From contig DAHWNL010000039.1 in NCBI GenBank assembly GCA_027339965.1, positions 37,073 through 101,072 on the forward strand: 64,000 bases of DNA, given 5' to 3'. The notes below the pieces were generated by a model. That model did not search any database. It was given only the letters and a program-made list of their open reading frames with translations, and was not told the origin of the DNA. Both the position numbers and the translations under genes were made by a program. The stretch comes from Granulicella sp. Lineage in GTDB: Bacteria; Acidobacteriota; Terriglobia; Terriglobales; Acidobacteriaceae. Below are positions 1 through 64,000 of the stretch, piece after piece. Positions within the stretch are counted from its first letter, which is position 1. Every line of letters starts with the position of its first letter.

Positions 1-1
1 G

Positions 2-2199
<2,198 letters not shown>

Positions 2200-2233
2200 G
2201 AAGGCAATCCTTCGCGGCGGGAGGAATGCCCGA

Positions 2234-3177
2234 TCAGGCCATGGCGGGGTCTGCCACCGGCGTCTTGGCCCAGACGGTGAGCGTAACGGCGGCAGAGAGA
2301 ATCAAGGCTCCAACCAGGCGAAAGAACCCAGATGCTCGTGGAGAATGAAGACGCCCACAACAGAGCCGATCAAGGGTTCCATATTGAGCAGAACTCCGGC
2401 TTGCGAAGCCGGAACCTGGGTCATTCCCCAGTTCCATAGCAGGGTGGTGGCGGCGGTGCAAAGCAAGCCGCTGGCAGCCAGCGCGGCCCAGGCTTTGAAC
2501 GAGACGCCGTGCCACGGTGGAGTTCCGTAAGCCAGGGACACGTGCAAGAGAAGCATCAGGGTGCCCGCAACTATTCCGTAGGCGGTTACGGCCACATGGT
2601 TATGCTGTTCCATAAGACGCTTGTTGAAGAGGATCCAGAACAGGGCGATAAAGAGAGAGGAGCACCAGAAGGTCACCGCCCAGCGTGGGATCGGCTCCGG
2701 ACAGGGAAAACGGGCCAGCGGAAACCTGCGAATGAGATCCGCCGAGGACGACCAGAGCCGCGCCAAGTGTGGAGGCGGCCAGAGCGGCCCAGCCCACGCC
2801 ACTGAGGTGTTCCCTGGCAAAAAGTGTAGCGCCGACCGCGAGGATCACCGGCATCGCGCCCACCATAAGCGCAGCGTGCGAGACCGTGGTGAGCGACAGG
2901 CCTTTGAGCTGGATGAGAAATTGGAGGGGAACCCGAGCAGGGCCGCAAACAGAAGCATCCCCCATTCGGCAGCGTTGAAGCGCGGGCGGTGAGCGAGCAG
3001 GAGGGGAAGAAGGCCAAGAGTTGCAAAGACGAATCGGTAGAGGACGATGGCGCCGAAGTTCATCTCACCCAGAGCGATCTTGCCCAGGAAGAAGCCGCGA
3101 CCCCAGAAGCAGCTGGCGAAAAATGCGGCCAGGAAGCCGAGAGCGCGATGCTTTCCGAAGGAGGACACAGGTCCCAT
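2234..3177 (-). pseudogene. EamA/DMT family transporter, three frameshifts
   Basis: A continuous DMT sequence (FWG..FFLGK; GLSLTTVSHAALMVGAMP; LWNWGMTQVPASQAGVLLNMEP) is spread over four overlapping ORFs, with shifts near 2933, 2655 and 2312. Confidence 0.85.
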
Positions 3178-3270
3178 TCTCGCCTCCGGCCTCTTTGGTG
3201 CTCAGAAGGACGAGCCGGGCATGCGCAGGGGCTCTTGCCTACCTCTGCGCATGCCCGGCCGCCCGCCCGG

Positions 3271-5448
3271 TTACCAGACCCGGCAATTGTTGACTGGAAC
3301 CATCGGCGAGCCCTTCTTGCATCCGAAGGCGGAGGCGAAGCCGGGCTGGTTCACGATGGCGCCGTTGGCGCGGAAGTGGGCGGGTGAATGGGGATCGGTA
3401 AGCACCTGCTCGCGAACCGCCGCAGGACGGACATTCTCACACCAGTTCTGAGCGAACGCGATATAGAAGCGCTGCGGACCGGTGTAGCCATCCACCTTTT
3501 TCTGCGTGTCGATGCCGTCCTGGCGGGCGCGATTGAGATAGGCGATAAAGGCCAGCACCAGTCCCCCGTTGTCGGCTGTGTTCTCTCCCAGGGTGAGCTT
3601 GCCGTTGACCATCACGTTATCCTTGGGGGTAGCTCCGGGAACGGCAACGAAGCTTCCGTACTCATGAACCAGACAGCCAGTGCGCTGCTCGAAGCCGGAG
3701 AGATCAGCCGCCGTCCACCAGTTGGAGAGGTTCCCGTTGGCGTCGAACTTCCTGCCCTCATCGTCGAAGCCATGGGTGAGCTCATGGCCAATGACCGCTC
3801 CAATATGACCATAATTCACGGCGAGGCCGGCGTGGGGATCATAGAACGGCGGCTGCAGGATACCGGCGGGGAAGTTGATGTCGTTCATGCTGGGGTCGTA
3901 ATAGGCGTTGATGGTGGGTGGAGTCATGTCCCACTCGTTCTTGTCTACGGGCTTGCCGATCTTGTTCAGTTCCCGGGCATTTTCAAATTCACGGGCGCGC
4001 TCCGCGTCGCCCAGCGCGTCCGTCGGCGAGATATGCAGCTTGCTGTAGTCCCGCCACTTGTCGGGATAACCGATCTTGTCCGTGATGGCGCGAAGCTTCT
4101 CTTTGGCGCGGAGTTTGGTGGCGGGGCTCATCCAGCTCAGGGTATCAATGTCCTGATCCATGGCGGCTTCGATGTCATGCACCATCTGGAGCGTCTTTTG
4201 TTTGCTGTCGCCGGCAAAGTAGTGCTCCACATAGACCTGGCCCAGCGCCTCGCCGAGGGCTCCGTCTACGGCTGAGGTGCAGCGCTTCCAGCGAGGACGC
4301 TCGGTGGGTACACCCTCCAGTTCAGTGCCGTAAAAGTGAAAGTCTTCAGCATCGATGGTCTGAGGCAGGTCGCTGGCGAAGGTACTCAGAAGATGAAAGC
4401 GGATATAGGCCCGCAGGGTGGCGAGGTCCGTCTGTTGGATGGCGGTTGCCATGGCCGGGAAGAATGCCGGACTGGCGTTCACCAGGGAGGTGATGGAGGG
4501 TGCCTGATCGGCCGTGAGGAAGGAAGTGAAGTTCAGAGGAGCAACGCTACCTTCAAAGGTCGTAAGGGATTGGGGATGGTAGATCGTCTCCGGGTCGCGG
4601 CGCTGGGTGTCGGTGAGCGAGGCGACGGCAAGCCGTGTCTCAAAGGCCAGGATGTGCTCGGCCTCGCTCTGGGCTTCAGTCGGAGCTTCGCCGGCGAGCG
4701 TGAGCATCTTGGCGACGAACTGGACGTATTCGTCGCGGACCTGCTTGTCCTTGGCTCCGGTGCGGGTGTAGTAGTCGCGCTCGGGCAGGCCAAGACCGCC
4801 CTGATCGGCCAGGGCAACCTGCTTGCTGGAGTCTTTATAGTCCTGCTCTTCGCCAAACTCGAAGAAGATATTCACGCCCATGCGATGCAGTTGGCCGGCG
4901 AGTGAGAGAAGATTGGGTCTTGTGACCTCGTCAATCTGATGAAGGAGAGGCTGCAAAGGGGTGAGACCGAGACTGTCGATGCGGCTGGTGTTCATGCAAG
5001 CTGCGTAATAGTCGCCTATCTTCTGCTGGTTGGGGGTGCGGGATGGTCCAGCCGCGGCATACCGCTTGAGGATCCCGTTCAGTTCTCGGGTCGTCACGTT
5101 GTACAGCGTTTCAAACTGATTGACCGCAGGCTGATCAGAGGGGATGGGATGGTGGGCAGCGTAGTTGCCGCAGGCAAATTTGTAGAAGTCGTTGCAGGGA
5201 TCGGCCGCGGTGTTCATGGAAGATAGATCGAAGGCCGGCGCAAGCTGATCGCCGGCAGAAGCCTTGCGGGCAGATTTGCGGGGAGCCGCCGAACTGCTGG
5301 GCTGCGATGCTGCGGCAGAGGACTGTGCCGTCCCGGCGAGGGGCAGCGTGAGGATCGCAAGGACAGCAGCGAAGCGAGTCAGGTTGAGCAGACAGCGAAT
5401 GGCCTTGCCGCACGGCAGGGCGGGATTGTGCGTACGAAACACATTCAT
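3271..5448 (-). CDS. Secreted M13 family zinc metallopeptidase (neprilysin/PepO-like)
   Basis: DPCNDFYKFACG, INAYY, GHELTHGFD (HExxH), GENTAD and DPHSP motifs; signal peptide; GGAGA RBS before ATG 5448. Confidence 0.95.
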   Translation of the reverse strand: MNVFRTHNPALPCGKAIRCLLNLTRFAAVLAILTLPLAGTAQSSAAASQPSSSAAPRKSARKASAGDQLAPAFDLSSMNTAADPCNDFYKFACGNYAAHHPIPSDQPAVNQFETLYNVTTRELNGILKRYAAAGPSRTPNQQKIGDYYAACMNTSRIDSLGLTPLQPLLHQIDEVTRPNLLSLAGQLHRMGVNIFFEFGEEQDYKDSSKQVALADQGGLGLPERDYYTRTGAKDKQVRDEYVQFVAKMLTLAGEAPTEAQSEAEHILAFETRLAVASLTDTQRRDPETIYHPQSLTTFEGSVAPLNFTSFLTADQAPSITSLVNASPAFFPAMATAIQQTDLATLRAYIRFHLLSTFASDLPQTIDAEDFHFYGTELEGVPTERPRWKRCTSAVDGALGEALGQVYVEHYFAGDSKQKTLQMVHDIEAAMDQDIDTLSWMSPATKLRAKEKLRAITDKIGYPDKWRDYSKLHISPTDALGDAERAREFENARELNKIGKPVDKNEWDMTPPTINAYYDPSMNDINFPAGILQPPFYDPHAGLAVNYGHIGAVIGHELTHGFDDEGRKFDANGNLSNWWTAADLSGFEQRTGCLVHEYGSFVAVPGATPKDNVMVNGKLTLGENTADNGGLVLAFIAYLNRARQDGIDTQKKVDGYTGPQRFYIAFAQNWCENVRPAAVREQVLTDPHSPAHFRANGAIVNQPGFASAFGCKKGSPMVPVNNCRVW

Positions 5449-5626
5449 TGAAAGGTCTCCAAGTAGATTGATGTGGATTGGTTCTTTCACCCGTGAAACC
5501 GGAGCGATCTATATGAGGGGCGACGGAGAAAACAGTGTCCAGGGCACAGGACAGCTCGACAGAAGTAGTGTACGCGCGCCGGACCGAGGAGGTTCCGCGT
5601 CAACCGTAGCACAGAGCGCCGTCCAC

Positions 5627-5654
5627 AAAGAAGAGGCCAGCGCGCGGCTGGCCT
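5627..5654 (-). terminator. Probable intrinsic terminator after rpsT
   Basis: AGGCCAGC-N5-GCTGGCCT stem followed by CTTCTTT on the minus strand, just downstream of the rpsT stop. Confidence 0.6.
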
Positions 5655-5681
5655 GGTGGGTTGTGGAGATTTCAGGAGGGC

Positions 5682-5957
5682 TCAGGCGGCCTTGGTGACA
5701 ATCGCCTTGACCCTGGCGTTGAGGCGGGCCTTATAGCGATTTGCGGTGTTCTTGTGCAGAACACCCTTCTGGACGCTTTTGTCCAGAATCGAAACGGTCG
5801 AGCGGTAGGCCGTCGTCAGCGTACTTTTGTCGCCTGCGGCGAGGGCCTCGCGCATGAAACGGAGAGCGCTGCGGAGCTTCGAGCGGTTAGCCCGGTTGAC
5901 GGCTGTCCGGGTAAGGGTTTGGCGGGCGCGCTTGAGCGATGAAACGTGGTTTGCCAT
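5682..5957 (-). CDS. rpsT: 30S ribosomal protein S20
   Basis: [13 protein letters not shown]...[16 protein letters not shown]. Confidence 0.98.
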
Positions 5958-6543
5958 GATGCGAGACTCTTTTCTTTTTGCCCGGGATTACCGTCTTGTG
6001 CCAGGCAACCAAAACCAGGCAGGAATGAAGGCTTAAGCGGGAAAATGGGATGCAGACCGGAAGCTGATGCGCTTCTCCGACTCCTCAAGAGCTGGGTATC
6101 GCAGTGCAGCCACTCCTCTGCAACTCTGATTCTACGAGATTTATGTCAGCGGGTCCAGAGATAGGGCAAAAGAAAAATCTAGCCAAAGGTCTCGGGAATT
6201 CCTGGCGGCAGCGCCAATCCAACGGACGGCCTCGCCGCTGCGCCCCGGCCGCCGGAGGGATGCAACCGAGTGCGCCCTATGGTTCCGATTTATGCAGATG
6301 CACCTTGACGCGTGAAGCTGCTCAGGGGTACTCTCTGGGGCAAGATCGATACTCTATTGGCAAAGCTAGCCAATCCGGTCGTTCTACAGTGGGCGAGGGA
6401 TGTCCTGGCCGCTGAGATCGTCAGTGCGCCATCGGGCGAAGTCGCACAATGCGATATAGAGTCGATGCTATTTCCCTTGCAGTCAGAACCGCGAGAGCGC
6501 AAGCTCTCTCCTTGCAATCTCCTGACGGAGGTCAGGCTACTAC

Positions 6544-7575
6544 TTGGTCAAAAAATCCCTGAATCTCACCCCTGGAATTGAGCCGCTGTATGGCACGCGC
6601 GACGAGAACCTTCGCCTGATGGAAGACGGTCTGGGCGTACAGATTGATCTTCGATCGGAGAGCATCCATCTGATGGGGGAGGCTGCAGCGGTAGCCCGAG
6701 TCGAGGGAATCTTCCTTGACTTTGAACAGCTTCGTAAACTGGGCGTGCATCTGCATAATGGCGAACTGAACGCCTTGCTGAAGATGGTGGTGGCTGATCC
6801 GACTGTGACCCTGCGGGGGCTGGTGGAGACCGGCAAGCAGCGCGCGATTGGAGCCAAGCGCGCCGTGCAGCCGCGCAGCCCAAACCAGCGAAAATATGTG
6901 GAATTCATTGAGTCTCACGACATGGTCTTCGGATTGGGTCCAGCCGGAACAGGCAAAACCTACCTGGCCGTGGCCATGGCGGTCAGCGCACTGCTAACCA
7001 AGAAGGTTTCGCGGATCATCCTGGTACGGCCGGCGGTGGAGGCCGGTGAGCGGCTGGGCTTTCTGCCTGGGAGCCTACAGGAAAAGGTGGACCCCTATCT
7101 GCGGCCGCTCTACGACGCTCTCTACGACCTGCTGGACCCGGGCAAAGTGGACAAGATGCTGGAGAGCAACGTGATCGAGATTGCGCCGCTTGCGTTCATG
7201 CGGGGACGCACCCTTCATGACGCTTTCATCATCATGGATGAGGCACAGAATACGACCAGCGAACAGATGAAGATGTTCCTGACTCGCATGGGGAACCAGT
7301 CCAAAGCGGTGATCACAGGCGATCTCTCTCAATGCGATCTGCCCAACCCCAAGCGCAGCGGGCTGTTGGAAGCCTTGCGCGTCCTGGATGGAGTGGAGGG
7401 TATCCGCTTCTGCCATTTCGAGGATGTGGATGTGGTGCGGCACCATCTGGTGCAGCGCATCGTACGGGCTTATGACACTTATGATCGAGCCGAACAACTG
7501 CCCTTGGCCGTGGATGGAGTTCCGCTGACCATCGAGGTAGAAGAGCAGCCCAAGCGAGTGCTGCACCCGCAATAA
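6544..7575 (+). CDS. phoH: PhoH family ATPase (YbeZ-like)
   Basis: GPAGTGKTYLA, RPAVEAGERLGFLPG, PLAFMRGRTL and DEAQN motifs. Confidence 0.96.
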   Translation: MVKKSLNLTPGIEPLYGTRDENLRLMEDGLGVQIDLRSESIHLMGEAAAVARVEGIFLDFEQLRKLGVHLHNGELNALLKMVVADPTVTLRGLVETGKQRAIGAKRAVQPRSPNQRKYVEFIESHDMVFGLGPAGTGKTYLAVAMAVSALLTKKVSRIILVRPAVEAGERLGFLPGSLQEKVDPYLRPLYDALYDLLDPGKVDKMLESNVIEIAPLAFMRGRTLHDAFIIMDEAQNTTSEQMKMFLTRMGNQSKAVITGDLSQCDLPNPKRSGLLEALRVLDGVEGIRFCHFEDVDVVRHHLVQRIVRAYDTYDRAEQLPLAVDGVPLTIEVEEQPKRVLHPQ

Positions 7576-7605
7576 TGCTTCCCCGATGTGTGGAGTTCAC
7601 AGGTC

Positions 7606-7914
7606 ATGCCATGGCACTTCTATCTGCTGGACTTTCTGAGCGGTACGTTGTTGGTCAACGGTGTGCCGCACTTTGTGCAAGGACTCAGCGGCGTTCCTTT
7701 TCCATCCCCCTTCGCCAAACCGCCGGGCAAAGGTGACTCTTCGCCCCTGATCAATGCGCTGTGGGGATTCGGCAACCTGACGGCGGGAGCGCTGCTGCTG
7801 CATCGCTTCTCTCCGGTGAATCCTTGGGGGTGGATGACGGAGGGCGTCGGCGCCCTGGCAATGTCGGTGCAGCTCTCGATGTACTTTGGCAAGGTGCGAA
7901 CCTGGCCCAGATGA
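7606..7914 (+). CDS. Small hypothetical membrane protein
   Basis: About 102 aa with three hydrophobic segments and NGVPHFVQG..G.PFPSPFA; co-oriented inside the phoH-ybeY cluster. Confidence 0.75.
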   Translation: MPWHFYLLDFLSGTLLVNGVPHFVQGLSGVPFPSPFAKPPGKGDSSPLINALWGFGNLTAGALLLHRFSPVNPWGWMTEGVGALAMSVQLSMYFGKVRTWPR

Positions 7915-8041
7915 TCCTTGCGCCAGATGATCCTCGCGCAGGCTAAACACCAGGCCTGAAGCCGACTTCACCGATGCGCGATGAACACCCGGCGCGATGA
8001 ACTTCCGGCGCTTCTTTGAATGCGATAGCATCGGAGCAAGC

Positions 8042-8578
8042 ATGATCACCCTGGAACCTCGCCGAGTGTCGGCCGCCAAGGATGGCAAGCCAGCGGTTGT
8101 AGTAGGCTCCGCGGCATGGAAGACGCTGGGATTATCCCGGGCCGGATTGAGCCGCTACCTGCGGGTAGCGCAAAAGGCAGCCGGGTTGCAGGGTGAGGTG
8201 GATGTTCTGCTGGCCGGAGACCGCACCCTGCGGCGCCTCAATCGGGAGTTCCGGGGGAAAGACAAGGCCACCGATGTACTTAGCTTTCCCTGCCTGGCCG
8301 AGACTGCCGGAGAATACGCCGGGGATCTGGCGATCTCGCTGGAGACAGCGCAGCGGCAGGCCCGGGAACACGGGCACACGCTGCGAGACGAGGTGCGGGT
8401 CCTGCTGCTGCATGGAGTGCTTCATCTTTTGGGGATGGATCATGAGACTGACGGCGGCACGATGGCCTTGCGCGAAAGCCATCTGCGCGCCAGGCTGCGC
8501 CTGCCGGATGGTTTGATCGCCAGGTCCAGCCGGGCAACGGCCAAGACAAAGTCAAAGCCCTCCAAGGTGCGCCCATGA
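8042..8578 (+). CDS. ybeY: rRNA maturation RNase YbeY
   Basis: LNREFRGKDKATDVLSFP and HGVLHLLGMDH motifs; the stop overlaps the next start. Confidence 0.96.
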   Translation: MITLEPRRVSAAKDGKPAVVVGSAAWKTLGLSRAGLSRYLRVAQKAAGLQGEVDVLLAGDRTLRRLNREFRGKDKATDVLSFPCLAETAGEYAGDLAISLETAQRQAREHGHTLRDEVRVLLLHGVLHLLGMDHETDGGTMALRESHLRARLRLPDGLIARSSRATAKTKSKPSKVRP

Positions 8579-9945
8579 TCACGGGGTATGATCTGCTGGT
8601 GTTTCTGCTGCTGAGCCTTCTGGCGCTGGCGGCCTATGTTGACCGGATTTACTTTGAGATGGGCAAGTTTCTCGCCCGGGAGTATACCGAGAACATCGAT
8701 GCCTGGGAGCGCGGCGTCGAGCCCCGACTGAATCTCAGCCGCCAGTCCTCGGCGATGGCAGCCTCCGTTCTGCGCCAGCTTGCCTTAGGCGCCCTGGTGT
8801 TTCTGCTGGCAATCCATCTTCATGGCAAAATCGGAAAAAGCCCGGTAGAGATTGCGAGAACGGTCTTTGAGCTGCTCCTCGCGCTGCTGGTCTTTGACCG
8901 CCTGCTGCCGCAGATCTTCTTCACCAAGACTGCCGGTGAGTGGACCTCTAGAATTGCCTGGCTGATTCGTGTGCTTTTCTATCTGGTCATGCCTCTGACC
9001 CTGGTCATCGGTCTGCTGCTCTCCATCGCCGGCCTGGCGGAAGCAGAGATGGAACACGCGGAGAACCCCGGCGAGGCCATGGATGCTCTGCTCGAAGCAG
9101 GTGAAGAGGAGGGTGTACTGGACGAAGAAGACCGCGAACTGGTGCGCAGCGTGGTCGAGTTTGGCGATAAGGTGGTGCGTGAGGTGATGACCCCGCGGCC
9201 GGAGATGTTTGCCGTTTCCGGAATGACTTCGCTGGAACAGTTCACCGCGGAGGTGAATGCCCATAACTTCTCGCGCGTGCCAGTCTTTGGGGACTCGCTG
9301 GATCGCATTACCGGTGTTGCCTTCGCCCGCGATCTGCTGGCCGTCCAGGATGCAGACGCCGCCCGCATGACCGTGGCGGAGCTCCAGCGCCCCGCTTTGT
9401 TCATTCCGGAGACCAAGAAGGTGAATGAACTGCTCCGCGAGATGCAACAGCAGAAGCAGCACATGGGCATCGTGATCGATGAGTATGGCGGTGTCGCCGG
9501 CCTGGTCACCATCGAAGACCTGATTGAAGCCATCGTGGGAGAGATTGAAGACGAGCATGACACGGATACCGAGGGAGAGATGCCGGTTGCCGAGCCCGAT
9601 GGGGCCTGGATCGTTCCAGGGAACTTTGAGGTAGCACGGCTGCGTGAGCTGCTGGAGGGGTTGGCTGCGAGCACGGCTTTCACAGAACGCTTAGAGGACG
9701 ACGAGGAGACATTCGCCGATGTGGAGGAACATCACGAAGAACAGACCCTGGCGCAACTGCTGATGAGGCATGAAGCCACCACCGTGGGTGGGTTGGCCAG
9801 CGAAATGGCCGGTCATATTCCGCTTCCCGGTGAGGTGGTCCAGGAAGGGCCATTGCGGCTCGAAGTGCTGGCATCGACGGACCGCAAGGTGGAGCGGGTC
9901 CGGGTGGGGCTCAGACGGTATCCGGCCGGAAGCACAGGGGCATAG
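8575..9945 (+). CDS. Hemolysin/CorC-HlyC family protein (CNNM membrane domain, CBS pair, CorC C-terminal domain)
   Basis: N-terminal TM helices, VREVMTPR, FSRVPV, IVIDEYGGVAGLVTIEDLIEAIVGEIEDEHD. Confidence 0.93.
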   Translation: MITGYDLLVFLLLSLLALAAYVDRIYFEMGKFLAREYTENIDAWERGVEPRLNLSRQSSAMAASVLRQLALGALVFLLAIHLHGKIGKSPVEIARTVFELLLALLVFDRLLPQIFFTKTAGEWTSRIAWLIRVLFYLVMPLTLVIGLLLSIAGLAEAEMEHAENPGEAMDALLEAGEEEGVLDEEDRELVRSVVEFGDKVVREVMTPRPEMFAVSGMTSLEQFTAEVNAHNFSRVPVFGDSLDRITGVAFARDLLAVQDADAARMTVAELQRPALFIPETKKVNELLREMQQQKQHMGIVIDEYGGVAGLVTIEDLIEAIVGEIEDEHDTDTEGEMPVAEPDGAWIVPGNFEVARLRELLEGLAASTAFTERLEDDEETFADVEEHHEEQTLAQLLMRHEATTVGGLASEMAGHIPLPGEVVQEGPLRLEVLASTDRKVERVRVGLRRYPAGSTGA

Positions 9946-10098
9946 ACGCCGGGCTCCATTCCTCCGCCTTCACGGGCTTTGGGCAGCGCGTAGTTCCCCT
10001 CCCCGCCGGTCCTCTGTGCGGGAGAGTATCTCGCCGGAGCAGCAAGACGCACCCGGCTGGCAAGCGCACAGACTCACATCCGGTGTCATCATAGTAGG

Positions 10099-11253
10099 AT
10101 GGGACTTCGTACTGGCTTTGTTTCGATTATTGGCCGCCCGAATGCAGGCAAGTCTACGCTGTTGAATGCCTTGCTGGGGCAGAAGCTGGCGATCGTGACG
10201 CATAAGCCCCAAACGACGCGGTCGCGCATCCAGGGGGTATTGGATCTGCCGGTGCGCAAGAAGGCCAAAGGCGATCCGGGCCGGCCCGCCGCGCAGGTGG
10301 TGCTGGTGGATACACCGGGGGTCCATAAGCCCGAAACACAGTTGGATAGGCGCATGATGCAGGAGGTGCAGGATGCGTTGGAGTCGCGCGATGCGGTGAT
10401 CTTTCTGGTAGACGCCACGCATCGACTGACCGGTCCTCAAGCTGAAAAGCCCCATCCCATGCACTTGACGAGCGCCGATCTGGTCCAGACCACTTCTCAG
10501 ACGCAGGAGCGCCAATCTCCATCTCAGGGACAACGGCGGAGAGCGCTATCAAAGGCCGAAGATGATCTTGCCCTTAACTTAGTCAAGCAAGTGGACTGCC
10601 CGGTGATTCTGGTGCTCAACAAGATTGACGCGTTGCCCAAGCGAGCGCTTCTGCCGCTGATCGAGTACTGGAGTTCACAGCACGAGTTTGCCGAGGTGAT
10701 TCCGATCTCCGCCAAGAAGCGGGAGGGTTTGGAACTTCTGCTGGATACGGTAGTGCAACATCTGCCCGAAGGACAGCGATACTTTCCAAAGAGCCAGTTA
10801 ACGGATCAGCCGGAAAGATTTCTGGCAGCCGAGGTGATTCGTGAGAAGATTCTGCTATTGACAGGCGAAGAGGTTCCCTACGCCACCGCCGTCGTGATGG
10901 AACGCTATGAGGAGCCGGCTTCGCTGCGCCGGGGACGCGACGGGAAGCTCCCTATCACCCGGATGACGGCGGCGATCTACTGCGAGCGTGCCGGCCAGAA
11001 GGCGATCCTGATCGGGAAGCAGGGAGCCATGCTCAAGCGGATTGGGACTCTGGCGCGCAAGGAGATCGAGAGTCTGCTGGGAACCAGGGTGTTCCTGGAA
11101 CTATTTGTGAAGGTGCAGGATGAGTGGCGCAGTTCGCCTGGCTTTGTGGAAGATCTGGACTGGCGGCGGCAACTGGAGCAGTTGGCGGAGAAGCAGCATC
11201 GAGATCAAGGACTGGCGGAGAGCCGGACAAGGCAAGTGGAGGACACTGTTTGA
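10099..11253 (+). CDS. era: GTPase Era
   Basis: GRPNAGKSTL, KPQTTR, DTPG, NKID, EEVPY and the KH motif ILIGKQGAMLKRIG. Confidence 0.97.
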   Translation: MGLRTGFVSIIGRPNAGKSTLLNALLGQKLAIVTHKPQTTRSRIQGVLDLPVRKKAKGDPGRPAAQVVLVDTPGVHKPETQLDRRMMQEVQDALESRDAVIFLVDATHRLTGPQAEKPHPMHLTSADLVQTTSQTQERQSPSQGQRRRALSKAEDDLALNLVKQVDCPVILVLNKIDALPKRALLPLIEYWSSQHEFAEVIPISAKKREGLELLLDTVVQHLPEGQRYFPKSQLTDQPERFLAAEVIREKILLLTGEEVPYATAVVMERYEEPASLRRGRDGKLPITRMTAAIYCERAGQKAILIGKQGAMLKRIGTLARKEIESLLGTRVFLELFVKVQDEWRSSPGFVEDLDWRRQLEQLAEKQHRDQGLAESRTRQVEDTV

Positions 11254-11834
11254 TTGATTTCATGCAATGGGGAGCCGTTCTTGGCCTTAAGTCCCGGCCA
11301 CGGCGCACGGCCGAACTGAAGGCCGGCCAACTGCGTCTGGTGGCGATCACCCCCGAGATGCTGCTGGCCGAGCAAGAGGCCGATGCGGCCAGATTGGGAA
11401 GCCTGCTGCGTGCCCGGCTGACCGACGAGTGGCCTCCGGTGGAGTGGGAGCCGTATTTGCACAAGATGATTCAAAAGCAGTACGACGAGTTGCCGGCGAG
11501 CTTCGGTTGGCACCGCTACGTTCTGCTGACAGGCGGTCTGGGTCGGCCGCGCACGCTGGCAGGTGCAATTGGAGGCTTTCCCCGGGCGCATGGCGATGTG
11601 GAGATCGGCTATTCCACGCTGCCCGCATTTCAGCGTCGAGGTTATGCGACGGCGGCTGCGCGAACCTTTGTGGCCTGGCTCCTCACACAGCAATGCGTCC
11701 ATTCTGTCAGCGCGCAAGCCTATCTGCAGGTGCCGGAGTCGATCAAGGTGATGGAGCGTTGCGGAATGGGCTGCGTGGGCGAGGGTGATGAACCGGGGAC
11801 GGTCCGCTATCGGAAGATGCGTTCGCTACAGTAG
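11250..11834 (+). CDS. GNAT (RimJ/RimL-like) N-acetyltransferase
   Basis: VEIGYSTLPAFQRRGYATAA and SIKVMERCGM. The TTG start overlaps the era stop and has a GGAGG RBS; ATG 11262 is an alternative. Confidence 0.88.
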   Translation: MIDFMQWGAVLGLKSRPRRTAELKAGQLRLVAITPEMLLAEQEADAARLGSLLRARLTDEWPPVEWEPYLHKMIQKQYDELPASFGWHRYVLLTGGLGRPRTLAGAIGGFPRAHGDVEIGYSTLPAFQRRGYATAAARTFVAWLLTQQCVHSVSAQAYLQVPESIKVMERCGMGCVGEGDEPGTVRYRKMRSLQ

Positions 11835-11850
11835 CGGGCCGCTACTGTAG
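11826..11850. terminator. Perfect inverted repeat over the GNAT stop codon; possible terminator between convergent genes
   Basis: CTACAGTAGCGG-G-CCGCTACTGTAG, 12 bp arms. Confidence 0.45.
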
Positions 11851-12021
11851 GGGTACTGTTACGTCAGAAAGATCGACGGTCGCCTTTGCACGGGGGCGAC
11901 CAGATCGGATTCTTTCGAGAGCGCATTAAAAAGCCAACGCCGCTCCTGGCTGACGCCCAGCGCGGATGGCTCCAAACCGCCTAGCTTCAAGCCAGCGGGG
12001 CCCAGCGAAGTTCCGCTATTG

Positions 12022-13076
12022 TCAACCGGGCATAGACATAAAATTGATCAGGGTAGTAATATTGGCCTCCACCGGAATCCCTCTGAGAAGAACGGGTTTG
12101 AATCGCAAGGTCTTCACATAGTCCAGGGCGGCCTGCTGGAATATCGTTGGACAGGCGATCACTTCCAGATGACTAACCGTTCCGTCTTTGCCGATGGTCG
12201 CCCATACTGCGACGGTACCGCTAAGGCGCAAACGGTAAGCAGTCGGCGGATAATGCGGTTGGGAGAAAGAATTAGGATTCTGCGATTCCGGGGGTAAAGT
12301 GATGAGAGCCGGCGTCGCCTGCGGCGGAGGATCTGTCTGGCCAGCCTGTGCCGGGGCGGGTTCGTCAATTGCATCCAGACGGATGTCGATTGTCGGCATG
12401 CCGATGCGTTCTATGTGGATCTCTCTCGCCAGATAGCGCCCCTGAAACTTCACAATGGAGTTCAAGGTGACCTGCACGAGCGAGCCGATCTCCATCCGCA
12501 GGTCGCTCATCCCTGCATCAAAGCAGTCCTCTGAGGTCCGCATCCCTCTTGAGGTCAGAACTCCTCTCAGCGTAGGCGTAGCATGGTGAAAAGTCACGCA
12601 ATGCAGGGTCACCTTCCCCTTCCGGAGGAGCCCGGCGGTGAATTGGCCAGCGTCCGCGGCGGGCGGAATCCGGATCGGATGGACGATGACCTCGTCGATG
12701 AAAGCGTCAATCCAAGCGCGTGAGCCGTGAACGTTCAGTTCGAAGCGTCCCCTGGGCGTGCTCCAGTCTGTTTGCTCAAAGTCCGGAGAGTCGTGGATCA
12801 CCTCCCACTGATGAGGACCCGCCCACCACTCCTCCCAAGTACCCTGCTTTTCGGGCTTCCCCTTCGGATCCAGGAGCTGCCAGGAGGCTCGCACGTGCCA
12901 GGAAGTACCGTTCAAGTCATGCAGGCCGTTCTGTTGTTCGGCGAACTGCAGCAACGGGCGCTGGGCATTCGCGATTTGGGCGGCTGGCTGTCGCTGGATG
13001 GTGCCTGCGCGAGAACAGATAAGTGAATGAGCGGAACAGACAGGAACAGCGCGGCCAAGCGGACGGTAAGGCTCAT
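12022..13076 (-). pseudogene. Secreted TonB C-terminal domain protein, frameshifted after the signal peptide
   Basis: The C-terminus PHYPPTAYRLRLSGTVAVWATIGKDGTV...LRFKP is TonB-C. The signal peptide MSLTVRLAALFLSVPLIHLSVLAQ (ATG 13076) lies in a different frame from the body. Confidence 0.75.
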
Positions 13077-13275
13077 GAAGGCACCTGCCTTCAATGGGTC
13101 GAGGTTTCGAGTCGAAGCTCGATTCCGGAGTTTACCTGTGGCTTTGTCTGCGCCCAATTATCCCCAATTTGAAACTATGGGCGATCTCCTCTGCAGTCGG
13201 CTGGTACCGCAAAGATCAGGTACAGTTGACCAGCATGAGCAAGCGTCTTCGAGCGCGGCGACGACTTCAGCGCGC

Positions 13276-14676
13276 CTACTCATGCGTCGAGATACCCAAA
13301 GCCTTCATCTTGCGGTAGAGGTGGGAACGTTCCAGGCCAAGCGACTCTGCGGCGCGGCTGATGTTGCCATGGCAGCGATCCAGCTCTTTCAGGATGTAGT
13401 CGCGCTCATAAGCTTCACGGGCTTGCTGGAGGGTGGAGAACTCCTCGTGCGCCGCGCTCGGGACGCGGGAAGATGCACCTTCCGTACGCTGAACCAGCAT
13501 GGGCAGATGTTTGGTTTCGATGCGCTGGGTCTTGGGGTTGAGAATCAGAACGCGCTCAATGACGTTGCGCAGCTCGCGAACGTTTCCCGGCCAGTGGTAG
13601 TGCTGGAGCACGGTGATCGCGGCCTCGGCAATCTCGACGTGCGTCCGGCCATACTGCTGGCCAAACTCGGAGAGAAACTCGCGCGCGAGTAAAGGAATAT
13701 CCTCCTTGCGATCACGCAGCGGAGGAACGTAAAAAGGGATGACGTTGAGGCGGTAAAAGAGATCTTCGCGGAAGTTGCCGCGGGCGATCTCCTCTTCCAG
13801 ATCCTTGTTGGTGGCCGCGATGACGCGGGTGTCCACGTGGACGGGCAATGAAGCTCCAACGGGATAAAAACGCTGCTCATCGAGGGTGCGCAGAACCTTG
13901 GCCTGGGTCTTGAGGCTCATATCTCCCACCTCGTCCAGAAACAGCGTGCCGCCATCCGCGCGCTCGAAGGTACCCCGCTTGTCGCTGGGTTGGTTCGGGC
14001 CGCCTGGACCGGCGCCGTGACGATAGCCGAAGAGTTCGGTTTCGATGAAGTCTTCCGGAATGGCGGCGCAGTTCAGTTCGACAAAGACGCGGTCACGGCG
14101 CAGCGATTCGGCATGCATGGCGCGGGCGATGAGCTCCTTGCCCGTGCCGGACTCGCCGAAGATCAGCACTCGGCCGTTGGTGGGAGCCATCAGTTTGATC
14201 TGTTGGCGAAGAGCCTTGACGGAGATAGACTCCCCGGTAATGTTGCCTTTGGTAAGCTGGCGGGCAAGCTCCTGATTGTCTTCGCGGAGCCGATGCGCCT
14301 GGATGGCGTTGCGCAGAGCCAGCAGCGTGCGCTCCATCGAGAGCGGCTTCTCCAGGAAGTCGTAGGCGCCGAGCTTGGTGGCGCGAACCGCGGCTTCAAT
14401 GGTGCCGTGGCCGGAGATCATGATGACCTCAGGGGTGCCTGGCCGCGGCGGTGCGTTCTGAGAGATGTCACCGCGAATCGACGAGAGAACATCCAGGCCG
14501 TCACCGTCGGGAAGCCAGATATCGAGAAGAACAGCCTGGAAGTCCGCGTCTCGAATCAGCTCCAGGGCTTCGGCGGCGGTGCCTGCGGTGGTGATGGCGT
14601 AGTTCTCCTCACGCAGAATGGCCTCCAGGGACTCGCGGATGTCGGCTTCGTCGTCAACAATAAGGACGTGATTCAA
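13276..14676 (-). CDS. ntrX: NtrX-type response regulator (REC, AAA+, HTH)
   Basis: VLIVDDE, LLDIWLP, GESGTGKE, GTLFLDEVGDM, WPGNVRELRN and a C-terminal Fis-type HTH; coupled to the upstream kinase. Confidence 0.9.
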   Translation of the reverse strand: MNHVLIVDDEADIRESLEAILREENYAITTAGTAAEALELIRDADFQAVLLDIWLPDGDGLDVLSSIRGDISQNAPPRPGTPEVIMISGHGTIEAAVRATKLGAYDFLEKPLSMERTLLALRNAIQAHRLREDNQELARQLTKGNITGESISVKALRQQIKLMAPTNGRVLIFGESGTGKELIARAMHAESLRRDRVFVELNCAAIPEDFIETELFGYRHGAGPGGPNQPSDKRGTFERADGGTLFLDEVGDMSLKTQAKVLRTLDEQRFYPVGASLPVHVDTRVIAATNKDLEEEIARGNFREDLFYRLNVIPFYVPPLRDRKEDIPLLAREFLSEFGQQYGRTHVEIAEAAITVLQHYHWPGNVRELRNVIERVLILNPKTQRIETKHLPMLVQRTEGASSRVPSAAHEEFSTLQQAREAYERDYILKELDRCHGNISRAAESLGLERSHLYRKMKALGISTHE

Positions 14677-17102
14677 GCAGAGATTCCCTCCGTCTGATGC
14701 GGGATCTCCGGCGTCGACGGGGCGCTGGGAATCTCGGATACGTCAGTGGCAGTGCGCAGTTCCATGATGAAGCGCGCGCCGGTTGGGAGGTTCTTTTCCG
14801 CTCGGATGGAGCCATGGTGCTCCTGCACGATCTTGGCGGCGATGGAGAGCCCAAGGCCGGTTCCGCGCTGCTTGGTGGAGAAGTACGGGAGGAAAAGGCT
14901 CTCGCGCATCTCGTCGGTGAGGCCTGGACCAGTGTCCGCGATGGCCAACTCGACCATGCCCGAAGGAAGGGTGCGGGTAGATACGTGCATTTCTCGGAGC
15001 AGGCTATCTTGCATCGCTTCCGCAGCGTTATCGATGAGGTTGGAGAGAGCGCGCTTGAGGGCCTCCGGGTCAGCCAGCACCAGAGGAAGTCCGGGCTGCA
15101 GATCGCGGTACACGCGAATGTTCCCCAGCCGGCCGGCAAAGAGCGCCAGCGAGTTCTCCACAATGGCGTTGAGGCTAAACGGCCGGGGACGCGAGCTGGG
15201 AAACTCGGCAAGCGCGGAGAACTGATCCACGAGCGAGCGCATCGTCTCCACGGAGGCCGTGATGATCTCACTGGAGTGCTGGATCACTGCCGGAGAAGGT
15301 GAGTCCAGATGGTGTTGCGTGAGCATCGTGCTGATTCTGAGGATGTGGCGGCGAATCAGCTCGGCGTTCAGAGAGATGGGAGTCAGGGGGTTCTTGATCT
15401 CGTGCGCGACCCGGCGAGCGACCTCCTTCCAGGCGCTTTGCTTTTGGGCGCGGAGCAGTTCAGTGGCATCTTCCAGCACCAGTACATAGCCAAGATGCTC
15501 GCGGATGGGCCGCTCCGTACCTAACGGTCCAGACGCGCCCGGAGCAAATTGGCCCGAAGTTCCGCCGGACTGGCCTTCAAGAAGAGCTACGGTCGCAGCC
15601 AGATGGAGAACGCCACTGCTGGACTGCATCTGCATCTCCGAGGATGCGGAGCCCATACGGTGGGCACGGCGAAGGAGATGGTCAAGGTTATGGACGATGT
15701 CTTCCGGGAGAGCCGCGGAAAGCGGCAGACCGACGAACTGGCGCTGGCCGCCTGGGTCCAGCATCTCGGAGAAGGCTCGGTTCGCCAGCAGAATCCGGCG
15801 ATCCGCCGAAAGAGTGATGACACCGGAGGGGATGGTCTCAATCATCGTCTCCAGCTCGTTACGGCGGGCCTGAAGGGCTTGATTCAGGGCAGAGAGCTGC
15901 TCGCTGGAGCGAGCAGCGGCGGTGTGGGCGCTCTCCAGATCCGCAGCCATGGCGTTGAAGCGTTCCACCAACTCTCCGAGTTCCTCGGTGACCGACTGGC
16001 CGACCCGGTGAGCGTAATCGCCGGCGGCGATAGCCTCCATGGCGTCAGCCAGGGATTCAACGGGCCGAGTGACCTGTTTGCTCAGGTTCAGCGCCAGCCA
16101 GCAGCCGGCAAAGAGCGCCAGCGCGGTGGTGAGCAGAAGAAAGCCCATGTAGAGGCTGCGGATCTCACGTCGCTCCCGATAGAGCATCCAATAGGCGGCC
16201 GCAGAGCGGCTAAGGCGCTCTGAGACGGCCGAGATCCCGGCAGGGATGGGAAGAGCGGCTACCACCAGACCGCCGTGAGGGAGCGCGGCTGTGGCCAGGG
16301 TGTATTCGCTGCCTGAAAGAGTGTAGAAGGGCTCATCCGTGCGTTGCGCGGCCTGCAGAATGGCCTTCAGCGTAGGACCTTGCAACCGGGAACTGGAGCC
16401 GGATTTGGACTCGGAGCCGTCATCCGCAGCGGATTCGGCCGGCTGAATGGGCCGCAGCACGGCTTGCCCGGAAGGATTGCTCGGAACATCCAGCGAGGAA
16501 ACCGGCTCTCCATTCCTGTACAAAGCCACAAAGCCGCCCTGAAGCGTCACCTCGTGGCGCCGCAAGATCTGCTGAATCTGCGCCAGGGACGCGGGCGAGA
16601 ACTGTGGGCTATTCTCGCTGAGGTTGGTGAGTTCGACCGCGATGGAGTCGGCCTCCGAGCGGGCGTTAGCATCCACGTACTGATAGAGATCGAGAGCCAT
16701 CCGATCAGCGTCCTGGCGCATCTGGGTAACAGGCTGGGAAAACCAGCGATCCACGGCTCGGTTCATCAGCAGATAGCTGAAGAGAAACATGAAGACCAAG
16801 GGGACCACCGAGACCAGAAACGCTCCCCAAAGCATCCGCGTGCGCAGGCGCGTGCCCAGGACCTGGCTGCGTTGATCGGCGTAGAGCTTGAGGACGTTGC
16901 GGACCAGCAGCACCAGCACGCCGATAAAGAGCAGAAAGGCCAGTACCGAGAGACTGACAAAGACTTCTGTCTGAAGCAGCGAGCTGGGATTGAGGAAGTT
17001 GAGGTTAAAGGCATTGAGAGCAGCCAAGGCCAGGAAGAGCACAAGCAGGCTAGCGCCAAGCACGATGACCAGCACGCGACGCCGATTGGCTGCAACTCCC
17101 AT
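14673..17102 (-). CDS. ntrY: NtrY-type sensor histidine kinase (TM, HAMP, PAS, HisKA, HATPase)
   Basis: AWKEVARRVAHEIKNPLTPI, NLIDNA, DTGPG, YFSTKQRGTGLGL; three N-terminal TM helices starting MGVAANRRR. Confidence 0.9.
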   Translation of the reverse strand: MGVAANRRRVLVIVLGASLLVLFLALAALNAFNLNFLNPSSLLQTEVFVSLSVLAFLLFIGVLVLLVRNVLKLYADQRSQVLGTRLRTRMLWGAFLVSVVPLVFMFLFSYLLMNRAVDRWFSQPVTQMRQDADRMALDLYQYVDANARSEADSIAVELTNLSENSPQFSPASLAQIQQILRRHEVTLQGGFVALYRNGEPVSSLDVPSNPSGQAVLRPIQPAESAADDGSESKSGSSSRLQGPTLKAILQAAQRTDEPFYTLSGSEYTLATAALPHGGLVVAALPIPAGISAVSERLSRSAAAYWMLYRERREIRSLYMGFLLLTTALALFAGCWLALNLSKQVTRPVESLADAMEAIAAGDYAHRVGQSVTEELGELVERFNAMAADLESAHTAAARSSEQLSALNQALQARRNELETMIETIPSGVITLSADRRILLANRAFSEMLDPGGQRQFVGLPLSAALPEDIVHNLDHLLRRAHRMGSASSEMQMQSSSGVLHLAATVALLEGQSGGTSGQFAPGASGPLGTERPIREHLGYVLVLEDATELLRAQKQSAWKEVARRVAHEIKNPLTPISLNAELIRRHILRISTMLTQHHLDSPSPAVIQHSSEIITASVETMRSLVDQFSALAEFPSSRPRPFSLNAIVENSLALFAGRLGNIRVYRDLQPGLPLVLADPEALKRALSNLIDNAAEAMQDSLLREMHVSTRTLPSGMVELAIADTGPGLTDEMRESLFLPYFSTKQRGTGLGLSIAAKIVQEHHGSIRAEKNLPTGARFIMELRTATDVSEIPSAPSTPEIPHQTEGISA

Positions 17103-17259
17103 GCGAGCAAGTTTACTCGCTTTCCGGCAGAGGATTTGGCCGGGAGCGGGGTAGACGCCGGCAGCGAGCGGGCGAAGCAATCCTCCGAAGCCGCGAGCGG
17201 ACTGCCCTTCCGGTTGCCAGGTTTGCATCCGCAACTCGTATGATGACATTCGAACCCCT

Positions 17260-18063
17260 ATGCCCGCGCCACAATCCCTCGCCTCCCAAACGATCTTGGC
17301 AAACGCTGCAGCGCTTCGCGTGGAGAACCTCCGCAAACAATATGGGCGTCTGGAAGCGGTCAAAGGAGTCTCCTTTCAGGTCTTCCCCGGTGAGATTGTG
17401 GGGCTGCTGGGAGTCAACGGGGCCGGCAAAACCACGACCATCAGCATGTTGCTGGGAGTGCTGGAGCCCACCGCCGGTTCCATCGAAGTGGGTTCCGTGA
17501 ATCTATTGCGCCACCGTTCGCAGGCCCTTGCCGGAAGCAACTTTGCCGCGGTGTACGCTCCGCTCCCAGGAAACCTTACCGTTTACCAGAATCTGCGTGT
17601 GTTTGCGCTTCTCTATGGCGTTCCGGACTTCCCCGCGCGCCTGCAGGCAGTGCTGGACGCCTTTGACCTGCATCGATTTCGAGACGCTAAATGCGGAGTG
17701 CTCTCCTCCGGCGAGCAGACGCGAGTGGGCCTGGCCAAAGCCCTACTGAGCCGTCCCCGAGTGCTGCTTCTCGACGAACCCACCGCCTCGATCGATCCGG
17801 CCAGCGCGCGGGCGATTCGCACCACAATCCGCCATTTCGCCGCCCAGGCGCAGACCGGCGTCCTCTGGACATCCCACAATATGTATGAGGTGGAGGAGGT
17901 CTGCACGCGGGTTTTGTTCCTCTCGCGGGGAGAGATCGTTCTGGAGGGCGATCCTCGCAAGCTTCCCCGGGAGCACGGCAAGTCCAGCCTGGAAGATCTC
18001 TTCATCCATGTCACCCGCCAAGCCACGGACGGAGAGCAGAGACTGGAGGCAAGATCGTCATGA
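17260..18063 (+). CDS. ABC transporter ATP-binding protein
   Basis: GVNGAGKTT, LSSGE, LLLDEPT. Confidence 0.95.
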   Translation: MPAPQSLASQTILANAAALRVENLRKQYGRLEAVKGVSFQVFPGEIVGLLGVNGAGKTTTISMLLGVLEPTAGSIEVGSVNLLRHRSQALAGSNFAAVYAPLPGNLTVYQNLRVFALLYGVPDFPARLQAVLDAFDLHRFRDAKCGVLSSGEQTRVGLAKALLSRPRVLLLDEPTASIDPASARAIRTTIRHFAAQAQTGVLWTSHNMYEVEEVCTRVLFLSRGEIVLEGDPRKLPREHGKSSLEDLFIHVTRQATDGEQRLEARSS

Positions 18064-18863
18064 ATCCTGCCCGCATCGCCGCCATCCTGCTGCGCCAACT
18101 CTACCTTTATCGGGGCAGCCCTGCCCGCGTGGTTCCGCTCTTTGCCTGGGTGACCGTCGATATGGTCCTTTGGGGTTTCATGACCAGATTCCTCGGCTCG
18201 CTGGCCCACACCGCGTATCGCTTTGTTCCCGCCCTTCTGGGAGCCGTCCTCTTTTGGGACTTCATGACCCGGGTGATGCAGGGCGTGACCACCGGGTTCT
18301 TTGAAGATGTCTGGTCGCGCAACTTCCTCAACATCTTCTCCACCCCGATCACCGTGTTGGAGTATATTGCGGGCCTTTTGCTCTCCAGCCTGGTCACCAG
18401 CCTGGTGGGGCTTGGGGCCATGATCGCCGTGGCCGGCGTCGCCTTTGGGTTGAGCTTCGCCGCTTATGGCATGACCGCTCTCCCCTTTGTCCTCGTCCTG
18501 CTGCTCAGCGGCATGGCCATGGGGGTGACCGCCATTGCCATCGTCCTTCGCTTCGGACCCGCAGCGGAGTGGTTCATTTGGCCGATCCCGGCGCTGCTCT
18601 CCCCTTTCGCCTGCGTCTATTACCCGCTCTCTACCCTCCCGGCCCATCTGCAGGGATTGGCTCGACTCTTGCCCCCGACCTACGTCTTTGAAGGTCTGCG
18701 AGCGATGGTGGCAGGCCATGGATTCCAGGCATCTCTCCTGGTCACCGCCCTTCTCCTTGCCTTCGCCTATATCCTTCTGGCCTATGCGATCTTCGCGAGA
18801 GTCTTCCGCCATGCTCTCCAAAGCGGGCTGATCATCCGGTACAGCGCCGAAACCGTCTCGTAG
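18060..18863 (+). CDS. ABC-2 type transporter permease
   Basis: Six hydrophobic segments, YYPLSTLP..LQ.LARLLPPTY; overlaps the ATPase stop. Confidence 0.92.
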   Translation: MNPARIAAILLRQLYLYRGSPARVVPLFAWVTVDMVLWGFMTRFLGSLAHTAYRFVPALLGAVLFWDFMTRVMQGVTTGFFEDVWSRNFLNIFSTPITVLEYIAGLLLSSLVTSLVGLGAMIAVAGVAFGLSFAAYGMTALPFVLVLLLSGMAMGVTAIAIVLRFGPAAEWFIWPIPALLSPFACVYYPLSTLPAHLQGLARLLPPTYVFEGLRAMVAGHGFQASLLVTALLLAFAYILLAYAIFARVFRHALQSGLIIRYSAETVS

Positions 18864-18920
18864 AGCCGGATAGGCTCCACCTCGAAAACCACAACGGCAT
18901 GGGAGCTTCGCTCGACCCGA

Positions 18921-20036
18921 TCACGCGAGCAGGTCACACACAGGTGTGAACTCACGGCCCTGGGCCAGTGCGACAGCTCTGTAGGTAAGCGAGCCCTGGA
19001 AGGTGTTGACTCCTTCGGCGATACCCGCATCTTCTCGTATGGCGGCGTTGGCCCCGCGTTGGGCGAGCTTCAGGACATAAGGGAAGGTGGCGTTGGTCAG
19101 GGCCAGGGTACTGGTGTTGGGAACCGCCGCGGGCATGTTGGTCACGCAGTAATGGACGACGCCCTCCAGCAGGAAACTCGGCTCGGAGTGAGTAGTGGGG
19201 TGCGCCGTCTCGATGCAGCCCCCCTGGTCGATGGCGACATCGACAATGACCGCTCCCTTGCGCATCTTCGCCACCATAGATCGGGTGACAATCTTGGGAG
19301 CGGCGGCACCCGGAATCAGGACGCCGCCAATGACCAGATCGGCTTCGGCCACGGCGCGCTCCACATTGTAGGCATTGGAGTAAAGAGTTTTGAGACGGCC
19401 GGAGAAGATGTCATCCAGTTCGCGCAGGCGGTTCAGATTCAGCTCGACCAAGGTCACGCTCGCTCCCATGCCCAGGGCTACTTTGGCTGCATTTGTGCCC
19501 ACGATGCCGCCGCCAATGATGCAAACCTTGCCCGGAGGAACGCCCGGAACGCCGCCCAGAAGGACTCCCCTCCCGCCGTGCTCCTTTTCCAAATAGGCAG
19601 CGCCCACCTGCACCGAGAGACGTCCGGCCACCTCAGACATTGGAGTGAGCAGAGGAAGACCGCCCGAGCCGTCGCGGACGGTCTCATAGGCAATTCCAAT
19701 CACCTTCCTTTCCAGCAGGGCGGCGGTGAGCTCGCGTACCGGGGCCAGATGCAGATAGGTAAATAGAACAAGCCCGGGACGGAAGTAGGCATACTCCTTT
19801 TCGACCGGCTCCTTGACCTTGACCACCATGTCCGAGGTCGCCCAGACGGCGGCGGCATCGGGAACGATAACCGCACCAACCGCCAGATAGTCCGCGTCTG
19901 GAAAGGACGAGAGGGCGCCGGCATCGTGCTCGACCAGAACTTTATGGCCGGCATCCACAATCGCTTTGGCTCCTGCCGGGGTAATGCCCACCCGGCTCTC
20001 GTGGTCTTTGACTTCCTTGGGAACACCGATGATCAT
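18921..20036 (-). CDS. ald: Alanine dehydrogenase
   Basis: [42 protein letters not shown]. Confidence 0.97.
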
Positions 20037-20220
20037 CCTAGATTCTCCTGAAAGGGGTGATGCTTGTCGATCTTCTAGACTCTCTCATGTTTCGTCTGGA
20101 AAACGTCTTGAGTATAGCTGCCTTCAGCACCTGCCGGGAAAGAGCCCTCGCAGGCCGTACAATGAAAGGGCCGGGTTAGATACAACCTTTGCTCTTGACT
20201 CTAGGAAGCTGATCGGTCTC

Positions 20221-21285
20221 ATGTCCTCGAAAAACTTTCAGATGCGGACCTCACGTGTAAGCAATATGCGGTCCATCTTTTCGCTGTTCTCCAGTGATCT
20301 TGCGATTGATCTTGGAACGGCAAACACGCTCGTGTTTGCTCATGGCAAAGGAATTATCGTCAATGAACCGTCCATCATCGCGGTCAACCGCGTGACCGGC
20401 GAGGTGGAAGCCGTGGGCAAGGAGGCCAAGGAGATGCTTGGCCGAACACCCGGCAATATCATTGCCATCAAGCCCATGAAGGACGGCGTGATCGCGGACT
20501 TCAAGCAGACCGAAAAGATGCTGAACTACTTTATTCAGAAGGCGCATAACCGCAAGATGATGGTTCACCCGCGGATCGTCATCGGCGTGCCCAGCGAGAT
20601 CACGCAGGTGGAGAAGCGGGCGGTGATGGATTCGGCCTATCGCGCCAAAGCCAGCGAGGTGCATCTGGTGGAGCAGGCGATGGTGGCGGCGATCGGTGCC
20701 GGGTTGCCGATTACCGAGCCCGGCGGCAATATGGTTGTCGATATCGGAGGTGGAACAACGGATATTGCGGTGATTTCGCTGGCCGGGATCGTGTACTCGC
20801 GATCGGTTCGGATGGCCGGCAACCAGATGGACGAGGCCGTAATGACCTACCTGAAGCGCAAGTACAACCTTCTGGTGGGGGAGCGCACCGCGGAACAGAT
20901 CAAGATCGATATTGGCTCTGCCTACCCGCTGGACAAACCGCTATCCATGGAAATTAAGGGGCGCAACCTGATTGAAGGCGTGCCCAAGACAATCACCATT
21001 GACGATACGGAGATCCGCGAGGCCCTGGGCGAAAGTATTGCCACCATCCTGAATGCGATTCGCGTGGCGCTGGAGCGTACCCCGCCGGAGTTGTCCGCGG
21101 ATATCTCCGACCGGGGTATCGTGCTTACCGGCGGAGGAGCCTTGATCAAAAATCTGGACAAACGCATTCGCGAGGAGACCGGACTTCCTGTAACCATTGC
21201 GGATGATCCGCTGGCCAGCGTGGTGCTGGGAACCGGAAAGATGCTCTCCGACTTCAGGCTGCTGCGCAAAATCTCGATCGATTGA
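20221..21285 (+). CDS. mreB: Rod shape-determining protein MreB
   Basis: DLAIDLGTANT, VVDIGGGTTD, ALERTPPELSADI, GIVLTGGGAL. The start may instead be 20266. Confidence 0.97.
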   Translation: MSSKNFQMRTSRVSNMRSIFSLFSSDLAIDLGTANTLVFAHGKGIIVNEPSIIAVNRVTGEVEAVGKEAKEMLGRTPGNIIAIKPMKDGVIADFKQTEKMLNYFIQKAHNRKMMVHPRIVIGVPSEITQVEKRAVMDSAYRAKASEVHLVEQAMVAAIGAGLPITEPGGNMVVDIGGGTTDIAVISLAGIVYSRSVRMAGNQMDEAVMTYLKRKYNLLVGERTAEQIKIDIGSAYPLDKPLSMEIKGRNLIEGVPKTITIDDTEIREALGESIATILNAIRVALERTPPELSADISDRGIVLTGGGALIKNLDKRIREETGLPVTIADDPLASVVLGTGKMLSDFRLLRKISID

Positions 21286-22041
21286 CGGCGCGATCGCGTT
21301 CCGTGCCCGATCGCGACGCCGTGCCGAAGGATTGCAAAGAGCGCCGCGGACAAGCCTGCACCCGCAACCAAGTGACGGCTACAGGCAAGGCTGGAACTGC
21401 CCGAGGGTGAGCGCAAGCCTGGGGCGAAGTGTCCTGAACGGATCCATCGGAGAAGACCATCCGCTGCGGGAGCACGGACTTCCGGTTCGGATGGAGTTCT
21501 CTACCCTGCGATCAGCGCGGCGACAGGAAGCCAGCACGGATAGCCCGCTTGAAAATGCCGGCAGAACCTTGTTGAAGAACAAAGTTTCGGGCAAAAAACT
21601 ATTCCAATCCGTTACCTAGCTGCGCTTGACTGTGTAACAGCGTCAGACGCTCCACCATCGGCTGCGGCCCGTCTGCTGCTCCAGTGTGTCTTCGACAAAC
21701 TCTCAGGCGCCTTGCAGCTGTGTCGGAACGATCCACCGCGCATCGGCGGCTCACCCTCCTTCCATCGGATTGGTGGCGAAGGCTTGTCTCCTCTTCGCTT
21801 GGCTGGGGCGATTCTTTAGAATTTAGCGATCTTAGGACCGACGCAAAATATTTTTCCCTTCTCTGTAACGATTGGGGCCATGGATGTCTTTCTTATAGTG
21901 TCAGCAGCATCACCCGGGATCTCCGAGATCACCGCTGAACTGAGGATCGTGGACTTCGATTGAGGTGAGAGTTACCGCTGCGGTATCCTCTTGACCGTCA
22001 TCGATTTCAAAAGAAATGCTGCAAGCAGAGGGCCGGAGGGT

Positions 22042-23409
22042 ATGCGCATAGCAGGTCTGAGAAAAGGATGGATTGTGCTGTTTGGAGGGCTCTTGGGGGC
22101 CAGTTCCCTCTCCGCCGCCGCACAGCAGCCGTCGCTGACGCTACGGCAGGCGATTGACCGGGCGCTGGGAAGGAATCCAGAGATAGCAGCAGCAAAGGCG
22201 GATGCGCAGTCCGCGGGTGCGGGAGCCACCCTAGCGCGAACCGGGTTGTTCCCAACTTTCAACTTCACCGAGGATATCTCGCGCGGCAACGATCCGGTCT
22301 ATGTCTTTGGAACCAGGCTGCGGCAACAGCAGTTCACTCAGAGCGATTTTGCGCTCAACTCGTTGAACAAACCCGCTCCCGTAGGAGACTTCGTTACCCG
22401 ATTCAACGGTTCTTGGAGGATCTTCGACTGGTTTGAAACCCAACAGCAGATGAAGGGCGCCAAGCTGGCGGCTGGAAGTGCGACGGCGGTAAGCGATGCG
22501 GTAGAGCAGGCGACGGTTCTGCGCGTGGTAGAGGCCTATCAGTCGATCTTGTTTGCCCAACGGCGAATTGATGTTGCCCAACACGAGCAGACCACCGCGC
22601 AAGCGCTGCTGGCGGATGCCAAGGCCAACGTAAAAGCCGGGCTGGCTGTGGACTCCGACACACTGGCTGCACAGGTGAACCTCTCCGAGCGGGAGCAGGA
22701 GTTGATTGCCGCCCAGGGAGAGATGGATATTGCCTGGGCCAGGTTGGAGACGGCCATGGGAAGCGCAATGCCGGTTCGCCCGGCATTGACGCCAATCGAA
22801 GCGCGGAACTATCCCGATGGCGTGCTCTCTGAAGAGATTGCCAGTGCCCTGAAGATGCGGCCCGATCTGCACGCGTTGGAAGAGCAACAACGGGCGCAGG
22901 CGGCAGCCACCAAGGCAGCCAGGGATGATTTTGGGCCCAAGGTGAGCGCATACGGCAACTGGGAGATGGACAGGAGTTCCTTTGTCGGCAACGGAGGCAA
23001 CAATTGGGTTGCCGGGGTTCAACTCACGATGGATATCCTCCCGATGGGGAAACGGTCTCGCCTGGCCCAGGAAGAGGCGGCGCGCGAGAAGGCCGCGGCC
23101 CAGGAGCGGACCGGCGAAGACCAGATTCGCCTGGCGGTTCGCCGCGCTTACAGCCAGCATGTGACGGCTGAGCGCATCGTGGCGACAGCTCAGTCCTCCA
23201 TGCGGCAAGCCACTGAAAGCCTCCGGATCATGCGGAACCGTTACAAGGCTGGACTCACCACCATGACGGATCTGCTGCGTGCGGAGGATGCCCGGCGGTT
23301 GAGCCAGACCGATTACTGGCAAGCGGTTTATGGAAACACCATGGCGTATGCCGAGTTGCTCTATGCCACCGGCGCGCTTACTCCTGACTCAGCGGAGAAT
23401 CTGCAATGA
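22042..23409 (+). CDS. TolC family outer membrane efflux protein
   Basis: Signal peptide, LTLRQAIDRALGRNP, RYKAGLTTMTDLLRAE; GGAGG RBS. Confidence 0.92.
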   Translation: MRIAGLRKGWIVLFGGLLGASSLSAAAQQPSLTLRQAIDRALGRNPEIAAAKADAQSAGAGATLARTGLFPTFNFTEDISRGNDPVYVFGTRLRQQQFTQSDFALNSLNKPAPVGDFVTRFNGSWRIFDWFETQQQMKGAKLAAGSATAVSDAVEQATVLRVVEAYQSILFAQRRIDVAQHEQTTAQALLADAKANVKAGLAVDSDTLAAQVNLSEREQELIAAQGEMDIAWARLETAMGSAMPVRPALTPIEARNYPDGVLSEEIASALKMRPDLHALEEQQRAQAAATKAARDDFGPKVSAYGNWEMDRSSFVGNGGNNWVAGVQLTMDILPMGKRSRLAQEEAAREKAAAQERTGEDQIRLAVRRAYSQHVTAERIVATAQSSMRQATESLRIMRNRYKAGLTTMTDLLRAEDARRLSQTDYWQAVYGNTMAYAELLYATGALTPDSAENLQ

Positions 23410-24578
23410 AGAGCTCGATCAAGTCCTTGTACCCTCTGTTTTCCTTACCCTTGTTGTTTTCCATGTCCGTGGCGCTGCCGACGGGTTGTTCCAGGCAGGC
23501 ACCGCCCGTGGCTCAAGCTCCGGTGAGCGTCTCCGCGCAACTTGTCAAAAGCGTTCGACAACCAGAGCCCCAGTGGGTGTGGACCAACGGAACCGTGCAT
23601 GCGGTGGAGTCGGCTCAGATCTCTGCGCAAGTGCCCCAACCCATCCGCCAGGTGTTGGTGCAGGCTGGTGCGCATGTCCGCACCGGCCAGGTGCTGGTGA
23701 TCCTGGACGACGCGGCGATGCGCGCAGCGCTGAACCGAGCTAACGCCGCCGAGGCTGCCGTGGAGAAAGAGTGGATGGCGGCGCGCACCGATGCTTCGCT
23801 GGCCGCCGGCACGCTGGCTCGCTACCAGGAACTGAGGCAGCAAAACAGCGTGAGTCCACAGGAGTTCGATGAGGTGGAGAAGCGCTCGGAAGCTGCTCAA
23901 CTGCACGTGCAGTCAGTCGGCGCAGAGCGCGAAGAGGCGCAGGCGGCGGTGGCGGAGGCTGAGACAGAACTGGGATATACACGGCTGCGAGCGCCGTACA
24001 GCGGTGTGATCACGGCGCGGCTGGCCGATCCTGGAACGCTGGCATCCCCCGGGACGCCGCTGTTGCAGATAGATCACGATGGACCTATGCAACTGTATAC
24101 GCAGGTGGATGAGTCGCTGATCAGTACGGTGCGAGTGGGGATGAAGGTGCCAGTGAAGATGGAAGGCGCGCCCTCGGCGACCGCGGTCGCCGGAACATCC
24201 TCAGGGTTCGGTGAGGATCTGGTGGCAACCGTAGCCCAGATCGTTCCCGCAGCAGACCCTTCCAGCCGCAGCTTTCAGGTGAAGCTGCAGCTCCCGCCAG
24301 CCAATGGGATCCGTGTGGGAATCTATGGAACCGCGGGCTTCCAGAGCGGAGCCCGAGTGATGATCCTGGCGCCGCGTTCGGCAGTGGTGATGCGAGGCTC
24401 CCTGGCCTGCGTCTACGCCCTGGATAGCCATGGCCTGGCACAACTGCGATACGTCACCTTGGGCAACCAGCATGGGGATCAATTGGAGATTCTCTCCGGG
24501 CTCTCCGGCGGGGAGGATCTAGTGAATGATCCGGGGGAACGGGATCTCTCGGGAGCGCGGATTGAGGGTCAGCCATGA
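23406..24578 (+). CDS. RND efflux periplasmic adaptor subunit
   Basis: Lipobox-like PTGC, LRAPYSGVITAR..DPG, DPSSRSFQVK, EILSGL. Confidence 0.93.
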   Translation: MKSSIKSLYPLFSLPLLFSMSVALPTGCSRQAPPVAQAPVSVSAQLVKSVRQPEPQWVWTNGTVHAVESAQISAQVPQPIRQVLVQAGAHVRTGQVLVILDDAAMRAALNRANAAEAAVEKEWMAARTDASLAAGTLARYQELRQQNSVSPQEFDEVEKRSEAAQLHVQSVGAEREEAQAAVAEAETELGYTRLRAPYSGVITARLADPGTLASPGTPLLQIDHDGPMQLYTQVDESLISTVRVGMKVPVKMEGAPSATAVAGTSSGFGEDLVATVAQIVPAADPSSRSFQVKLQLPPANGIRVGIYGTAGFQSGARVMILAPRSAVVMRGSLACVYALDSHGLAQLRYVTLGNQHGDQLEILSGLSGGEDLVNDPGERDLSGARIEGQP

Positions 24579-27500
24579 AAGAGCCCGGGAAAGACAATTT
24601 GCTAAGACACCGGCAACTCGGTCCAGCGGGCCATCTGGCCCACGCCTTTCTGGACTCCAAGTTGACTCCGCTGATTATCCTGGCATCGCTCGTCCTGGGT
24701 ATCTTCGCGGTGGTGGCGATTCCGCGCGAGGAAGACCCCCAGATCCTGGTGCCGATGCTGGATGTGATGACCGCGATGCCGGGCAGCTCTCCACAGGAGG
24801 TGGAACAGCGGGTCACCAACCCGATTGAAGCTCTCATGCACCAGATCCCAGGAGTGGAGTATGTGTACTCCATCTCCAGCCCGGGGCAGAGCCTGGTGAT
24901 CGTGCGCTTCCTGGTAGGGACGCCAGAGGGTGATGCTCTGGTGAAGGTTTACAACAAGCTCTACGCGAATGAGGACCGGATCCCGGCGGGCGTTTCGCCA
25001 CCGCTGGTGAAGGTACACTCCATCGATGATGTGCCGATTCTTTCGCTCACCTTATGGGGCTCTCACTACAACGGCTATCAGTTGCGCCAGATGGCTGATG
25101 AGGTGGAGCACACCATCCGCGAGATCCCGGACGTCTCTGAAACCACAGTGATCGGAGGTCAACCACGCGCGATGCGCGTCGTTCTGGACAGCACGAAGCT
25201 GGCCGCATTTGGCATCTCTCCCGATGTGGTAGTCCAACGCTTGAGGAGCGCCAATGCCCGCACTCAAGCCGGAGAGTTCGCCGAGGGAAATCAGGAGATT
25301 CAGGTCGACGCGGGCAATGTGTTTCGAAATACCGAAGACCTTGCGGGGGTTGTGGTTGGGGTTGACGGAGGGCGTCCGATCTATCTCCGTGATGTCGCCG
25401 AGAAGATCGTTGATGGGCCGGCCGATTCCACGGACTACGTCCTTTTTGGCAATACGGTGCTGAGCGCCCACGGTTCACCAGCCCAAGAGTATCCCGCGGT
25501 GACCATCGCCATCGCCAAGCGCAAGGGGTCCAACGCCACAGACGTTGCCAACGCGGTATTGAAGCGAATCTCCTCAATGCGTGGGATTACTTTGCCCGCC
25601 GATGTCACCGTTACGACGACCCGAAACTATGGAGAAACGGCGGAGCAGAAGTCCAACACGCTTCTGGAACATCTGTCGTTGGCCACCGTCTCCGTGACGA
25701 TCCTTGTGGCGCTTTTTCTCGGCTGGAGAGAGTCCGGAGTGGTGCTGTTGGCGGTCCCTGTGACCCTGGCGCTGACATTGGCAGTCTTCTATGTGCTGGG
25801 ATACACCCTGAATCGAGTCACGCTGTTTGCCTTGATCTTCAGCATCGGAATCCTGGTGGATGACGCCATTGTGGTGGTGGAGAATATCGTCCGCCACCTG
25901 CGTTTGACCCGAGGCAGCCGGTGCCCGCCGGGCGAAACGGCCGTGATCGCCGTAGCGGAGGTGGGCAATCCTACCATCCTGGCGACCTTTACCGTGATCG
26001 CAGCGATTCTTCCCATGGCCATGGTGCGCGGCCTGATGGGCCCCTACATGCGGCCCATCCCGGTGGGAGCTTCGTTCGCCATGTTGTTCTCGTTGATGGT
26101 GGCCTTCGTGGTCTCTCCCTGGGCAGCGATACGGCTGCTGGGGAGCAAGCACCTGGAAGGAGCGCATACCTTCGAGGAGGAGAAGGAAGGCTGGCTGGTG
26201 AGAGTATACCGGCGGTCCATGCACCCTCTGATCTACAAGGCCAAGACCCGCTGGCTCTTCCTTGGCACGCTGGTTGTTCTGCTGCTGGCCTCCATCGCTC
26301 TGGTGCCGCTGAAGATGGTGCTGGTGAAGATGCTCCCGTTCGATAACAAGAGCGAGTTTCAGGTCATCATCAACATGCCGGATGGAACGCCGCTGGAGCA
26401 GACCACGCGAGTGGCGCAGGCGCTGGGTTCCTGCCTGAGCCGGCAAAATGATGTGCTCAACTATCAGATCTATGCGGGAACCTCCGGGCCATATAACTTC
26501 AACGGACTGGTTCGGCACTACTATATGCGACGTCAGCCCAATCAGGCGGACATTCAAGTGAACCTGCTGCCGCCAGAGGAGCGAAGCCTGCAGAGCCACG
26601 CCATCGCAAAGCAATTGCGTCCTCTACTGGACCAGATAGGGAGCCGTTTCGGAGCCCGCATCCAGGTGGCCGAGGTGCCTCCCGGCCCGCCCGTCTTACA
26701 GACTTTGGTAGCCGAAATCTATGGTCCCAGCCTGCAGGGCCAGGTGGCAATCGCTCGCCAGGTGAAGCAGATCTTCCAAGACACCAACGGGGTTGTGGAT
26801 ACGGATTGGTACATGCAGGATCCCCAACAGCGATTGGTGATGCGTGTGGATGAGGCCAAGGCGGCGCTGCATGGGGTCCCCGTGGCCGAGGTCGCACAGA
26901 CCCTGCAATTGGCGGTATCTGGCCAGGACGCCGGTCTGTTGCACTCCCCCCATGCCCGCGAGGCAGTTCCGACGGTGGTGGAGATGGCTCGTCCGGACCG
27001 CTCCTCCGAGGACGCGCTGGAGAACATCAAACTGAGTGGCGCCGGCGGTGGAATGGTATCGCTGCGGGAGTTGGTGGATGTTGAACACACCACGATTCAA
27101 CCGGATATCTACCATAAAGACCTGAAAAGAGTGGTTTATGTAACAGGCGATGTGGCAGGAGCGGAAGAGAGCCCAGTCTACGCGATTCTGAAGATGAACC
27201 GGGCACTGGACAAGCTGCGGCTCCCGGATGGATCCACTTTGACACGCTATAACGCCGTAGAGCCAGAGTCAACCGATCAATACTCGATGAAGTGGGATGG
27301 TGAGTGGCAGATCACGATCGAGGTCTTTCGTGATCTTGGGCTTGCCTTTGCCGCGGTTCTGGTCCTGATCTACATCCTAGTGGTAGGTTGGTTCCGATCC
27401 TTCATGACGCCGCTGGTCATCATGGTTCCCATACCGCTAACGCTGGTTGGAATCTTCGCCGCGCATGCCATGCTCGGAGCGTTTTTTACCGCGACCTCGA

Positions 27501-27850
27501 TGATCGGTTTCATTGCCGGCGCGGGCATCATCGTTCGCAACTCCATCCTTGTGGTGGACTTCATTGAACTGCGCCTCAAGGAGGGTATGCCGCTGGCGGA
27601 AGCAGTCATAGATGCTGGAGCCGTCCGGCTTCGCCCAGTGCTGCTAACTGCTGCCGGCGTCGTTGTGGGAGCGGCCGCCATTTTGAGTGATCCCATCTTT
27701 CAGGGCCTGGCAATTTCGCTGATCGCGGGTGGAGTTGCATCCACCTTCTTATCCTGGCCTGCCATCCCAGTCCTGTACTACCTCTTGCATCGGGAGCAGG
27801 AAGCGGTCAAGCATCCATCCCACGTCTCGGAGCCGGAAACGGCAAACTAG
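24575..27850 (+). CDS. RND efflux permease (AcrB/CusA superfamily)
   Basis: 1091 aa, PREEDPQI, GILVDDAIVVVENI, RLRPVLLTA. Confidence 0.96.
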   Translation: MKEPGKDNLLRHRQLGPAGHLAHAFLDSKLTPLIILASLVLGIFAVVAIPREEDPQILVPMLDVMTAMPGSSPQEVEQRVTNPIEALMHQIPGVEYVYSISSPGQSLVIVRFLVGTPEGDALVKVYNKLYANEDRIPAGVSPPLVKVHSIDDVPILSLTLWGSHYNGYQLRQMADEVEHTIREIPDVSETTVIGGQPRAMRVVLDSTKLAAFGISPDVVVQRLRSANARTQAGEFAEGNQEIQVDAGNVFRNTEDLAGVVVGVDGGRPIYLRDVAEKIVDGPADSTDYVLFGNTVLSAHGSPAQEYPAVTIAIAKRKGSNATDVANAVLKRISSMRGITLPADVTVTTTRNYGETAEQKSNTLLEHLSLATVSVTILVALFLGWRESGVVLLAVPVTLALTLAVFYVLGYTLNRVTLFALIFSIGILVDDAIVVVENIVRHLRLTRGSRCPPGETAVIAVAEVGNPTILATFTVIAAILPMAMVRGLMGPYMRPIPVGASFAMLFSLMVAFVVSPWAAIRLLGSKHLEGAHTFEEEKEGWLVRVYRRSMHPLIYKAKTRWLFLGTLVVLLLASIALVPLKMVLVKMLPFDNKSEFQVIINMPDGTPLEQTTRVAQALGSCLSRQNDVLNYQIYAGTSGPYNFNGLVRHYYMRRQPNQADIQVNLLPPEERSLQSHAIAKQLRPLLDQIGSRFGARIQVAEVPPGPPVLQTLVAEIYGPSLQGQVAIARQVKQIFQDTNGVVDTDWYMQDPQQRLVMRVDEAKAALHGVPVAEVAQTLQLAVSGQDAGLLHSPHAREAVPTVVEMARPDRSSEDALENIKLSGAGGGMVSLRELVDVEHTTIQPDIYHKDLKRVVYVTGDVAGAEESPVYAILKMNRALDKLRLPDGSTLTRYNAVEPESTDQYSMKWDGEWQITIEVFRDLGLAFAAVLVLIYILVVGWFRSFMTPLVIMVPIPLTLVGIFAAHAMLGAFFTATSMIGFIAGAGIIVRNSILVVDFIELRLKEGMPLAEAVIDAGAVRLRPVLLTAAGVVVGAAAILSDPIFQGLAISLIAGGVASTFLSWPAIPVLYYLLHREQEAVKHPSHVSEPETAN

Positions 27851-28214
27851 AAGGGAGGAGCTAACATCTAGCATAGAGTGAGTCTTTGAGGCGGAATGAC
27901 TGCGTCCCGGGATGTTTCATCCAGCCCCTAGGCTAGCCTCCGCAGCGAAGGAAACTTCCACCTCGACGACGAGATTCACAGCGGACTCTCCGGCAAATAG
28001 ATCTGCTGGAGGCAGGGAGGGCTGAGCAGAAGCACTGAGGCGTTTCGCGATGGCGGTAAGGCAGGAGCCAAAACCGCCTGGACAAGCGAATCTCCAGAAG
28101 TCGTCCACCACGGGCTCAAGAACCAGAAGGTATCTGAGACTTGCTTAACTTCTGTCATCCTTCAAGGCGAGACAAACCCCAGCAATGCGTCGACAACGAT
28201 CCAAGGGAGTATCG

Positions 28215-29669
28215 ATGAGGCACACAAACCGGATCCACATAACCACTCTGTCCGCGGTCATTGCGCTGACCGCAGTTTCTTTGACCACCTGCCCCGCAAC
28301 TCTCGCACAGACTTCGCATGATCTTGTTGCTCAGGAATTCCCGAATCAGTATGATCCAGGGAATCTGCCTGACAGCCGCATGGCGTCGTTGTATCCAAAA
28401 CAATGGACGACGTACGCTTCAGCACCCGGAAGAAATGCCGTCTTTCCCCTTCCCGGCTCGGCCCCACGGGAGTTGAGGGATGGCGTGAAATGGGCCTTCG
28501 CCGGGGCCGGCGCCATTTCGCTTGACGGACCGCCCCTCAGCGGAGACTTCAAGACTACGGCTTATACCATCGGTATGCCGGTAGGGGTCTCCGTCGTCAA
28601 GGGCATTGTCTATGCCGGAGATGACAACGGCTACACCTACGCCCTGAACGCCGCAACAGGAAAGATGATCTGGGCGCACTACGGCTGGAACATGAATATG
28701 AGCAATCCCCTGGTTGACGGCGGCCGCGTCTTCGTCTCTACGGGCAACGCCTACTTCAACTATGCCAAGACAATGGAGTATGTGAAGGGTAGACGAACAG
28801 TGCGGGGGCCGGGTCTGAACACGATCTATGCCCTGGATAGCAGGACCGGGAAGCAGATCTGGGCCTACCATACGCCCGGCGAGATTATGCCGACTCCGGT
28901 CGACATCAATGGCTTCCTTTATGTAGGAACGGGAGACGGCCATGTCTACAAGGTCGATGCGAATGATGGAAAACTCGTCTGGAAGACGGATATCCAATCA
29001 TTCGTCAGCATGTCGTCACCCGTGGCCGGGGCCGGCAACATCTTCCTCGGCGGCACCTACCCCAACTACTTTTATGCCATAAGTCAGACCACAGGGAAGG
29101 TGGCATGGAAGACTACGATTCCGGGTCTGGTAGCCACAGGCATCAGCGATTGCACCCCGGCTTATGCCGCAGGGATTGTGGTCCAGGAGGCGACCATCGA
29201 GTCTGGGAATCCGAATCATCCGGTTGCGAATGTCCTGCTTGCGATGGATGCTAAAACCGGAAAGATCCTTTGGCAATATCGGATGACCAACGGACCCGTA
29301 CCACCAGCGATGAAGACGGCAACGCCGATGATCGATGCGGGTGTTGTTTATGAAGGGAGCCCGGTGAGCGGTAACTATCACGCCTTTGATCTAAAAACGG
29401 GCCGGCAGCTTTGGACGGTTCATCTCGGTAGTTCGATCCGGGCTGGAGCAGCCGTGCTGAATGGAGTAGCCTACATTCCCTATCACCTCGGAGACATCGC
29501 CGCGATTCGCGTCTCCGATGGTAAAATCCTCGGCAAACTGCATATCGGAGGCTCTTTTGGGCCGTCTTCCCCGGTGATCGTTGGGGGGACGCTCTACGTT
29601 TCCAACATCTACGGCTGGGTGAACGCCATTCCACTTACAGAGATTGCCAATCCTGAAGCCAAACACTGA
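28215..29669 (+). CDS. tetH: Secreted PQQ-type beta-propeller protein, probable tetrathionate hydrolase homolog
   Basis: Sec signal and repeated YALxxxTGKxxW blades. Colinear motifs recalled from Acidithiobacillus TetH: NAVFP.P..AP..LRDGVKW.F, TPGEIMPTP, TIPG..TGISD, PAMK..PMI, HIGGSFG..SPVIVGGTLY. Confidence 0.72.
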   Translation: MRHTNRIHITTLSAVIALTAVSLTTCPATLAQTSHDLVAQEFPNQYDPGNLPDSRMASLYPKQWTTYASAPGRNAVFPLPGSAPRELRDGVKWAFAGAGAISLDGPPLSGDFKTTAYTIGMPVGVSVVKGIVYAGDDNGYTYALNAATGKMIWAHYGWNMNMSNPLVDGGRVFVSTGNAYFNYAKTMEYVKGRRTVRGPGLNTIYALDSRTGKQIWAYHTPGEIMPTPVDINGFLYVGTGDGHVYKVDANDGKLVWKTDIQSFVSMSSPVAGAGNIFLGGTYPNYFYAISQTTGKVAWKTTIPGLVATGISDCTPAYAAGIVVQEATIESGNPNHPVANVLLAMDAKTGKILWQYRMTNGPVPPAMKTATPMIDAGVVYEGSPVSGNYHAFDLKTGRQLWTVHLGSSIRAGAAVLNGVAYIPYHLGDIAAIRVSDGKILGKLHIGGSFGPSSPVIVGGTLYVSNIYGWVNAIPLTEIANPEAKH

Positions 29670-29954
29670 ACTATTTTTACTGTGGATAAAACTGTCATAC
29701 AGACTTGCAGCGGTCTCTCGATCGAGAGCAAGACCGAGCGTTCTCACGATGTCTGCCGGCGAAAGATAATGCGACCCTTCTTGACCGTCAGAAGCAGAAG
29801 AACATGGGATAAGCCGTCCGAAAGAGATGGCGTCTGCGGTAGTTCGAAGTTTTTAGCTGGATCTTCAATAACCACTCCAGCTCTGTCCTGGCCTGGTAAA
29901 AACAGGCTTAAACTTAACCGAAGCATGAATGAATTTAAGGTAAGGAGGATTACC

Positions 29955-30164
29955 ATGACTGTTGATCGCGTACTTCGTATGCTTGCCGGCACTGTTATCC
30001 TCATCTCACTGGGTCTCGCGCATTGGGTCTCACCTGACTGGTTGTGGTTGACAGCGTTTGTAGGTCTAAACCTGTTCCAGTCCGCGTTTACGAACTGGTG
30101 CCCCATGATGACCGTCCTGCGGATGATGAAAGTGCCGGAATCGGGCGCGGTGAAATGCGGATGA
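29955..30164 (+). CDS. DUF2892 / YgaP-like transmembrane protein
   Basis: MTVDRVLRMLAG...LTAFVGLNLFQSAFTNWCP; strong AAGGAGG RBS. Confidence 0.9.
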   Translation: MTVDRVLRMLAGTVILISLGLAHWVSPDWLWLTAFVGLNLFQSAFTNWCPMMTVLRMMKVPESGAVKCG

Positions 30165-30769
30165 ACGAGAGAACATTTCCCGCCTCTCAAGCACAGCGTC
30201 TAGAAGATCCGGAGCGGCTGGTGTGGCTCCCACCGGCGGAGGTGCTCTCCGCATTGGGAATCCAAAACGGTATGACGGTTGCAGACATTGGCGCCGGTAC
30301 GGGCTATTTTTCCTTGCCGCTCGCCGCCGCTGCAGGCCCCACAGGACGAGTGTATGCCGTAGATGCCCAGGAAGAGATGCTGGATTGGATCAACAAAAAG
30401 ATCCAGAAGAACAGGGCAACTGACGGAGCACCACTCGCCGAGATTGTTCTTGTGCACGCCGATGCGACGGCCACCACATTGCCGGACGCAAGCTGTCATG
30501 TTTACTGGTGCGCTAACGTGTGGCATGAGTTGGAGGAACGTGCCAAGGTACTTGCGGAGGCCAAGCGGGTGCTAAAGCCAGGAGGCAGACTCGCCCTTTT
30601 GGATTGGCGGCCTGATGTCGAGCGGATCGCCGGACCTCCATTGGACCACAGAATAACCACCGAGGCGGTGATGGAGGAGCTAAAGAGTTCGGGCTTCCAG
30701 GGTGCGTCGACTGGCTGTGTTGGTCCATATTCCTGGCTAGTCCAGGCAGATGCATCCCCATCAAATTGA
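30161..30769 (+). CDS. Class I SAM-dependent methyltransferase
   Basis: VADIGAGTGY, VYAVD, RVLKPGGRL; ATGA overlap with DUF2892. Confidence 0.92.
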   Translation: MNERTFPASQAQRLEDPERLVWLPPAEVLSALGIQNGMTVADIGAGTGYFSLPLAAAAGPTGRVYAVDAQEEMLDWINKKIQKNRATDGAPLAEIVLVHADATATTLPDASCHVYWCANVWHELEERAKVLAEAKRVLKPGGRLALLDWRPDVERIAGPPLDHRITTEAVMEELKSSGFQGASTGCVGPYSWLVQADASPSN

Positions 30770-30820
30770 AATACTTCGGCGAAGGCTGAAGAACGAACAA
30801 TCAGAAGAGGAGCTGTGCAG

Positions 30821-31210
30821 ATGGAAGTGAAGCTTACCCACCCCGGGAAGATGAGGTTTCGCGTTGAGGCAAGGAGCCATGTCATCGAGAGCGATCAGCC
30901 CTTGGAGGCCGGCGGCGAGGATAAGGGAATGACACCCCTGGAGCTGTTGTTGGCTTCTCTAGCATCGTGTGCAGGCTTCTATGCCTCTCAGTACCTCTCC
31001 AGCCGCAAACTGGCCGACCACGGAGTGGAGGTCGTTGTCACTGCCGAGAAGTTGAAGGATCCGCCACGACTCGGAAACTTTGTAATCAAGGTGAAGAGCC
31101 CGGTAAGCCTGACGGAGGATCAACGTGTGGGGATGGAGCGTTCGGTACACCGATGCACCATTCACCAGACGCTCATCAACACGCCCAAGATCGATATCGA
31201 ACTGGAGTGA
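30821..31210 (+). CDS. OsmC/Ohr family protein
   Basis: DQP..AGGEDKGMTPLELLLASLASC and a second Cys in RCTIHQTL. Confidence 0.92.
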   Translation: MEVKLTHPGKMRFRVEARSHVIESDQPLEAGGEDKGMTPLELLLASLASCAGFYASQYLSSRKLADHGVEVVVTAEKLKDPPRLGNFVIKVKSPVSLTEDQRVGMERSVHRCTIHQTLINTPKIDIELE

Positions 31211-31263
31211 GAGAGCAATGGTGCTTCATCAAAGTGGAGCGCTCTGTGAGCCATGACGCCTTC

Positions 31264-32673
31264 CTAACGGGAGGCCTCAACACGCATCATTAACGGGAAC
31301 TTTGGCCGTAACGTGATCCTCGCTTGTGCTACGACTGAATGTCTTGGAACAAACTGCAGACGCCAGCGCTGCGCAAGAGTGGCGAGTGAGAGAACACCTT
31401 CCATCCACGCAAAACCCTCTCCGATGCATTGACGACTCCCCCCTCCAAACGGGAAATAGGCAAACTTTGGTCGAACAGCTTTGGCGGCGGGTGTGTGGCG
31501 CTCCGGCCGGAAAGCAAGTGGATCTTCCCAGAACTCAGGAGAGCGATGCATGATGTACTGGCTCATAAAGAAGTGCGTATCTGGAGGAAACCGGTAAGGC
31601 CCGAGTTCTACCGGCTGCGTCGATTGCCTGCCCATGGCCCATGCGGGCGGGTAGAGTCGCATGGACTCGGCAAAAGCCATCTCGGTGTACCGTAGTTGCG
31701 GATAACTTTGCATGGTGGCCGATTGGCGGCCCAGCACCTGATGTACTTCCGTGTACATCGCGTTTGCGGCCGCAGGGTTCTGACTGAGCAGATACCAGGT
31801 CCAGGCCAAAGCGTTGGCTACCGTCTCATAGCCGGCCAGGAAGATTGTAAGCACCTCATCGCGTAGCTGGGTATCCGACATTGCCGCCCCGCTCCCTCCT
31901 TCACCGCGGGCAGCCATCAGGGTAGAGAGCAGATCGCCCCGCTGTTCGAGCTGTTGGAGCGAAAGCATACGACGGCTGCCGATCATCTTTGCCACTAGCG
32001 AGTCCAGGCGCGCACGAGAGCGCCGGAACTGCATCACTCCGGGTATAGGCCAGTGGAGCACGCTCTCCAGATTGGGGAAGGCGACCAGAAAGTTATAGAG
32101 CTCCATGATCGTGTTGACTTCATCGCGCACGGATAACACATCCGCCGTCACGTCAGAGTCAAAGAGCGTCTTGGCGACGATATGCAAGCTTAGCTGCATC
32201 ATCTCATCCGAGATGTCGATCTCATCGCCTGCGCTCCATCGGCCTGCGGTAGCGGTGGCGCAGGCTACGATCTGATCTGCATAGCCGGTGATACGTTGCC
32301 GATGAAAGGCAGGAGCCGCAATCCGTCGCTGGCTCGCATGGATGGGATCGTCGGAGGTGATCAGCCCTTCTCCCAGGAGGATCTTCATGCGCTTGAGCGT
32401 CCGTTCACGCACAAAACTTCCTGCCTGATTGACCAGAATCTCATTGATCCATGCCGGGTCGTTGACGAAGACCACGGTAGAGCCCATGAACCTGTAGTGC
32501 GCGATCCTGCCGAATACTTCATGCAGATGCTCGAAGAGCGGGATGGGCTCGCCGAAGCTTACCCACTTACGCAGGGCGTAGTAAGGCAGTGCGCGCCTCA
32601 GACCCGGAGGAAGGCGCCATTCTCCATCTGTGAAACCCTCTCTATAGTCAGAATCTCGTTCAAAGTTGCGCAT
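31264..32673 (-). CDS. Cytochrome P450
   Basis: AGYETVA I-helix, ESMR (ExxR), FRPER, FGGGSRQCIG heme motif. Confidence 0.96.
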   Translation of the reverse strand: MRNFERDSDYREGFTDGEWRLPPGLRRALPYYALRKWVSFGEPIPLFEHLHEVFGRIAHYRFMGSTVVFVNDPAWINEILVNQAGSFVRERTLKRMKILLGEGLITSDDPIHASQRRIAAPAFHRQRITGYADQIVACATATAGRWSAGDEIDISDEMMQLSLHIVAKTLFDSDVTADVLSVRDEVNTIMELYNFLVAFPNLESVLHWPIPGVMQFRRSRARLDSLVAKMIGSRRMLSLQQLEQRGDLLSTLMAARGEGGSGAAMSDTQLRDEVLTIFLAGYETVANALAWTWYLLSQNPAAANAMYTEVHQVLGRQSATMQSYPQLRYTEMAFAESMRLYPPAWAMGRQSTQPVELGPYRFPPDTHFFMSQYIMHRSPEFWEDPLAFRPERHTPAAKAVRPKFAYFPFGGGSRQCIGEGFAWMEGVLSLATLAQRWRLQFVPRHSVVAQARITLRPKFPLMMRVEASR

Positions 32674-33363
32674 GCGGAGGGACCCTTTTGTTGAAGAAGA
32701 CGGATGTGCATCACTTCGTTCGTGGTCAAGCTCTTAACCTGCCAAAGACCCTGATCCCATTCTGAACATGCTTTTTCTATTGACAGCTTGGCAAATGATC
32801 GATCGCTCTTCTGCATCTTGACCCCTGATTCCTTAACCATGCAGCCAATCAACCCCGGGCACAACTTTCCCTTCCGTAGCGGTCAGGCTACTTTGGCACC
32901 TGCGAGATCATCTTACGGTATCTATCCACGGAAGCCACATGAATCAGCATCTCCAACATGGGCCTGAATGCATACATTCAACTTGACATGTAGCAATATG
33001 CTCCAGCCTCCACTTCCTGGCCTCTCGGCCCCTTGCTTTGCAAGCGCAGTGGCTGCAATTCGATACTGCGCTCACCCAATGACATATTCCCTGCCCCGAA
33101 GGCCGTACAAACCCATCTCACCCAAACGCCTCCGGTTCTCTTGAGACGCACCTTCAGCGGTCTCACACATGACAGATGAAACAGCATCTGAGGGTCTACG
33201 CGATTCAACTGATCCCACCGGGGCCACTGAATCAGCAACGCGCAAGCAGTTCTACTCTGAATGACAGAATTGGCAAAGCAATTGACACGCAAACCCGTCC
33301 AGAGCCCTCTCGATCCACTGCTCAACTGTCCAGCATGAGTGCGACACCTTCCGCACTCCGCGC

Positions 33364-36042
33364 TTATCCCACACTCATCAGCCGAATGCTACTCTTCAGT
33401 CTGATATCACTGGAGGAAGACCCCACCATCACATCCACCATACCCGGATCAATGACGAATGCGTCTTTGTCCTCGCTCCAGTAGCATAGGGCCTGATGAT
33501 CGTGTGGAAGATTGAATGTCACTGTTCGCGTCTCTGAAGGCTTCAAATGGATGCGATCAAAAGCCACTAACTGTTGAATCGGTCTTATAACCGTGCCTCC
33601 ATGGACGTGGACGTAGACCTGCACCACTTCATCTCCCTCGCGGTCGCCCCGATTGGCCAAATCAAATGCTATCGCTACTGCTTTCCCTGGGCTTAAGGTG
33701 CTACTGCTGAGACGAAGATTCTTATATTCGAACTTTGTATAACTTAAACCGTAGCCAAATGGATACAGCGGATCACCGCGGAAGTACATATAGGTACGTC
33801 CCTCCCGGATGTTGTAATCATGAAAATCCGGCAGGTCCTCCACCCTGCGGTACCAGGTAACGCTCGTCTTGCCACCCGGGTTGTACTCACCGAACAACAC
33901 GTCCGCGAGCGCATTTCCCTGCTGCTCTCCCAACAACACTCCGCCCACAACTGCCGGCAAGTGCTCATCCTCCCAATTTACCGCCACCGGACAATTGGAC
34001 GAGATTACGAGAATGGTCTGCTGATTCACTTCGAACACCGCCTTCGCCAGCTCATGCTGCGCACCCGGGAGATGAATATGACGACGGTCGTGACCTTCCG
34101 TATCGATCTGCTGATCCGCACCCACAAACAGGAGAACGACGTCAGCCTCCTTGGCTATCCTCACAGCATCAGCAATCTCCGACGCTTCCGCATCGCCATT
34201 CACTGAACAGCCCATCGCATAATTCACTTCGGTAGGTTCGCTAGGCGAAACCGGAACCTGCCCCTTCGGGCTGAGATGAAAAGACTGTAGACTCATGGTG
34301 GAGTTTGGCTCAGTTACAAACCGCAAATACACTTCATGCGGGCCTTCAACAGGCTTCAATGGAGCGCTGACATTGATCCACTTATCCAACCCCCCACTGT
34401 TCGGAACACTCATCGTTGCCACTATCGTGCCGTCGAGGCTGTCTAGACGTACTTCGATGGAGCCCTGGTGAGAGTTGCTGGCAACGCGCGCTTGAAATTC
34501 GGTCGCACCTGTGAAGGACACTTTTTCGTACGACACCCAAGATCCCTGGCCAACATTTTCCAGGCATTCCCCGCCTTCGGAGCACCAACCTTGCTGTGGC
34601 TTATTGAACCATTGAGGCCATGCAATTCCTTGGGGGCCAGCACCCATCCGAGCGAATTCTGAGGCCAGCTTCTCGTAGGAAGCAGGACTCTTGATGCCCA
34701 ATGCATTTCGGATTCCTTGCAGGGGCGAGACTCGAAACCAGGGTGATCCGCTGTAATTGCCCAGGTGACATGCATAAGCCATTGGCCCTATCACTGCAAT
34801 CTTCTTCAGTTTCGTCTTATCAAGTGGGAGAGTACCATTTTCATTCTTGAAAAGAATGATCGACTGCCTGGCAGCTTCTCGAGCAAGTTCCTGGTGAGCC
34901 TTGCTGCTCAGACAACTTTCTTCAATCCGGCTGTAGGGATTCTGTTCGGGAGGATCCAACTCTCCCAGAAGAACTCTCCCCGTGATGGAGCGGATAAGCG
35001 ACTCGTTCAGAGCAGACTCGCTCACCAGCATCTCGCTGACAGCCCGTTCAAGGTTCATTTGCAGTGTCTTCCCGCAATTTATATCGCAACCTGCGTTGAC
35101 CGCGATAGCTGACGCTTCCACATAGTCAGGCACGAAATGGTGCCCACGACAAATATCTGCAATTGCATCGCAATCAGTAACGACATATCCACGGAATCCC
35201 CATCGATCTCGTAACACGTCCTTCAGCAAGAACTTGTTGGCGCTCGTAGGGACTCCGTTCAATGCATTATACGAGCTCATGACCGTAAATACGCCTCCAT
35301 CTTTCACAGAGGCCTCAAAGCCGCGCGTGTAGTATTCCCAGAAATTGCGAGCATCCATCGAGGCCGACATGACGTGTCGATCGTCTTCAGTCGCATTGCC
35401 AATGTAGTGCTTGGCACAGGCAATCGTTTTGAGATACCTGGGATCATCTCCCTGCATGCCGCGAATAGTCTGGATCGCCATCTGCCCCACCTGATAAGGA
35501 TCTTCGCTGTAGTTCTCGGCAATGCGCCCCCAGCGAGGATCACGAGAGCCCATATTGACCGTTGGCGGCGAAAACATCGCCAGCCCCTCCCCACTTTTCT
35601 TGTGCCACGCCCAGATTTCGTCTGACACAGCTTCGAAGACACGATAGATCAGTAGGCAATTCCACGAAGAACCTAGCGCAAGCGGCTGTGGAAATGCCGT
35701 CACGGGCCCCAGGTGCATAAGGCCATGCAGGGCTTCGTTAGCATAATATTGAAAGGCTGGTAGCCCTAGCCTCGGGATGGCAGGCACCTGAACCCCGAAT
35801 TGCGAAGCCTTCTCTCGCAAAGTCATCTTCGCAACAACTGAAGCAGCACGTTTCCGCGCTGCTTCAAAATGTTCTGTCGATATCCCACCTTGGCTCGGAA
35901 TGGACGATCCGGCTGTTGACATTGGGGAGTCAGCCACTTCCTTAGGCGCAGACTCCTGCTTCGCCGCTGTGGGCTCCAGGCGATGCAAGGTTGCCAGCGT
36001 CATAGCGGTCACCCCACCAACAAAATCTCTTCGAGACACCAT
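33364..36042 (-). CDS. Tat-exported GH3 beta-glycosidase (xylosidase/glucosidase-like) with inserted CBM6 and Fn3-like domain
   Basis: SRRDFVGG Tat motif, RDPRWGR, CAKHY, VVTDCDA nucleophile, YPFGYGLSY; CBM6-like ARVASN...IEVRLDSLDG...HEVYLRF. Confidence 0.93.
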   Translation of the reverse strand: MVSRRDFVGGVTAMTLATLHRLEPTAAKQESAPKEVADSPMSTAGSSIPSQGGISTEHFEAARKRAASVVAKMTLREKASQFGVQVPAIPRLGLPAFQYYANEALHGLMHLGPVTAFPQPLALGSSWNCLLIYRVFEAVSDEIWAWHKKSGEGLAMFSPPTVNMGSRDPRWGRIAENYSEDPYQVGQMAIQTIRGMQGDDPRYLKTIACAKHYIGNATEDDRHVMSASMDARNFWEYYTRGFEASVKDGGVFTVMSSYNALNGVPTSANKFLLKDVLRDRWGFRGYVVTDCDAIADICRGHHFVPDYVEASAIAVNAGCDINCGKTLQMNLERAVSEMLVSESALNESLIRSITGRVLLGELDPPEQNPYSRIEESCLSSKAHQELAREAARQSIILFKNENGTLPLDKTKLKKIAVIGPMAYACHLGNYSGSPWFRVSPLQGIRNALGIKSPASYEKLASEFARMGAGPQGIAWPQWFNKPQQGWCSEGGECLENVGQGSWVSYEKVSFTGATEFQARVASNSHQGSIEVRLDSLDGTIVATMSVPNSGGLDKWINVSAPLKPVEGPHEVYLRFVTEPNSTMSLQSFHLSPKGQVPVSPSEPTEVNYAMGCSVNGDAEASEIADAVRIAKEADVVLLFVGADQQIDTEGHDRRHIHLPGAQHELAKAVFEVNQQTILVISSNCPVAVNWEDEHLPAVVGGVLLGEQQGNALADVLFGEYNPGGKTSVTWYRRVEDLPDFHDYNIREGRTYMYFRGDPLYPFGYGLSYTKFEYKNLRLSSSTLSPGKAVAIAFDLANRGDREGDEVVQVYVHVHGGTVIRPIQQLVAFDRIHLKPSETRTVTFNLPHDHQALCYWSEDKDAFVIDPGMVDVMVGSSSSDIRLKSSIRLMSVG

Positions 36043-36921
36043 TAGTGAATCCTCCAAATCATTCCTGAAAGCAGCTCTACAGTGCTCTCTATTGGAAATC
36101 TGACTTTCCGACCGTTGGGATCATAGCTTGCACTAGCTTTCCTGAGCACTTCGCAAGACTCTTGCTCGTGCAAGCGCCAACTTCCGCTAACGAGGCCAAC
36201 AGTCTAACATAGGTGTAAATGGCGCAGGCATGAATGGCCCCGGAACTCGACGATAATCAAACCCTTGACAATGTCGTCCTCCCGCCATCCATTCCCACTT
36301 GGCTAGCGACATTCCTATTGAGGCGAGCCCTTGGTTGCGGGCCCGCGTTGGCTTCCGAAAGTTCTTCCCGGAACTGGCAGTTATATCCCGGTCGGAGTAC
36401 GCGGTGGCATGCTTTGCGATAGCCAGTTTCAACCCGTTGAAGGTCCTCGCGTACGGTCATCTGAGCTTCACCAGTTCTGGACCTCCGCGTTAACTTTCCT
36501 TGTACAACCGTGCCCCCCGAGCCACAATGAACAGGAAACGGCTATCACCTTGGCCACTCCAGAGAATCGACCGAAGGCTCATCTGTAATGCGCAGGCCTG
36601 AATCGAGGTCACTGTAGGCGCAGATGCCTCGATCATTCATAGACACTGCCCTGCCGTCCCGCTTCGACGAAGGAGCGCTGCTCCGCGTCTTTGCTCAAAC
36701 CTTCTGACGATTCTTTGACAAACCTATGCAACTCCAAATATCAACACCCATCTCCCAACCTATGAATCAGCGAGAGCTGTCTCCGTCGGCAAACATCTGA
36801 CAGTGCGAAGACATCTTTGACTTCCATCTCTTCAGCAGTGGAGTCGGAGCTTGACGACGCAACGCCATCATTGTGCGACGCGAGCTTTCATGGCCTCTTA
36901 TGCATGTAGATCGAAATGACC

Positions 36922-38976
36922 TCAGGCGAACATAGACAGCACGGGCCGCCCATAACGCAGCGATATTTTACGAAGCTCCCCTCGTATGGGGAGATTGAAT
37001 AACTCCATCGGTTCCTTAATACCTGGCCCCTCTTTTACCAATCCTCCGTCACTGATATCGACAATCGATTCGATGCCTATCAGGCACAACAGAGCGCCCC
37101 ATGTATAGTTCGGGTCACCGCCGACACCTCCGTCGATACTCAGGTAGTTTTCCGCACAGGATCCCTCTGCCAGCCAATTGTCCATGAAGAGGCGGACGCT
37201 CTTTTGCGCAAATGCAGACTGCACATCTGAAGATGCATAGCGCTTGATGCCCTGGAACACCAGATAATTCACGGGTGCCCATATCGTTCCGTGCCAATAA
37301 GTTTGGCGAAGGAAGAAAGGGTCTTTTCGGGACACCGTGGGCAGAATCCACTCGCCCCAAAACTGTTCCGGATCAAGCATCACAGAAAGAACCCTATCGG
37401 CACGTGACCGATCCGGAGCTCCACAGATCAATGGATAAAAGTTTGCAGGCGTCAAGCGCGTCAGGAACTCCCCAGGCGTGCCATCGTCATTGTCCCAGAA
37501 TCGACTGCAATAGATACCCAAGCTCTCATTCCACAGTTTCGCATTGATGCGTCGATTCATCTCCACCGAATCGTTCTGGTGAGCTGCCGCTTCCTTCTGC
37601 ATGCCTATCTCTGCGGCAATCAAGGCCAGATAATGCGCATCCATAGACCAGAGAGAGCACAAATCTACCGCATAGACATTCATAACGCTACCCACCATCC
37701 TCACGCCATGGACACCTTCGAAGTGTGGCGTATCGTCCCAGCCTGTCTCCCACTGAGCTCCTCGCAGGGTGCCTGTACTGCTTCCCCATTGCAACAGACC
37801 GTCCTTCTTCGCATTTCGCTCCCTCAGCCACCAAGCATTCCAGGCTGCGAGCTTTGGGTAAATCTCGCGAAGGAACGCCACATCCGGCCAGCGCAGATGC
37901 ATTTTCCAGACGCACATCGAGCCCACGGGCGGGTCCGACCGATCCTCGCTGATACCATCATCCTTTGAATCGATCAAATGGCTTGTATGCGCATAATTCG
38001 GGACCATCCCATTGGTTCGTTGGTAGGAGAGCATGGTTCGAACTGTCTGACGGCCCATCTCCGGATCACCAAGGTTCGCCAGCAATGCGCTGAAGAAGCT
38101 ATCCCAGCAGAAATAGGGGCAGGAGTTGGGCGAGTTTCCGCCAAAGGTGCGCGAAACACTGATCGCAACGGTATTGTTGTCGTTCGAGTAAATCCTCGAA
38201 TTGTTCAGATTATCTGTGATTGCTGCAAGGATATCGCCGCTCGGCCCATCTGCTCTGGGCCGCCGCTCGTCATAAAGTCTCTCTGCCTCAGCCAGATGTT
38301 GGTCAATGCCATCGAATGAGGGTAGCTCGCCAAATCCAGCCACAATATACGTCGGGCGCTCAGATCCTCCGAGTGGGAGTGTAAACTGCGAAGCGTCGAG
38401 AGATGTAACTGCAGGCTCGCTTTTCAGTCTCCATGTAACGGTCTTCCCCGTGGGTATCCTGGCTACACCCTTGATTTCTCCTCCATCAAGAGAAAACTCG
38501 CTTTGGAATCCAGGCCAGTTTTGATTGATCCTGAAACTGATATCCCCTGGATAGGCGGATATCAGCCGGCCTATGACAACTTCTCCCATTCGTGACCATT
38601 GAAACTCAACACGGCGCATGTCTGCCGGACCGGCCTCGCCCGGTCTTACAAAGGAGTGGGGATGCGGCTCCACGGAGGAAGATGAAAAGATAACCTTGTG
38701 AAAGGAGTCGTTCGGAGAGACCGTCCCTGCTCTGTACGGTCCACCAGGGTTGATAACGAATGCCGCCGCATCATCCTTGATAAAGCTGATCCCATTCGGC
38801 GCCGAAAAGTAAAAGTTGCCAATGCGCGTTGTACCACTCGGGGCTGAGATGTCTGTCGGGGCCATCGAATTCGGAGAAACCTCGTTCGTGCCGCTTCCGC
38901 TCGAAGCAAACAATGTTCTCGATTTGGCAAAACATGCTGCTGCAACGCCTCCCATGAAGCCGCGCCTTGAGATCAT
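36922..38976 (-). CDS. Tat-exported GH63/MGH1-like glycoside hydrolase
   Basis: SRRGFMGG, FCWDSFF, WETGWDDTP, YWHGTIW..VNY and ENY motifs; AGGAGG RBS. Confidence 0.85.
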   Translation of the reverse strand: MISRRGFMGGVAAACFAKSRTLFASSGSGTNEVSPNSMAPTDISAPSGTTRIGNFYFSAPNGISFIKDDAAAFVINPGGPYRAGTVSPNDSFHKVIFSSSSVEPHPHSFVRPGEAGPADMRRVEFQWSRMGEVVIGRLISAYPGDISFRINQNWPGFQSEFSLDGGEIKGVARIPTGKTVTWRLKSEPAVTSLDASQFTLPLGGSERPTYIVAGFGELPSFDGIDQHLAEAERLYDERRPRADGPSGDILAAITDNLNNSRIYSNDNNTVAISVSRTFGGNSPNSCPYFCWDSFFSALLANLGDPEMGRQTVRTMLSYQRTNGMVPNYAHTSHLIDSKDDGISEDRSDPPVGSMCVWKMHLRWPDVAFLREIYPKLAAWNAWWLRERNAKKDGLLQWGSSTGTLRGAQWETGWDDTPHFEGVHGVRMVGSVMNVYAVDLCSLWSMDAHYLALIAAEIGMQKEAAAHQNDSVEMNRRINAKLWNESLGIYCSRFWDNDDGTPGEFLTRLTPANFYPLICGAPDRSRADRVLSVMLDPEQFWGEWILPTVSRKDPFFLRQTYWHGTIWAPVNYLVFQGIKRYASSDVQSAFAQKSVRLFMDNWLAEGSCAENYLSIDGGVGGDPNYTWGALLCLIGIESIVDISDGGLVKEGPGIKEPMELFNLPIRGELRKISLRYGRPVLSMFA

Positions 38977-39112
38977 CTCTTGCTTCCTCCTTCGGTGTCT
39001 TGTGAAATGGATGATTGGCGCCCATGTTCGCTGAGACAGAACATTTCAGCCGGTGAGTTCTATCGGCGTATCCCAATGAAGCGCTAAGCTTTTGTCCGGC
39101 CAAATGGGCGAT

Positions 39113-39142
39113 GAAGCGCCACCCGCGAAGAGATGGCGCTTC
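39113..39142. terminator. Stem-loop between the two glycoside hydrolase genes
   Basis: GAAGCGCCA-N12-TGGCGCTTC; no clear U-tract. Confidence 0.35.
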
Positions 39143-39169
39143 CGCTGGGATACCACATCTAGGGCAGGA

Positions 39170-41605
39170 TTATTTGGGGCTGTACTCTTCTCCCGTCTTC
39201 AGAAAGCTTTGATAGCGGGCTCTATATTCATGCTCATACCCCGCAACCGCCTGCTCATAGCTCATTGACTGACTGCTTGCCTTCCTGTGCCATTGGATGA
39301 CGACAGAGGTGACATCAACAGGAAGGATGACTTCGCCCTTCACTATGGATAAGCTTTTACCGTTCGCGGTCACGCTGGATGTATCCATAAACCAAGGCAG
39401 ATGGAGGATGATTCTTTTTGGCGCATGGACAAAGGATGTATTTAGGCTCAATTCGGCTCTGGTGGTGGAGACAGACTTCAAGGACATGTTCACTACACCA
39501 AAGTCTGTTGGCGCCTTGGTCACCTGAACGGTGTCGCCCGGTTCGACCCATGCCGGAGAGATCGCCGACAGCAGATGAAGATCCTGTCCCTGCTCCCGCA
39601 GCAGCATATCCCGCAGACACATGCGCAATCTGGCTGCGAACCATCCATGGGGTGACAGATTATCCCTGAAATCTCTATCTCCCCAGGCAGGTACATCCGT
39701 TTCAAAACCGGCCTGTGTTGAGCTGGTATGCACGAGTTCGGCATACAAATCCTCAACCGCCAACTGCTGCTGATTTCGGATGAGTTCTGTCTCCGTGTTG
39801 CTGAAGCCAAGATAGTCATGCAATGACTTCCCATCATCATAAGTCATAATGCCTTCAGCATATTTGGCGCGGGTTCCATCCAGAGTTGCCGTCACCATCG
39901 GGTTGTTGGGAGCCAGCACAATCCCGGGGTAAACAGCGAGCATATTGCCCCAATCCTGACCGTGTTGCCCATCCAGACCGGGTGGAATGAATCCGCCGGT
40001 CTTGCTGGTCACCTTGTCCAACACCTGAATGAACGTTGAAAGGTAATTGTCATATTCGTCCTGGAACTGCTTGGCCTCCGCCTCGTGTCCCGTGGCGTGG
40101 GCAAGGATAATCGCATTCTGCAATCCATCCAGCGCCCAGAAGTTATGCCCCGTCACGTGTCCAGTGATATTTTCATTATCTCCGGGTGAGGTCGCGGGAA
40201 GGAGGTGGAGTGGGTCGCTTTGCCTGGCCCGCTTTATCCATGCCACTGCCCTTTCGACTGAGGGGAACACCTTTTCTGCGAAGGCTTGATCGCGAGTGAT
40301 CTCATAATGCTGCCCATAAGCCCACAGAACCTGTCCGACTCCATCGAACTGGCCGCCTTGGGAGACAAAATTCCCATCGGGGCGTTGCCAATTGCTGAAG
40401 AAGTCCAAATCCTGCTGTGCAAAGTGCGAATATCCGGTCAGATCATACATATTCGCGATAAAGGAGGCATCGCGTAGCCAAAAGGCATGATAGTGGAGGT
40501 CATTGACTGTCTGGATGTAATCGTTCCCGATCTTTTCTCGCGCGATAAGATCATAGATAAGACTGGCTTTGAACGTATCGTTCACTTTTTCTTCTGGCAC
40601 TTGAATATCCATGCCCATCTTCAGCACTCCATCCCAGAACTGGATGGTTCGTGGAAGATATTGATCGAATGTCGCGGAGTTGAAGGTAGTCGATTCAGTG
40701 GAGCCTGCTGGGAAGGGGATGACGGGAAGCTTGAAATCCAGCGTCATGCGCTGGCCTGGTTGCAGGGAGAGTTTGTACTCTACGATGCCGACCGGAGTCG
40801 TGGGCAAGATGCGCAATGCTCTCGGCTTGAGAGTGCCTGATTCGCTTGCTCCTGCTTTCAGCGTATATTTTACTGAGTGCGGAAAGGCCTCTGGGAAGGC
40901 GTACAGGACCTGTCCATCTCGCTGAATTGTGTTAGCACTGGAACTATACTTCCAGGACGCGTCGAAGAGCACTCCAGGTTGGCTGTAACCACCGGGTCTT
41001 TTCGGGGTGACAGGGCGCCTGAAGCGGTTGTCCGGTATGCCGTACGTGGTGTTGATTCCGCCTTCATAACGCATGCCGGCAGAAAACCAGGCAGTGCGCT
41101 TCACCGCATTTTCATTGGCAATTTGGACGCGAACAAAGTCAACCAGATCACCGGAAGACTCGCCGTTTAAAGTAGCTGCAAAATCCGTGAAGGTGTAGCG
41201 AATCCCGTCTTTCACGTAGGAATAATGAATCACCGGCAGATAGCCGTGGAGGAGCGTCTTCACTCTCTGGTTGATCGGAGTAGCTGGGTTGCCGGTGAAA
41301 AACATCATCTCGCCGTATCCTGTGTACAAAAAGCCTTCTGGAGAGACGAGCGTTCCTGAGGGAGCATCCATGACTCCGATCTCATCCGTTGGGTGGCTGT
41401 AGTAGGAAAATGGGCCGGTTTGTGCGTCGATGGAAGGGTCGACCATCTGTGCGCACATCGTGGCGGACAACCCCATGCTGAACCATACGCACAAACAAAA
41501 AGCAAGCGCCGCTTGCTTCAGAGAGGAGGAAATTGCAGACCGAAACATCAGGGCACAGATCATCGGCGATCTTTGCGAAATTCTTTTCTCGATAAGATTT
41601 GGCAT
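39170..41605 (-). CDS. Secreted uncharacterised six-hairpin glycosidase-like protein
   Basis: Signal peptide ending TMCAQ, YHAFWLRDAS, QRPDGNF, GQFDGVGQVLWA, PHGWFAA; GAGG RBS before ATG 41605. Confidence 0.7.
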   Translation of the reverse strand: MPNLIEKRISQRSPMICALMFRSAISSSLKQAALAFCLCVWFSMGLSATMCAQMVDPSIDAQTGPFSYYSHPTDEIGVMDAPSGTLVSPEGFLYTGYGEMMFFTGNPATPINQRVKTLLHGYLPVIHYSYVKDGIRYTFTDFAATLNGESSGDLVDFVRVQIANENAVKRTAWFSAGMRYEGGINTTYGIPDNRFRRPVTPKRPGGYSQPGVLFDASWKYSSSANTIQRDGQVLYAFPEAFPHSVKYTLKAGASESGTLKPRALRILPTTPVGIVEYKLSLQPGQRMTLDFKLPVIPFPAGSTESTTFNSATFDQYLPRTIQFWDGVLKMGMDIQVPEEKVNDTFKASLIYDLIAREKIGNDYIQTVNDLHYHAFWLRDASFIANMYDLTGYSHFAQQDLDFFSNWQRPDGNFVSQGGQFDGVGQVLWAYGQHYEITRDQAFAEKVFPSVERAVAWIKRARQSDPLHLLPATSPGDNENITGHVTGHNFWALDGLQNAIILAHATGHEAEAKQFQDEYDNYLSTFIQVLDKVTSKTGGFIPPGLDGQHGQDWGNMLAVYPGIVLAPNNPMVTATLDGTRAKYAEGIMTYDDGKSLHDYLGFSNTETELIRNQQQLAVEDLYAELVHTSSTQAGFETDVPAWGDRDFRDNLSPHGWFAARLRMCLRDMLLREQGQDLHLLSAISPAWVEPGDTVQVTKAPTDFGVVNMSLKSVSTTRAELSLNTSFVHAPKRIILHLPWFMDTSSVTANGKSLSIVKGEVILPVDVTSVVIQWHRKASSQSMSYEQAVAGYEHEYRARYQSFLKTGEEYSPK

Positions 41606-41767
41606 GGTTACCTCGAAAAACGGAGTAGGCGGCGCACTCAGGTTCATTTCGGATTCAGCCCGCCACCATTGTGTGGGTCGTGCTCGGTTGCGGTTCCTGA
41701 TTTCGGAATCGTGCCGGCGAAGGTGCCTGTAGCATATCCGGGAGAAAGACTTTTTACAAGTAATTGT

Positions 41768-41799
41768 ATTCAAGACTGGATTCAGGACTGGATTCAGGA
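41768..41799. repeat. Short tandem repeat, 12 bp unit, about 2.7 copies
   Basis: ATTCAAGACTGG ATTCAGGACTGG ATTCAGGA. Confidence 0.8.
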
Positions 41800-43214
41800 T
41801 CGTCAACCGACGTGGGGTGCGTCAGGCGTCGTAGCGCCTCCCAAAGCGCGCGAAGTCGGCTCCAACAGGGAGTTGGTTCTGTGGACGCATAAGGTTTTGA
41901 ATGGATTTTGGCAGGACCAGGAACTGGGCGAGGTGGTCTTGCCCATACTCTTCTTGGCGCGATCGATTATCCGGCTGGCGATTTGGCAGTGGCGGCCTTT
42001 TCGGTGTCCGGGTGCCTGAGCGCTGACTTAATGTGGTGGTGCAATCCAGCCCGTGGGCTGAAGGCAAACCTGTGCTTATGGCGATACGCATGCAACAGCG
42101 CGGCTTGTAGGCAAAAGTTCGCCGGCTGTGCCAAGGGTCGAGCGTTTCGTGCTAAATCGGTATGAACACTGCATGGCGGAACGCCTTCGGAGTTCGCTTG
42201 CGAGTGCTGCCACAGCGCAACCACGATCGGCGCCTGCGCGTGGACCGGACGGACGAGGAACGGCGGAGACTTCCATGCGCAGAAAGGCAATACCCGCGGC
42301 TGAGCGATCCCCGCGAGTTCACGAAGTGTGGCCAGTCAGCGCCCGGAGGTGGTGGCGCAGCTTTCCGCGGAGATCCTTGGCATCCTCCGGGCGACCCTTC
42401 CCGATACGAGCATGAAGCCGGCCGGAATGAGCATAGCCGACGCGCTGGACGGGGACCTCCGGCCACGAGATACCGACCCCAGCCCAAATCTTTCCGCCGA
42501 GCCGCAGTTGTTTGGCTGACAAGCGATTGGCCGATGCGCATCAGGCCGTCCGTTCCTCACGGCGGAGGCTGGAATCACCGCGCAGTAGAATGCGGACCCG
42601 AGGCCAGCTGTACGAAGAGTTGCCGGCTATCTTTCGATGGCTCTTCAGCATTCCATCCTTCCGCTCTCCAGCCTTGGCAGACGAAATCCGATACCCCTGT
42701 CTCCCACCGCAGGAATTTGCAACGAAGACGCGCCTCCAATTCGCCTTCTCTCGGTCAGGTGGGGCGACTCCGCAAGCCCCCTGAACGGCCAAGAAAAAAT
42801 TTTCTTGCATCTGGAGATCAGGAAGGTGTATACAAGGACCAATCCTGGAGGCGTGCATACACGAGCTAATCCTATTTTGAACGGGAGGCTTGCTTGTGCG
42901 CATCCTTTAGTTGTTGGGCTTCAAGGTCGGAATCGTGTCGGTTCGCGAGACTTCCCCAGCACGGGCCCTCAGCTCTGAGTTCAAAGTGCGTGCAAAGGAA
43001 TGAAGATGCGAATCAATCAACTCCTGAATGCGACCTCCGCCGTTGGTTTGAAAGCTCCAAAGGCAGATTCATCCGCATTTCCGCTAAGCATGCGGAGTTC
43101 GGGCCTGTCCACGGGCTGAGGCCCAAAGCGGGCTTGTTTGGCTTGGTTCCACCCAACAGGCAAAAGAAATAGGCTCCATAAGGAGCAGAATGTAGCAAAA
43201 GATGTCTCGCACTG

Positions 43215-43228
43215 ATAAATCGCTTTAT
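43215..43228. promoter_or_regulatory. Candidate LacI-family operator upstream of the TonB-dependent receptor
   Basis: ATAAA-T-CG-C-TTTAT palindrome with central CG, near a TACAAT -10-like hexamer. Confidence 0.45.
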
Positions 43229-43273
43229 TCGGCTATTGATCCTTACAATACATTCGCTATGGAGGTTAAGTGC

Positions 43274-46200
43274 ATGTCCAAGTTTTCTTGCAGCAGAACT
43301 CTACAAGCCCTTGTGGTGGTCTCCATGTTGATTGCCGCGGAGGCCTTCTCCGCGCAGGTCGTCAGTAGCTCCATCAGTGGCACGGTGACCGACCCTACAG
43401 GCGCGGCAGTTCCAGGGGCAAAGGTGACCGTAACAAATCAAGGAACCGGCGTATCCCAGACGCTGACCACGGACCGGAGCGGATTTTACACGGATGATGG
43501 CCTCGAAGACGGGGACTATAAGGTTGTTGTCTCAAAAACAGGGTTCGAGAGCAATACGACCCTGGCGATCCACCTCAATCCGGGTCAGCGGCGCGGGAAC
43601 AATGTGATCTTGAAGGTGGGCGCGACGAGTTCTTCGGTAAACGTCGTTGCGAATACGGTTCAGGTGAACACCGAGGACTCCGAGAGCAGCGGCACCATCT
43701 CGTCCAAGCAGATCGACAACATGATGTTGAACGGCAGGAACTTTCAATCCCTGGAGGTTATTGTTCCCGGTGTAACCAGCAACGTCGGGGTGGACTCCCT
43801 GGCCGCGTCTGCTCCTTCGACGATCACCGTCAACGGAGTCTCGGCGAGCTATAGCGTCGTCAGCATCGATGGCGTTCAGGACAGCAACGTAGGCGGCGCT
43901 GTCACTGTTGACGTGCAACCGATTGTGGATGGAATTCAGGAGTTCAGCATCCTCAAAAACAACTACAGTGCCCGCTATGCCTACAGCGGGGCGGCCGAGC
44001 CAATCATCGTAACGAAGAGCGGAACCTCCGTATTCCACGGCACCGCATGGGACTATCTGCGCAACAACGCATTTGACGCCAATAACTACTTCTCCACCGT
44101 CAAACAGGGGCTGCATCAGAACATCTTCGGATACACCTTGGGCGGCCCACTGATCATTCCCAAGCTCTACGACGGCCGCGCAGGTACAAAGAAGACATTC
44201 TTCTTCGCCGCAAATCAGTGGTACGTGATTAACCAATCGTCGCTCGCGCGGGGCGCTTCGTTTACCCAGGCGATGCGGGGGGGCGACTTCAGCGCCAGCC
44301 CCACGCTGCCGAAATCTGGAGTTCTGACACTCGACGCAAGCAGCCAGAACATCCTGGCCGAGCAGGGCAAAAGCAACTGCATCCTCGGTCCGACGACGCT
44401 GAATCCGGCGTGTTTCAACCCAGTCGCTGTGAGTCTGATGAATGCATACATGCCATTGCCGAACAATATTCCGGGCGGCTTCCTGAACTATATCAATCAG
44501 CTACCGAATACAACCAAAATGATCCAATATCAATATCGTATCGATCACTACTTCAATGCAAACAACTTGCTCACTGGGCGAATCGTCGCCGATAACGCGG
44601 TCAACGCATCTCCGGATCTTTACTCCGCGTTCTCCAATATTCAGAGCGGCACGTATCCTCACAATAACAGCGAATTGATTCGTCTTCAAACGACATTCAC
44701 TCCAAATCTGATCAACACATTAGGCATCGCGGAGACCGTTGGTGATGTCTACATCTATGCAACCAACCCCGGCACCATTCCGAGCGGAACTCCACCCATC
44801 ATCCAGGCGTTCCCCAAGGCTCCCTACCAGAATCTGATCCCTGACGTCAATATTTCAAGGGGCTGGTCAGGATTTGGGCTTGGCGGCTACCCGATCATAT
44901 CGAACATTGGCGATGGTCAGGCATCCGACGATGTGAGTTGGGTGAAGGGAAACCACGTCTTGCAAGCCGGCGCTCTCTACATATTTGGAATCAAGCACCA
45001 GACCGCCGGGAATGTTACAGAAGGAACCTTCAACTTCAGTGGAGTGCATACGGGTGATCCAGCCGCTGACTATCTTTTAGGGTTAGACTCAAGCTACCAA
45101 CAACAGAACACTGACGGCCTTTATGCCGCCCACTATCGTCAGGGTGAGGCGTACGTTCAGGATGACTGGAAGGCGACTCCACGGCTGATGCTCAATCTAG
45201 GCGTACGCTGGCAGTATTTTTCCAACTACACGGTCAGCGGTGACCAGTTAACGAACTTCGACGCGGCCACGTTCAACCCGGCAGAGGCACCAGTAGTGAA
45301 TCCAAACGACACGCTGCAGGTGAATAGCCAAAATCAGCCGATCACCGCTTCTGGTAGTCTCGCCAACCCCCTCAACGGGCTGGTTTTCGCCGGGAAGAAC
45401 GGGTATTCAAGTGGATTCTGGGATCCGAAGAAGACAAACTTTGGTCCCAGGGTGGGCTTTGCCTATGATGTGTTCGGAAACGGCAAAACCTCCCTTCGTG
45501 GCGGGTATGGAATAGGCTACTTCCAGATTGGATACGATATTGTGAACGCGTGGGGTATCAATCCACCGTTTAACCAGAGCGCAGACGTCCTGAACTCCTC
45601 CATCAGTGACGGAACTCTCGGCACCAATGCCGCACCAACCGTTCAATTTTTAGCGGCTGTACCATTTCATCTTGTTCCGGCCCAGTTGCAGAGCTACAGC
45701 CTGACGCTGGAGCAGCAGATCACGCCGAAGATGGTGGCGTCGATTGGCTATAACGGAGCTCAGGACCGGCATCTGGAGACATTCTCTCAAGACGACAACT
45801 TCCCGCTGCCGGTCAGCGCGCCCAGTTTCAGCGGATGTCTCGCGCCTGGTCAGTCCCCTTCCAGTTCCTATAATTTTGATCCCTGCATCAATGTGGGCGT
45901 GGCGGATGGCGCCTACACCCGTCCTTACAAAGGATACTCAGGAATCTACAACCAATATTATGAAGGCACCTCAAACTATAACGCCTTGGAGACCGGCCTG
46001 ATCTACAAGAGCGGAGCGTCACAGTTCAACCTCGCTTACACCTGGAGCAGGGCGATGGGGAATATGGGCAACATCGGGACTCAGACGGCCACGAGGACCG
46101 ATACCGTTGGTCCGCAAAACCCTAGAAATTGGCACGCGGAGTACGGCCAGGAGTCAGACAGCTTCCCGGTGAACATCACGCTGAGCTGGGTCTATAGTGT

Positions 46201-46666
46201 CCCATATTTCAGTCACAGCAGGAAGTTGCTGACCGAGACTCTGGGAGACTGGAACTTTGCCGGCATCGGCGTACACCAGAGTGGATTTGAACACAGCCCC
46301 GGACTTTCCACCTCAACAAGCGGCGAAGCCTCACGTCCGAATCAGGTGGCTCCTCTCACAAAGGTTGGCACCCTGCAGGAGTGGTTCAATACGAACGCCT
46401 TCGCCGCGCCTGCATATGGATTCTTCGGAAACGCCAACAACGGAATCATTCGCGGGCCAAGCTACACGTCCTTCGACATTGCCCTTTACAAGAACTTCCC
46501 CCTGGTCAACCGGCTTATGTTGCAGTTCCGGGCGGAGGCGTTCAACATAGCCAATCATCCCAACTTTGTGGGCCTGGATACAGGTTTTGGCTCTGGCAAC
46601 TATGGGCACATTACAAGTGCGGATGATCCACGCATCATGGAGTATGCCCTGAAGATCGTCTTCTAA
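43274..46666 (+). CDS. TonB-dependent receptor, Oar-like with carboxypeptidase regulatory-like N-domain
   Basis: Signal peptide, ISGTVTDPTGAAVPGAKVTVTN, TKSGT..FHG, NFGPRVGFAYD, QFRAEAFN, terminal Phe; GGAGG RBS before ATG 43274. Confidence 0.95.
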   Translation: MSKFSCSRTLQALVVVSMLIAAEAFSAQVVSSSISGTVTDPTGAAVPGAKVTVTNQGTGVSQTLTTDRSGFYTDDGLEDGDYKVVVSKTGFESNTTLAIHLNPGQRRGNNVILKVGATSSSVNVVANTVQVNTEDSESSGTISSKQIDNMMLNGRNFQSLEVIVPGVTSNVGVDSLAASAPSTITVNGVSASYSVVSIDGVQDSNVGGAVTVDVQPIVDGIQEFSILKNNYSARYAYSGAAEPIIVTKSGTSVFHGTAWDYLRNNAFDANNYFSTVKQGLHQNIFGYTLGGPLIIPKLYDGRAGTKKTFFFAANQWYVINQSSLARGASFTQAMRGGDFSASPTLPKSGVLTLDASSQNILAEQGKSNCILGPTTLNPACFNPVAVSLMNAYMPLPNNIPGGFLNYINQLPNTTKMIQYQYRIDHYFNANNLLTGRIVADNAVNASPDLYSAFSNIQSGTYPHNNSELIRLQTTFTPNLINTLGIAETVGDVYIYATNPGTIPSGTPPIIQAFPKAPYQNLIPDVNISRGWSGFGLGGYPIISNIGDGQASDDVSWVKGNHVLQAGALYIFGIKHQTAGNVTEGTFNFSGVHTGDPAADYLLGLDSSYQQQNTDGLYAAHYRQGEAYVQDDWKATPRLMLNLGVRWQYFSNYTVSGDQLTNFDAATFNPAEAPVVNPNDTLQVNSQNQPITASGSLANPLNGLVFAGKNGYSSGFWDPKKTNFGPRVGFAYDVFGNGKTSLRGGYGIGYFQIGYDIVNAWGINPPFNQSADVLNSSISDGTLGTNAAPTVQFLAAVPFHLVPAQLQSYSLTLEQQITPKMVASIGYNGAQDRHLETFSQDDNFPLPVSAPSFSGCLAPGQSPSSSYNFDPCINVGVADGAYTRPYKGYSGIYNQYYEGTSNYNALETGLIYKSGASQFNLAYTWSRAMGNMGNIGTQTATRTDTVGPQNPRNWHAEYGQESDSFPVNITLSWVYSVPYFSHSRKLLTETLGDWNFAGIGVHQSGFEHSPGLSTSTSGEASRPNQVAPLTKVGTLQEWFNTNAFAAPAYGFFGNANNGIIRGPSYTSFDIALYKNFPLVNRLMLQFRAEAFNIANHPNFVGLDTGFGSGNYGHITSADDPRIMEYALKIVF

Positions 46667-47419
46667 GGGAATAGTTGTGGACAGAAGGGGCGGTGAGCGA
46701 CACTCGGGTTGCTCTGAGGATCGACCACCGCCGGCTGATCCCTGGACACAGCAGCCGCTTGATCGGAAGCGCGACGTCAAACGCTCTTGGAATTGTATTT
46801 TGATTCTGTTTGCTCGCTCGGAGACCCATGATCTCAGTTGTGCCGCTTTGCAGGGCTCGCTGAGTGAGACTCCGAGCGGGGGAACAGGTAGGAGAACCAA
46901 TGGATAAGCTATCGAACGGAATGGGTTTAGCCTCTGCTAAAAAGAGATGCTTGCTGAGCGAACCGCGCTCGGGACCGGCTACGCGAGTGCGAAATTGAGC
47001 CATTGACACACCCGATGCGGCTTGGATCGTCGCTGAGACAGAGATCCCGTGGAAGTCAATTTCTTCGGCCGCCGTCAAACAAGGCGGAAGTGGCGCTGCG
47101 AGATAGACTGAAAAGAGTCGAGTGGGCATGCTCCTTGGCTATGCAAGCAGCCAGAGAGCCGCCTTGGTCGATCTCGGGCTATACCCACCCGAAGAGTTGG
47201 CCGCGGAACACCAGGCTAGTGGTTCTTCTGCCGTTCGCGTAGGAGCTATATTTGCTACGAAAGAATGATACGTGCAAGCTAGACGGGGTTGATCGATCGA
47301 CCCACCTCAACCCAATAATCTTCCTGCGGCGCGTAAACCGTCAACGAATGCACAACGGGCGTAAATTGCCCATTTGGAAGCAGATCTCCGCTCAAGAACA
47401 CTGAGAGCTATATGACAAA

Positions 47420-49558
47420 ATGACAAAGAAAAATGTGATTCTACCGGGTATGATGACTCTCCTGCTTTGGTCTTTCGGTGGCAGCCGGCTTTTCAGCCAA
47501 ACTTCAGGATCTCCTCAGGTTGTAAGATGGTGCATCCACGGTGCAAGTTCCCCAGCGAGAGCAGGTCGTGGCGAGAGCATCTGTGGGAAAGTCAATGGGA
47601 ATTTCTTTTCGGTACCTGGAGTTGCAGGAACCGGCCTCCGATTCGACGGATACACTACCAGCGTCGTTTGTCCGGAGAGTGTCGCGCCAAAGCTCGGAAA
47701 TTCGTTCACGTTGGAGGCATGGGTGGCCCTGAACACCTACCCGTGGAACTGGGTCCCGGTGATAGACCAAGAGAAGGATCGGCAGGAGGGCTTTTCCTTT
47801 GGAATCGACCCTTTCGGACGCTTCGGATTGAAAGCATCCGTCAACGGGCAATGGCGCAGGCTGATTTCGGTTGAAAACCTCCCATTGAAGAAGTGGCAGC
47901 ATATCGCCGCTACTTTCGAGTCAAACCATGGGCAGAGTCAAATGCATCTCTACCTCAATGGGAGGCAGGTAGGAACTTTAGAGATTCAGGGAACGTTTAC
48001 GCCTGCTCGCACAGACGTTCAGATTGGGCGGGTCCGTCAAGCGACCATGCCATTCCCGCAAGCAGCCATCCATCCCCACTTCGCCATATGGTATTCGCTG
48101 GACGGGATTCTGAATGACGTGACCATGGAGAATCAGACCTTGAGCGGCGAGCAGATAAAGCATGTCTACGCGGAAGCCAAGATCCCGGCGGGGGATGTGC
48201 TGCCCTGGCAGAAGCTGCCATCCGGACCGCCCGGAGCCGGCCGGTTCGGAGCTTATTACACGACATTGCACTACCAGGATGCATGGGACCGTCTGCGGCG
48301 CACAGGAACCGACTCTGACGTGGTTGTACGGTTCGATGATACTCCGGTGCGACTTGTATTCTGGCAAGGTCTGGATTACATACCCGCATGGGTGACAGAG
48401 AATGACAAGTGGTACAACGACAAATATATAGAAACCTTTGGCCAAGGGTGCCCGGATGGCGGGGATTGCGAGCCGATGTCGGACAAACAGGTGCGCTACT
48501 CCCACGTCAAGATTCTCGAGAGCGACGATGCTCGCGCCGTCATCGAATGGCGGTATGTGGACTCCGAAGTAGAAAAGTACGAAGGAGCCAATGCGGATCC
48601 ACTCAGCGGATGGTTTGACTGGGTGAATGAATTTTGGACGGTCTATCCGGATGGGGTAGCCGTGCGGAAACAGGTACTGCACAGTTCAAATCTGGATGCA
48701 TCCCGCGAATGGCAAGATACGCTGGTGATCAACCAGCCCGGGACCCGGCCAGAGGATAACATTCACTGGGATGCGATCACACTGGAGAATATGGCTGGCG
48801 ATGTAAAAACGTACACCTGGAAGCCAAAGCCGGCTGGAAGCTTCACGTGGCCGAACGCCCCCTTAGGCCCCGGCGAGCCGTTCGTGAACGATCCTCCTGA
48901 CCCGAACATACAGTTGGTTAACCTCAAGTCCAACTGGAAGCCCTTCCAAATCCTTCCGCCGGACGGCGTGCGTGTAGACATCTCAAACGGCGAATACAGC
49001 TACTTTAACTTCGAGTGCTGGAACCACTGGCCCGTGGCGCAGATCATCTCCAGCGGTCGGCCTTGTGTTGCGGCTGATCGTGCATCGCATACTGCGCTGA
49101 CACATCTCTGGTGGAAACCCTATGCAAAGCACGGCGATACCGAGACCAAGATTCTGATGGACGGCTTGACGACGCAACCCCCTGAAAAGTTGCTGCCGCT
49201 GGCCCGTTCCTGGCTTTCAGCCCCCAGAATGCGCGTTCTTGGACAGGGTTATCGTGACGACGGATATGATCCCGCGCAACGCGCCTATCTGTTGACAAGA
49301 TCAGGACCTTCCGGAGTTGCTCCTGTACAGGTGACGTTTGATGCCAGTCTAGCTTCTCCCCTTTACGACCCCGCAATTGTCATCCGAAATTGGGGAGAAA
49401 GCGCTGCCAGGCTCGCAATCGACGGAAAGCCCGTTCCGTGGGGAAGTTCCTGCCGGATGGGGCTTGTGCACAGACTGGGCGGTACAGACCTGGTTTTGTG
49501 GATTCGAAGGCAAACCTCTCAAGCACTCCATATTGAGCTGACTCCTGATCGTCGATAG
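47420..49558 (+). CDS. Secreted LamG (concanavalin A-like) domain protein with uncharacterised C-terminal region
   Basis: Signal peptide, GLRFDGYT, FTLEAWV, WQHIAATF, LYLNG; paralog of 61483..63579. Confidence 0.85.
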   Translation: MTKKNVILPGMMTLLLWSFGGSRLFSQTSGSPQVVRWCIHGASSPARAGRGESICGKVNGNFFSVPGVAGTGLRFDGYTTSVVCPESVAPKLGNSFTLEAWVALNTYPWNWVPVIDQEKDRQEGFSFGIDPFGRFGLKASVNGQWRRLISVENLPLKKWQHIAATFESNHGQSQMHLYLNGRQVGTLEIQGTFTPARTDVQIGRVRQATMPFPQAAIHPHFAIWYSLDGILNDVTMENQTLSGEQIKHVYAEAKIPAGDVLPWQKLPSGPPGAGRFGAYYTTLHYQDAWDRLRRTGTDSDVVVRFDDTPVRLVFWQGLDYIPAWVTENDKWYNDKYIETFGQGCPDGGDCEPMSDKQVRYSHVKILESDDARAVIEWRYVDSEVEKYEGANADPLSGWFDWVNEFWTVYPDGVAVRKQVLHSSNLDASREWQDTLVINQPGTRPEDNIHWDAITLENMAGDVKTYTWKPKPAGSFTWPNAPLGPGEPFVNDPPDPNIQLVNLKSNWKPFQILPPDGVRVDISNGEYSYFNFECWNHWPVAQIISSGRPCVAADRASHTALTHLWWKPYAKHGDTETKILMDGLTTQPPEKLLPLARSWLSAPRMRVLGQGYRDDGYDPAQRAYLLTRSGPSGVAPVQVTFDASLASPLYDPAIVIRNWGESAARLAIDGKPVPWGSSCRMGLVHRLGGTDLVLWIRRQTSQALHIELTPDRR

Positions 49559-49829
49559 GACGGATCTTCTTTTTCTCCAGGCTTGCTCACGCTTTGGCAT
49601 AGCCTGGCATAGCCCTCCATTTCGATGGCGAACCAACGCAGACCGTGGCTGCAGTGGCGGCAGCATCTCGGCTGCATCCTGTAAGGCTCTTGCGCTTGGC
49701 TCATCTTCCAGAGAGTTAGCTGTAGAATTCCCTCTGTCTGAATTGCATCAGGTTTTTCATCCGGCTGGGACGGTTGGCAGCTTGTGTATCTCCATGAGAT
49801 CCTTCAGTTGCAGCATCCTTCATCGTCCC

Positions 49830-50412
49830 GGACCAGAATGCCGCCGCAGGAGCCGGCCAGTTTCGGCCCCGCATCACGGCTGGTGTCTGCGTTCAGTTTC
49901 TGCTCCATGGCGCGTGCCGCTAATCGCAAAGCCTGCCGCCGCACCGCCATCTCCATAGCCTCCAAATCCAGATTGGCGATGGACTGACGGCCTACGAGTG
50001 CTTCGACTTCCTGAGCGACCTCGTTGGTGAGGCCGGCTGGAAGCCCCCTTTTCTGCCTCCTTGGTCGAGACCGCTGAAGCCTCCTTCAAACTGGCTGTCG
50101 GCCCAGGCCTCGCAGTCTTACCGGTAGGGCTCCAACCCGGCCCCGGAACTGGTGCCCCGCCTGAATCTACTGCAGGACAACGGTGCCAGTTCCCCATTTA
50201 GTAAGCGCGAATGGGTTCTGCCGCTCACAGCGCGGGTGAAGCTGTACTAACGACCATGGCGAGTCTTGGTGTCTTGGGCGCAGGGACATTCCGGCTTGCC
50301 GCACTTGACGGTGCGTTCGGACAAGAAGCCGTGGCGCATGGGCTTGGGCCGGGCCCATGCAGCAGCCAGTTGGCGGTGCCTGCTGGAGGCGGTGTGTTGT
50401 CCACTTCGCCAT
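49830..50412 (-). mobile_element. Degenerate ISKra4-type element: DUF6788-like accessory ORF plus transposase N-terminus
   Basis: MRHGFLSERTVKCGKPECPCAQD..RHG followed by a stop, then LDLEAMEMAVRRQALRLAARAMEQKLNADTS; the rest of the transposase is missing. Confidence 0.7.
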
Positions 50413-50505
50413 CTTAGGGCTGTTGTAACCGTAAGATCCACCGCAAAATCGGCTTCGTTCCGAAAGGCTCGCTCCTGTGTCGCGCGGCCTTGCGGACGAA
50501 TTTCA

Positions 50506-50534
50506 TTGGCATTGTTAACCGACTGTGATATCCT
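50506..50534 (+). promoter_or_regulatory. Candidate sigma-70 promoter of the caspase module
   Basis: TTGGCA-17 bp-TATCCT with TGn extended -10, 65 bp upstream of ATG 50599. Confidence 0.4.
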
Positions 50535-50598
50535 TCCGCCATTTCCGGAGTATTCATCACTAGATTTCGTTGTTCTTTCGTAGAGGAGAACATCAATT

Positions 50599-51663
50599 AT
50601 GAAGCTTTCTCGCAGGAGTGTGTTGCAAGATCTGGCGGGGGTGGGGGGACTGGCTGCCCTGCTGGCGCGGCCGGGAGTTGCGGAAGCGCTGAGCGCTGCG
50701 CTCCAGGCGAGTCAAGCAGTCCCGGCGGATCAAGAGCCGGGTAACGCAGCGGCGTTCTGGAGTACATTTTTGCAGAAGCAGCCCGAGGGGCGCGGGCTCT
50801 TTCATAAGACGCCGGGGATGGATGAGGACCGGCAGGTGAATTTTCTGCATTACAGCGCGACCAAGGGCCTGCGCTACTCGGAGGATGTACATCGGACCGA
50901 ACTGCCGAACTATCCCGGAGATGTGGCAGCGAACCTGAATGTAGGGGGAGTACGGCTGTCAAAGGCGGATCAGCAGGCGTTTGAGGATAAGCGGTCGGCG
51001 CAGCTACGAGTGGACTTGCTGCAGGGTCAGCGGATGTTCGACATGATCGACCCGTTAGCTTGGATGGCGCTGGCCGGGATTTTTCCAACCCGCGCGGGAA
51101 AGTTGCCTCCGCTGCAAAACCTGAGCTTCGATCCGGGAACTTCGATGGAGAGCATGAACCACATCGTGCTGCCGGGAGGGGTTGCGCATCTGGCGATGAA
51201 TGTGTCGATGCTTCCACGGGAGTCACCGTTCATGGCGGTGATCAACAGGCTGGTGACGGACACGAGCAAAGTAGCGCCGATCCTGGGACTGCCCGCGATC
51301 AGCGTAACGGCGCTGAGCGGCTTCAGCAAGTTGTACGGGATGATGGAGGATCGAACGACGTTCTTGTTCCAGTCACGACCGCAGATGGCCTATACGACGC
51401 AGCAAGCGCGCGCAGCGGCGGATACCACGATCGGCATGAACATGCCGGCGGGAGACTATGTGTTGGTGCCGCAAGTGCAGACGGACCAGTTGCAGCCTTA
51501 TCTGAATTCGCTGAAGCTGGTGAATGGCTATCTGGTCAATAAGAAGGCGCCCGCAAACAGTTCAGTGTACGAGCAGGCGCAGAACACTGAGCCAGACATC
51601 AGTTACGTAACGATGCATGTTGGAGTGAAGCCGCTGTATGCCAGTGGCTCAAAATCCTCTTAG
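50599..51663 (+). CDS. Hypothetical protein with twin-arginine signal
   Basis: 354 aa, MKLSRRSVLQDLAGVGGLAALL...AEA; GAGGAG RBS; no recognised catalytic motif. Confidence 0.85.
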   Translation: MKLSRRSVLQDLAGVGGLAALLARPGVAEALSAALQASQAVPADQEPGNAAAFWSTFLQKQPEGRGLFHKTPGMDEDRQVNFLHYSATKGLRYSEDVHRTELPNYPGDVAANLNVGGVRLSKADQQAFEDKRSAQLRVDLLQGQRMFDMIDPLAWMALAGIFPTRAGKLPPLQNLSFDPGTSMESMNHIVLPGGVAHLAMNVSMLPRESPFMAVINRLVTDTSKVAPILGLPAISVTALSGFSKLYGMMEDRTTFLFQSRPQMAYTTQQARAAADTTIGMNMPAGDYVLVPQVQTDQLQPYLNSLKLVNGYLVNKKAPANSSVYEQAQNTEPDISYVTMHVGVKPLYASGSKSS

Positions 51664-51723
51664 CGATCCGCGCCTGCGCCGAAGGATGAAGCAGAGGTTC
51701 GCGACGGGATGAGATGAGACGCG

Positions 51724-52788
51724 ATGTGGAAACATAGGTATGGCGTGAAAGCGGTCCAGACAATGGCGGCAGCGGCCCTAATGGCGGCATGTTGGATGAG
51801 TGGCACAGTCGCGGGTGCCCAACACTTCGGTCTGCCGCTGATGAAGAGCAAAGTTACTCTGCAACGCAAACTTCCGGCAGTGATGCAGTTGCCCGGAACT
51901 TCCGTGAAGATAAGCGTGAGAAGTCGTGGCGGCCCCGAGTATCTTGCGCAGGACTTTGAGTCTATGCTGAGCGCCGAGTTGCTGCGAGACGATCCGCGGC
52001 TTCGGATCGAGAACAGCGGGGCAGACAGCTTGGTCGAATGCCAGATAACAGAGTTTGATCACCCTGCGCCGACGGTCACCGTGAGACCGGGGATTCAGAC
52101 GGGGAGGACCCCGCCGCCTGACGTCGCATATACGCGTGTGACGGGTACGATGCGCGTTTCGTTCCAGGTGCTCAATAGATCGGGAGAGACACTGGGGCAG
52201 GATGACATCCTCGCGCAGTATGACCAGGAGTTTGATACATCGGGCAATGCAGTGAGCAGCGGACTGCTGGGCGGGATGAAGAACAGCTTCAAGCGGATGA
52301 CGGGCGGGGCGAAAAGCGAGAACATGAACCCTCCGACGGACGCAGAACTGCGCAACGATCTCATGACCGACGCGGTGCGGCAGATCGCTCGGCAATTGGT
52401 GACGACGCGGGAAACAATCGAGGTTCTGCTGGCCAAGGGAAAGGGGATGGACGGCGGCGTAAAGGATGCGGAGGCTGGACTGTGGAGCCGGGCGCTGGAA
52501 GCTTGGGAGACGGCACCGGCGCTGCCGAGACCCGTCGATGATGCCTATCGGTTATACGATATCGGGGTGGCGTATGAAGCAATGGGGTATGCGGCGAATG
52601 ATGTGCAGATCGCGATGAGATTTCTGGATCAGGCGTCCATCAATTACGGAAAGGCGATCGACAGCGATCCGGCGGAGAAGTACTTTCTGGAACCGCAAAA
52701 GCGCATCGAAACGGCGCTGGCGCACTACGAAAAGCTTCAGGAGGAAGCAAAACGTCATCCGGTATCTCGATCGGGCTCCGGACGGTGA
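51724..52788 (+). CDS. Secreted hypothetical protein with C-terminal TPR-like helices
   Basis: Signal peptide ending AGAQ; AEAGLWSRALEAW, LYDIGVAYEAMG, YGKAIDSDP. Confidence 0.82.
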   Translation: MWKHRYGVKAVQTMAAAALMAACWMSGTVAGAQHFGLPLMKSKVTLQRKLPAVMQLPGTSVKISVRSRGGPEYLAQDFESMLSAELLRDDPRLRIENSGADSLVECQITEFDHPAPTVTVRPGIQTGRTPPPDVAYTRVTGTMRVSFQVLNRSGETLGQDDILAQYDQEFDTSGNAVSSGLLGGMKNSFKRMTGGAKSENMNPPTDAELRNDLMTDAVRQIARQLVTTRETIEVLLAKGKGMDGGVKDAEAGLWSRALEAWETAPALPRPVDDAYRLYDIGVAYEAMGYAANDVQIAMRFLDQASINYGKAIDSDPAEKYFLEPQKRIETALAHYEKLQEEAKRHPVSRSGSGR

Positions 52789-52817
52789 AGGCACATAGGT
52801 CTTGAGGTGTTGTCGAG

Positions 52818-54182
52818 GTGAATGTGAGGCACTGGATCTCCTACATGCGATGGCTGCTACTGGCGGCAGCGATGAATTGCACCCTTGTACTTCCGAGTGC
52901 GCGCGGTCAGGGAAGCAGGTGCGGTGCGGGCAAGGATTTGATTGTGCAGGCGTTGGAACGCGCTGGACCGCAGAGCAGCGTGGCGGATTTTGAGGATGCT
53001 TTGGAGTTGCTCAAGAGTGCGGCGGCGATGTGCAGTGAGTTGGGCGATGCCTGGTACTACCGAAGCCTGGTGGAGGCTCGACTGGGAGATGCGGCTCTGG
53101 CGAGGTTCTCGGCTGACCAGGCACGGCTGGTCGGATCGGAGGCGCAGAACGAGGGCCTGAATCCGTTTGTTCTGGCGACTCCCTCGGGGCCGAGCGGTCG
53201 AGGCATTGGATCGGCCTCAGGGTCGGGAGCGCCTCCCCGAGCAAGTGCGGGTTCTAAGGTGATTCCGGGACCGGTGCAGCAGAAGTGGGCGTTGGTGATT
53301 GGGATCAGTCGCTTCTCTGATCACAACATTCCAGAGCTGAACTTTACGACCAACGATGCGCAGTCGTTCGCCGAGGTGCTTAGCGATCCTGGAGTGGGGC
53401 GCTTCCCGAAAGCGAATGTGCATATGTTGCTTAATGAGCAGGCGACCACGGTGCATATCAAAGAGCAGATCAATTGGATTGCGCGGCACGCCCAGCCCAA
53501 CGACATGGTGGTGATTTATATGGCGACGCATGGATCGCCACGCTCAATCGATACTGTGGGACAACTGAACTACCTGGTGACCTACGATACGGAGATTGAT
53601 AGCAGCGACCACCCGAATCAGGACGCGCTGTACGCAACGGCGTATCCGATGATCGATTTGACGAATGCAGTTGCGACACGCATGCGCGCTCTCCGGACGC
53701 TGGTGGTGTTGGATACCTGTTACAGCGGAGGATCAATCAAGAATGGTGGAAGGATGATGGGTAAAGGGTTGGCCAATACTTCGCCATCGGCGGCGACCTT
53801 GGAGCGAATGAGCGAAGGTACGGGAAGGATTGTCTTCGCGGCAGCAGGGGTAAATCAGGAATCGCTCGAGAGTCCGAAGCTGCGCCACGGTTATTTCACT
53901 TACTTTCTAATGCAGCAACTGCGCCAGAGCAAGGGACTAACGCCGTTGACGAACGTCTTCACTGCGGTGCAGAAGGAAGTTCCAAAGCAAGTGGCGGAGG
54001 ATGACCCGGGTGATGGCCTGCACCAGAATCCAGTGATGGCGCGAAGCTCGAATCAGGCGGACTTTGCGATTGGCGAACCGGGGACAACGTCGACCGCAGC
54101 GCGGCACCCGGTGGCGGCTTGGCTACCGGGTACCGTCTTGGCAGCTGCGGCTCCGGCTGCGCTTGGAGAGTCCCCACGGTGA
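52818..54182 (+). CDS. Secreted caspase-family (peptidase C14) protein with N-terminal TPR-like region
   Basis: KWALVIGISRF, catalytic His in YMATHG, catalytic Cys in LDTCYSGG, then NQESLE and HGYFTYFL; signal peptide; DAWYYRS TPR-like helix. Confidence 0.92.
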   Translation: MNVRHWISYMRWLLLAAAMNCTLVLPSARGQGSRCGAGKDLIVQALERAGPQSSVADFEDALELLKSAAAMCSELGDAWYYRSLVEARLGDAALARFSADQARLVGSEAQNEGLNPFVLATPSGPSGRGIGSASGSGAPPRASAGSKVIPGPVQQKWALVIGISRFSDHNIPELNFTTNDAQSFAEVLSDPGVGRFPKANVHMLLNEQATTVHIKEQINWIARHAQPNDMVVIYMATHGSPRSIDTVGQLNYLVTYDTEIDSSDHPNQDALYATAYPMIDLTNAVATRMRALRTLVVLDTCYSGGSIKNGGRMMGKGLANTSPSAATLERMSEGTGRIVFAAAGVNQESLESPKLRHGYFTYFLMQQLRQSKGLTPLTNVFTAVQKEVPKQVAEDDPGDGLHQNPVMARSSNQADFAIGEPGTTSTAARHPVAAWLPGTVLAAAAPAALGESPR

Positions 54183-54492
54183 GGTATCGCGTCGAGTAGC
54201 TGGAGCAGGGCAGCCAAACTCCGGAGCTTGTTTCGAAGCTATATTCCTCGGTGCCAATATCTGCACTCGGGAGAAACGAGAACGGCCTATTCCATGCATT
54301 CGTGCAGACGCCATACTGCTTTCGCCGAAACATTTCCGCAGAAATCGGAGTTCATCAGCGGTCAATTCCAATGGTTTGTCGATCTGGGCGAAGGCAATTG
54401 TTCGCATCAAGTCGTCGTGGATTAGGGAAGCTCTGATCAAGTTCCCAACGGGCATTCATTGCGTCTAAACGTATAGGTGGACCAAGAACGCA

Positions 54493-54619
54493 GTGCGCCA
54501 ACTTACGTTCACCACGCAGCCGAGTTTTGAAAAGTACGCTCGCAAGAGCCGCCGGGAGGGATGTCTTTCCACCATGCAGGCCGTTCTTCCCTGGGCCGAG
54601 CTTCAAGCGCGCATCGCGC
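54493..54619 (+). pseudogene. IS5 transposase N-terminal 42 codons
   Basis: VRQLTFTTQPSFEKYARKSRREGCLSTMQAVLPWAELQARIA; not in the ORF track. Confidence 0.8.
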
Positions 54620-54647
54620 GTGACCGGTATCGGAACCGCAGGTAGGG

Positions 54648-55070
54648 TCAAGGGAGGGAGGTTTCGCTTTGCAGAGCGGCCAGGCGGAATTTCTGCGTAA
54701 CTTTCCAGCGGTCGGGTAGCCAGTTTGGCAGGTCGCTGACGTGCAGCGTCGACAGATTGACCAGCAATTGCGTGAGATAGATCTGAGGATCGATGTCGTG
54801 ACGGCGGCAGGTTGAGGTAGGGCTGGCCAGGATAGCCGCCGTCCAGCCGCCGCGGGCGTTGCCAACGAACAACGAATTCTTCCGATTTAGCACCACCCGT
54901 TTCATCTCGCGCTCGGAAACGTTGTTGTCGATACGTACCGCGCCGTCGGAGGCAAACACGGTCAGTTCACGTACCGCGCCGTCGGAGGCAAACACGGTCA
55001 GTTCCTCCCATAGCCAGGGCATAGTTGAGTGCCTCGGCCATGGGATGCTTGGGCAACAACTGCTCCTTCC
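54648..55070 (-). pseudogene. IS66 family transposase (TnpC) C-terminal fragment
   Basis: LLPKHPMAEALNYAL (frameshift), IDNNVSEREMKRVVLNRKNSLFVG, TCRRHDIDPQIYL. Confidence 0.88.
54933..55004. repeat. Perfect 36 bp tandem duplication
   Basis: ACGTACCGCGCCGTCGGAGGCAAACACGGTCAGTTC twice; encodes ELTVFASDGAVR twice on the minus strand. Confidence 0.95.
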
Positions 55071-55518
55071 AGACCGGCCCCCTGTAGGGCTGCCTTCACC
55101 CAGGTATAGCTCAGGTCGATCCCGTGCTCCTGGCCCAGCTTCTCATGAAAATGCAGCACGTTCAGATCGAAATACCGCTCCCGATATAGCCCAAGAACCT
55201 GCTCCACTTGCTCCAAAGGCACCCGCTTTTGGCTTGGCCGGCCACGCCGTCGATCCATCAGTCCGTCATATCCCTCGGCTTCGTACCGCTCCCGCCAGCG
55301 CCGCATCTGCCGGTCGCTGATGCCCAAAATCTCTGCCGCTTGCCACCACGTGATCTTCCTCGCTATGGCACGCAATATCACTTCTTGCACCTTCATCGCC
55401 CGCTCCACTGCGGCCCTCGGATAGAACTCCATGCTCGTCTGCATGGAGCCATCTTCGCCGCCCGCTATGCGGACATTTCATTCGCTAAAGCTACCGGACA
55501 TATCATGTGCTAACGACA
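55071..55518 (-). mobile_element. Truncated IS1202-type (ISNCY) element: left end plus HTH part of the transposase
   Basis: End begins TGTCGTTAGC with two TGAnATGTCCG subterminal repeats; ITWWQAAEILGISDRQMRRWRERY...HFHEKL...LSYTWVK; DDE domain absent. Confidence 0.75.
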
Positions 55519-55619
55519 AGCGTGATCTTCCATCTTGCGCTCTCGTTCAGAATGCTGTACAGTCAAGTGCCGGTCGAGATTTTTGCAGCGAACAGCGATG
55601 AGGGTCTTAACCGTTTGTG

Positions 55620-55898
55620 TCAGCCGAGGGGGCAACCCCAGTTGAGGGCGTAGTGTCCAAAGCGGTTGAGATGCTCGGTCAGGTATGGGATGGAGCAAGC
55701 AATGAGGTTCGCGTCCAATTCATAGCCCTCTGTGACCAGTCGTTCCAGTGCGTTGCTCATGGTCACAATGTTATGGAAGATCAAGAGATTGGCGACAAGG
55801 TGGTTGTATTTGATGAACTTGCGCTGCTCGTCCCGAATTCCTTCTGCTGCCAATGCTCCGCCGCCGAAGGCTATTCACTGAAGAAACTGATTGAACGC
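55620..55898 (-). pseudogene. Tn3 family transposase C-terminal fragment
   Basis: FNQFLQ*IAFGG...RDEQRKFIKYNHLVANLLIFHN...PYLTEHLNRFGHY. Confidence 0.85.
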
Positions 55899-55923
55899 TG
55901 AAGCGGCTGGGAGGGATCGCCTC

Positions 55924-57684
55924 ATGTGGATCGGTGCTCGGTGCGTGCAAATCAACCAGGCTGCCATCGCATGGGCCGTGGCGGCAACCGTGGCGCTGGG
56001 CTTTGCTCCCATGGCGTGGGCGGCAGCAGCGCACGCAGTAACGATGCCCACAGTCGCGGCTCATGGCATGCCGCATCTGGAACAGGAACATGGCGCAACT
56101 CAGTTGGTGGTCAATGGCAGGCCATTTCTGGCAATCGGCGGCGAACTGCAGAACTCCTCGGCGTCCAGCTTAAAGTTCATGGACAATCAAGTATGGCCCA
56201 AGGTCGTGGCCATGCACTTCAACACCGTCATTGCCCCCGTGTACTGGGATCTGATCGAGCCCCAGGAAGGCCGTTTTGATTTCACCACAGTCGATGGGCT
56301 CATCGCCGGAGCCAGAGCACGGCACATCAAGCTCGTGCTGCTCTGGTTTGGAACCTGGAAGAACAGCATGTCCTGCTACGTGCCGGATTGGGTCAAAGAG
56401 AATCAGACGCGCTTTCCCAGGGCGGAGTCTGCCGACGGGCGCAAATTGGAGATCTTGTCGGCAGTGAGCAAAAGCAACCTGGACCAGGACAAGGCTGCCT
56501 TCGTGGCGCTCATGCGGCACCTCAAGCAGTTCGATGGAGTCCAACATACGGTGATCCTCGTGCAGGTGGAAAATGAAGTCGGGATGATTGAAGTAGGACT
56601 GGTCTTTGCACCCGGCGGAGTCCAGCCACGCGATCAAAGCAAGGCGGCGAATCAGGCCTTTCAGCAGCCCGTTCCCTCGGCCCTCACCGATTATCTCAAG
56701 CAGCATCGGGCCACCCTGCAGCCCTGGCTCAAGCAGACCTGGGAGTCCCATGGCGCACGGACGGGCGCCAGTTGGACGGCAACCTTCGGTCCCGGGCCAG
56801 TCACCGACGACCTGTTCACCACCTGGACAGAGGCGCAGTACACCAACCAAGTCGCCGCCGCAGGGAAAAAAGTCTATCCACTTCCGATGTATGTGAATGC
56901 CGCGCTAGTTGGCCCCGGCAATCCTGTCGGCATGGTTCCCAACGGCGCTCCGCTGCCGCAGTTGTTTGATCTGTGGCGAGCCGCGATACAGTCCACAGGC
57001 GGGGCAATCAACTTCTTCTCTCCGGACATCTACTCTCCCAACTTCAATCACTGGGCGGATGCCTACGCGCAGCCTTGGAATCCGCTGTTCGTGCCAGAGA
57101 GTGGAGGTGCCAGCCCGGCAAACCTCGGTCTGAATGCGCTCTATGCCTTCGGCGAACACGATGCTATGGGGTATTCGGTCTACGCCCCGGAGTTTTTGCC
57201 CCCTGATCGACAGAAAGCGCTCGGCGACGCCTATGACGTCATCCGCCAGATCACGCCGTTGATTTTGCAGAAGCAGGGAACCGCACAGATGGTCGGAATT
57301 CGCACCCCGCTGAGCAGGAGCGGCAAGCCGGATCTTTCGCCGCAGACCTTTCAGCTTGGCGGTTACCAATTTACCGCGCAGTTCACCCGCCAGTCCTACA
57401 CAGAGAGAGGCAAGCCGCTTCCCGGTGCCCACGGAGGCCTCGTCATCGCCATGGGGCCCAATCAGTTTCTGGTCGCGGGAACAGGAATGTCCCTTCAATT
57501 TTCCGGCACTAGGAAGCCCGGCGCGCAGGCGGGGATCGATTCCATCTGGGAAGGTCAGTTCGTGGATGGCAAGTGGACGCCTGGACGCGAGCTCAACGGT
57601 GATGACGACCACCAGGGACGTTGGCTTTCACTCCCATCCAATCAACTCGTCCTTCGCATGGTCAGGCTCTATACCTACCAGTGA
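55924..57684 (+). CDS. Secreted GH35-like beta-galactosidase with DUF5597-type C-terminus
   Basis: GGELQNSS, PVYWDLIEPQEGRFDF, WFGTWKNSMS, VQVENEVG, FSPDIY, PLFVPE, RELNGD; GGGAGG RBS. Confidence 0.88.
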   Translation: MWIGARCVQINQAAIAWAVAATVALGFAPMAWAAAAHAVTMPTVAAHGMPHLEQEHGATQLVVNGRPFLAIGGELQNSSASSLKFMDNQVWPKVVAMHFNTVIAPVYWDLIEPQEGRFDFTTVDGLIAGARARHIKLVLLWFGTWKNSMSCYVPDWVKENQTRFPRAESADGRKLEILSAVSKSNLDQDKAAFVALMRHLKQFDGVQHTVILVQVENEVGMIEVGLVFAPGGVQPRDQSKAANQAFQQPVPSALTDYLKQHRATLQPWLKQTWESHGARTGASWTATFGPGPVTDDLFTTWTEAQYTNQVAAAGKKVYPLPMYVNAALVGPGNPVGMVPNGAPLPQLFDLWRAAIQSTGGAINFFSPDIYSPNFNHWADAYAQPWNPLFVPESGGASPANLGLNALYAFGEHDAMGYSVYAPEFLPPDRQKALGDAYDVIRQITPLILQKQGTAQMVGIRTPLSRSGKPDLSPQTFQLGGYQFTAQFTRQSYTERGKPLPGAHGGLVIAMGPNQFLVAGTGMSLQFSGTRKPGAQAGIDSIWEGQFVDGKWTPGRELNGDDDHQGRWLSLPSNQLVLRMVRLYTYQ

Positions 57685-58025
57685 CTCCCCAGTGACTCCC
57701 TGGAGCCGGACATTCCCTCCTTGGTGCGGAAATTCGCAGCATGAACCCCTTAAAACTATGGTCTTCCCCATGGCTTTGCCGCCCGCGCCTTTACGTCCCC
57801 TCCGGCGTCCTCAAAGGCTGATGTGGCCTCTTCATCCACCCCCCGCTCGGTAGCCCGCCACGCTCCAGACCGCCCGCAACCCCGTCCCCGCAGCGCCGGC
57901 GAAAGGGACACTTCTCTTGCCCAATGTCGTGTGGCCAGTCATCCAACCAGAAGACGCTGCTGACTTCGACCAAACTTCCGAACAATAGCGTCACATTCGC
58001 TTACGGATGGTCGCGCATCCGTCAC

Positions 58026-58850
58026 CGCCGCACTATCCCAAGTCGGGCAAGCGCCGTCATCCGGTGGGCTCAGCGTGATGCTGCGCATTTACTTTCTGTA
58101 GCGCTGGTTTGCGCTCGCCGACCCCGGCTGCGACGACGCGCTCTACGAGTCGCCCGTGCTACGCGGCTTCTGCGGCATCGATCTGGGGCGTGCGCCGGTG
58201 CCCGACGAGACGACCATTGTGAACTTTCGTCACCTGCTTGAATCCCACGATTTATGCGGGAAAATGCTGGAAGGGTCAGTCACTATCTGGCTTCGAAGGG
58301 GTTGCGCCTCGCGACCGGAACGATTGTGGATGCGACCATCATTGTCGCGCCGAGTTCGACGAAGAACGCCAAGTAAGGAGCGCGATCCAGCGATGCATCA
58401 TACGAAGAAGGGCAATCAGTATTACTTCGGCTCCAAGGCGCATATCGGCGTGGATAGTAAGTCAGGGGTGGTGCATTCGGTAGGCACTTCGGGGGCCAGT
58501 GTACATGGCAAGCACATGTTACCCGAGTTGCTGCATGGCAATGAGACAAGGTCTGGGGCGACGGCGGCTATCAGCGGCAGACGGAAGTGATCCGCGAGGC
58601 GACGCCTGCCGCGCAGGACCTGACCAATCACCGCGCGAAGACTCACACGGAAGAAGTGAACCAGGAAGTGAAGAAGAAGAAGAACCGCACCAAGTCGCGT
58701 GCGTGCGAAGATGGAATGGCCATTCCGAATTCTGAAGCGCATCTTCAAGTACACGAAGGTGCGCCATCGGGGATTGGTAAAACATCAGCACTGACATTTG
58801 GCAGTCTTCGCGCTGGTCAGTGTTTATCAGCATCGCCAGCCGTTGTTGAA
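58026..58850 (+). pseudogene. IS5 transposase remainder, with stops and frameshifts
   Basis: PHYPKSG, MLRIYFL*RWF, VPDETTIVNFRHLLE, IVDATII, KKGNQYYFGSKAHIGVD, EWPFRILKRIF. Confidence 0.9.
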
Positions 58851-59038
58851 GTCGTTGCCAGCGTTGGCCCCGCAGGAGGCGCAGTCTCTCTGCGGGCCGG
58901 AAATCGGTCCGCAGAGACGAGAACGAAGGCAGGTTGCAGAACATTCAGCCGAAACACTCGATACCACGGCGCGCGAACTCATCACAGAGAGCAGACTTTC
59001 TTCAGCTGCAAGAAAATCATGGCCTGATCAGAGGTTCC

Positions 59039-59977
59039 CTAATAGCTCCATTCCTTGTCGAGCACCGGATGGAGAATCTTTCGCACCTCCTCCACCAGGC
59101 TCCTGTCGTAGGGCCCCTCGCACTCTGCAACATTCCTTCGCACGGTCTCCGCGCTCGCAGAGCTGAACAGCGTGGTTGGTATCTCCGGATTTTGGCTGGA
59201 GAACTGCAACGCCAGACGGCTGATTGACGCACCCTGTGATTGACAGAAGACGGCAGCCCTCCGGAACAGACTCCGATCCTCCTCACTGGCTGGGTGCCAG
59301 GTGGCTGGTCCTCGATCCGTGAGCAGGCCGGAGGCGAACGGAGAACCGTTGATAACACCGATTCCCTTCTCTCTTGCGGCAGGCAGCAGATCGAGAAGCT
59401 GCGTATCGTTCAGGCAGTAATGATTGTGAACCAGAGCAGCATCAATCTCAAGCGCAGCAAAGATCCGTCTCCAGAGGTCCATCGGATAGAGGCCGAAGCT
59501 GACCGCCCCAATCCGACCCTCGCGTTTGAGTTCGCAAACTGTCTCATACCCTTCGCTCAATGCCCATTCTGTATACGCTCGGTTCTTATACTCGATGTCG
59601 TGAATATGGATGATGTCAAAATAATCCGTTCCCAACCGCCGAGCGCTCTCCTCCAGTGAAGACCGGATCCGGGATCGCGAATAGTCAAGTGTATCGTTAC
59701 CGTAACTACCCGGCTCCGTATACTTGCCGACTTTGGTCGATAGGTAGTAAGCGTCTCGCGGAATTCCTTGCAAGGCCTTGCCCAAAATCGTTTCGGATAG
59801 AGTACCGCCGTAGGCTGGCGCAACATCAAAGTAGTTGATGCCACAGTCAAGAGCCTGATGCACGGCGGCTATCGCATCGGATTCATCCACAGGATGAAAG
59901 ACGCCACCCAGAGCCGATGCTCCGAAGCTGAGTCTGGAAACGTTCAGACCTGTTTTGCCAAGCAATGTGTATTCCAT
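59039..59977 (-). CDS. Aldo/keto reductase (L-galactose/L-fucose dehydrogenase-like)
   Basis: LGKTGLNVSRLSFGASALG, GINYFDVAPAYG, LSTKVGKY, IHIHDIE. Confidence 0.9.
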   Translation of the reverse strand: MEYTLLGKTGLNVSRLSFGASALGGVFHPVDESDAIAAVHQALDCGINYFDVAPAYGGTLSETILGKALQGIPRDAYYLSTKVGKYTEPGSYGNDTLDYSRSRIRSSLEESARRLGTDYFDIIHIHDIEYKNRAYTEWALSEGYETVCELKREGRIGAVSFGLYPMDLWRRIFAALEIDAALVHNHYCLNDTQLLDLLPAAREKGIGVINGSPFASGLLTDRGPATWHPASEEDRSLFRRAAVFCQSQGASISRLALQFSSQNPEIPTTLFSSASAETVRRNVAECEGPYDRSLVEEVRKILHPVLDKEWSY

Positions 59978-60193
59978 GTCAAAAGCATCCACCTTTCATA
60001 AGTTCAGAGATCATCAAGGGGTGGCGAACCAGCTCTCCTGTTGCGCAGTCATGCTCTTGGATCCAGTATCCATGCTGACAGGCATGGAGCGAATTGGCTT
60101 CTTCTCATGACTGACCGCTGACGCTTCTTCCAAGGCATCGTCTTGCCGGTCGATTTTTAGCAATGGAATCACCTCTCCACCGGCGCCTTCCGG

Positions 60194-61213
60194 CTAAGCT
60201 TTGGTCATCGAACTGCCGGCGGCAAGCAGCACGATGGAACAGAGGAGAATGGAAAGACCGGCGTAGAGCCTGCGAATCGATCGCCCGGATGCTTCATTCC
60301 ATTCTCCCGTAATGAATCCAAAGATGTTGGCTACCAGAAGAGAAAGCGCTATATTCATGGCCCAGCCAACCGATGTGCCCAACCGCCCGAGATAATACGC
60401 TCCCATGCCGTAAGGAATGGTTGCGACGAACCAGATAACGCCCATGAGAACTCCCATCCCCCAGTCATGGGCGGCATCCGGACCCACATTTTTTCGCCAT
60501 GTTCCCCTTCGTATCTGCAAACCACCAAACCACAGCAGCAGCGCTACCGCCGCGCCCCAAAACACAGGCAGCCAACTGGCCAGAGTCGAGAATGCCGGGC
60601 TTGCTCCCAGTCGCAAGGCCTCGTCTCCCAGCTGGCTGGTAAAGGCAAATCCCAAGTTTGCGCAGGAGCTTAGAAGGCCGGATAGAGCGCAGACCACGAC
60701 AGCCAACTTGAATCTGCGCGCCTGCCCTGCCGCACCTGCTGCGCGCTCCCGCAGCGCGCCCGCCCTTCCGCAGATACTGACCCCAAGCACACATCCCGCA
60801 ATACCGGCCACAATGACGGCGCCGCCTGGAGTAAGCAGTTCAGTCCTTGATTTCACGACAAGAGGCAGGATGGAGCCTATAGCGGTGTTGATCCCCATAA
60901 TGACTGCGAATCCCACAGACATGCCGGCCAGGGTAACTCCATATCCGAAAAGAATGGCGCCTATACCCCAGCCAAAGCCATACGCTGCTCCCAGCCACAC
61001 GGTTCCGGAGCCGGCGGCTCGCAGCGCGGCGAGCCAATGGGGTAGAACAGACATCGCCATCGCGAAGGGAAGCACGATCATCATCATGATCGTGGCTGGA
61101 ATGTAGATGTTCTCCAGCTCAAATGTCTTGCGTTTTTTGAGGGGCACTGCCAGGCCGCCGCCCGCAAGGGCGGCGATGAGAACCAACAAAAAGCCCAATG
61201 CGATGGAGCGCAT
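60194..61213 (-). CDS. rhaT: RhaT family sugar/proton symporter
   Basis: About 10 TM helices, GFGWGIGAILFG, GINTAIGSILP, GTSVGW, GFITGEW. The substrate is not established. Confidence 0.8.
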   Translation of the reverse strand: MRSIALGFLLVLIAALAGGGLAVPLKKRKTFELENIYIPATIMMMIVLPFAMAMSVLPHWLAALRAAGSGTVWLGAAYGFGWGIGAILFGYGVTLAGMSVGFAVIMGINTAIGSILPLVVKSRTELLTPGGAVIVAGIAGCVLGVSICGRAGALRERAAGAAGQARRFKLAVVVCALSGLLSSCANLGFAFTSQLGDEALRLGASPAFSTLASWLPVFWGAAVALLLWFGGLQIRRGTWRKNVGPDAAHDWGMGVLMGVIWFVATIPYGMGAYYLGRLGTSVGWAMNIALSLLVANIFGFITGEWNEASGRSIRRLYAGLSILLCSIVLLAAGSSMTKA

Positions 61214-61232
61214 GCGAATCAACCTCGACCTT

Positions 61233-61270
61233 CCCTACAACATGCCCTTACAACATACCCTTACGACATA
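61233..61270. repeat. Three tandem 12-13 bp repeats just upstream of the rhaT RBS
   Basis: CCCTACAACATG CCCTTACAACATA CCCTTACGACATA. Confidence 0.8.
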
Positions 61271-61482
61271 CAAAGAGACGACCATGCCTGGAACAGGCAT
61301 GGTCGATTCAACTGCGGATCGATATTGAATCGGCCCTCTTCGAAATTTGATCTCATTTCTTTCGCTTCCTCCGTACGGATGAATCTCTGGCAGGCTTCCT
61401 GCCACGGCGTTTTCATTCCACCCATGTCAGTGTGGCGTCCGCAACCGTTCAAGCCGCAGGCGCCAGCCGCGCGCCGATGCCT

Positions 61483-63579
61483 TCAGGGATGCACCGGTTC
61501 AATCCGAAGATGGATCTCGCCAGTCTCTTCCAGAGGACACCAGACAACGAGGCTCCGACTTTCGATGTTGGAGGTGGCTCCGGTTCTGATGGAAGAGTCG
61601 ATCTGAGCGTGACCAAGGACTTTTACCTTTGCAGCGCCTTTCCAGTTTTCAATGACCAATGCTGGATTGACAAGTGGGGAGGCCTGGCTGCCCCGTAACG
61701 TAACCTCGAACGCAGACTCTGGAGCACCCGCCGTCCTGCGCACCACATATGCTCGCTGGGCCGGATCGTACGCAATGCCCAGGACTGCCGGGCCCACAGC
61801 CGAAGCCGGGGCCGGAGAGAGCCAGGATCTCGCCAGCTCCACCAAATGATGCGGTCCATCTGCCGTAAGACCCGTCATGAGCAGCTTGGTCTCTGTGTGT
61901 TGCGTGCTCCTGTAGTCTCCCCAGTAAATGTCAGAGAGAGAGGTGTGTGATGGGCGGTCCGGCTCCATTGCCGGCCTGCCGCTGGAGGCGATTTGGGAGA
62001 CCGGCCAGTGATTCCACCACTCAAACATCGAGTAGCTGCGTTCACTGCCGTAAACATGCCAGGTTACGCCACCAGCCGGATTTACAATCTCAAACGGCTT
62101 GTATTGCGACTTGAGATTCACCAGTTGAATATTCGCATTTGCCGGCTGGTCAAGCTTCTTCGGCCCCCTCGGATAGTCAAAGGAAGTTGTAACCTTCGGT
62201 ATCCAGTGGTAGGTGTGCGTCTGGCCTTGCAGGTTGGCCAAGGTAAGGGCATCGGGTTGGATGTCGTCTTCTGGGCGCTTTCCGGGATTGTGCAGGTCGA
62301 TCGTCTCCTGCCACTCATAGTCTTTGGTATTGGGAGACGTGTGCCACAGTGTCTGCTTGCGCACAGCAACTCCATCTGGATAGATGGTCCATTGCTCCTC
62401 AACCCAATCGCCCCAGCCGGTGTCTGGATCCGGGTCAGCTTCGGCATAGGCACGAGTCTCCACCAGCGCATAACGCCATCGCACCACCGCGCGGGCAGGA
62501 GAAGACTCAAGAATGCTTACGCGCGAGCTTCGGTCCTGCTTGTCGGACATCGGCTCGCAGTCCTCGCCGCCGGTACACAAGGGCTTTCCCCAGGTTTCCA
62601 CGGACTGCTCGTTGTACCACTTTCCATTCTCGGTCACCCATGCGGGCATATAATTCAGGCCTTCCCAGAAGACCAGCCGCATGGGCGACTGTTCAAACCG
62701 GACAACCACATCCGAGTCGGGACCGAAGCGGCGCAGCCGGTCCCACGAAGGTTTGAACTTGAGGGTCGCGTAGAACGCACCAAAGCGGCCCGCACCCGGC
62801 GGCCCGGAAGGCATCACCGCATAGGGAATCACATCCTTTTGGCTTACGTGCGTATCTTGAAATTCCGCTGCTTCCTCAGACGCCGACCGTGCGCCGGGTT
62901 CTATCGAGACGTCATCCAGATAGCCCTCGATGGAGTAGAAGACGGCATCATGGGGATGAATGAGCCACGACGGAAATGGCAACGTCGCCGTGCGCACGCG
63001 GCCTACGATCAAGCTCACATCCTCCGCGGGAAAGAACGGGCCGCTGGTCTTGAGCGATCCTGCCAGCTTGCCATCGACATACAGCTTCATGCCTTGTCGG
63101 GAATCAAAAGTGGCCGAGACTCGAGACCATCTCTTGAGCGGCAACCGCTGCGCTGCGGTAATGTGCTGCCAGACGCCGTTCACATCCATCCCAAATCCGG
63201 GATGGCCAAACGCATCGATCTCGACCACGTAGCCCACCTGATGGTCGAGCTCGTTGTCAACAATTGGCACCCAATTCCAGGGGTAATCATCCAGTGCCAC
63301 CCAGGCCGACACCGTGAAGGACTGCCCGAGCTTGGGTGCCTTGCCGGCCGGCCTCACAATCGCGGTCGTGTATCCATCCATCGACAGAGCCTCTCCGGAT
63401 ACGCCGGGGACAAAGGCAAAGTAGCCTTGAATCGGGTCGTCCATGCCGCCTATCGAGTCGTGTACTGTGCTTCCTGAGTTTTCATCAAACTTCCAAAGAA
63501 TGCCGGTCTGCTGACCTCCAGCCGCTATCGCCATGCCCAAGATCGCGCAACTGAAAGCGTAAACGTGCGCCCGTCTCAT
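61483..63579 (-). CDS. Secreted LamG domain protein, paralog of 47420..49558
   Basis: Signal peptide, WKFDE, MDGYTT, FTVSAWV, LYVDG; AAGGAGG RBS. Confidence 0.85.
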   Translation of the reverse strand: MRRAHVYAFSCAILGMAIAAGGQQTGILWKFDENSGSTVHDSIGGMDDPIQGYFAFVPGVSGEALSMDGYTTAIVRPAGKAPKLGQSFTVSAWVALDDYPWNWVPIVDNELDHQVGYVVEIDAFGHPGFGMDVNGVWQHITAAQRLPLKRWSRVSATFDSRQGMKLYVDGKLAGSLKTSGPFFPAEDVSLIVGRVRTATLPFPSWLIHPHDAVFYSIEGYLDDVSIEPGARSASEEAAEFQDTHVSQKDVIPYAVMPSGPPGAGRFGAFYATLKFKPSWDRLRRFGPDSDVVVRFEQSPMRLVFWEGLNYMPAWVTENGKWYNEQSVETWGKPLCTGGEDCEPMSDKQDRSSRVSILESSPARAVVRWRYALVETRAYAEADPDPDTGWGDWVEEQWTIYPDGVAVRKQTLWHTSPNTKDYEWQETIDLHNPGKRPEDDIQPDALTLANLQGQTHTYHWIPKVTTSFDYPRGPKKLDQPANANIQLVNLKSQYKPFEIVNPAGGVTWHVYGSERSYSMFEWWNHWPVSQIASSGRPAMEPDRPSHTSLSDIYWGDYRSTQHTETKLLMTGLTADGPHHLVELARSWLSPAPASAVGPAVLGIAYDPAQRAYVVRRTAGAPESAFEVTLRGSQASPLVNPALVIENWKGAAKVKVLGHAQIDSSIRTGATSNIESRSLVVWCPLEETGEIHLRIEPVHP

Positions 63580-63877
63580 GCTCCCTCCTTAACTTCAACT
63601 TCCCTCAAGCCAGCCAGAAGAATTGAGATCCTCGTATCGTATCCCTCGCATCTTCGCTGATCGGTCCTCGGCTCCAACGCCTGCCCAAATCCATCCATCC
63701 GACGACACGGCGGACCGGCCCTCATCCTGCCGCTCAGAGCTCCCCGCCGACCTCCTTGCGGTTCGTCCTTGACCACTCCGGCCTCTCTTCGGGATACCGA
63801 GGCCGCTCGCGTTCGAGTTTAGCGGAGAAGCAGCATCGCTGCGGCCTGCGGACAGGAGGTCCCGACTCATCCGAACC

Positions 63878-63911
63878 TTGACATCATCGACATCATACGT
63901 ATACTGTATAC
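63878..63911 (+). promoter_or_regulatory. Near-consensus sigma-70 promoter with overlapping operator-like repeats
   Basis: TTGACA-16 bp-TATACT; GACATCAT direct repeat; GTATAC-T-GTATAC palindrome. Confidence 0.55.
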
Positions 63912-64000
63912 ACTATTGTCGACTGGATTTCTGCCCTCTTTGCACTCCATCTTGCGCAGCGCACCAAGGTCCGATGCTCATCGAAAGACCACGCCAGGCA

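What the first reader, a model, noticed from the sequence alone, without database searches (positions are those of the whole stretch)
28215..29669. Tetrathionate hydrolase-like enzyme in an apparently heterotrophic acidobacterium
Seen: a 484 aa secreted beta-propeller. From my recollection of Acidithiobacillus ferrooxidans Tth, the match extends beyond generic PQQ blades to the N-terminal NAxFPxPxxAP..GVxWxF segment, TPGExMxTP, TIPG..TGI(S/G)D and the C-terminal HIGGxFG..SPVIVGGT. The Asp in TGISD (29148-29150) corresponds to the catalytic Asp described for that enzyme. Automated pipelines would probably call it only a PQQ-binding protein. Inference: inorganic sulfur metabolism in a lineage not usually credited with TetH.
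Basis: partly seen in the sequence, partly recalled or inferred. Interest (0 to 1): 0.85.

Follow-up and report, generated by a model that had tools for sequence, protein, structure and literature searches.

The report
Tetrathionate hydrolase in heterotrophic Acidobacteria
A sugar-feeding acidobacterium found in mine drainage carries a true relative of the acid-active enzyme tetrathionate hydrolase and, elsewhere in its genome, thiosulfate-oxidising genes, so it can probably turn thiosulfate into sulfur and sulfuric acid, a role so far credited to specialist sulfur bacteria; the activity is untested.

Summary
Confirmed. The 484-aa gene (28215-29669, +) is a full-length relative of Acidithiobacillus ferrooxidans tetrathionate hydrolase: 310 bits against at most 74 for BamB, 39-40% identity, structural Z 58 against 32-36. 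Asp312 aligns with the catalytic Asp325, and three pocket methionines are kept. It belongs to a separate, uncharacterised clade (Acidobacteriota, Bacteroidota, Proteobacteria) that has a conserved Cys beside the Asp.

In the host family, 5 of 400 genomes carry the hydrolase and all 5 carry both partners (background 33 and 36 of 400). Two relatives have hydrolase and partner genes side by side. RuBisCO, SoxY, SQR and sHdr were not found.

Best reading: a periplasmic loop turning thiosulfate into sulfur and sulfate in a heterotroph. Caveats: no activity data; the Asp is shared by distant paralogues; the clade is not shown to nest among assayed enzymes. A tetH call in one Acidicapsa isolate already stands, undiscussed, in a 2026 supplement. 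Scan notes hold other tetrathionate-hydrolase-like cases, none for this clade.

The parts
28215..29669 (+). Tetrathionate-hydrolase-family eight-bladed beta-propeller, 484 aa (P0001), single copy in the genome
28203..28209 (+). Ribosome-binding site AAGGGAG
   Evidence: GGGAG kept in 3 of 3 relatives aligned
28215..28307 (+). Probable Sec signal peptide, residues 1-31 (inferred by eye and hydropathy)
29148..29150 (+). Asp312, equivalent of catalytic Asp325 of Af-Tth
   Evidence: D in 6L8A, N in 7CQY; 96 of 96 aligned relatives
29151..29153 (+). Cys313, the only Cys of the mature protein; Val in Af-Tth
   Evidence: 95 of 96 aligned relatives
28698..28700 (+). Met162, aligned with Af-Tth Met172 (my count from the alignment)
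   Evidence: 96 of 96
28887..28889 (+). Met225, aligned with Af-Tth Met238 (my count)
   Evidence: 96 of 96
29010..29012 (+). Met266, aligned with Af-Tth Met279 (my count)
   Evidence: 96 of 96
21991..27850 (+). Upstream co-directional TolC-type, MFP and AcrB-type RND efflux genes; link to the hydrolase uncertain
   Evidence: upstream of the hydrolase in 5 of 46 related loci
29955..30164 (+). YgaP-like (DUF2892) small membrane protein; link uncertain
   Evidence: near the hydrolase in 5 of 46 loci, 6 with the looser ORF list
30158..31210 (+). SAM methyltransferase and OsmC-like genes downstream; seen together only in the closest relatives

Best explanation
The gene encodes an exported, cofactor-free tetrathionate hydrolase. 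In an acidic periplasm Asp312 protonates tetrathionate, water releases sulfate, and the remainder falls apart to thiosulfate and elemental sulfur (mechanism taken from Af-Tth; inferred here). It works with an unlinked operon on contig C5 (19377-21873, minus strand: Tat-exported Tsd-like protein, sulfate/molybdate-type binding protein, dihaem TsdA) that oxidises thiosulfate to tetrathionate and passes two electrons to respiration. Net: S2O3(2-) + H2O -> S(0) + SO4(2-) + 2 H+ + 2 e-. With no carbon-fixation marker and no Sox, SQR or sHdr found, this would be a supplementary energy source for a heterotroph that leaves sulfur behind. Shown: family membership by sequence and fold, residue conservation, presence and co-occurrence of partner genes. 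Inferred: export, activity, direction of TsdA, energy gain.
For: Best PDB match is Af-Tth, 309.6 bits over residues 47-478, against 73.8 for the best BamB; the Sulfolobaceae representative P0532 scores less against the same chain, 253 bits. Model pLDDT 84, pTM 0.85; Foldseek TM 0.84-0.90 at about 2 A and 39-40% identity; VIA Z 57.5-58.1, 412-436 residues, rmsd 1.5-1.7 A, model residues 35-480, against Z 32-36 and about 320 residues for BamB. Asp312, Met162, Met225, Met266, Lys367, Arg409 in 96 of 96 relatives. D325N abolishes Af-Tth activity (PMC10859504). TsdA in own genome: E 2e-42 to A. vinosum TsdA, both CxxCH, the catalytic Cys and the haem-2 Met aligned. The Tat protein hits only NF052225 thiosulfate dehydrogenase, E 3e-23. 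Tsd followed by binding protein is the A. ferrooxidans order AFE_0042-0043-doxDA. Family sample: hydrolase 5 of 400, Tat protein 33 of 400, TsdA 36 of 400; all 5, from five genera, have both. L034 has hydrolase, dihaem cytochrome, Tsd-like, binding protein, TsdA in a row; L041 has hydrolase, TauE, Tsd (above cut-off), binding protein, DoxDA. 34 of 46 hydrolase genomes have TsdA (30), Tsd-like (26) or DoxDA (6). The DNA is held by four mine-drainage runs of one study at 0.85-0.90 of its words.
Against: No member of this clade has been assayed in anything I read. The Asp is not diagnostic: 33 of 41 hand-picked full-length representatives, down to about 29% identity, keep it. In the tree the clade is sister to, not inside, the group holding the Acidithiobacillus-like and Sulfolobaceae proxies, and that group also holds Asp-less fused forms; holding the clade together with the nine core sequences alone is rejected (p-AU 0.006), nesting beside the Acidithiobacillus-like pair is borderline (0.051). 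No assayed enzyme was itself in the tree. 12 of 46 hydrolase genomes show none of the three partners (MAG completeness not given). Partners are unlinked in this genome, adjacent in only 2 of 46 loci, and cluster by genus, so habitat or ancestry can inflate the co-occurrence. The Tsd-like protein is far below the NF052225 cut-off (82 of 300 bits). TsdA is bidirectional (PMC5146829) and has Thr where A. vinosum has Lys208. No electron acceptor lies beside tsdA here. In PMC13272565 strain DBS1H2 has a tetH call yet is reported without sulfur redox activity.
Confidence: 0.62

Rival explanations
1. It is a real tetrathionate hydrolase but serves detoxification or sulfur scavenging, not energy: it removes tetrathionate, a thiol oxidant common in mine water, or frees sulfate and thiosulfate for assimilation; TsdA may run as a reductase or act separately.
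For: Partners unlinked here and missing from 12 of 46 genomes; neighbours are efflux, YgaP-like, OsmC, TetR and thioredoxin-like genes; TsdA is bidirectional; no route found to oxidise the sulfur further.
Against: 5 of 5 family carriers keep the oxidising cassette; L034 and L041 place the gene beside it, L041 with DoxDA.
Confidence: 0.18
2. It is a paralogue with the Tth fold and catalytic Asp that acts on another sulfur oxyanion (trithionate, higher polythionates, organic thiosulfates), perhaps through the conserved Cys313.
For: Separate clade at 39-40% identity; Asp shared across distant paralogues; Cys313 in 95 of 96 members while Af-Tth is Cys-independent; exclusive grouping with the core sequences rejected.
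Against: Three pocket Met and the Lys/Arg columns match the core group; it scores higher against Af-Tth than the Sulfolobaceae representative does; partners make tetrathionate specifically.
Confidence: 0.15
3. It is a BamB-like or generic PQQ-type propeller without sulfur function, as pipelines label it.
For: Pfam PQQ_2 and source labels such as BamB or polyvinyl alcohol dehydrogenase; the AU test could not reject placing the long BamB branch on this clade (p 0.064), so the root is unresolved.
Against: BamB models score 119 bits against cut-offs of 285 and 423; BamB aligns only over residues about 213-406 by sequence and about 320 residues by structure, Af-Tth over 412-436 including the N-terminal extension; found in only 5 of 400 family genomes, unlike a housekeeping factor; no canonical lipobox by eye.
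Confidence: 0.05

Closest known systems
Af-Tth (TetH, AFE_0029) of Acidithiobacillus ferrooxidans, PDB 6L8A and 7CQY
   Same: Full-length eight-bladed propeller with the same N-terminal extension, 39-40% identity, catalytic Asp, three Met, exported.
   Different: Separate clade; Cys next to the Asp; host shows no autotrophy marker; neighbours are efflux genes, not a sigma-54 regulator (AFE_0027) or RsrRS-doxD as in A. caldus.
S4-intermediate pathway and tsd-sbp-doxDA cluster of A. ferrooxidans (AFE_0042-0044)
   Same: Tsd-type Tat protein followed by a sulfate/molybdate-type binding protein, with a hydrolase in the same genome.
   Different: TsdA stands where DoxDA stands; PMC6335251 states that TsdA is not encoded in Acidithiobacillus. 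The Tsd-like protein is divergent. SQR and sHdr not found.
TsdA + SoxB route of Erythrobacter flavus 21-3 (PMC7608252, abstract read)
   Same: TsdA makes tetrathionate and a hydrolase releases sulfate and zero-valent sulfur.
   Different: The hydrolase there is SoxB-type, not a propeller; that strain has SdoA/SdoB to oxidise the sulfur, which I could not identify here.
Archaeal TTH1 (Acidianus ambivalens) and TTH of Metallosphaera cuprina (PMC11818568, passages and section 3.4 read)
   Same: Same family and Asp (Asp353 there); the paper ties three Met and basic residues to the pocket.
   Different: That paper's network names Sulfolobaceae, Acidithiobacillaceae, Alicyclobacillaceae, Sulfobacillus and Leptospirillum; Acidobacteriota are not named in the passages read (figures not visible).

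Membership tests
Tetrathionate hydrolase (Tth/TetH) | Full-length similarity to Af-Tth well above generic PQQ propellers | tested here: met
   309.6 bits vs 101 for the next PDB entry and 73.8 for BamB
Tetrathionate hydrolase (Tth/TetH) | Eight-bladed propeller with Tth-specific extension and insertions | tested here: met
   Z 57.5-58.1, 412-436 aligned, rmsd 1.5-1.7 A, model residues 35-480; TM 0.84-0.90. Loops L1 and L2 not checked one by one.
Tetrathionate hydrolase (Tth/TetH) | Catalytic Asp (Af Asp325) | tested here: met
   Asp312 aligns with the D/N site of 6L8A/7CQY; 96 of 96. By sequence alignment; side-chain superposition not available.
Tetrathionate hydrolase (Tth/TetH) | Pocket methionines 172, 238, 279 | tested here: met
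   Met162, Met225, Met266 align with Af Met at these numbers by my count (offset 29, checked on Asp325 and Cys301). PMC11818568 lists the same numbers under the Metallosphaera enzyme.
Tetrathionate hydrolase (Tth/TetH) | Nests among assayed enzymes in a tree | tested here: inconclusive
   Inside a 25-row group (100/99) with the proxies, but sister to them; AU p 0.006, 0.051 and 0.064 for three placements; only proxies, no assayed sequence, in the tree
Tetrathionate hydrolase (Tth/TetH) | Periplasmic or surface location | tested here: inconclusive
   Signal-like N-terminus by hydropathy and pLDDT; no predictor
Tetrathionate hydrolase (Tth/TetH) | Homodimer | not tested
   A complex prediction would pass by likeness to 6L8A and was not run
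Tetrathionate hydrolase (Tth/TetH) | Hydrolyses tetrathionate at acid pH without cofactor; induced by tetrathionate | not testable with these tools
   Needs assay and expression data
S4-intermediate pathway | A tetrathionate-forming enzyme (TsdA, Tsd or DoxDA) in the same genome | tested here: met
   TsdA E 2e-42 with haem and Cys motifs; Tsd-like E 3e-23, below cut-off; the only DoxD hit is DoxX-like
S4-intermediate pathway | Further oxidation of sulfur and sulfite (SQR, sHdr, SDO, SOR, Sox) | tested here: inconclusive
   SoxY none; no SQR recognised among the 28 Pyr_redox_2 matches, 17 of them read by eye; CCG matches look like LutA and other oxidoreductases; two glyoxalase-II-like proteins not assigned; recalled motifs found nothing
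BamB | Reaches NCBIfam cut-off; lipoprotein; housekeeping distribution | tested here: not met
   119 bits vs 285 and 423; 5 of 400 family genomes
PQQ-dependent dehydrogenases | Reaches family cut-off (TIGR03075, TIGR03074, TIGR04528) | tested here: not met
   79 of 480, 43 of 833, 77 of 650 bits; no vicinal Cys pair in the sequence

The most novel reading that the evidence does not exclude
Acid-habitat Acidobacteriaceae (and some Bacteroidota/Kryptoniota and Proteobacteria) share an undescribed, laterally spread clade of tetrathionate hydrolase that, with a hybrid Tsd-like / binding protein / TsdA cassette, makes these presumed pure heterotrophs lithoheterotrophic thiosulfate oxidisers that shed elemental sulfur and acid in mine drainage; the clade's conserved Asp-Cys pair may handle the released sulfane sulfur, the step still unexplained in Af-Tth, and the adjacent RND/YgaP-like genes may export it.
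Probability: 0.25. Interest if true: 0.78.

Novelty: new variant of a known kind. Interest (0 to 1): 0.55.

Why it matters
A 2024 review states that tetrathionate hydrolases have been purified only from acidophilic autotrophic sulfur oxidisers (PMC10859504). Pfam and NCBIfam gave no family name for it here, so surveys label these genes BamB or PQQ proteins and miss them. If active, this clade adds common mine-drainage heterotrophs to the organisms that turn thiosalts into sulfur and acid, gives a testable role for a thiosulfate cassette found in about 8% of the family's sampled genomes, and offers a natural variant (Cys beside the catalytic Asp) for the open question of how the enzyme releases sulfur.

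Tried and rejected
BamB or PQQ dehydrogenase: rejected. Longer ORF from ATG 28185: rejected, not conserved. DoxD in own genome: one marginal hit, better DoxX. DsrE_2 hit on C82: lies among heterodisulfide-reductase-like pieces by my reading, no sHdr cluster seen. YeeE/YedE: none. Three rhodanese-domain matches, none near the hydrolase or the cassette. ATP-citrate lyase search rang in no control, so it says nothing. First AU test (p 1e-5) left P0386 out of its own clade and is void; redone; all groups were named after seeing the first tree. The 62-row tree is only the quick tree. Promoter scan: no site upstream of the gene. Atlas search of the Tat protein gave unnamed clusters and a 0.83 DsrE lead only; PDB search of it found nothing. 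The hypergeometric values (3e-6, 5e-6) overstate, as kin and habitat are shared. RND/DUF2892 link: in Azospira both are induced by sulfide but deletions hardly changed oxidation (PMC5358917, passages), so the link stays weak. The primary structure paper (doi 10.1002/pro.3984) was not held; its content is taken from the review.

Full report
Observation. window:28215-29669 (+) encodes 484 aa, single copy in a 3.82-Mb genome that is 98.86% complete and 2.39% contaminated. The start is fixed by a ribosome-binding site at 28203-28209, with GGGAG and the ATG kept in 3 of 3 aligned relatives.

What the protein is. Among 47 PDB sequences matched, the two Af-Tth entries score 310 and 307 bits over residues 47-478; the next scores 101, the best BamB 74. 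A model built on 96 relatives (pLDDT 84, pTM 0.85) matches Af-Tth at TM 0.84-0.90 and 39-40% identity for the top chains, and at Z 57.5-58.1 over 412-436 residues, against Z 32-36 over about 320 for BamB. Pfam gives PQQ_2 and PQQ; NCBIfam gives seven families, all below cut-off. Counting from the alignment (offset 29, checked on Asp325 and on Cys301 named in the review), Met162, Met225 and Met266 match Af Met172, Met238 and Met279, the numbers that PMC11818568 gives for three pocket methionines, there under the Metallosphaera enzyme. These, Asp312, Lys367 and Arg409 are present in 96 of 96 aligned relatives (96 of the 121 at hand). Cys313, the only Cys of the mature protein, is in 95 of 96; Af-Tth has Val there and works without Cys (PMC10859504, parts 1-3 of 5 read).

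Limits of the assignment. Of the 150 representatives listed I kept 41 with long matches and dropped multi-repeat propellers and fragments. 33 of the 41 keep the Asp, 2 have Glu, 6 have neither, so the Asp alone does not prove orthology. Those of the 20 clusters looked up that carry a taxon name are mostly acidophile lineages: Acidulodesulfobacterium, Sulfobacillus, Sulfoacidibacillus, Hydrogenisulfobacillus, Thermaerobacter-labelled bins, Sulfolobaceae; one has members labelled Sphingobium. No assayed enzyme was available as a sequence, so P0409 (466 bits to 6L8A) and P0532 (Sulfolobaceae, 253 bits) served as proxies. In a 35-row tree the query's clade (100/100 with two outliers) lies in a 25-row group (100/99) with both proxies but is sister to a 14-row group (93/88) that holds them, a Glu pair and Asp-less fused forms. 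AU tests: clade plus nine core rows rejected (p 0.006); clade plus the Acidithiobacillus-like pair borderline (0.051); clade plus BamB not rejected (0.064), which shows that the long BamB branch cannot root the tree. It is a Tth-family protein of its own clade; orthology to assayed enzymes is open.

Host and spread. The contig carries housekeeping genes (alanyl-tRNA synthetase, era, mreB, by my reading). The three closest loci (89-92% identity, same flanks) are deposited as Acidobacteria or Granulicella sp.. The 46 full loci come from 28 Acidobacteriota, 9 Bacteroidota or Kryptoniota and 9 Proteobacteria by their titles, at 61-92% identity; phyla are interleaved in the quick tree, which suggests lateral spread but was not tested. 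In the host's own family the gene is rare: 5 of 400 sampled genomes. Runs holding most of the gene are four sediment runs of one study (possibly the source), one unspecified, and four mine-drainage runs of one study. RuBisCO and acetyl-CoA synthase were not found, with controls ringing; the window is rich in glycoside-hydrolase-like genes by my reading.

Contig C5, 19377-21873 (minus), holds three co-directional genes. The last is TsdA: E 2e-42 to A. vinosum thiosulfate dehydrogenase, with both CxxCH motifs, the catalytic Cys and the haem-2 Met, and Thr in place of Lys208. The middle one is an SBP_bac_11 binding protein. The first has a Tat signal and hits only NF052225, thiosulfate dehydrogenase, at 82 bits against a cut-off of 300; a second copy lies on C22. 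In A. ferrooxidans the order is Tat-type Tsd (AFE_0042), binding protein, doxDA, and TsdA is said to be absent from the genus (PMC2754497 and PMC6335251, passages). So this is the Acidithiobacillus cassette with TsdA in place of DoxDA. In the same 400 genomes the Tat protein occurs in 33 and TsdA in 36 (one of the 36 is an unpublished genome); all 5 hydrolase carriers, from five genera, have both. In 8 of 11 other Tat loci fetched the binding protein follows. Across the 46 hydrolase genomes, which overlap with the family sample, TsdA is in 30, a Tsd-like gene in 26, DoxDA in 6, at least one in 34: 21 of 28 Acidobacteriota, 4 of 9 Bacteroidota/Kryptoniota, 9 of 9 Proteobacteria; 12 show none. 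Physical linkage is seen in 2 of 46 loci: L034 (hydrolase, dihaem cytochrome c, Tsd-like, binding protein, TsdA) and L041 (rhodanese nearby, hydrolase, TauE, Tsd above cut-off, binding protein, DoxDA, BigR-like fragment). Carriers of the cassette cluster by genus, and sister genomes have it without the hydrolase, so the co-occurrence is suggestive, not proof.

How it most likely works. TsdA, perhaps helped by the Tsd-like protein and fed by the binding protein, oxidises two thiosulfate to tetrathionate; the hydrolase splits this into sulfate, thiosulfate and sulfur (reaction 2 of the review). Net: thiosulfate plus water gives sulfur, sulfate, two protons and two electrons. SoxY and YeeE were not found; no SQR was recognised among 28 Pyr_redox_2 matches, 17 of which I read by eye; the CCG matches do not look like sHdr, and two glyoxalase-II-like proteins remain unassigned. 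The sulfur would therefore accumulate, as in the TsdA-SoxB route of Erythrobacter flavus (PMC7608252, abstract). The electron acceptor is unknown. I put tetrathionate hydrolysis itself at about 0.8 and the energy-yielding loop at about 0.6. The upstream RND trio (5 of 46 loci) and the YgaP-like gene (5-6 of 46) recur beyond the closest relatives and may export sulfur, but evidence is thin.

Prior art. Ten searches of the open library, five of them pairing the enzyme, TsdA or thiosulfate oxidation with Acidobacteria names and one with 'lithoheterotroph' (0 papers), gave no paper that discusses this enzyme in Acidobacteriota in the passages I read (PMC9040765, PMC10050440, PMC10367259, PMC12345210, PMC13272565); other hits were seen as listings only. 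However, Table S5 of PMC13272565 scores tetH as 1 for Acidicapsa acidiphila DBS1H16 and 0 for A. ferrireducens DBS9H11. That table scores tsdA in all 49 strains, so its calls may be loose, and the text passages read do not name Acidicapsa as a sulfur user (the phenotype figure was not visible). Two relatives at 75% and about 72% identity already bear the UniRef name 'Putative tetrathionate hydrolase'. Subscription papers, the primary structure paper and bioRxiv supplements could not be seen and may hold more. The scan's notes have three tetrathionate-hydrolase-like cases in other groups and no look-alike of this sequence; they were not used as support.

Verdict. Observation confirmed, interpretation supported and extended. 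The enzyme kind is known; the clade, the Asp-Cys pair and the hybrid cassette in a heterotroph appear undescribed. New variant of a known kind; interest 0.55.

Noticed in passing
G000:C5:19377-21873 (L051:9378-11874, minus): Tsd-like Tat protein, binding protein and TsdA operon; about 8% of the family sample carries it, most without the hydrolase, and several have cytochrome c genes in front. It may be a wider, unreported thiosulfate oxidation trait of the family.
   Followed up: yes
G000:C22:658-1359: Second, stand-alone Tsd-like Tat protein (37% to the first).
   Followed up: no
P0390, P0398, P0400, P0472, P0500: Proteins of 690-1070 aa with a C-terminal Tth-like propeller that lacks the Asp and the Met residues; one clade (100/100); function unknown.
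   Followed up: partly
P0424, P0442: Tth-like pair from Bacillota with Glu in place of the Asp and His in place of the Arg.
   Followed up: no
L003-L008, L011: A TetR-family gene lies just upstream of the hydrolase in 7 loci, with a TlpA/ResA-like thioredoxin beside it in four; resA also belongs to the A. ferrooxidans tsd cluster.
   Followed up: partly
G000:C82:84120-87255 (L049, L050): DsrE_2 gene among short heterodisulfide-reductase-like and CoA-disulfide-reductase-like pieces, apparently a decayed cluster.
   Followed up: no
window 30000-48000: GC falls to about 0.53 against 0.61 for the genome; the stretch holds a cytochrome P450, glycoside-hydrolase-like genes and a TonB-type receptor, probably an acquired island. 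The hydrolase gene (GC 0.56) sits at its edge.
   Followed up: no
G000 contigs C27/C42, C25/C44, C32/C40, C44/C80, C81/C88: Several genes occur as close duplicate pairs on different contigs, which may be a second strain mixed into the bin.
   Followed up: no
G000:C70, C81, C21: Many multihaem cytochrome c genes (up to 10 CxxCH) in clusters; function not examined.
   Followed up: no

Follow-up and report, generated by a model that had tools for sequence, protein, structure and literature searches.

In bacterial protease-effector modules, a conserved effector lies beside interchangeable proteases and is activated by site-specific cuts (PMC12642450). The described examples include an alpha/beta-hydrolase with the C14 protease LcCaspase, EACC1, Pepco and MBL, and LcCaspase cleaves its effector at R|G sites that are conserved. 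The main text of that study mentions neither the periplasm, signal peptides or secretion nor C2 domains or CsgG. Bacterial gasdermin systems have a related layout, with one conserved protein beside a C14 or CHAT protease (43 of 50 gasdermins), and release of a short inhibitory peptide has been proposed (10.1101/2021.06.07.447441). The original prediction for the locus analysed here took the characterised bacterial caspase systems to be cytoplasmic. That statement is too strong, given the periplasmic TPR-CHAT domain of DdvA from Myxococcus xanthus (PMC11506125) and the signal-peptide-like caspase homologues already catalogued in 2012 (PMC3501461). The prokaryotic orthocaspases and metacaspases with N-terminal signal-like helices (PMC3501461), and the Tat-like pseudo-orthocaspases (PMC6426788), are presented singly in the portions of those papers considered here, where partner genes like those below are absent.

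The locus lies within a window of 64,000 nucleotides and comprises three genes, A, B and C. Like the effectors of protease-effector modules, A is a conserved protein beside interchangeable proteases, and it carries a motif resembling the LcCaspase sites. C scores 99.1 bits on the EACC1-associated caspase model NF047832, below the cut-off of 140. A matches none of the module effector families in Pfam, and neither A nor B has a Pfam EACC1 match. The locus also differs from these modules in that every part carries an export signal and that none is fused to a STAND or another cytoplasmic sensor. It shares the gasdermin layout, but no gasdermin appears among the sequence and fold matches for A, the piece proposed to be inhibitory lies at the N-terminus and the parts are predicted to be exported. 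The DdvA/DdvS system likewise combines a periplasmic caspase-fold domain with helical repeats and is proposed to use signal-induced proteolysis (PMC11506125). DdvA is a membrane-spanning anti-sigma protein with a CHAT domain, whereas the present locus encodes a soluble C14 protease and two soluble partners; Pfam finds no anti-sigma domain in C, and no sigma or anti-sigma gene lies in the window. With the orthocaspases and metacaspases, as far as the portions considered describe them, C shares the C14 domain, a probable acidic pocket for a basic P1 residue and predicted export.

That A nearly always accompanies caspase-fold proteases and shares their likely cutting site points to an undescribed protease switch outside the cytoplasm. 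The original prediction did not recognise a described system, and we found no account of the module in the mainly open-access main texts covered. We propose, with somewhat less than even confidence, that the locus encodes an exported, Arg-specific, caspase-like protease cascade of which A is the dedicated substrate.

Organization and conservation of the locus

Genes A (50599..51663, 354 residues), B (51724..52788, 354 residues) and C (52818..54182, 454 residues) are all on the + strand and are separated by 60 and 29 bp, so that the tight, co-oriented arrangement first described is recovered exactly. A 445-residue database copy of C begins at an internal ATG (52845, +), which may be the true start. 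The candidate promoter (50506..50534, +) adds little, since the scan returned one match where 1.7 are expected by chance. The same is true of the proposed bracket of IS relics. Its downstream part stands, with transposase fragments at 54648..55853 on the - strand (IS66, IS481-like HTH and Tn3 in Pfam); its upstream part is a broken DUF6788 fragment (50250..50345, -), a probable IS relic with a second copy on contig C51. DUF6788 is presumably associated with IS elements. Similarity to the nearest relative, L001, is restricted to positions 50499-54253, and the flanks are therefore particular to this genome. Within the genes, comparison with L001 indicates purifying selection, with synonymous and amino-acid-changing codons numbering 63/29 for A, 90/33 for B and 119/53 for C.

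Among 47 related loci, 25 show the A-B-C order, and A and B occur together in 14 of 401 genomes, where about one is expected. These counts, like all those given here, overstate the case because kin are non-independent. Together with the purifying selection they refute the idea that IS activity, traces of which flank the genes here, gathered three genes with unrelated jobs by chance; we assign that explanation a negligible probability. The predicted three-gene order is therefore borne out as wide co-occurrence, though not as a fixed trio: the Acidobacteriota locus is modular, with B-C as its core pair and A-B-C as one of its forms. Five of 19 genomes with full-length B have no strong A match, so that B-C is found without A, and A is also present without an adjacent B.

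Of 60 loci with complete flanks, 53 have a caspase-fold gene no more than 3.5 kb from A; in the other seven A stands apart from proteases, mostly with its Arg-Gly motif retained. Even sampling of 401 genomes yields 27 strong A copies, 20 of which have a caspase-fold neighbour, and every genome holding one of the remaining seven has caspase-fold genes elsewhere. The partners are of three kinds: C, a large caspase-DUF4384 protein and a TPR-CHAT protein. One locus (L084) holds A, B, C, caspase-DUF4384 and TPR-CHAT together. On a quick tree of A, which carried long-branch warnings, the partner label changes 15 times (minimum 6). This exchange of protease partners resembles the pattern known from bacterial gasdermins. 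The source genome contains one C14 and one CHAT match in 3.8 Mb, and three relatives that lack A and B have no C14 match whatsoever. A 310-residue gene in the caspase-DUF4384 loci was considered as a relative of B and is unsupported (profile comparison probability 0.16%, from a shallow alignment).

The caspase-like protein C and predicted export of the three proteins

The C-terminal domain of C (53283..54065, +) matches Peptidase_C14 with an E-value of 7e-20 (72.1 bits against a Pfam cut-off of 21.4). The catalytic dyad, already noted as intact, consists of H238 (53529) and C301 (53718), both invariant in 140 homologues, as are D180 (53355) and D299 (53712). From their motif positions, these aspartates probably form the acidic pocket found in Arg-specific caspases and would be equivalent to Asp95 and Asp211 of TbMC2, as given in the portion of PMC6426788 that serves as our reference.

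The caspase domain is preceded by a small helical domain and a linker. The helical domain contains a cysteine pair (C35 and C72) that is present in 39 of 41 locus homologues; the two exceptions have twin-Arg-like N-termini. Residues R128-G129 (53199..53204, +), between the helical and caspase domains, form a proposed processing site on the basis of the sequence motif. Protein C had been described as a TPR-caspase. The caspase assignment holds, but the only trace of TPR structure is a sub-threshold TPR_16 match (E = 0.08, 13.8 bits against 32.7), and profile comparison gives no match between the N-terminal region of C and the TPR of B.

All three proteins are apparently exported to the cell envelope, as first suggested, and the signals are conserved among homologues. 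For B and C, which have Sec-type signals, export was judged by a hydrophobicity heuristic that seeks an h-region before the mature start. The heuristic detects one in 106 of the 109 homologues of B and in 135 of the 137 of C, compared with 10/570 and 136/700 among the internal controls. Protein A scores 18.5 bits on the NCBIfam Tat-signal model, above its cut-off of 16.7, a twin-Arg-like motif is present in 118 of its 129 full-length homologues, and the source genome has tatC. The Tat signal peptide (50599..50688, +) contains R5 and R6, with cleavage predicted after residue 30 from the Ala-x-Ala pattern.

Protein B contains a CsgG/PelC-like domain

Protein B, the scaffold-like and fixed partner of C, was originally described as a TPR protein. 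TPR helices are indeed present at its C-terminus (52435-52752, +), but two thirds of the protein is a CsgG/PelC/LptE/TolB-N-like domain (51871-52404, +) detected by Pfam, Foldseek and structure comparison. The Pfam LptE match scores 25.3 bits (cut-off 23), and Foldseek E-values for the domain range from 1e-6 to 1e-4. Structural matches over this region have Z scores of 11-12.5; residues 50-227 superpose on Cj1090c with Z = 12.5 (rmsd 4.1, 129 aligned) and on PelC with Z = 11.9 (rmsd 2.6, 118 aligned). B therefore shares the fold of CsgG, PelC, LptE, TolB-N, FlgT and Cj1090c. It differs from CsgG-type proteins in its low identity (about 12%), the lack of a lipobox, the fused C-terminal TPR and its tie to a caspase gene.

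Protein A is a predicted beta-sandwich with an inserted hairpin

Protein A belongs to no Pfam family and has 346 relatives at the 50% level; among 28 distant members, Pfam finds Tat signals only. Its predicted structure (pLDDT 88.7) contains a short conserved helix with F53-W54 (50743..50763, +), a length-variable linker with R65-G66 (50791..50796, +) and a beta-sandwich core spanning residues about 105-347 (50911..51639, +). Nearly all top structural rows for the core are C2-bearing proteins, at 4-12% identity and with large insertions. The likeness is weak: the best Z scores are 6.5-6.6 (rmsd 3.9 over 133 aligned residues for the Z 6.5 match), kinship would need a higher Z, and Pfam gives no C2 match. 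Foldseek finds no PDB match to the model at E 0.001, solved-structure sequence searches with A, B and C gave nothing useful, and gasdermins are absent from the listed sequence and fold search matches. The Atlas lead for A, DUF3103 (148 shared features), has a score of 0.85, below the reliable range.

A helical hairpin, residues 206-252 (51214..51354, +), is inserted in the core. It pairs an amphipathic helix with a segment more hydrophobic than any other conserved part of the mature protein. Its hydrophobicity is moderate, with a median best 19-mer value of 1.52, and 53 of 145 homologues reach 1.6.

The folds of A and B bear on the possibility that the locus matures a surface or periplasmic polymer, with A as a subunit that loses a propeptide at Arg and B as a ring or chaperone. 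Gingipains mature type V pilins by propeptide removal at Arg. The N-terminal segment of A is propeptide-like and the fold of B is common to CsgG, PelC, TraT and FlgT-type ring proteins. We nevertheless regard polymer maturation as decidedly improbable: few homologues have a lipobox-like motif (5 of 114 for B and 2 of 145 for A), A occurs where B is not adjacent, and no pilin or curlin fold appears among the matches for A, an absence that is weak evidence.

An Arg-Gly motif is shared by A and the locus proteases

An Arg-Gly/Ala-hydrophobic motif is kept in otherwise hypervariable linkers of C, A and the alternative proteases. The linker of C contains it in 126 of 140 homologues, against 28.9 expected, and in seven of 11 homologues without it the motif follows the catalytic Cys instead. 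The caspase-DUF4384 proteins carry it after the catalytic Cys in 24 of 26 cases and in the tail in all 26 (4.9 and 10.5 expected). In A, Arg-Gly is the most enriched linker dipeptide: among 94 distant representatives, 54 have it, where 23.6 would be expected, and the linkers of the other 40 do not. No Arg-Gly motif of this linker type occurs in B, where the single common match, R256, falls in a predicted helix. This shared R|G-type motif and the association with three kinds of caspase-fold protease give sequence evidence for A as a substrate. The original proposal that A is a substrate or effector is strengthened to that extent, with interaction and cleavage still predictions.

The same motif could instead mark A as a periplasmic inhibitor or bait whose Arg-Gly loop fills the active site and keeps the locus proteases quiet. 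Inhibition would account for A accompanying whichever caspase-fold partner is present, and for a loop in A that repeats the processing motif of the proteases themselves. Inhibitor loops are rigid, whereas the A linker varies widely in sequence and from 15 to 83 residues in the measured stretch, and B-C pairs persist without A; an inhibitory role is thus improbable in our estimate.

Genomic neighbourhood

Of the 119 ORFs examined in the flanks of 32 loci, only two match a PADLOC model at 1e-10, in a test without a background set in which long ORFs were trimmed to 420 residues and some ORFs are possibly spurious. Several clades keep identical housekeeping neighbours. On both grounds the loci are unlike mobile defence islands; the Terriglobia flanks are not defence islands and a defence role is unproven. 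No relatives of A were found in viral contigs (one distant query) or plasmids (two queries). As an exception, one distant A clade adjoins a pYEATS-nuclease-TPR-S-trypsin gene.

Stable housekeeping neighbours would suit a non-lethal role in envelope signalling or remodelling, in which the same exported cascade matures A at R65 as a ligand-binding sensor or scaffold and the output lies elsewhere, for example in anti-sigma factor cleavage of the kind proposed for DdvA (PMC11506125). Conserved polar core residues of A (R137, D139, Q142 and N201) look like a binding site, and eight of the 64 loci have an ECF-like sigma gene within 2.5 kb, where the frequency in the source genome would predict about 0.02 per locus. 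These eight loci form about three related groups from which the profile was built, so the excess is inflated, and the other 56, including the one in this window, have no ECF-like sigma gene. The module also has no membrane-spanning component. Overall, we consider signalling of this kind unlikely.

A model for a proposed exported protease cascade

In the preferred reading, a protease cascade with A as its substrate, B and C would be routed through Sec and A, already folded, through Tat. C would be a zymogen that B holds or senses. A trigger would lead to cutting of C at R128, and C would then cut A at R65, removing the short N-terminal helix with F53-W54 from the C2-like core. The hairpin of the freed core could then engage the membrane from the periplasmic side. 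Counted against the cascade are B-C pairs without A, the seven of 60 loci in which A is apart from proteases, the 40 of 94 linkers without Arg-Gly, the weak C2 likeness, the moderately hydrophobic hairpin and the flanks unlike mobile defence islands.

The steps differ in strength. Cutting of A at R65 by a locus protease is probable. If that cut occurs, the balance tips slightly towards its switching on a membrane activity, and a membrane activity, if present, would have about an even chance of serving defence or antagonism. The fullest version, to which we give little credence, is that A represents a new class of caspase-activated membrane effector, C2-like, kept latent by its N-terminal helix and exported folded by Tat, which a periplasmic Arg-Gly-cutting cascade switches on when B reads envelope damage or an intruder. 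Were it true, the locus would be a gasdermin-like switch for death or antagonism acting outside the inner membrane, with an R|G code common to several exported proteases in series.

Implications

Predictions of exported caspase homologues in bacteria go back more than a decade, without a substrate in the portion of the catalogue considered here (PMC3501461). The present locus, a compact unit of three genes, offers candidates for the substrate, the partner and the exact bonds, at R65 of A and R128 of C. Should A be activated as proposed, the protease-effector logic of bacterial immunity would extend to the envelope and would gain an effector whose fold has no relative among solved structures. 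The plainer outcomes, in which A is an inhibitor, a sensor or a polymer subunit, would still provide a first function for an unnamed family of 346 representatives at the 50% level, and likewise for the extracytoplasmic caspases of Acidobacteriota.

Gene organization and genomic context

The locus encodes a Tat-signal protein without a known family (A, 50599-51663), a CsgG/PelC-like protein with TPR helices (B, 51724-52788) and a C14 caspase-like protease (C, 52818-54182). Re-examination of the window bore out the three ORFs and how closely they are spaced, together with the caspase dyad and the transposase fragments flanking them, all described in the original prediction; the candidate promoter it named is a promoter-like site no better than chance. 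Compared with the nearest related locus (L001), synonymous differences outnumber amino-acid-changing ones in A, B and C alike. DNA similarity to L001 is confined to 50499-54253, and the transposase fragments, once read as bracketing the system, are therefore a feature of this Granulicella genome and not of the system. The genome has a single copy each of A, B and C, and all homologues bearing names come from Acidobacteriota.

The cassette is ringed by genes for a TonB-dependent receptor-like protein, a protein with a LamG/pentraxin domain and a glycoside hydrolase of the GH35/DUF5597 type (43202-49558 and 55891-57684), which suggests that it breaks into a carbohydrate-use region. A start-less or degraded ORF on the minus strand (54123-54455) has a weak MqsA-type antitoxin match far below cut-off and is a possible toxin-antitoxin relic. 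Elsewhere the genome carries a separate 1121-aa TPR-CHAT-like gene (G000:C31:37465-40830, minus strand).

A modular locus

The A-B-C order recurs in 25 of the 47 genome loci found with A, so the predicted co-occurrence holds in other genomes; the trio is not fixed. C is cut off after A-B in two more, and A adjoins an ~820-aa caspase with C14 and DUF4384-like regions (D) in 15, a TPR-CHAT protein (E) in one, no partner in one and a contig edge in three. C lies directly after B in 14 of 16 further regions around B, making B-C a fixed pair that can occur without A. One locus (L084) contains D-A-B-C-E in a single run, its C seemingly frameshifted, and another (L151) contains D-B-C-E without A. A quick tree built from 68 A proteins requires 15 changes of neighbourhood label, against a minimum of six. 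Together with the B-C pairing, these observations indicate that the window holds a subset of a modular locus.

Among 401 genomes drawn evenly from the class, A is present in 26, with a strong match in 23, and B in 28, of which 19 carry it at full length; both occur in 14, where about one is expected, the genomes being kin and not independent. We also assembled 80 A loci, including the window, after dropping three duplicates and excluding weak hits. A caspase-fold gene lies within 3.5 kb of A in 53 of the 60 loci having 3.5 kb on both sides and in 10 of the 20 that are truncated. Restricting the count to the even sample gives 20 of 27 A copies; the genomes of the other seven have B-C elsewhere (five), a second A beside TPR-CHAT (one) or three C14 genes (one). 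That the genes form a chance cluster is highly improbable.

A conserved extension is seen in the A-D loci L023, L028, L029, L032, L033, L037, L038 and L041 (about 11700-15900; L035 partly). It encodes three exported proteins: one of 310 aa that is unknown, an M48 metallopeptidase and a second caspase (450 aa) that has an Arg-Gly motif of its own.

Predicted structures of A, B and C

Protein A has no match in Pfam, NCBIfam (save the Tat signal) or PADLOC; among 50% representatives it has 346 relatives. The model of A is confident (pLDDT 88.7, pTM 0.87) and has no PDB match at E 0.001 in Foldseek. The best structural matches are nearly all C2-bearing proteins, aligned across residues about 105-347 with Z no higher than 6.5-6.6, values that may reflect only a shared arrangement. 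Residues 206-252 are modelled as an inserted helix pair, one helix being strongly amphipathic and the second belonging to the conserved segment of highest hydrophobicity in the mature protein; judged from strand order, this insert would sit in the membrane-facing loop of the C2 topology. Across all Foldseek libraries searched, only one match reaches E 0.001, and it is viral: a 323-aa protein of Hokovirus HKV1 that is uncharacterised (E 2.7e-5, TM 0.41/0.44, 10% identity). A 73-member ESM Atlas cluster, in which Bacteroidota are commonest, also matches A structurally (TM 0.70-0.76), and the family may extend outside Acidobacteriota.

The model of B (pLDDT 84) comprises a CsgG/PelC/LptE/TolB-N-like domain followed by TPR helices. 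In structural comparisons of the model, the domain resembles Cj1090c (Z 12.5, rmsd 4.1, 129 aligned) and PelC (Z 11.9, rmsd 2.6, 118 aligned), and the TPR helices resemble BamD (Z 10.8, rmsd 2.1, 101 aligned). Many homologues (among P0184-P0242) have an extra helical C-terminal domain of ~70 aa that is absent from the window copy.

Protein C is a C14 protease in which H238, C301, D180 and D299 are invariant across 140 homologues. By motif position, D180 and D299 correspond to acidic pocket residues in Arg/Lys-specific caspase homologues (PMC6426788, PMC8283722). Of the earlier label 'TPR-caspase', the caspase part stands; the N-terminal helical domain is doubtfully TPR.

Export signals

Export of all three proteins, as originally proposed, is predicted with good support from sequence features. 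Protein A scores above the cut-off of the Tat-signal model, 118 of 129 full-length members of its alignment have a twin-Arg-like motif, and tatC is found in the genome. For B and C, a heuristic detects an h-region ahead of the mature start in 106/109 and 135/137 sequences, versus 10/570 and 136/700 internal windows, respectively. Independent support comes from C35 and C72: of 41 C proteins taken from loci, 39 retain the pair. In both exceptions (L149:9361-10506 and L150:8933-10105) a twin-Arg-like signal replaces the Sec signal and the Cys pair, which fits a need for a disulfide in Sec-exported forms.

A shared Arg-Gly motif

The linker between the helical and caspase domains of C is hypervariable, yet 126 of 140 homologues (28.9 expected) and 30 of 41 locus-derived proteins (7.0 expected) have Arg-(Gly/Ala/Ser)-hydrophobic there; R128 is at least 90% conserved. 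Seven of the 11 proteins without the linker motif have it after the catalytic Cys. In D it follows the catalytic Cys in 24/26 proteins (4.9 expected) and occurs in the tail of 26/26 (10.5 expected); in E it lies near the C-terminus in 8/15 (by eye, no control). In A, 84 of 128 sequences have Arg-Gly in the linker that follows a short helix (F53-W54), where 32.5 are expected; for distant representatives the count is 54 of 94, against 23.6 expected, and Arg-Gly is the most enriched dipeptide. B has no such linker motif. Expected counts come from shuffling (in C, of each linker) and, the motif having been chosen after data inspection, gauge effect size and are not a prior test. External support for a shared cleavage code comes from LcCaspase, a protease that cleaves its effector, a hydrolase, at R|G positions that are conserved (PMC12642450).

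Possible functions

The simplest account is an envelope cascade, to which we assign somewhat less than an even chance. C would be held or triggered by B and processed at R128, and would then cut A at R65, detaching the F53-W54 helix from a core that carries the putative membrane-seeking hairpin; D and E would substitute for C or work in series. That A is a cleavage-activated membrane effector is rather doubtful. In bacterial gasdermin systems (10.1101/2021.06.07.447441), one conserved protein follows interchangeable C14 and CHAT proteases, and A does likewise.

Signalling that does not kill, in which A would serve as a sensor or scaffold, is a somewhat unlikely alternative; as a weak lead for it, 8 of 64 loci have ECF sigma genes nearby. 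An ECF-like sigma gene directly follows the module in L003, L004, L005, L008, L011 and L014 (downstream of C) and in L143:11371-12775, and DUF4252 is found in L004. It is less likely that A acts as bait or inhibitor, and a role in polymer maturation seems improbable; the remaining probability falls to readings outside those named.

Plain defence would fit the patchy presence of the locus (in two of the four other genomes from the genus) and the position of a distant A clade beside caspases and a pYEATS-nuclease-TPR-S-trypsin gene (eight related loci from one query, several near-identical). Against it, PADLOC matches only 2 of 119 ORFs in the flanks, the surrounding genes serve housekeeping or metabolism and are stable within clades, and two queries found no A copy on plasmids. 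In L157-L159 and L161-L163, members of this clade, A lies beside caspase-DUF4384 and caspase-Sel1 genes and a TIR-like gene (by eye, no Pfam match), and the gene near A is a pYEATS-nonspecific endonuclease-TPR-S-trypsin fusion.

A 2012 study counted caspase homologues that are extracellular or carry signal-peptide-like sequences, and speculated about surface or fratricidal roles (PMC3501461); DdvA, a periplasmic TPR-CHAT protein of solved structure, belongs to a defence regulon (PMC11506125). Literature searches, which covered papers without their supplements, turned up no account of A, the B-C pair or the locus. The A-B-C locus is real, conserved and apparently undescribed. It would represent an exported form of protease-effector system, whose effector candidate comes from an unnamed family, and it offers precise, testable sites.
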